The notes: generated from the letters alone by a model not told the origin. Counted from the stretch's first letter, positions 1 through 24,000 are shown. The stretch: 24,000 nucleotides of DNA from Acaryochloris marina S15 (GCF_018336915.1 NZ_CP064923.1:1150653-1174652); one strand, 5' to 3'. Made by a program: numbers and translations.

Positions 1-39
1 ACGGACCTCTAGTTCAGACTGAAGTCAATGGCCACAACC

Positions 40-117
40 TCACGGTTGTTGTGTTTTCAAAAAATCACCAATTTCCTGTATTAGCCACGCTTTTTCACTA
101 GGGCGAAGCTTCGTGCC
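40..117 (-). pseudogene. 3' remnant (last ~25 codons plus stop) of a fourth copy of the tandem Ser/Thr kinase gene
   Basis: Minus-strand translation reads GTKLRPSEKAWLIQEIGDFLKTQQP*. This aligns with the C-terminal tails of the intact kinases, e.g. GTMLSPSEKGWLVEEIGDFLMSQQR* (about 17/25 identical by eye). There is no kinase domain and no start codon. The frame is closed by a TAA a few codons upstream, inside the adjacent IR element. Confidence 0.55.
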
Positions 118-255
118 GGCACTGTTTTGTTAAGGAGTGATAGGGATATCAAACCTAAATCTAGAAAGACTTCTAGAAGTTTTCGCTTAAAATAGCTAGA
201 ACACTCTACTGGCAAGGGGTTTCGCGGGTTTATCACTCCTTAAGAGAGCAGTGCC
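118..255. mobile_element. 138-bp element with 25-bp terminal inverted repeats (MITE-like, non-coding)
   Basis: The reverse complement of 118..142 (tatcactccttaacaaaacagtgcc) matches 231..255 (tatcactccttaagagagcagtgcc) at 22/25. There is an internal 7-bp hairpin, tctagaa-agac-ttctaga, at 160..177. No ORF. It sits where most of a fourth kinase copy should be. Confidence 0.4.
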
Positions 256-307
256 TCAAAAAATAGGCTGGTCATCTAAAACAAGCATCAATTCTTTTGA
301 AGCCCAC

Positions 308-1690
308 TCATCGCTGCTGAGATCTTAGAAAGTCACCAACCTCTTCGACTAACCATGCTTGTTCCCGAGGACTAAGCCACGCCCCAAAGTGATAGTGAGA
401 ATCTTTAGTCATGAGAGTGCAGATTTTAACGGGAAGACCACTACTTGCATAGGTGGTTGTCAACTTAATTCCTGATAAATCTACAGTTTGCCCACCTTGG
501 CCATAGCGGCACCCTGGTAAATTAACCTGCCGGAATAACCGAAAATACTCAGGATTAATCTCCAAGTATGTGTGTCCAACAATATAAAACAAAGCCGCTA
601 TTAACAGCCCAATCCCAATTCCCCCAACAAAAAAGATAGTGAACCCAAACATCAGTGGGGATAAGCCGGCTCTAAAAACATTTAAAAGGACAACAAAAAT
701 CATTGCATTGACAAAGACCGTAAAACAGCCTGTGAGCACAGTGTCACTTCGCCAACCAATAGGCGGTATATGAACGAAAAGGCCTGTCTTCGTCTTCTGT
801 AATTTAACCTTGCTATCATCTGGTTGATGATGGATGGTTAGAGATTCAGGTCCATTAAGAGTGAGTTGCTGTATGGCACTTGGCTGTCTTAGCACTGCAA
901 TCGCATCCTGAGCTGTAACAAACCGATCCTCTACCGCAGGCTCCAACATGTGATCCAGCCAATCGGCAAAATCTGGATCGAGTTGTACGACTGAGCGAAA
1001 ATCAATTTTGAGCCGTTTTTGAGGTACATCAGCAGGAGAGCAATGGGTTAAGAGAAAGATTAATGTCGCTCCCAAGGAGTAGAGATCAGTTGCAGGTACC
1101 GCTTTCCCCCGAAAATGTTCAGGGGCCATATAACCATAAGTACCGACAATGGTGCTGCCCATCATCGTATGGTGATAAACAGTTTGCACAGCACCAAAAT
1201 CGACCAAATAAATCTGACCTTTGTCGCTCCGAACAAGATTTTGAGGCTTAATATCCCGATGAATAATGGCAGGCGTTAGTTCATGCAGGTACGTCAAGAT
1301 CTCCAGCACTTGCAACCCTATCTGTTGCACTTCAGATTGGTTTACTCGCCAACCTTGATTGACTAATGCAGCTAAAGATTTACCAGGGGCTAGTTCTTGG
1401 ACAATATAGAACCATCGATCTTCCTCCGTATCCATTTGAAAGTAGTCAATGTACCGAGGAATGGCTGGATGATCGAGCTGCGACAAAACCTGTGCTTCTC
1501 TGTCAAATAGTTCAAGCTGTTTCCAACCCCGTATTCCTTTAAGAGACAATGCTTTAAGGGCATACTGCTGATGAGTATGAACATCTTCAACTGCGAAGGT
1601 TATACCACTGCTCCCCTGCCCCAAAACAGATTGCGTACGATACCGTCCAGCAATGAGGTCACCAATCTGGTGTAAGGGTTGCCTAAGCAT
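308..1690 (-). CDS. Hanks-type Ser/Thr protein kinase with C-terminal transmembrane hairpin and about 90-aa tail domain (paralogue 1)
   Basis: Motifs: Gly-loop GQGSSGITF, ALK lysine, catalytic loop HRDIKPQN, DFG, GTYGYMAPE. Hydrophobic segments FTVFVNAMIFVVLLNVF and FTIFFVGGIGIGLLIAALFYIV. I moved the start from the track's 1762 to the ATG at 1690 (MLRQPLHQIGDL...), because all three paralogues then begin 9 residues before GDLIA. Confidence 0.9.
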   Translation of the reverse strand: MLRQPLHQIGDLIAGRYRTQSVLGQGSSGITFAVEDVHTHQQYALKALSLKGIRGWKQLELFDREAQVLSQLDHPAIPRYIDYFQMDTEEDRWFYIVQELAPGKSLAALVNQGWRVNQSEVQQIGLQVLEILTYLHELTPAIIHRDIKPQNLVRSDKGQIYLVDFGAVQTVYHHTMMGSTIVGTYGYMAPEHFRGKAVPATDLYSLGATLIFLLTHCSPADVPQKRLKIDFRSVVQLDPDFADWLDHMLEPAVEDRFVTAQDAIAVLRQPSAIQQLTLNGPESLTIHHQPDDSKVKLQKTKTGLFVHIPPIGWRSDTVLTGCFTVFVNAMIFVVLLNVFRAGLSPLMFGFTIFFVGGIGIGLLIAALFYIVGHTYLEINPEYFRLFRQVNLPGCRYGQGGQTVDLSGIKLTTTYASSGLPVKICTLMTKDSHYHFGAWLSPREQAWLVEEVGDFLRSQQR

Positions 1691-1701
1691 GGAGTGAATG
1701 G

Positions 1702-1771
1702 TTAAAAACGCAATATTCCTATTGTGTCTTGACCTGAGCAATGGGGCTGTGATCGAAGGCAATCAACTGTT
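1702..1771 (-). promoter_or_regulatory. Conserved 5' leader/promoter block upstream of kinase paralogue 1
   Basis: This 70-nt block is about 80% identical (56/70 by hand alignment; 35/39 in the gene-proximal part) to 3162..3231 upstream of paralogue 2. The shared core is ttaaaaacgcaatayttctattgtgtcttgacct. Confidence 0.35.
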
Positions 1772-1794
1772 TAAGCGTAGCCTCCTCATGCTTG

Positions 1795-3150
1795 TTAGGG
1801 CCTCAAAAAATGACCTATTGTCTCGACTAACCAGGCTTGTTCATGGGGACTTAGATGTGTGCCAAAACTATATTGATGGTCTGTTGTGAAAAGAGTGCAG
1901 TATTTGACTTTACTCTTAGGAGATGTTGTTAACTTAATCCCGATCAAATCTAAAGTACGCCCTTTACGAGAACATTGTAGGCCGGGTAAATGAACCCGCC
2001 AGGACAAACGAAAATGATGAGGATCTATTTTGAGATGAGTATGCCCCGCAATAGCGAAGAAAACGGAATTGAACATCCCAATGCCAATCATCCCCCCGAG
2101 ACCCGCAGCAACCCCAAAGATCAATGGGGGCATGGCAGCTTTAAAAGCTAATAAAAACACAATCAGGATGCAGACATTGACCCAAAGCTGAAGACACTCT
2201 TGTTTCAAAGTTTCCCAGTGCCAGCCAACGGGGGGAATATGAACGGTCAGCGAAGCCTCCGTCTGATGCAATTTAATGTTGCTACCCATGGGCTGGGCTG
2301 GTACTACACCACTCACAAGCGAGCGTTTTGTTGTCATGCTGGGGTGTATTAGGGTTGCGATCGCAACCTGTGCTGAACCAAACCGATCCTCTACCGCAGG
2401 CTCCAGCATGTGATCCAGCCAATCGGCAAACCCAGGGTCAAGCCTGACGACTGAGCGAAAATCAATTTTCAGACGTTTTCGGGGTAAATCAGCAGGAGAA
2501 CAATGGGTGAGTAGAGATAGCAGTGTTGCTCCCAGAGAATAGAGGTCGGTTGCAGGAACCGCCTTTCCTTGGAAATGCTCAGGAGCCATATACCCATAGG
2601 TACCCACCACTGTACTGCCCATCATCGTATTGTGATAGACATTTTGGACCGCCCCAAAATCGACTAAAAAGACCTGGCCCTCATCGTTACGAATGATATT
2701 TTGGGGTTTAATATCTCGATGAATAATCGGTGGCGTTAGCTCATGCAGATATTTCAGAATGTCTAGAATCTGCAAAGCCAACTGACGGACTTCGGCTTGG
2801 CTGGCCTGCCATCCGTCTTTCATCAAATCTGTGAGGGATTTACCGGGGGCTAATTCCTGAACAATATAGAACCATCGATCTTCTGCAGTGTCTGTTTGGA
2901 AGTAGTCGATGTAATGGGGAATCGCTGGATGATCCAGCCGGGATAAAACCTGTGCTTCGCGCTCAAACAGCTCTAACTGTTTCCAATCCTGAATTCCCTT
3001 GAGGGATAAAGCTTTGAGAGCATACTGCTGATGAGTATCAACATCTTCCACAGCGAAGGTTATGCCAGTGCTACCCTGCCCCAACACGGATTGCACGCGA
3101 TACCGTTCAGCAATGAGATCGCCAATTGGGTGTGAAGTCTGCAAAAGCAT
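1795..3150 (-). CDS. Hanks-type Ser/Thr protein kinase with C-terminal transmembrane hairpin and tail domain (paralogue 2)
   Basis: 451-aa ORF with ATG start. Carries GQGSTGITF, ALK, HRDIKPQN, DFG and GTYGYMAPE. It shares long identical stretches with paralogues 1 and 3 across the kinase core. Two hydrophobic helices (LQLWVNVCILIVFLLAF, IFGVAAGLGGMIGIGMF) are followed by GHTHLKIDPHHF...LSPHEQAWLVETIGHFL. Confidence 0.92.
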   Translation of the reverse strand: MLLQTSHPIGDLIAERYRVQSVLGQGSTGITFAVEDVDTHQQYALKALSLKGIQDWKQLELFEREAQVLSRLDHPAIPHYIDYFQTDTAEDRWFYIVQELAPGKSLTDLMKDGWQASQAEVRQLALQILDILKYLHELTPPIIHRDIKPQNIIRNDEGQVFLVDFGAVQNVYHNTMMGSTVVGTYGYMAPEHFQGKAVPATDLYSLGATLLSLLTHCSPADLPRKRLKIDFRSVVRLDPGFADWLDHMLEPAVEDRFGSAQVAIATLIHPSMTTKRSLVSGVVPAQPMGSNIKLHQTEASLTVHIPPVGWHWETLKQECLQLWVNVCILIVFLLAFKAAMPPLIFGVAAGLGGMIGIGMFNSVFFAIAGHTHLKIDPHHFRLSWRVHLPGLQCSRKGRTLDLIGIKLTTSPKSKVKYCTLFTTDHQYSFGTHLSPHEQAWLVETIGHFLRP

Positions 3151-3161
3151 GAGGCGCTAAA

Positions 3162-3231
3162 TTAAAAACGCAATACTTCTATTGTGTCTTGACCTCAACA
3201 ATAGATTGGTGATCTAGAGCAATCAGCCGTT
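3162..3231 (-). promoter_or_regulatory. Conserved 5' leader/promoter block upstream of kinase paralogue 2
   Basis: Counterpart of 1702..1771 (see that entry). A degenerate copy of the distal half also follows the stop of paralogue 1 at about 253..300. Confidence 0.35.
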
Positions 3232-3245
3232 CTTCCTCCAGCCCT

Positions 3246-4628
3246 TCAACGTTGCTGAGACATCAAAAAGTCACCGATTTCCTCGACTAGCCACCCTTTT
3301 TCACTAGGGCTGAGCATAGTCCCAAATTTGTGGGTGTTAACACCTTCTAATAAGGTGCAGCCTTTCACAGGGCGATCATTACTGGTATAGGCAACCGTTA
3401 GCTTAATCCCTTCAATATCTTCAGTACGGCCACTACGACGGTATCGAAATCCCAAAGACTTTACTTGCCAGATTAATTCAAAGGTTTGAGGATTAATCTC
3501 CAAATGGGTGCGTCCTGCCATGCCAAAGATAGTCGCTCCTGCCATACCGAGACCGACAATCCAAAACGGAATAGAAAATAAGGGGAATATAAAAGGAGCG
3601 CCAGCCGCAATTGCTCCTGCAGTCCACACAAAAATAAACCCGTTCCAAAATACTGCAAAACACCCAATCCCAGCCGTTTCTCCTCGCAATCCGATGGGGG
3701 GAATATCAACTTTTAGGTCAGTCTTGGTGCGTTTTAAGGTTACTTTACTGCCCATCGGTTGCCGACGCAGGTCTTTGGCGCTGGGTTGAGCTATCGCTGA
3801 GGGGGGCGAACGGCGGGGAGGAGCTGTAAGCATATCAATCGCATCCTGAGCGGAAGCTAACCGATCTTCCACGGCAGGTTCCAGCATTTGATCGAGCCAA
3901 TCGGCAAAGTCCGGTTTGAGCTGGACAGCAGAGCGAAAGTCAATCTTCAGCCGTTTTTGAGGCAAATCTGCAGGGGAGCTGTGGGTAAGCAAAAATAGCA
4001 ATGTTGCTCCAAGGGAATATAAGTCCGTAGCAGGAACCGCTTTTCCTCGGAAATGTTCGGGAGCCATATAGCCATAGGTACCGACGACAGTACTACCCAC
4101 CATCGTATTTTGATAAACATTTTGGACTGCTCCAAAATCCACCAGGTAAATCTGACCGTCTTCGCTACGGATAATATTTTGCGGCTTAATATCTCGATGA
4201 ATAATCGGTGGCGTTAGCTCATGCAAGTATTTCAAAATATCTAGAATTTGCAAGGCGAACTGGCGAACTTCAGTTTGGCTTGCTCGCCATCCCTCTTTCA
4301 CTAGGTCTGCTAAGGACTGACCCGGCGCTAGTTCCTGAACAATATAGAACCACCGATTTTCTTCGGTATCAGTTTGGAAATAGTCGATGTAGTTGGGGAT
4401 GGCTGGATGATCCAGTTGGGATAAAACTTTGGCTTCTCGCTCAAACAGTTCGAGCTGCTTCCAATCTCCCATTCCCTTTAGGGATAGTTCTTTGAGGGCA
4501 AATTCTTGGTGAGAATAGATGTCTTCTGCGGCATAAGTAATGCCAGCCCCTCCCTTGCCGAGCACGGAAAGGAGACGGTATCGTTCCGCGATTAAATCTC
4601 CGGCCTGGCGATGGGAATGCTCAAACAT
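3246..4628 (-). CDS. Hanks-type Ser/Thr protein kinase with C-terminal transmembrane hairpin and tail domain (paralogue 3)
   Basis: Carries GKGGAGITY, ALK, HRDIKPQN, DFG and GTYGYMAPE. Hydrophobic segments FAVFWNGFIFVWTAGAIAAGA and FSIPFWIVGLGMAGATIF. I placed the start at the ATG at 4628 (MFEHSHRQAGDLIAERY), which matches the paralogue N-termini. The track ORF extends to 4718 through a hairpin and is probably over-extended. Confidence 0.9.
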   Translation of the reverse strand: MFEHSHRQAGDLIAERYRLLSVLGKGGAGITYAAEDIYSHQEFALKELSLKGMGDWKQLELFEREAKVLSQLDHPAIPNYIDYFQTDTEENRWFYIVQELAPGQSLADLVKEGWRASQTEVRQFALQILDILKYLHELTPPIIHRDIKPQNIIRSEDGQIYLVDFGAVQNVYQNTMVGSTVVGTYGYMAPEHFRGKAVPATDLYSLGATLLFLLTHSSPADLPQKRLKIDFRSAVQLKPDFADWLDQMLEPAVEDRLASAQDAIDMLTAPPRRSPPSAIAQPSAKDLRRQPMGSKVTLKRTKTDLKVDIPPIGLRGETAGIGCFAVFWNGFIFVWTAGAIAAGAPFIFPLFSIPFWIVGLGMAGATIFGMAGRTHLEINPQTFELIWQVKSLGFRYRRSGRTEDIEGIKLTVAYTSNDRPVKGCTLLEGVNTHKFGTMLSPSEKGWLVEEIGDFLMSQQR

Positions 4629-4683
4629 AACGTTGTTAGCTGACATAACATCAGGTTGCCCGCATAGGTGCTCTCTCTTGCAG

Positions 4684-4720
4684 AGATGGAGCTTCAACAT
4701 GATGAATTGAAGCTCCATCT
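4684..4720. promoter_or_regulatory. Perfect 14-bp stem / 9-nt loop hairpin in the 5' region of kinase paralogue 3
   Basis: agatggagcttcaa (4684..4697) is the exact reverse complement of ttgaagctccatct (4707..4720). The loop is catgatgaa. It lies 56 nt upstream of the preferred start codon at 4628. Confidence 0.3.
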
Positions 4721-5120
4721 ATTGCTGATTCTTCATACCTATAAATTCTGCTTCTTGCACCTATAAATTTAGAAGTTGAGGTTTTCTCATTCAGATAAAT
4801 TGAGACAAGAATCACATCTCAACAGAGGTTAGCCCATTGACCTTCGCAACATCGGCTTCGCCTTATCATCGGAAGTTAGAGAGTCAGCATCACAAGGTAC
4901 TCCTTACCAAGAACTATGCCCTGAGATAGAAGAATGTTTGCACTCTGTGATTCGATTACCGCACAATAGAGACTGTGACAAAACGTCATGCTGATGAAAT
5001 CTCTACGATGTTGATTTCAATCAGCTTATTTTTTTGCTCCGCAGTCGATCATCACAGTTCATACACTTGACTGGGCCTTGATCTGAACTACCTCAATCTT
5101 ATCCAAATAGCACCAAATCT

Positions 5121-7562
5121 ATGCGTATCTCTCTCAATTGGCTTAAGGATCTAGTCGATATCGATCTGTCACCCGAAGACCTGGCAGAACAACTGACTCT
5201 AGCTGGTTTTGAAGTCGAGGATATTGAAGATTTACGCACTTGGGCGGATGGCGTTGTGGTGGGAAAAGTTCTAACCTGTGAGTCCCATCCCAATGCTGAT
5301 AAACTGCGGGTTTGCACCGTTGATATTGGTGAAGCAGAACCATCTCAAATTGTCTGTGGTGCCCCCAACGTCAAGGCCGGACTGTTCGTTCCCGTTGCTA
5401 CCTTGGGCACCTACTTACCCACACCTGACTTAAAAATTAAAAAAGCCAAACTCCGAGGCGTCCCCTCTGCGGGCATGATTTGCTCTCTTACCGAACTGGG
5501 TTTAGAAAGCGAGATTGACGGTATCCATAGCTTTGATGCGGATGGCGTAGCAGTTGGAGGGGATGTTCGTCCCCTCTTAGGACTGGATGACGTCATCTTA
5601 GATCTGACCTCCACTGCTAACCGTGCCGATGCCCTGAGCATGGTCGGGGTCGCCCGTGAAGTTACGGCGCTGACAGGAGCACAGCTGAAACTACCGACCA
5701 CGCCCAAACTAGATATTCCGTCGGGCAAAGACATCAAAGTGGAATTGCCTGACTCTGAAGCCTGCCCTGCCTATATCGCCACTGTTCTAGAAGGCATCAC
5801 CATCGCCCCTTCTCCAGACTGGCTGCAGCAACGACTGATTGCCGCTGGCACTCGCCCCATTAATAATGTGGTGGATATTACCAACTATATTTTGCTGGAG
5901 TGGGGACAGCCCCTCCATGCCTTTGATGCTGATGCCCTCGACGCTTTAGGGAAGAAACAGCCCCTAACTTTGAGTGTACGTCTAGCTAAAGCAGGTGAAA
6001 CGCTTACGACCCTGGATAGCCAAAAGCGTGAGCTGCAAGAACAAACCCTGGTGATTACCGCTAATGATCAGCCTGTGGCATTAGGGGGCGTTATGGGAGG
6101 AGAAGATACGGAAGTTAAAGACACTAGCACCCGCTTGGTTCTTGAAGCTGCCCTATTCAACTCTCTGGTTATTCGGCGCTCAGCTCGTAGTCAAGGCTTG
6201 CGAAGTGAAGCCTCTGCTCGCTATGAACGTGGGGTGAATGAATCTCAGCTAGAAACCGCCTGCTTACATGCCCTGCAATTATTGGTAGATCTGACAGGAG
6301 CCAAGGTGGTGGCCCAACAGCGAGCCGACCATCGCAAATCCCTAGAACGGTCGATTGAGCTGCGTCTGGATCGAGTCAATCATGTGTTGGGTAAAGTCAA
6401 AGGCAAGCAAGGTGAACCTACCGACTTAACGGACAAGGACATTCTACCAATCCTCAAATCCCTTAGTTTTGATACCACCCCGACCGATCGATCTGAGACT
6501 TGGACTGTCACAGTGCCGCCTCATCGTCATAGTGATATCGAACGGGAAATCGACTTGGTGGAGGAAATTGCTCGACTGTATGGCTACGACAATTTCTGTG
6601 AAACCTTACCTGCTAAAACCGAGTTAGGAAGCCTATCCAGCCAGGATACTTTGGCCCGTAAACTTAGAGAAGCCTTCCGAGCGGTGGGTCTCACGGAGTT
6701 GATCCATTATTCCTGGGTAAAGCCTGAAGGTGACGAGCAGGTGGTGGTGGTAAATCCATTGCTAGTAGAGTTCTCCGCTCTGCGCACAGAAATGCTCACT
6801 AGCCTGCTCAATGCCTGCCAGCGGAATTGGGAACAGGGTAATGGAGCCTTAAATGGCTTTGAAGTCGGTCAAGTGTTCTGGAAAGACGGCGAAAAGCTGA
6901 AAGAAGCTCGGGCCATTGCAGGCATTCTGGGGGGTGACCCTGCCCAAGGCAAATGGATGCGCACCGCAAATCAGGACTATGCCATGACTTGGTTCGAAGC
7001 CAAGGGCTTACTGGAGCGAGTGCTGAACCAGTTGGGATTGTCTGTGACATTTCAGTCAGATTGCCCTGATGAACGGTTACATCCTGGGCGAACAGCCGCC
7101 CTGCTCTCCCAGGGAGCGAAGTTAGGCTATTTTGGCCAAATTCATCCTCAGGTGCAGCAGGACCGGGATTTGCCAACAGTCTATGTGTTTGAGCTGAATT
7201 TAGATCTGCTGCTAGAACAACTCGCCCGACTGCAAACCAAGTCAACCCTGTTCTCCACCTATTCTACCTATCCAGCCGCCGATCGGGATTTGGCTTTCTT
7301 TATCCCCACGGATATCACCGTTGCGGAAATCGAAAAGGTGATTCGCAAGGCGGCAGGTGGCCGCAAGCAATCTCTGCTCACGGCCATTGAGCTATTTGAT
7401 GAATATCAGGGGGAGCATGTGCCAGACGGGCAGCGGAGCTTGGCGTTTCGATTGCTGTATCAGGCCTGCGATCGCACCCTCACAGACGAAGAGGTCAACC
7501 CCATCCACCAAAAGGTACGTGACGCCCTCGAAAAACAGTTCAAGGTTAGCCTCAGAAGCTAA
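5121..7562 (+). CDS. pheT: Phenylalanine--tRNA ligase beta subunit
   Basis: 813-aa ORF. The N-terminus [12 protein letters not shown]... and the tRNA-binding region [26 protein letters not shown]...QIVCGAPN are textbook PheT. B3/4, B5 and C-terminal anticodon-binding-like regions follow (...SLAFRLLYQ...TLTDEEV). Confidence 0.97.
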
Positions 7563-8884
7563 GTCAGCTGACTTTCCGCTTTCTCGGGAAGTTTCACAAT
7601 AATTTGATTGCGGCCATTGACTTTGGCCTCATAGAGAGCTGCATCCGCAACCGCCACCAAGTTCGTCGGGTGATAAATCGGTTGGGGAACGGTACTAGCA
7701 ACGCCAATACTCAAGGTGACGTGATCGGCCACCTCCGACTGCAAATGCTCAATCTGCAAATCGAGCATGGCCCGCTGGATTTTCTCTGCTACCAGGCAGG
7801 CCTGTTTATGATCTGTATTGGGCATGATTACTGCAAACTCTTCTCCCCCATACCGAGTCGCTAAGTCCCCCGTCCGCCTGACATTGGCATTAATCGCACG
7901 GGCAATTTTTTGGAGGCAGTGATCCCCCGCTTGATGGCCATAGGCATCATTAAAAAGCTTGAAATAATCGGCATCACACATAATTAGGGCCAAAGGTCTC
8001 TGTTGGCGCTGCATCCGCCGCCATTCTTGCTCCAACACCTGATCAAAACACCGCCGATTAGCTAGTTCAGTCAAGCCATCCAGATGGGCAAGGCGATTCA
8101 AGGCAGCGGTCTTGGCCTCGACCTTAGATTGCAAAATTTGATTGCTATTTTGTAAATAACTAATCACCAGGATGAGACTTGTGACTGCCAGACAACCAAT
8201 TACAATCAACGTGGTCCAGATACTCTTTAATCCTTCTTGAGCCTGGGCAACAAAGGCATCAATGGGCTGCGTGATTTCTATAACCCCGCGCACATCACCC
8301 ACCTGCCAATCGGTTTTAGGACTACCCGGCCAAGTGTTATGACACTTGACACAGCTCGGTTCCATTTGGACGGCTTCGGCATAGCGAAACAAGAGGTGCT
8401 CCTTCTCCTTCGCTTTTTGGTAGTAGAAGCCAGTCGGATCTTGCTGTAAATACTTCAGAGCCTTCTGTTCAAAGACATTTTGGGGCCCCCCTGATCCTTG
8501 ACGATTGGGAAAAGGATAGTCACTAAATAAGCGAAAAGATAGACCGCTTTCCGATTGGCTGACCCGCTCTCCTAATTCAATCGTAAAAGTTGCGGGTACT
8601 GGGATGCCACCCGTTATTTGATGGTACTCAGGACTTGCCGTCACACTGTCTACATCGTCCAAACGCCCCACCACAGACTGGCTGTAAAGGAGCCACGCTT
8701 CCTTGACCGTATTCACAGAAACGCGCGCATGTTGAAGCGCTTGGGCATCCACTAAATCTGCCGACAACTCAAAGGTGCCAGAGAGGGCAACCCCCGTCCC
8801 AATGCAGAGCAGTAGCACTAGGATTAGCGCTATCCGTTGATACAACCAGAGTGTTAGCTTCCGAAACCGCTGCAAATTAGACAA
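7559..8884 (-). CDS. Membrane-anchored diguanylate cyclase (GGDEF) with periplasmic CxxCH haem-c sensor domain (Tll0287/DUF3365-like)
   Basis: N-terminal TM helix [17 protein letters not shown]. The sensor region carries CVKCH. A second TM helix follows ([19 protein letters not shown]). The GGDEF domain has the active site RYGGEEF and an RxxD I-site (RTGD) five residues upstream. The start codon at 8884 is TTG with no nearby in-frame ATG, so the exact start is uncertain. Its stop TAG (7559..7561) overlaps the pheT stop TAA (7560..7562). Confidence 0.88.
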
Positions 8885-9350
8885 GCCCCCAAAAGTTCAG
8901 CCTGCAGAGATAGCAAAGACAAACCTCAACTTAGTGATGACACCGAACTTTTCCGATTCACAGCAATCACTTAAGGGAAAATAATGCAGAGTATAACCAA
9001 TCGTTTACTGCTAGATTAGACGTCTTCAAGATGTCTGTAGTCTTGGCTGTTACTGACTAAAAATAGCGGAATAACACCCAGACTAGGTATCAAACAGTTC
9101 CTCAATGGTTAGATATAAAGCTCACCTGTTAATACCCATTAATTATAAAGACCGATTCGCCCAAATGCCCCATCAAACAGAGAAATTAGCGAATAAATAT
9201 ATCCCTTTCTTTCTGTCTAGAAATTAAAATACTTGAAGATCGCAATTTACTCTTGCAGTAAGAATTTGATCATAATCGAGCTCACAGACAGCTTTATCTT
9301 CGCCACGCTAGGCTAGAGACAGTATCCGCACCAGATATTTGGGAGACCAT

Positions 9351-10160
9351 ATGGCAGTGAAAACTAGCGTTTTTTCTCACGTCCTTTCACCTTCTACAAG
9401 GCGATATCGCATCTCTCGCCTCGTAACAGTGTTGGCAGGGCTATGGGTAATCGGTAGTGTCCTGTGGAGTCCAACGAGCCACTATGCAGAGGCTCTAGCA
9501 GGCGTTGCTTATACTGATCCCGCCATTTACCAAGAGAAGTCGGGATATAGCCTAGATGGAATTAATAAAGTCTATATGGGGCGAGAAATTGCCCAAGTCA
9601 TGGGCCATCAAGGAGCTGGATGGCTAGAGCGATCGGGGCGGGCCAGCAGTGAACAGCCTCGACGCTTAGTGGAAGCCCTCAACTTAAGCCCTAAGGATGT
9701 GGTGGCTGATATTGGGGCTGGGACAGGTTACATGAGTTTTCGGATGACGCCCCTACTCCCGGAAGGCAAGGTGCTAGCCGTAGATCTCCAGCCAGAGATG
9801 GTGGAAATCCTCAACTATTTCAAGGAAGAACGCCAAATTGATAATTTAGAGGCAGTTTTGGGGGCCGAACAGAGCCCTAATTTGCCTGACAAGAGTGTCG
9901 ATTTAGTACTGATGGTGGATGCCTATCACGAGTTTGCCTTTCCCAACGAAATGATGACCGGCATTGTTAAAGCTCTGAAGCCAGGGGGCAGAGTGGTATT
10001 AGCGGAGTATCGGGCTGAAAACCCGCTGGTGATGATTAAGCCGTTGCACAAGATGACGCAAAAGCAGGTCCGCAAAGAGATGCTAAACGTGGGCTTAGTG
10101 TGGCAAGAAACTAAGAATCTATTGCCCCAACAACATCTGATGTTTTTTGAGGCGGCTTAG
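9351..10160 (+). CDS. Class I SAM-dependent methyltransferase with N-terminal hydrophobic anchor
   Basis: Motif I is VVADIGAGTGYMS, followed by an acidic motif II (VLAVDLQPEM) and VDLVLMVDAYHEF. The N-terminus has a hydrophobic segment LVTVLAGLWVIGSVLW. I placed the start at ATG 9351, preceded by GGGAGA at 9341..9346. The track start at 9339 is TTG. Confidence 0.85.
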   Translation: MAVKTSVFSHVLSPSTRRYRISRLVTVLAGLWVIGSVLWSPTSHYAEALAGVAYTDPAIYQEKSGYSLDGINKVYMGREIAQVMGHQGAGWLERSGRASSEQPRRLVEALNLSPKDVVADIGAGTGYMSFRMTPLLPEGKVLAVDLQPEMVEILNYFKEERQIDNLEAVLGAEQSPNLPDKSVDLVLMVDAYHEFAFPNEMMTGIVKALKPGGRVVLAEYRAENPLVMIKPLHKMTQKQVRKEMLNVGLVWQETKNLLPQQHLMFFEAA

Positions 10161-10200
10161 GGTCTGATCTGGGGGTGCGATCGCAAACCCAGATCAGACC
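10161..10200. terminator. 40-nt hairpin immediately after the methyltransferase stop, with a HIP1 site at its apex
   Basis: ggtctgatctggg (10161..10173) is the exact reverse complement of cccagatcagacc (10188..10200). The 14-nt apex ggtgcgatcgcaaa contains the palindrome tgcgatcgca. No T-run follows, so an intrinsic-terminator function is not certain. Confidence 0.4.
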
Positions 10201-10290
10201 ATCTCCACTGTTGAAGTGATCCCACTCATGACGTCTGAGAACGAACATGCCAAGATAGGGCTGAGAGTCGGGCATTGGAGTCCACCATTT

Positions 10291-11607
10291 ATGCGTCTAC
10301 AAGTTCAGGGTGTATGGGTCTGTATTGGGATCTTGCTAGGGGTACAATCAGCATCTGCCCAGTCTGCTATCCCCAATAGTTCTGTATCGGTTTTGCAGCA
10401 GGACGAAACTGCAAACGCTCCTAAACATCCTGGTGTTGCCAAACTGAGGGCGCAAGGTCCGGCCGGACTACACCGTTTTTTGAAAGACCATGCCCAGGAA
10501 TTGAAATCTACGGCTGAACTGCCTGCTCCATTCCTAAGGAGACAGCTCGATGCCCTCTGCCAGCAGAGAGACTGCCATGCATCCCAGCTCTATTGGCATA
10601 GGAATTTTGCCAAAGCTCAAGCAGAAGCCAAGACCAGCAATAAACCCATATTGTCTTTGCGGTTATTGGGAAATTTGGATGAAGAACTGAGCTGTGCCAA
10701 TAGCCGATTCTTCCGGGTGGCGCTGTATCCCAATGCCGAGGTTTCCCAATATTTACGCGAACGGTTTGTGCTGCATTGGGAGTCTGTCCGCCCTGCCCCG
10801 GTTATGACCATCGATTTTGGAGATGGTCGCCAACTCAAGCGCACCGTCACGGGCAACAGCATCCACTATGTGCTGGATGCCGAAGGTCGCCCCCTAGAAG
10901 CCTTACCTGGCCTCTATGGTCCCCAAGCCTTCCTGCAGCAATTACAGCGAGCTGACACTCTATGGCAGCAAACTGTAACCCTGACAGGGCAAGACCGCCA
11001 ACAGGCCCTGCAAACCTATCATCAACAGCGACTGGAAACGATTCAAGCCGATTGGGTTCAAGATCTACAAACAGCGGGAATCAAAGATGTTCCGGTCCTG
11101 AGAAAGCTGCCAGATGGCACGACACCGACGGCAGTGGATGCTGCCCCCATTGCCATCACCAAGTCCCTGGTGGAGATTCCCTTAGTGTCTTCGTCTATGA
11201 ATCTCTCTATTTTGGCCAACCAAAATCGCACCCAACTCAGCGAAGCCACTCAACCTCAGACCTGGGGGAAATTGGCGGCCTTCCAGGCCGATCGAGCACG
11301 GCTGGATCAGAATAGCAAAGTGCTAATGCAGAGCAAGAACAACGCCTACCGTTCCCCTGAGCAGTTGGCCAAAACGGTACAAAGCTTTGAGCAAGCGATG
11401 GCTATCGATACGGTCCGCAACGAGTATCTACTGCATTCGCGCCTGCATCAATGGTTTGTGGAGAGAAACCAAACAGAATCGATTTCACAACTGAATGAAA
11501 AGGTCTATGCCGAGTTATTTCTAACACCGAGTTCTGATCCCTGGTTGGGATTGGTATCACCGGATATCTACAGTGGAATTGAGGGGGATGGGATCGAGCT
11601 TCAGTAG
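10291..11607 (+). CDS. Exported hypothetical protein with a thioredoxin-fold-like region (degenerate CxxC)
   Basis: ATG at 10291 yields a classic signal peptide, MRLQVQGVWVCIGILLGVQSASAQS, with GGAG 11 nt upstream. The track start at 10216 is GTG. The region WHRNFAKAQAEAKTSNKPILSLRLLGNLDEELSCANSRFF...VSQYLRERFVLHW resembles Thioredoxin_7/DUF255-type domains but has LSCANS in place of WCxxC. This family assignment was made by eye only. Confidence 0.55.
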   Translation: MRLQVQGVWVCIGILLGVQSASAQSAIPNSSVSVLQQDETANAPKHPGVAKLRAQGPAGLHRFLKDHAQELKSTAELPAPFLRRQLDALCQQRDCHASQLYWHRNFAKAQAEAKTSNKPILSLRLLGNLDEELSCANSRFFRVALYPNAEVSQYLRERFVLHWESVRPAPVMTIDFGDGRQLKRTVTGNSIHYVLDAEGRPLEALPGLYGPQAFLQQLQRADTLWQQTVTLTGQDRQQALQTYHQQRLETIQADWVQDLQTAGIKDVPVLRKLPDGTTPTAVDAAPIAITKSLVEIPLVSSSMNLSILANQNRTQLSEATQPQTWGKLAAFQADRARLDQNSKVLMQSKNNAYRSPEQLAKTVQSFEQAMAIDTVRNEYLLHSRLHQWFVERNQTESISQLNEKVYAELFLTPSSDPWLGLVSPDIYSGIEGDGIELQ

Positions 11608-11990
11608 TCTGCTTGAGACCGAGGCCACAGCATCGCCAACCCTCGCTGACCGTATCCAAGGATGGCCAAGACGGTCTGTCTCATGCTGCGAGGATGGAAG
11701 CCTGCCCAAGCATTAAAGCCTAGGCACACCATGGCGATGGTGAACAGAATATAGGTGGGAGCCATAATCACACCGATGATGAGCCAAGACAGATCGTGAA
11801 GCGCTAACAAGACTGCTGCCAAGCTAGAGAATCCAATACTGATGTGAATGGATCGAGGCGAATGGTCTCGGCTCACCTTATAAACGCTTAAGGCTGTGGA
11901 CAAAATATTGATGGGGACTAGGGATGCACAAATGCCAACACAGTTGCATCGGGAGAAGTCGAGAAGAGCGTTAAAACTAAGCATGTTCAT
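11601..11990 (-). CDS. Small hypothetical integral membrane protein (3-4 predicted helices)
   Basis: Hydrophobic segments GICASLVPINILSTALSV, IGFSSLAAVLLALHDLSWLIIGVIM and ILFTIAMVCLGFNAWAGF. The track start at 12041 is TTG. I prefer ATG 11990 (MNMLSF...); ATG 11984 is also possible. Its 3' end overlaps the convergent upstream gene by 7 nt. Confidence 0.45.
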   Translation of the reverse strand: MNMLSFNALLDFSRCNCVGICASLVPINILSTALSVYKVSRDHSPRSIHISIGFSSLAAVLLALHDLSWLIIGVIMAPTYILFTIAMVCLGFNAWAGFHPRSMRQTVLAILGYGQRGLAMLWPRSQADY

Positions 11991-12097
11991 CGTTCTATCA
12001 TGTTTAAGAGATCGATGCTGCGAATTGCAAAAGCTAAGCAATAATACTTAATCTGCGTTGATTCCCATAGTCCTAGATTTCGGTGAGGTAATCCCTG

Positions 12098-12475
12098 ATG
12101 AGTTCGTCCCCAACCTTAGGCCCAATCCATCCCCTGGTTCCCGCTGGAGAGGATTTGGAGCCTGCGATTGCATTCTACGAACAGAAACTCGGATTCAAGG
12201 TCATCCACCGGGAAGGAGATCCCCTCAGACTGGCGGTGGTTCAACGGGATATGTCCGTCATCTATCTGTGCAAAAACAGCTATCAAAATTTGGGCAGTCC
12301 CACCAGCTTAAGAATCCAGGTCAACGATATTGACCAACTGTTTGCTGAGTATGAAGCGAAAGATGAAAGCATCGTCCGGGAAAAACTGGCAGTCAAACCC
12401 TGGGGACCGAAAGAATTTGTGGTTTATGACCCAGTCGGTGGTTGCTTAACATTTTTTGCCATGCCTGGTAATTAG
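12098..12475 (+). CDS. VOC-family (glyoxalase / bleomycin-resistance fold) protein
   Basis: The 125-aa size and pattern are typical of single-domain VOC proteins: IHPLVPAGEDLEPAIAFYEQKLGFKV...LRIQVNDIDQLFAEYEAK...LAVKPWGPKEFVVYDPVGGCLTF. ATG start with GAGGT 9 nt upstream. Confidence 0.75.
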   Translation: MSSSPTLGPIHPLVPAGEDLEPAIAFYEQKLGFKVIHREGDPLRLAVVQRDMSVIYLCKNSYQNLGSPTSLRIQVNDIDQLFAEYEAKDESIVREKLAVKPWGPKEFVVYDPVGGCLTFFAMPGN

Positions 12476-12604
12476 CCTTCCTAAAAAGGGCTTGGCATAC
12501 AAAGCAAGATGGACACACCTGAATCATGAGGTGTGGGGGCAAACCACCCGACATGCCGCAAGACTGAGTTAAACAAGCTAGATTTCTAGAGGTAACAGTG
12601 CTGC

Positions 12605-13213
12605 ATGCTAGGTTTACCCTTCGTTCATTGGTTAGTCATCCTCAGTGTACTGATCAGTACAGCCGGTGCCTTCGCCTATATTCGCGACACCTTATCAGGT
12701 AAGACCCAGCCGAACCGGGTGTCCTGGTCCATGTGGGCCTTGTCCCCTCTGATTAGTACCGCAGCGGCATTGTCAGCAGGCGCTGATGGTTGGGCCACTC
12801 TTCGCATTTTTATTGCTGGCTTACTGCCCCTGCTGATCTTTTTCGCTTCATTCATCAACCAGCGCAGCTACTGGAAAATGGGGGTCTTTGACTTGAGCTG
12901 TGGTGCGTTCTCACTGCTGGCGGTGATTTTATGGGCTGCGATCGCATCTCCGCAACTGGCAATTCTCTGTGCCATCATCGGCGATATTTTTGCCTCTTTT
13001 CCGACGTTAATTAAGACCTGGAAATACCCAAACACCGAGACAGGCGCTATGTTTTTTGCCAGTCTCCTCAGCGTGTTATTGGTTCTGCCCTCAATTCCCG
13101 TGTGGAATATTGCGAATGCCGCCTTTCAGATTCACTTATTGATTATGAGTTCACTGCTGCTATTTGCTGTCTACCGCAAACCCATTCAGAGACGATTTCA
13201 CTTTTCCAAATAA
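12605..13213 (+). CDS. Hypothetical polytopic membrane protein (about 6 helices)
   Basis: 202-aa ORF with ATG start, almost entirely hydrophobic helices (LVILSVLISTAGAFAYI, WALSPLISTAAALSA, IFIAGLLPLLIFFASFI, AFSLLAVILWAAI, LAILCAIIGDIFASF, FFASLLSVLLVLPSI, IHLLIMSSLLLFAVY). I recognise no family. Confidence 0.6.
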   Translation: MLGLPFVHWLVILSVLISTAGAFAYIRDTLSGKTQPNRVSWSMWALSPLISTAAALSAGADGWATLRIFIAGLLPLLIFFASFINQRSYWKMGVFDLSCGAFSLLAVILWAAIASPQLAILCAIIGDIFASFPTLIKTWKYPNTETGAMFFASLLSVLLVLPSIPVWNIANAAFQIHLLIMSSLLLFAVYRKPIQRRFHFSK

Positions 13214-13577
13214 TAGCTGTTTTACACCTTCCAGAATTATTGGTCCATTTTTCAAAATTTATATCGAATAATTCTTGAGTTTCCAGTAAGGGAAGGTCTC
13301 GATTCTCTTGCAAGCTTTTTCTGTGAATGTGAATACAAAACACTATTTTAAGAGTAGGTGAGTTACGTTCTTTATCAGGAACCAGAGCTATCAAGATGAG
13401 AAGTATAACGCTAACTCTATGGCATTTTTGACTAACAGATACAGTTTCTGAATGACTTAACCTCCCTCAACCGAGTTAAACTTATTCGAAGTGGAAAAGG
13501 CAAATCAAAATGTCGATTTATGCCACAATTTGGGACGCCATCGTTATGCGACGATGCAAGCTAGGATTCAGAATAAA

Positions 13578-14699
13578 ATGACAAAACGTTTTCGCATCGC
13601 ACTTTCATTTGCAGGAGAAAAAAGGGATTTTGTTGTCCGAATGGCGCATGTCCTTGCAGATCGCTTTAGCGCAGACCAAATTCTTTATGATAAGTTTCAC
13701 GAAGGAGAATTTGCCTGTAGTAATCTCGCCTTTCATCTTCCCTCGCTTTACCAGAATGAAGCCGATCTGGTCGTTGCTATCCTGTGCAATAACTACAGCG
13801 AAAAAGAGTGGTGTGGCCTTGAGTGGAACGCTATATATAGTCTGATCAAACAGGGTAATGTAAAACAAGTCATGCTTTTACGCTTTGACAGGGTCGAACC
13901 TGCAGAATTGTTCGGTCTTGCTGGTTTTGTTGATCTGGATGATAAGACACCAGAAGAAACAGCTGCACTTATTCTCAGTCGCCTTGCGATTAATAAAGGG
14001 CAAAAGAAGGATTACTATCTTTCGACAAACTCTATAGATCTTGATTGGCCTGATGTCACCCCTGTGCTTGACTGGCCTGTGGCAAATCATCGTGAAGCGA
14101 AGCTTGCTTTTGCAAAGCTAATTACGCATAGAGCACCATTCAGAATACTTCCCATCTACGGTCCGACAGAAATAGGCAAGACTCACTTAACAAAGCAGTT
14201 TCTCCGACATGCATTTAAAATTCCGGGATTAACTTGCGGACGCCTAGACTTCAAAGGCTCTACAGACATAGACACAGAACTGCGGATTTTTGCACAGAAC
14301 CTCAAGGTTGAGACCCCATCTGGTAGTGTTGTCAGTCAACTTTCTCAAATCTTTACTTCCCTCCAAAAGATAGCGCGTCCCACTCTCCTTATTTTCGACA
14401 CGTTTGAGATGGCTGGAGAAGCAGAGAACTGGATGCAACAAAGTCTACTCCTCTCCATCATTCGCGAAACTTGGCTACGTGTTATCGTAGTTGGCCAACA
14501 ACCATTGAAAGTGCATGGAGAACCCTGGGATGGAGCAAGTGCCTCACCCATAAAGCTTAGCGTACCTAATCCAGAAGAATGGTTTGAGTTCGGCCAGACT
14601 TACAAGCCGAACCTCACGCTTGAGTTTGTTCGCCAAGCTCATGATTACGCTGGCGGCAAGAGTGCGATACTTGCCCAACTGATAGGGCCTTCGGAGTAA
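13578..14699 (+). CDS. TIR domain fused to a P-loop NB-ARC-like STAND NTPase (NBD plus ARC1-like helical part)
   Basis: N-terminal bacterial TIR pattern: RFRIALSFAGEKRDFV...ILYDKF...DLVVAILCNNYSEKEWCGLEWNAI, where the conserved Glu in WCGLEW is the putative NADase catalytic residue. Walker A is IYGPTEIGKTHL. Walker B is PTLLIFDTFE. A sensor-like strand is LRVIVVGQQ. NB-ARC-like motifs follow: IKLSVPNPEEWFEF and a GLPLA-equivalent AGGKSAILAQLIG. I placed the start at ATG 13578 (MTKRFRIALSFAGE); the track start at 13491 is GTG. Confidence 0.85.
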   Translation: MTKRFRIALSFAGEKRDFVVRMAHVLADRFSADQILYDKFHEGEFACSNLAFHLPSLYQNEADLVVAILCNNYSEKEWCGLEWNAIYSLIKQGNVKQVMLLRFDRVEPAELFGLAGFVDLDDKTPEETAALILSRLAINKGQKKDYYLSTNSIDLDWPDVTPVLDWPVANHREAKLAFAKLITHRAPFRILPIYGPTEIGKTHLTKQFLRHAFKIPGLTCGRLDFKGSTDIDTELRIFAQNLKVETPSGSVVSQLSQIFTSLQKIARPTLLIFDTFEMAGEAENWMQQSLLLSIIRETWLRVIVVGQQPLKVHGEPWDGASASPIKLSVPNPEEWFEFGQTYKPNLTLEFVRQAHDYAGGKSAILAQLIGPSE

Positions 14700-14704
14700 C
14701 CCCC

Positions 14705-16306
14705 ATGAACTTCACTGAACAACTCCGTATTCTCAAAAATGCACAAGGTGACCCAGCAGCTCTCGTTCTTGCTAGTGTCGATATCGCCTATTTCACACTT
14801 ACTGAGCCACAGCGTCAATCAATTAAACAGGCATTAATCGCTGCTGCTATCCCGCACTGGTGTGATTCCGACCTGCTTGTGGCTCTGCTGGACACAACAC
14901 CTGATAAGGGAGACATCTTATTCGATTATTTGCGCAAACTCACAGTTATTGAACCCTTTCCTGCACGTGGAGAGAAAGCCATGAACGTTCACGAGTCTGC
15001 TCGCCTGACCTTGCGGGATTATTTGCGGAAGACAGACCCCGCTCGCTGGGTTCAACTTTCCACAAATGCCTGGAACTACTTAAACGAACACACTGAGACT
15101 CATGCTCGGATCGAAGCACTCTACCACTTGTTTGCGACCGATCAAATAGCTGCTGCAGCCGAATGCGAACTGCTAACTCAGGAAATCACACATTCTATGC
15201 AGCCTGAGAATACTACTGCACTCTCCCTTGCTCTGGAGGAACTAGCTAATGCCAGCTGGCTCAAAGGAGCAGCCCGAGTGGAAGCACTACTAGCCACTTT
15301 TGAAGTTCGTAGTTTGCGCGGAGACACTGCCCAACTGGAGGATCAAGCGCTTCAAGTTATGAATCTTGCTCATGCAACATCCCGTCAATCAGGAATTTCC
15401 CGGGCACAGTGCCTTCTAGGAGACATCTACCAAACAAAAGGACGACTGGATGATGCGCTCAAAGCATTCAATGAATACCTCTCTATCTGTCAGAATCTGA
15501 CTTCAGCCGATCCGTCTAACGCAAAATGGCAGCGTGATCTCGGCGTCGCGTATGCGAGGACCGGAGACATCTACCAAACAAAAGGACGACTAGATGATGC
15601 GCTCAAGGCATTCAATGAATACCTTTCTATCTGTCAGAATCTGATTTCAGCCGATCCGTCTAACGCAGTATGGCGGCGTGATCTCGGCGTCGCGTATGCG
15701 AGGACCGGAGACATTTACCAAACAAAAGGACGACTAGATGATGCGCTCAAGGCATTCAATGAATACCTTTCTATCTGTCAGAATCTGATTTCAGCCGATC
15801 CATCTAACGTAAAATGGCAACGTGATCTCGGCTTCGCGTATGTGAGAACTGGAGACATCTACCAAACAACAGGACGATTGGATGATGCGCTCAAGGCATT
15901 CAATGAATATCTCTCTATCTTTCAGAATCTGACTTCAGCCGATCCGTCTAACGCAAAATGGCAGCGTGATCTCGGCGTCGCGTATTCGAGGACCGGAGAC
16001 ATCTACCAAACAATAGGACGACTGGATGATGCGCTCAAGGCATTCAATGAATACCTTTCTATCTTTCAGAACCTGACTTCAGCCGATCCGTCTAACGCAG
16101 TATGGCAGCGTGAACTCGGCGTCGCGTATTCGAGGATCGGAGACATCTACCAAACCCAAGGACGACTGGATGATGCACTCAAGGCATTCAATGAAGACCT
16201 CTCTATCTTTCAGAACCTGACTTCAGCCGATCCGTCTAACGCAGCATGGCAGCGTGAACTCGCTGTCGCGCATGCGAGGATCGGAGGCATCTATAAGGCC
16301 CTCTAA
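14705..16306 (+). CDS. STAND winged-helix/ARC2-like region plus TPR-like repeat sensor (partner of the upstream TIR-NTPase)
   Basis: The ATG lies 5 nt after the upstream stop, with GGAG at 14693..14696 (8 nt upstream). The N-terminal ~230 aa resemble the WH/ARC2 part of NB-ARC proteins (IAYFTLTEPQRQSIKQALIAAAIPHWCDSDLLVALL...LTVIEPFP...MNVHESARLTLRDYL). The C-terminal half has six near-identical 48-aa TPR-like units (GDIYQTKGRLDDALKAFNEYLSICQNLTSADPSNAKWQRDLGVAYART). Confidence 0.85.
   Translation: MNFTEQLRILKNAQGDPAALVLASVDIAYFTLTEPQRQSIKQALIAAAIPHWCDSDLLVALLDTTPDKGDILFDYLRKLTVIEPFPARGEKAMNVHESARLTLRDYLRKTDPARWVQLSTNAWNYLNEHTETHARIEALYHLFATDQIAAAAECELLTQEITHSMQPENTTALSLALEELANASWLKGAARVEALLATFEVRSLRGDTAQLEDQALQVMNLAHATSRQSGISRAQCLLGDIYQTKGRLDDALKAFNEYLSICQNLTSADPSNAKWQRDLGVAYARTGDIYQTKGRLDDALKAFNEYLSICQNLISADPSNAVWRRDLGVAYARTGDIYQTKGRLDDALKAFNEYLSICQNLISADPSNVKWQRDLGFAYVRTGDIYQTTGRLDDALKAFNEYLSIFQNLTSADPSNAKWQRDLGVAYSRTGDIYQTIGRLDDALKAFNEYLSIFQNLTSADPSNAVWQRELGVAYSRIGDIYQTQGRLDDALKAFNEDLSIFQNLTSADPSNAAWQRELAVAHARIGGIYKAL
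15419..16306 (+). repeat. In-frame tandem repeat, 144-bp unit x 6 plus a 24-bp partial unit
   Basis: Units start at 15419, 15563, 15707, 15851, 15995 and 16139, with a partial at 16283. Each begins ggagacat(c/t)taccaaac. By eye the units are more than 90% identical at nucleotide level. A more degenerate unit precedes the array. Confidence 0.95.
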
Positions 16307-16440
16307 TAGTATTACCTGTAGTTATAGAATCTGCGATTGAAGCTCTAATAAATAATCCAGACTAACGCCAGCTATAAACTCTCGCTTTTACTGTTGATGA
16401 CAACAACAGGATGGATCGAATCAACAGGATGACAATCCAT

Positions 16441-16633
16441 CTACAGCAGATTTAAAGCTTTCAAACTCCGACGGGTCACTTCTGCCCGAGCGGGTAAATC
16501 TTTCTGATCATTGATATCGAGATTGGTGGCAAAAAAATAGACATTATCATTTTGCTCTAAGTAACCGACATACCAACCAATGCCAGGCTGCAGTGCCCAA
16601 CCCGTCTTCGCTCGGATGGTGTACTCAGGGGTT
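16441..16633 (-). pseudogene. 3' fragment of a class-D (OXA-like) beta-lactamase / PBP-transpeptidase-fold gene, separated from its 5' part by an IS insertion
   Basis: Minus-strand translation from the duplicated target reads ...EY TIRAKTGWALQPGIGWYVGYLEQNDNVYFFATNLDINDQKDLPARAEVTRRSLKALNLL*. It contains the class-D KTG box. It joins in frame with the 5' fragment once the IS and one TSD copy are removed. Confidence 0.8.
16622..16633. repeat. Target-site duplication (left copy) of the IS4-family insertion
   Basis: tactcaggggtt abuts the left IR. An identical 12-mer sits at 18118..18129, abutting the right IR. The boundary is ambiguous by 1 nt. Confidence 0.75.
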
Positions 16634-18117
16634 CAATGTCACTGACTTAAGAAAGCAGAAAAGGGCTGCAAGTCTTGATAGATATAGAATCAAGACTTGC
16701 AATCCATCAATAATCTGCCTTCTACTATGTCTGAGTCAGCCGAAATTCTCAAGCATCAGTTTTCCCAAAGCCTGGGATTGCCCTGGACGGATATTCTTCC
16801 CGCTTCAAGGCTGACCGACATCCTAGCAGAGGAATCAATCTCCTATCGCAACCGTGTGTATACGCCCATCGTTACGTTGTGGGCCATGCTCTACCAAGCA
16901 TTATCTGCAGACAAAAGCTTGCGCAACACAGTCAAATGCATCACCACCTGGCTCACTGCCGCAGGACTCCAACCCCCATCATCAGATACAGGAGCCTACA
17001 GTAAAGCCCGAGGAAGATTACCTGAGTCCCTGCTGCAACGGTTAATTCCCGAAACTGCTAATCACATAGAGCAAAGCATTCCCCAAGAACACCACTGGTG
17101 TAATCGAACAGTGAAAGTCTATGACGGCACGACAGTGCTGATGGCTGATAGTGTGGCGAACCAAGGGGAGTATCCTCAACATGGCAATCAGGCTCCTGGC
17201 TGTGGATTCCCCATTGCCCGTTTAGTGGTGTTTTTTTGCTTAATCACAGGGGCAGTGGTCTCAGCCTGCATTGCCCCCTGGAGCATGAGTGAAATCGTCA
17301 TCAGTCGGCTGCTTTATGAGGATCTGGAGGTTGATGATGTGGCCATAGCAGATCAAGCCTATGGCAGCTATGTTGATCTAGCCCTGATTCAACAACAAGG
17401 AGCCGATGGGGTTTTACGTAAACATCATGCCCGTCATACAGACTTCCGTAAAGGACGTAAGAACGGGATAGGAGACCACCAAGTTCAATGGCAAAAGCCC
17501 ACACGGTGTCCCGCCCACATGAGTGCAACGGAGTTTGCAGAGATTCCCAAAACGTTGACAGTCAGGGAGGTATCGCTACGTCTATCGCGTCGAGGCTTTC
17601 GAGACCAGTTCATTATCGTCGTCACAACCTTACTGGATGCTCAGCGCTATAGTGCTAAACAATTGACTCGCTTGTACGGATGGCGATGGCAGGCGGCTGA
17701 AGTCAATTTGAGACACCTCAAAACCACCTTAAAGATGGAAATGCTCACAGCAAAGACACCTGAAATGGTGCGCAAGGATATTTGGTCTCATTTGCTAGGC
17801 TACAACTTATTGAGAAGTCTCATGGAACAGGCTGCCCCATGGGCAGAATATGACCGCTCTCGACTCTCTTTACAAGGGGCTCGACAACACTTTAATCAGA
17901 TGCTGGTTTTGTTAGCAACGGCCACACAAGCTATACGTCAACGGTTGTATGCTCATCTGCTTGAAAATATTGCTACTGACCTTCTGCCTGTTCGACCCCA
18001 TCGGCTCGAACCCAGGGTCGTTAAACGAAGACCTAAGCCCTTCCCCAGAATGCGACAACCGCGCTCTGTCCTCAAAGCCAATCTGGCTGCTTGATTAAGC
18101 TTATCTCAGTGCCATTG
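16634..18117 (+). mobile_element. IS4-family insertion sequence (1484 bp), apparently intact
   Basis: 18-bp terminal IRs: caatgtcactgacttaag (16634..16651) against the reverse complement of 18100..18117, caatggcactgagataag (15/18). It has a single transposase ORF and a 12-bp direct duplication of the target. This matches the IS4 group, which has 18-bp IRs and 11-13 bp duplications. Confidence 0.85.
16727..18094 (+). CDS. IS4-family DDE transposase
   Basis: IS4-type N-terminal region (LPWTDILPASRLTDILAEESISYRNRVYTPIVTLWAMLYQAL). DDE-domain stretches VKVYDGTTV and VAIADQAYGSY. C-terminal YREK-like signature LYGWRWQAAEVNLRHLK. I placed the start at ATG 16727; the track start at 16697 is TTG. 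Confidence 0.9.
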   Translation: MSESAEILKHQFSQSLGLPWTDILPASRLTDILAEESISYRNRVYTPIVTLWAMLYQALSADKSLRNTVKCITTWLTAAGLQPPSSDTGAYSKARGRLPESLLQRLIPETANHIEQSIPQEHHWCNRTVKVYDGTTVLMADSVANQGEYPQHGNQAPGCGFPIARLVVFFCLITGAVVSACIAPWSMSEIVISRLLYEDLEVDDVAIADQAYGSYVDLALIQQQGADGVLRKHHARHTDFRKGRKNGIGDHQVQWQKPTRCPAHMSATEFAEIPKTLTVREVSLRLSRRGFRDQFIIVVTTLLDAQRYSAKQLTRLYGWRWQAAEVNLRHLKTTLKMEMLTAKTPEMVRKDIWSHLLGYNLLRSLMEQAAPWAEYDRSRLSLQGARQHFNQMLVLLATATQAIRQRLYAHLLENIATDLLPVRPHRLEPRVVKRRPKPFPRMRQPRSVLKANLAA

Positions 18118-18129
18118 TACTCAGGGGTT
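18118..18129. repeat. Target-site duplication (right copy) of the IS4-family insertion
   Basis: tactcaggggtt, identical to 16622..16633. Confidence 0.75.
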
Positions 18130-18803
18130 TGCTCCACAATCATGATCTCTTTCACCGTTGCGATCGCCCGGTCTGAAAAAGGCAGTTCATTGCGATACAA
18201 ACGCTGAAGGAATTGAATCTGTTCCTTGGGTGAGATCCGTAAATCCCCTGTTAGCCAAAAGGTATCAATGTCATCGGCTTCTCCAATTAATTGGTTGCCA
18301 TAGCCCACCGTGGTTACCCACTGCTGCATCTGCTGAAAGCCAATGCGACGAGCTAACACCTGATAGAACCAGACCCCCGACACTTTAAAAGCCGTTTGCA
18401 GATTGAGGTCCCGATTCCAGGTGGGGATACTGCGTTCCACCCCATCCCAGGTCAAAATCGCCAGCTCATTGGCAATCACCCCTGTCTCTAACGCAATCAG
18501 AGAGTTGAGGATTTTAAAGGTAGACGCAGGCAAAAACGGCTGAGTATTGCGAGTCGAATTGTGCTGATAGGTTCGATTTCGTTTGAGGTCGTAAATCAGA
18601 ATCGAGCCATTGACCTTTAGATCTTGAAAGGGTTGGGCCAGGGAAACATTCTGCTGAACCAATTTAGGGGTGGCTGCTGCCGATGGCTCACCCAGGGGGA
18701 TGGCGGTTAAATATAGACTTGCGATCGCATATCCAAAACATCGGGCAACACAGTACCCTAGATTTTTATCGACATGATTAACCATATTCTCGATGACCTT
18801 CAT
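18118..18803 (-). pseudogene. 5' fragment of the IS-disrupted class-D (OXA-like) beta-lactamase homologue
   Basis: Class-D motifs in order: active site STFK (PASTFKILNSL), SxV (KVSGVWFYQ), YGN (VGYGNQ). The KTG box is on the other side of the IS. The track ORF 18072..18803 ends with 14 residues (NGTEISLIKQPDWL) read from IS sequence. The two fragments total 867 nt, i.e. 288 codons plus stop. Confidence 0.8.
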
Positions 18804-18930
18804 TCAAACGGTTGTGGGGCTCGATCGGGGGGTGTTTATCGAGGTCGATGCCTTGACCACCTTTTTAGGTTGCTCATCACTCAGTAAACAAGAGTTAGAC
18901 TACTGCAGGAACTATTGCTACATACTAGGT

Positions 18931-19080
18931 TTACCGACTCGGTTGGCCTTTGTATTCAAGGGGTTTCAGCCCTTCAATCCCACCTTGTTGATACTGCCGA
19001 AGGGTTTTGGCTAAAGTGGGGCGACTAATCTGACAATTCCCACCTAATTTTGCCGAATGATGGATTGAGTCTGGGGAACT
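18931..19080 (-). pseudogene. Short remnant resembling the N-terminal HTH of an IS630-type transposase
   Basis: A 49-codon open frame bounded by stops and lacking a start codon translates to ...SAKLGGNCQISRPTLAKTLRQYQQGGIEGLKPLEYKGQPSR*. This resembles the HTH plus GGIEGL...G(R/Q)PS(K/R)L pattern at the N-terminus of IS630-family transposases. I saw no IRs and no DDE part. Confidence 0.3.
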
Positions 19081-19108
19081 CTAGGGGTATTCGAGCATTA
19101 GTGATCAG

Positions 19109-19783
19109 ATGCTTCTTCTGCAATTCCTTAAAAACTCAATCTCTATGGTAGAAAGACGAGAATATTGCTGCCGTTCTCCACTGACTTTTCTTTTGGGTGT
19201 GGGATTCAGCCTGTTGCTATCGCTAGCGTTCCTGGCTCCGAGTCAGGCCATTCATTGGGCTGATATCCCTAATCCACGTCAAGACAATAATTGGGTTATG
19301 GATAAAGGGGACATCCTCAGCCTTGAGAGTGAAGCTAAGCTCAATCAGATGATCTCGGCCTTGGAAGCCAAGAACGGGATCGAGATGGTAGTGGTGACTG
19401 TGCCGGAGGTACATCCTTTGGGGGCCACCGAAGAGTTGGCTCAGGCGCTTTTCACCACTTGGAAATTGGGTAAGAGAGGGCAAAATAACGGCGTTATGTT
19501 ATTGGCCTCTAAAAAGGAAGGTCGTGTAGCCATAGAAAAGGGATCTGGTTTACGGTCTGACCTGACTTATGAACAGGTAGATAACATTATTCAGACTCAG
19601 ATCACTCCTCAGTTAGAGCGAGATAATTTTGATGCCGGTGTTGTCAATGGTGCTCAGGCCATGATCCAAATTCTTGAGAATAAAAGCGAAGACTCGATTT
19701 CTTTTTTCCAGATCGTGCTGCTGATGTTAGGGGCTGTAATTTGGGCCTATATCGCTAAAACCCTATGGAAAGTCTTTAGGTAA
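19109..19783 (+). CDS. TPM-domain protein (YgcG/Psb32/TLP18.3-like), short form with C-terminal TM helix
   Basis: Signal-anchor LTFLLGVGFSLLLSLAFLAPSQA, then a TPM pattern: IPNPRQDNNWVMDKGDILS...LNQMISALEAKNGIEMVVVTVPEV...LFTTWKLGKRGQNNGVMLLASKKEGRVAIEKGSGL...FDAGVVNGAQAMIQILE. A single C-terminal helix follows (FFQIVLLMLGAVIWAYIA). The alternative start ATG 19145 is possible. Confidence 0.85.
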   Translation: MLLLQFLKNSISMVERREYCCRSPLTFLLGVGFSLLLSLAFLAPSQAIHWADIPNPRQDNNWVMDKGDILSLESEAKLNQMISALEAKNGIEMVVVTVPEVHPLGATEELAQALFTTWKLGKRGQNNGVMLLASKKEGRVAIEKGSGLRSDLTYEQVDNIIQTQITPQLERDNFDAGVVNGAQAMIQILENKSEDSISFFQIVLLMLGAVIWAYIAKTLWKVFR

Positions 19784-19992
19784 TCCCTTGAATAGCCACC
19801 TTGATACAAAAATTCTGTCCAGTTGTATTGGAAGTTGGGGCGGTGCGAACAACGGAAGGTTTTGAAGAGAGGCTAGAGATGTTGGGTAAGGGTGAGTAGA
19901 TGTTCAGAATGACGGGGCTCGTTTGGGGAGTGATAGGAATATCCAGACATAACTGTTTAAAGGTCTGATCAAGACTCTATTTTGAGAGAAAT

Positions 19993-21666
19993 ATGCTGCT
20001 CAATCGTATAAAACGTCGTAGACATCAACTGCTGATATCCCTTTTTACTCTGGTATGCGGCCTGCTACTATTTTTATCCTCACTGGCCCCAAGTCGGGCC
20101 ATTCCCGTATCTGAAGTCCCTAATCCTCGCCAGAACAATAATTGGGTGACGGATATGGCCGATTTGCTTAGTCCTGACAGCGAGACCAAGCTAAATCAGA
20201 TGATTACGGCATTGGAAGAGACCAATGGTGCTGAAATTGCAGTGGTGACGGTTCCCGATACTAAACCTTCCGCATCCCCCAAAGCGTTTGCGACAGAGCT
20301 ATTTAACACTTGGGGGATTGGGGAAAAAGGCGTAGACAACGGTATCTTATTTCTGGTCTCGAAGTATGAACGTCGTACAGAAATCGAGACAGGGTAAGGC
20401 CTAGAATCCATTCTTCCTGATGCGAAGGTGGGCAATATTCTCCGTACCCAGGTCACCCCTCACTTTAAGCAAGGCAATTTTGATGCAGGTATCGTTAATG
20501 GAACTCAGGCGATTATCCAGGTTCTAGAAGGTGGAACGATTGCATCTCAAGCGCCCTTGCCAGAAGAGAGCTTGCAACCATCAACATCGCTAACAAAGAG
20601 AGGGAAACCAGTATTTTGGTTAGGCTATTTGGCTGTTATTACAGTTGTGGTCGTTACTGTGATGGGGATATTGAAATATGTGAATCAAAGAAAGACGCAA
20701 GTCTATCGGATTTCTCCTAGGGGGCGTACCACTTTGGCCTCTCATATATGGGTGTCTCTCTGGATTAAAAATCTTCGGAAATTATCCTTAGACGACTGTA
20801 GACAACGCCCCATCCAGCATGGTGTTGCCCTGAATTCAATCACGGTATTTAAAACTTGGTGGGCTTGCTATGGCGTATCAGCTGGACTGCTGCTAATGGC
20901 TGATTCCATGGATTTCGAAGTAGTTTGGTGGCTCATCTTCGCACTCTTTATAATGTATGAGCTGTGGTGCTGTTTTAGGCGTGATGTAAGCAGCACAAAA
21001 GCTAGCTATGACTTATTCATGTTGAATGTGTTTATTTTCCTATTTATAGGTGGGGGCTTCTTTTTTATAGGCTTAATCAATCCTTCTATTCCTAGAGTTC
21101 TTATGCTACCGTTCCTAAGCTTTTTCCCCTGTGTACTCCGGGGCATGAGATTGCTGCCTCCAAGTGGCACGGTGTTCATCAATGCGTGGCTTTTGATGAT
21201 GATAGGTGGGATTCTCTTTATTTATCCTTTTCTTTCTATCTTGCTGATACTGCCGTTTCTATATGCTTGTGCGGGTGCACTACGGTCAATGAGATTGTTA
21301 TCCCAAAAGAAGACGATATGCCAGTGTCAGTCTTGTGGTGATGCGATGCAATGGATTGATGAAGACTGTCTTCGACACAATCTGGAAGCATCCTTGTTTT
21401 CGAACCGATTCGAATGCCATGAAGGCTGGCAATGTCTCACCTGTGGTCCATCAACTGTGCATATGTTTTCAGAACATTTCCCATTGATCACTCACCGGTA
21501 TAGCGATAAATGGAGCAAGATCGGTTATCGTTCATCTCACTCTCATAGTAGCAGTAGCTACAGCAGTGGCAGTAGCTATAGCAGCAGCGACTATGGTGGT
21601 AGTAGCAGAGGGAGTGACTTTGGTGGGGGCAGCAGTGGTGGCGGAGGAGCTGGAGAGAGCTGGTAA
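19993..21666 (+). pseudogene. TPM-domain protein with polytopic membrane region, CxxC zinc-ribbon and Ser/Gly-rich tail; interrupted by one in-frame TAA
   Basis: Track ORFs 19993..20397 and 20428..21666 are in the same frame. Reading through the TAA at 20395..20397 gives ...YERRTEIETG*GLESILPDAKVGNILRTQVTPHFKQGNFDAGIVNG. This aligns colinearly with the intact paralogues (IEKGSGLRSDL..., IQRGEGVQLIL...). Downstream features: SPRGRTTL, several TM helices, CQCQSCGDAMQWID...GWQCLTCG, and the YgcG-type tail ...GGSSRGSDFGGGSSGGGGAGESW. Confidence 0.75.
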
Positions 21667-21886
21667 CTGTCCTCTTCTGAATCGGTTTCGACTTTTGAAG
21701 TTCACGTTAGCATTCTCTGCTGTTTGCACTGACTACACATTCCCTATCACTTTTGGGGATGAATTGTGGTGGGTTATGGCGCAAAAGGATAACTGTTCAT
21801 CCTGCCAAGTGTCCTTTTGGGAACACTAGATATCTCTAGTGATGACTGCACCAAAGCCTTAGTCCAAACCTAAGCTGAATCTAAAT

Positions 21887-23539
21887 ATGTTTCTCACCAG
21901 ACTAAAAAAGCGAGAAAGTTCGCTGCTGACATTCATCTTGGCGTTGAGTTTCAGCCTATTTCTTTCGATATCTTCCCTAACACCGAGTCGGGCCATTCCC
22001 GTATCTGAAGTACCTAATCCACGCCAGGACAACCATTGGGTTATGGATAGTGCGGATATCCTCAGTCAGGAGAGTGAAGCAAAGCTGAACCAAATCATTG
22101 TTGCCAAGGCCAAGCACAGCTTTGAAGTGATAGTGGTAACAGTGCCGGATATAAAGCCCTCAGCTTCGTTAGAGGAGTTTGCAGCATCGCTTTTTGAAAC
22201 GTGGGAAATTGGTAAGCATAGGTTCAACAACGGCATTTTATTGCTGATATCTAAGGATGATCTTCGTGCAGAAATCCAAAGAGGAGAAGGGGTACAGCTC
22301 ATCCTCCCTGATGCAAGGGTGGACAACATTATTCAGACCCAGATCAATCCCTACTTAGAGCAGCGTGAATTTGATGAGGGTATTGTCAATGGCACCCAGA
22401 CAGTGCTTCAGATTCTTGAAAACGAAATCCAAAAATATCGGCAAGAAAGGACATTAGAGGACTACGGAACACCCCTGTCGTACCTACCCGATCCTTTCAT
22501 GCTGGAGATGGAGATAGCGATACGGGATATGGCTTGGTTCTTGATCACTTCAGTTCTGTCGAGTATTGCTATTGCTGTATTGGTCATGACTCCAGCGGTT
22601 GTGTTGATGAGTCTATTCCGTAAAAGTCAAGTTCTGCAGCTGTCTCCAGTGGGTCGGACAACCTTATTCAAGCAAGGTAGTAGATTGCGACTGATGTGGG
22701 GATCGATAACGTATTGGTTACTTACAGGCTATGCATCAGTTTATCCAGAACAACCGACCTCCATCTACAAGGGAATGCACTTTACTAACCCACTCATTCA
22801 AAGTTGGTGGATTCTCTTTGGTCTATATTCAGCGGTAGGGGTGACGTGGTCTTTTGTCCATCCAGTCCAAATGAATCAATTCCAAGGATTTTTGCTGTGC
22901 TGGCTTGGGGTTTGGTTGGGGTATGAACTTTGGTACTGCGTGAAACACAAAGACCCCAGGGGAAGCGAAGCTATGCTTCTTTTTCGTGGGCTGTTCCGCA
23001 GTAGTTTGGTCGCTTTTACTTTAGTGCTGATTGTGGCACGGGTCTTCAAAGTTCCTGGTTTCGAGACTGCATTAATCTTCTACCTCATCACTGCTTTTAG
23101 TGGTGCTTGGGCAGGGATGTTACTCCTGTTGCGATCGCTGACTCGTTACACGGAGGTACGGTGCCAGTCCTGTCATGGTTTGATGCAATGTCTAGATTCT
23201 AAAACCGTAGATAGCTATCTAAAACCAGCAGAAACAGCAGCCAAAATGCTTAAAAGTACTCGCTATGTGGGTTGGGAATGTCCAACGTGTAGCTTTGTTC
23301 ACCCAGAGAGCGACTTCAACATTCGTCTATTTCACGAAGTTGTGAAATCCGAAAAGTTTGGACATTGTAGTGAATGTGAGGCCTATGTTGTGCGTCAAAC
23401 GATTCAGGTTCTTCGACGTCCAAGATGGTTCACTGATGGGGAAACGCTAATTACAAGTCGATGTGTTTGCTGCGATCAGACCTCTGAATCTCACACGAAT
23501 ACTCCCTCCGAGTTCTATCAATTAATGAATCGGTATTAG
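21887..23539 (+). CDS. TPM-domain protein with polytopic membrane region and two C-terminal CxxC...CxxC zinc-ribbon-like modules
   Basis: Signal-anchor plus TPM pattern: VPNPRQDNHWVMDSADILS...FEVIVVTVPDIKPSAS...LFETWEIGKHRFNNGILLLISKDDLRAEIQRGEGV...FDEGIVNGTQTVLQILE. About 6 hydrophobic helices follow. Shared motifs with paralogue 2 are SPVGRTTL and YELWYC. The Cys modules are CQSCHGLMQCLD...GWECPTCS and HCSECEA...RCVCCDQ. Confidence 0.85.
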   Translation: MFLTRLKKRESSLLTFILALSFSLFLSISSLTPSRAIPVSEVPNPRQDNHWVMDSADILSQESEAKLNQIIVAKAKHSFEVIVVTVPDIKPSASLEEFAASLFETWEIGKHRFNNGILLLISKDDLRAEIQRGEGVQLILPDARVDNIIQTQINPYLEQREFDEGIVNGTQTVLQILENEIQKYRQERTLEDYGTPLSYLPDPFMLEMEIAIRDMAWFLITSVLSSIAIAVLVMTPAVVLMSLFRKSQVLQLSPVGRTTLFKQGSRLRLMWGSITYWLLTGYASVYPEQPTSIYKGMHFTNPLIQSWWILFGLYSAVGVTWSFVHPVQMNQFQGFLLCWLGVWLGYELWYCVKHKDPRGSEAMLLFRGLFRSSLVAFTLVLIVARVFKVPGFETALIFYLITAFSGAWAGMLLLLRSLTRYTEVRCQSCHGLMQCLDSKTVDSYLKPAETAAKMLKSTRYVGWECPTCSFVHPESDFNIRLFHEVVKSEKFGHCSECEAYVVRQTIQVLRRPRWFTDGETLITSRCVCCDQTSESHTNTPSEFYQLMNRY

Positions 23540-23592
23540 TTCGTAGCTATCTTTTGTCTAGATTTTTCTGAAAAGCCTTACCTTGAGTGCTT

Positions 23593-24000
23593 ATGAATTC
23601 CAATAACATCATTCCTGAAGACTGGGTGCCGATTGTTTTAGAAAAAGTAGGCCAACTGTATCTCCAAGAAACGGAGGCAGATGGTTTTTCTCTCGAACAA
23701 CTGATGGGTGCGGGTTCTGAGGCCCAAATCCCGCCAGAGCTGATTCAGCAGGCTTACCAACAGCTTCAGCAAGAGCAAGCAGAAGCCAAGCAACGTCAGG
23801 CCACTCGGCGGCAACAACTGAAGTTGGGAGGTGCGATCGCAACTACCGTAACCCTACTCGGAACACTGTGGTTCGGAGGGACCTACAACCATCTCAACGC
23901 TGCTAAGTCCACGGTTGAGGGCAAATGGGCACAGGTCGAAAACCAACTCCAGCGCCGTGCCGACCTTATTCCTCAACTCACCCAGATGGCCCAGTCCTAC
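23593..24000 (+). CDS. LemA-family protein (5' part; runs off the window)
   Basis: The frame is open from ATG 23593 to the window end (136 codons) and is absent from the track because no stop is reached. After a Q-rich ~80-aa N-terminal extension and a TM helix (LGGAIATTVTLLGTLWFGG) comes the LemA signature: TYNHLNAAKSTVEGKWAQVENQLQRRADLIPQLTQMAQSY. Confidence 0.85.
   Translation, partial: MNSNNIIPEDWVPIVLEKVGQLYLQETEADGFSLEQLMGAGSEAQIPPELIQQAYQQLQQEQAEAKQRQATRRQQLKLGGAIATTVTLLGTLWFGGTYNHLNAAKSTVEGKWAQVENQLQRRADLIPQLTQMAQSY

Follow-up and report, generated by a model that had tools for sequence, protein, structure and literature searches.

The window analysed here, a stretch of 24,000 nucleotides from Acaryochloris marina S15 (NZ_CP064923.1:1150653-1174652), contains a gene pair in which the parts of a STAND/NLR-like receptor are divided over two polypeptides. 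The split is conserved over many phyla, and we therefore regard the pair as a real, apparently undescribed two-chain variant of a known immune receptor type. The pair is probably a STAND/NLR-like conflict module with an immune or suicide function. To our knowledge the characterised STAND/NLR proteins (Apaf-1, plant NLRs, MalT, Avs and bNACHT among them) are all single chains that combine NBD, lid, winged helix and sensor. The features of the pair are as follows.

13578..14699, + strand: gene 1 (ORF1), 373 aa, WP_212664818.1, with ATG at 13578 and stop TAA at 14697-14699; it encodes a TIR domain, a linker and a P-loop NTPase with a helical lid, and its C-terminus falls right after a GLPL-like motif
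13578..13997, + strand: TIR domain, aa 1-140, with the SFAGEKR loop and a putative catalytic Glu82 within KEWCGLEW
13998..14087, + strand: linker, aa 141-170, of low model confidence and conserved along with this TIR subfamily
14088..14696, + strand: STAND-like P-loop NTPase, aa 171-373, with Walker A, Walker B, VIVVGQ and the helical lid
14697..14704, + strand: gene junction, TAA stop and CCCCC, followed by the gene 2 ATG
14705..16306, + strand: gene 2 (ORF2), the partner subunit, 533 aa, WP_212664819.1, with ATG at 14705 and the stop at 16306
14705..15034, + strand: partner N-terminal module, aa 1-110, two helices and then a winged-helix-like fold
15035..15418, + strand: helical TPR-like region, aa 111-238, joining the winged helix to the repeat array
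15419..16293, + strand: tandem array of 6.1 units x 144 bp (Tandem Repeats Finder), the unit being a 48-aa TPR pair

The ORFs are separated by 5 nt and lie in different reading frames. Both were recognised in the preliminary description, and the motifs quoted there (ALSFAGEKR, YSEKEWCGLEW, GPTEIGKT, LLIFDTFE and AGGKSAILAQLIG) are all present in the translations. Homologues of ORF1 start with M-S/T-K-R-F-R-I-A, and conservation among them is 90% or more at the start-proximal residues K3, R4, F5 and R6; the ATG at 13578 is therefore taken as the true start and the upstream GTG at 13491 was ruled out. Compared with A. marina MBIC11017, dN/dS is 0.40 for ORF1 and 0.23 for the N-terminal domain of ORF2, which is 3-5 times the value of the flanking genes (0.07-0.08). 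On these estimates both genes evolve under purifying selection. Elevated but purifying ratios of this kind are common among conflict genes.

The split family was defined by an NTPase at the C-terminus of its protein and a partner gene within about 30 nt, the partner having TPRs and an N-terminal domain with PHWxD and ExFxARG...NVHE motifs. This is the arrangement of the window pair and of 14 of 14 genome loci. The search gave 299 ORF1 homologues above threshold; of the 120 listed, nearly all have lengths of 370-390 aa. Among 288 cluster representatives the NTPase match nearly always reaches the C-terminus (e.g. 1156-1374 of 1376); the chain stops after HD1 in almost all of them, and it is the next gene product that carries the modelled winged-helix-like fold, with its invariant H96, and the TPR sensor. 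The NTPase gene lies immediately upstream of the partner in all 77 assessable metagenome loci, which were found via the partner. Homologue gaps are 1, 2, 4, 5, 6 or 9 nt in the genome loci and range from -4 to +27 nt in the metagenome loci. They fall in all three frame relations, so there is no conserved frameshift. Pairs occur in Cyanobacteria, Proteobacteria, Nitrospirales, Verrucomicrobiota, Planctomycetota and Polyangiales. The two-ORF form, earlier remarked on as non-canonical, is thus a hallmark conserved across phyla.

The N-terminal part of ORF1 matches Pfam TIR_2 (PF13676) over aa 7-127 with 38.8 bits, above the gathering cut-off of 28, which bears out the bacterial TIR domain first read from its motifs. 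Most of the 120 ORF1 homologues listed carry PF13676, and the AlphaFold2 model has a beta-alpha TIR-like fold in this part. NADase-competent TIRs have a conserved catalytic glutamate in the WxxxE / SKWCxxE helix. Among 81 homologues neither tryptophan of KEWCGLEW (W78, W83) varies, and conservation is 90% or higher at G80, L81 and E82. In a weak alignment (E about 1) E82 pairs with the catalytic glutamate of the flax L6 TIR, which lies in SKWCLMEL. The ORF1 TIR is presumably an NADase effector. In the linker that follows, pLDDT falls below 50 at aa 151-154.

The closest single-chain proteins are TIR/NB-ARC(AP-ATPase)/TPR cousins of about 800 aa, found for example in Lysobacter hankyongensis and in Bryobacterales and Pyrinomonadaceae MAGs (loci L020-L087). 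They share the TIR subfamily and linker with ORF1, at 50-63% identity over aa 2-147; the similarity extends to aa 216 (end points at aa 205-216). Their domain order is the same too, with both Walker motifs (Walker B as hhhhD-x-x-E) and the GLPL-like motif following one another as in ORF1. The cousins differ in being one polypeptide and in having an NB-ARC that passes the Pfam gathering score, and their NTPase is only remotely similar, with about 22% identity to that of the split family. They too have no match among the PADLOC models.

The NTPase of ORF1 has the Walker A GxxxxGK[ST] and Walker B hhhhD forms that are the criteria for STAND proteins. In 81 homologues G195, G200 and K201 of Walker A (GPTEIGKT) and D274 and E277 of Walker B (LLIFDTFE) are invariant. 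The sensor-1 arginine (TTR/TSR) expected at the end of strand 4 is absent: VIVVGQ occupies the NB-ARC TSR position, where the cousins have AIVTSR, and its G306 is invariant and its Q307 at least 90% conserved. The AlphaFold2 model of ORF1 (pLDDT 87.9) consists of an alpha/beta P-loop domain and a helical lid, with lid helices at 332-369; this lid carries YAGGKSAIL, which is GLPL-like and aligns with ESGGNPLII of the cousins. Foldseek with this model returned AAA+/ORC/MalT/ZAR1 folds. In Pfam all NTPase matches of ORF1 (ATPase_2, AAA_22, AAA_16, NACHT, nSTAND6) are sub-threshold, with scores against gathering cut-offs of 12.9/26.7 for NACHT, 12.7/27.7 for nSTAND6 and 17.7/32.6 for AAA_16, and NB-ARC gave no match. 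When ORF1 aa 2-365 and aa 3-380 of the cousins are aligned profile to profile, both Walker motifs and GLPL fall into register. An hhalign comparison restricted to the NTPase region, against the NB-ARC-positive cousins, gave E = 1.4e-5 and a probability of 80%. A STAND-like NTPase is therefore supported, the support from STAND models being indirect, through these cousins.

The partner begins with a conserved N-terminal domain of 225 aa. In its AlphaFold2 model (pLDDT 93.1, pTM 0.84) two helices precede a winged helix, and TPR-like helices follow. The elements of the model include H34-47, H55-62, H66-77 and the hairpin E82-84/E93-95; aa 111-238 form helix pairs, with a weak Pfam TPR-S match at aa 191-246. 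Across 26 diverse members the invariant residues are H51, W52 and D54 (PHWxD), E83, F85, A87, R88 and G89 (E-x-F-x-A-R-G), V95, H96, R100 and R104. The NVHE motif contains V95-H96; its outer residues, N94 and E97, are conserved to 90% or more. Pfam gave no match to aa 1-225, sequence searches of the PDB gave none for the domain, and HMM and profile-profile comparisons with the post-NBD region of the cousins were non-significant. In Foldseek the best match, and the only PDB match with E <1e-3, is 6mfv_A (8.6e-4); the superposition on it is poor globally (TM 0.36, rmsd 19 A). This structure, PH0952, also has a winged helix followed by TPRs. Unlike the partner, it includes an NTPase domain in the same chain; it lacks a TIR, and the match is weak. 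The predicted model and this one match support the winged-helix-like start that had been read from the sequence. We propose that the invariant His of NVHE takes the position of the MHD/LHD histidine. Pfam, the models and the profile alignment agree with the overall domain reading of TIR, STAND-like NTPase up to the GLPL-like motif, and then a partner with winged-helix-like and TPR parts.

The N-terminal slot on the NTPase-plus-partner chassis holds TIR_2, SEFIR, SIR2_2, Trypsin_2 or no domain. The partner of the SIR2 variant is 38% identical to the N-terminal domain of ORF2 (E = 4e-60), and the trypsin variant is adjoined by a Trypco1 gene. Exchange of N-terminal effectors has been described as a signature of conflict systems (PMC7159879). 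Such swapping on a shared NTPase module lends indirect support to an immune or cell-suicide role. A TIR, trypsin or caspase domain also precedes a STAND-derived domain in the iSTAND proteins of MoxR-vWA ternary systems (Kaur et al. 2020, PMC7159879), which are enriched in cyanobacteria and proteobacteria. However, iSTAND proteins are catalytically inactive and always have MoxR and vWA genes alongside, whereas the Walker Lys and Asp of ORF1 are invariant. No MoxR or vWA genes were found in the window or at most loci; one such pair does occur near the SEFIR variant L090. Membership in these systems was rejected on the intact Walker motifs and the window neighbours.

Another parallel is with the Avs/AVAST antiviral STAND NTPases (Gao et al. 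2022; PMC13581612). These have the same tripartite make-up of effector, STAND NTPase and mostly TPR-like sensor, their effectors, which include TIR and SIR2, are swapped within families, and oligomerisation is expected to activate them. Avs proteins differ in being single chains with sensors of at least 400 aa and in being defined by experiment and family models; in the window pair the nucleotide-binding module is divided over two genes. Within its methods section, Lee et al. 2026 (PMC13581612) makes only passing mention of 'split proteins', for Avs7/Dsr1.

In the mechanism that we propose, gene 1 would provide a TIR effector fused to a STAND-like NBD-HD1. Gene 2 would supply the parts that follow in a single-chain STAND: a short stretch of helices, the winged-helix-like domain with the invariant His, and a TPR sensor. 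The genes are adjacent, and they would be co-transcribed with probable translational coupling. The N-terminal module of the partner may then complete the nucleotide-binding module in trans and keep the gene 1 product switched off with ADP bound. On the model of Avs, MalT and Apaf-1, an invader-derived ligand on the TPR array would reorient or release the partner. As expected from established TIR biology, the NBDs would then oligomerise and gather the TIRs, NAD+ would be cleaved and the cell would arrest.

Switching in the characterised STAND/NLR proteins consists of the winged helix and sensor moving relative to the NBD, an intramolecular domain rotation. A widespread family with the break exactly at this hinge would be a natural experiment on the switch mechanism. 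It would tell us whether two separate proteins can maintain the closed state, whether activation can proceed by dissociation, and whether sensors are exchangeable as subunits. A more specific version, possible and put forward here tentatively, is that the family is an obligately two-chain NLR. Its module would be assembled in trans at the HD1/winged-helix boundary, with the sensor acting as a detachable lid, release or exchange of the subunit as the activating step, and the strain-variable TPR length tuning the sensing. The family would add a module armed with TIR, SIR2, SEFIR or protease domains, overlooked by the present detection models of PADLOC-DB 2.0, to the candidate bacterial immune systems. 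It would also correct the current annotations of ORF1 as "TIR domain-containing protein" and of ORF2 as "LapB / TPR protein".

The genomic context bears on an alternative in which the pair is a non-immune, chromosomal STAND switch, responding for example to a metabolite or to stress, with the TIR as a scaffold or signal enzyme. The locus had been described as accessory defence cargo in an AT-richer, HIP1-free stretch next to an IS, and this did not hold up. The pair occupies a stable, syntenic position among housekeeping genes in at least three A. marina genomes; it is colinear with MBIC11017 over about 11 kb and is present in a second strain too. In the window the pair has as neighbours genes for a glyoxalase, a membrane protein and a transpeptidase, together with the IS, which is a separate insertion within the transpeptidase gene. 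The GC minimum of 0.41 is confined to 13001-14000, and the HIP1-free gap of 5.2 kb is unremarkable beside two others in the window, of 5.1 and 4.4 kb. Housekeeping neighbours also prevail in other taxa, with few defence-like genes among 97 neighbouring ORFs at 13 homologue loci. No PADLOC-DB 2.0 system model matches the pair, Avs and Thoeris included; ORF1 came closest to PDC-S01 (13.6 bits) and mad8 (12.9 bits), and the best match of ORF2 was a generic TPR model. Defence and non-defence clades are interspersed in the STAND phylogeny (PMC13581612). Against such a switch stand the exchange of TIR, SEFIR, SIR2 and trypsin-like domains, with Trypco1 beside the trypsin variant, and the dN/dS excess over the flanking genes. 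Some homologue loci, moreover, adjoin HigB, GajA/AbiL-like ATPases, more TIR genes, an integrase, IS66 or an NB-ARC-WD40 gene. Overall, defence genes around the homologues are patchy. We consider the non-immune switch unlikely.

The division into separate polypeptides could also be read in a toxin/antitoxin-like manner, gene 1 being an intrinsically active TIR-NTPase toxin and the partner its stoichiometric inhibitor, in a guard or addiction module. The second of the two tightly coupled genes would encode the inhibitor, and a dissociable architecture would make release a natural trigger. Some partners, moreover, measure just 179-343 aa and have one or two TPR units, which is hard to square with a large sensor surface. 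However, the most conserved part of the partner is the N-terminal module, whose invariant polar residues fit a contact with the nucleotide site or lid and not a plug. The TPR arrays are mostly long, variable and sensor-like, running across homologues from 1-2 TPR pairs to more than 15. No plasmid- or phage-borne pair was seen among the neighbourhoods inspected, and searches of plasmid, phage and IMG/VR collections did not find the pair. An addiction module of this sort therefore appears decidedly unlikely.

Operons of a TIR and a TPR protein with anti-phage activity exist (bioRxiv 10.1101/2023.05.26.542521; bioRxiv 10.64898/2025.12.03.692087), which raises a Thoeris-like reading in which a cADPR-type signal made by the TIR would act on the TPR protein as its receptor or effector. 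BcTir/BcTpr (type VIII Thoeris, TIR + ThsI) is likewise a two-gene operon. There, however, the TIR protein has no NTPase, and the TPR protein has a glycosidase or nucleoside-processing N-terminus that makes or consumes cADPR isomers. In the window pair the TIR is fused to an NTPase and ORF2 has no enzymatic or pore domain by Pfam (aa 1-225), the remainder being TPR. Relatives have SIR2 or a protease in the TIR slot, and these act as end effectors; they do not produce a signal. Thoeris proper combines a ThsB-type TIR gene with an adjacent effector gene that has a killing domain and a domain for binding the signal, such as SLOG or Macro. With no match to a PADLOC Thoeris model either, membership in Thoeris was rejected, and a signalling pair of this design is very improbable.

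A single-chain TIR/NB-ARC/TPR gene broken by a frameshift or sequencing error, suggested by the close ORFs in different frames and by the 800-aa cousins, is refuted by the C-terminal NTPase ends, the varied gaps and frames with own stop and start codons in every relative examined, the 77 metagenome pairs, the selection on both genes and the low NTPase identity to the cousins, and its probability is negligible.

Under the preferred reading as a two-chain conflict module, the C-terminal array of the partner would be the sensor. The six 48-aa TPR repeats noted at the outset were found again by Pfam (TPR_12, E = 1.9e-35) and at the DNA level, where the 144-bp unit recurs in 6.1 copies with 92% match. 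The six units are near-identical here, and MBIC11017 has 11. Unit position 16 is K in 6/6 window units and Q in 11/11 MBIC11017 units; variable positions cluster at 37, 40-48, 1 and 8. The array is polymorphic in unit number and undergoes concerted evolution. Fungal NLRs, in work attributed to Dyrka and colleagues in 2014, are reportedly similar, with near-identical tandem sensor repeats, unit-number polymorphism between strains, variation at few repeat positions and concerted evolution. The fungal proteins differ in being eukaryotic, single-chain NACHT or NB-ARC proteins, and the likeness to the ORF2 array is one of evolutionary mode, not of homology.

The pair consists of ORF1, which encodes a TIR domain followed by a P-loop NTPase, and ORF2, which encodes a partner with an N-terminal domain and a TPR array. 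Both products were identified by exact look-up.

13578-14699, + strand: ORF1, from ATG 13578 to TAA 14697-14699, 373 aa (WP_212664818.1, "TIR domain-containing protein")
14705-16306, + strand: ORF2, starting at ATG 14705, 533 aa (WP_212664819.1, "tetratricopeptide repeat protein / LapB")
15419-16293, + strand: tandem array within ORF2, 144-bp unit, 6.1 copies, 92% identity at the DNA level

The two reading frames differ and the intergenic spacer is 5 nt (CCCCC). The peptide motifs listed in the preliminary description were all found in the translations. The start of ORF1 is placed at ATG 13578 and not at the upstream GTG 13491 because its homologues begin M-S/T-K-R-F-R-I-A, residues that are at least 90% conserved. 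Scans for promoters and terminators returned counts at or below the shuffled expectation.

Across the homologues, the gene for a TIR-NBD-lid protein (NBD, nucleotide-binding domain) is obligately paired, at close spacing, with one for a winged-helix-like/TPR protein, and the putative catalytic-type residues are conserved. There are 299 ORF1 homologues above threshold, and nearly all of the 120 matches listed are 370-390 aa long. An exhaustive HMMER run with the NTPase domain as query, over 1.84 billion cluster representatives, recovered 288 relatives. Nearly all of these matches extend to the C-terminal residues, regardless of the sequence in front of them (for example 137-361 of 362, 315-533 of 534 and 1156-1374 of 1376). 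An ORF2-like partner is always the next gene in the genomes of Cyanobacteria, Burkholderiales, Accumulibacter, Nitrospirales, Vineibacter, Chthoniobacteraceae, Nitrococcus, Planctomycetaceae and Polyangiales. The intergenic gap in these genomes is 1, 2, 4, 5, 6 or 9 nt and all three frame relations are present, so that neither a conserved frameshift nor a sequencing artefact can account for the split. Programmed frameshifting or readthrough was rejected on the same grounds.

In the reverse search, metagenomes were queried with the N-terminal domain of the partner. The NTPase gene lies directly upstream in 77 of the 80 loci, with a gap of -4 to +27 nt, and in the other three the contig carries no upstream sequence. 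Whether homologues are fused or split had been raised in the preliminary description, and the 288 representatives and 77 metagenome loci answer that they are, as a rule, split. A large-database search with a 135-aa profile gave short family members only, none of them carrying the partner's domain in fused form. All-against-all six-frame ORF clustering of about 97 loci, mostly short contigs, gave no third conserved gene beyond the pair and overlapping shadow ORFs.

Two relatives have unusual architectures. P0140 (304 aa, on a 2.4-kb JGI contig) lacks any NTPase: its TIR runs straight into an ORF2-type N-terminal domain (MNFAEQLRVLQ...), through either a natural deletion or a chimeric assembly. 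P0184 (1376 aa) has a ParA/MinD-like region, ten TPR_10 units, a TIR and the split-family NTPase at its extreme C-terminus. On a 17.9-kb contig (JGI 3300047160) its gene is flanked by two more TIR genes and a resolvase, with no partner-sized gene next downstream.

The TIR domain noted earlier in ORF1 was confirmed by Pfam (TIR_2 at aa 7-127, 38.8 bits against a cut-off of 28). The P-loop matches in the remainder of ORF1 (ATPase_2, AAA_22, AAA_16, NACHT, nSTAND6) are all sub-threshold, and none of the NB-ARC, NACHT or nSTAND Pfam thresholds was reached. In an alignment of 81 homologues the invariant residues include Walker A G195, G200 and K201, Walker B D274 and E277, as well as R301 and G306. 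The AlphaFold2 model of ORF1 (pLDDT 87.9) is organized as follows.

aa 1-140: TIR-like beta/alpha domain
between the TIR-like and P-loop domains: poorly ordered linker
aa 172-306: five-stranded P-loop domain
aa 332-369: three-helix lid

Foldseek matches of this model in the PDB are AAA+ proteins at large, including ORC, MalT (8bob) and ZAR1 (6j5t), so the fold class of the NTPase is right, yet not specific.

A closer comparison is offered by bacterial TIR/NB-ARC/TPR proteins of about 800 aa (the single-chain cousins), which were found in a genome scan, have a TIR subfamily in common with ORF1 and carry NB-ARC and TPR above threshold. Their loci (L020-L087) include Lysobacter hankyongensis (L042), Methylomonas lenta (L032) and MAGs labelled Klebsiella or Akkermansia (L051, L053, L054). 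In a profile-profile alignment, aa 2-365 of the ORF1 family align with 3-380 of the cousins and four motifs are in register.

Motifs in the ORF1 family and the single-chain cousins
Walker A: GPTEIGKT in the ORF1 family, GPGGIGKT in the cousins
Walker B: LLIFDTFE in the ORF1 family, LLVVDNLE in the cousins
Sensor-1 position: VIVVGQ in the ORF1 family, AIVTSR in the cousins
GLPL-like motif: YAGGKSAIL in the ORF1 family, ESGGNPLII in the cousins

With the TIR removed, the NTPase still aligns to the cousins, remotely (E = 1.4e-5, probability 80%, 22% identity). ORF1 therefore contains a STAND-like NBD and lid and ends right after the GLPL-like helix, which bears out the earlier reading of this gene. 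The NB-ARC sensor-1 arginine is absent from ORF1. Judged by sequence, the ORF1 NTPase is a separate clade and no recent fragment of the single-chain cousins. The TIR-plus-linker module of the cousins has 50-63% identity to ORF1 aa 2-147, reaching aa 216. Conservation is much higher in this TIR than in the NTPase joined to it, and this points to shuffling of the head between two NTPase clades.

The C-terminal half of ORF2 is TPR (Pfam TPR_12, E = 1.9e-35). No Pfam family matches the first 225 aa, yet across phyla this is where the protein is most conserved (about 55% identity). Residues invariant in 26 diverse members are H51, W52 and D54 (PHWxD), E83, F85, A87, R88, G89, V95, H96 (in NVHE), R100 and R104. 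For aa 1-300 AlphaFold2 gives a confident model (pLDDT 93.1, pTM 0.84) with the following elements.

aa 3-28: two helices
aa 34-95: winged-helix topology (helix, short strand, helix, helix, beta-hairpin)
H96: start of the helix after the winged-helix unit
after H96: paired helices leading into the TPR array

The only PDB match of this model with E < 1e-3 in Foldseek is the STAND-TPR protein 6mfv, with a poor global superposition. Searches with hmmsearch and hhalign against the single-chain cousins gave nothing significant for the N-terminal domain, and PDB sequences gave chance matches only. As these sequence tests of the winged-helix assignment all failed, a winged helix with an MHD-like histidine is proposed from predicted structure and position, not from demonstrated homology.

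The number of TPR units is six in the window, 11 in the orthologue of A. marina MBIC11017, and from 1-2 to more than 15 in other relatives. Repeat position 16 is Lys in all six units of the window and Gln in all 11 of MBIC11017, and this uniformity within strains indicates concerted evolution of the array. The variable positions of the unit are few and clustered in one helix (37, 40-48, 1 and 8). The array behaves like a rapidly remodelled sensor.

Relative to the MBIC11017 orthologues, ORF1 has a dN/dS of 0.40 and the ORF2 N-terminal domain one of 0.23, against 0.07-0.08 for the two flanking genes. By these ratios both ORFs are constrained, yet fast-evolving. Compared with the two genes immediately upstream (12098-13213; dS 0.56-0.77), dS in the pair (13578-15379) is 0.21-0.31, which is 2-3 times lower, and dN/dS is 3-5 times higher. 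This pattern may mean that the pair was exchanged between strains more recently, or that its codons are under unusual constraints.

The ORF1-type TIR is present on 53 of 69 full-length NTPase proteins in the metagenome set. Other proteins carry a different TIR_2, SEFIR, SIR2_2 or a trypsin-like peptidase at the N-terminus, or no head. The partner of the SIR2 variant has 38% identity to the ORF2 N-terminal domain (E = 4e-60). NAD-degrading and proteolytic heads swapped on a constant NTPase-plus-sensor chassis are the pattern of conflict-system STANDs (PMC7159879, PMC13581612). A Trypco1 gene lies directly upstream of the trypsin variant (contig of P0162), and MoxR-type AAA and vWA (CoxE) genes (L090, 10049-11239) lie 1.7 kb downstream of a SEFIR variant of the pair. 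MoxR-vWA and Trypco1 are components of conflict systems in Kaur et al. 2020 (PMC7159879).

The surroundings of the pair weaken the case for a defence role. Among 97 neighbouring ORFs at 13 non-Acaryochloris loci, defence-like genes are few (GajA/AbiL-type ATPases, additional TIR genes and mad3) and the majority are housekeeping. Some single loci are island-like, with HigB, an integrase, IS66, an NB-ARC-WD40 gene or a MoxR-vWA pair. The split family was not found in PLSDB plasmids, INPHARED phages or IMG/VR. The defence unit expected from the preliminary description was not recognised by PADLOC, whose system models match neither the pair nor the seven single-chain cousins scanned. A non-immune regulatory STAND, with which the housekeeping neighbours could be reconciled, is unlikely beside the swapped heads. 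The architecture is solidly documented and an immune function is plausible.

In the most likely mechanism for such an immune unit, the N-terminal module of the partner would dock on the NBD and lid and supply, in trans, the missing part of the nucleotide pocket; the candidate phosphate-contacting histidine is H96 or H51. The TPR array would bind an invader-derived ligand. Binding would reorient or release the partner and lead to nucleotide exchange and NBD oligomerisation, and the clustered TIR domains would hydrolyse NAD+ and arrest the cell. An obligate two-gene arrangement might also operate by toxin/antitoxin-like release; we give this only about one chance in eight.

Functionally the pair comes closest to Avs-type and TIR/NB-ARC/TPR single-chain STANDs. 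Intact Walker motifs and the absence of MoxR or vWA genes show that it is no iSTAND ternary system. BcTir/Tpr has a TPR protein with an enzymatic head, unlike ORF2. Thoeris-like signalling is highly improbable; the Thoeris models, like those of Avs, do not match the pair. The pair is outside every family tested. No description of a STAND family obligately split at the lid/winged-helix hinge was found in Kaur et al. 2020 and 2021, Lee et al. 2026, a TIR-system survey or the BcTir/Tpr preprint, although the clade tables of Lee et al. 2026, a census with 589 STAND clades, may already list it.

The preliminary description placed the pair on accessory cargo next to an IS. In Acaryochloris the site is fixed, between a glyoxalase/202-aa membrane-protein pair and a transpeptidase gene, and the window is colinear with MBIC11017 over 5524-16633.

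16634-18115 (approximate): IS4-type element (DDE_Tnp_1), transposase ORF 16697-18094, in the 3' part of the transpeptidase gene
18072-18803, - strand: penicillin-binding/transpeptidase-like gene carrying the IS4-type insertion

The insertion starts 330 bp past the ORF2 stop, and the pair is not carried by the IS. HIP1 (GCGATCGC) occurs eight times in the window against 0.28 expected from shuffles, an excess that fits a cyanobacterial chromosome. Its spacing is irregular, and the HIP1-free interval (12945-18160), earlier taken as a sign of cargo, is comparable to two other gaps in the window (4.4-5.2 kb). The reported AT-richness holds for the TIR-coding kilobase and not for the rest. A fixed site, a separate IS, an ordinary HIP1 gap and local AT-richness leave the accessory-cargo context without support. 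That the IS had cut ORF2 short was rejected, since the ORF2 C-terminus (..IGGIYKAL) matches the MBIC11017 end (..IYEALQ), colinearity persists for those 330 bp and the IS lies in the transpeptidase gene. A broken gene has next to no probability: a frameshift or pseudogene was rejected because the whole family shares the split, with separate stop and start codons and gaps in all three frames.

Colinearity with MBIC11017 stops at 16633 and restarts at 18116, and about 13 bp common to both edges are possibly a target duplication. Terminal inverted repeats of the IS4-type element were not detected with the default seed. In A. marina AP026075 the transpeptidase-like gene is interrupted by an IS630 element, and with the two insertions this gene seems a recurrent IS target.

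Elsewhere in the window, a 463-aa protein (10216-11607, +) and the 202-aa multi-pass membrane protein (12605-13213, +) are both without a Pfam match. The position of their genes directly upstream of the pair is conserved in A. marina, and in other taxa the genes were not seen beside the pair. Three tandem paralogous Ser/Thr protein kinase genes (308-4718, -) encode 484, 451 and 490 aa (Pkinase E = 1e-41 to 1e-43), with C-terminal halves that have no Pfam match. Two TPM_phosphatase-domain proteins (19109-19783 and 21887-23539, +) lie on either side of two ORFs of 134 and 412 aa, the longer of which has no Pfam match. This region is not syntenic with MBIC11017, which has peptidase S9 and GAF-GerE genes there.
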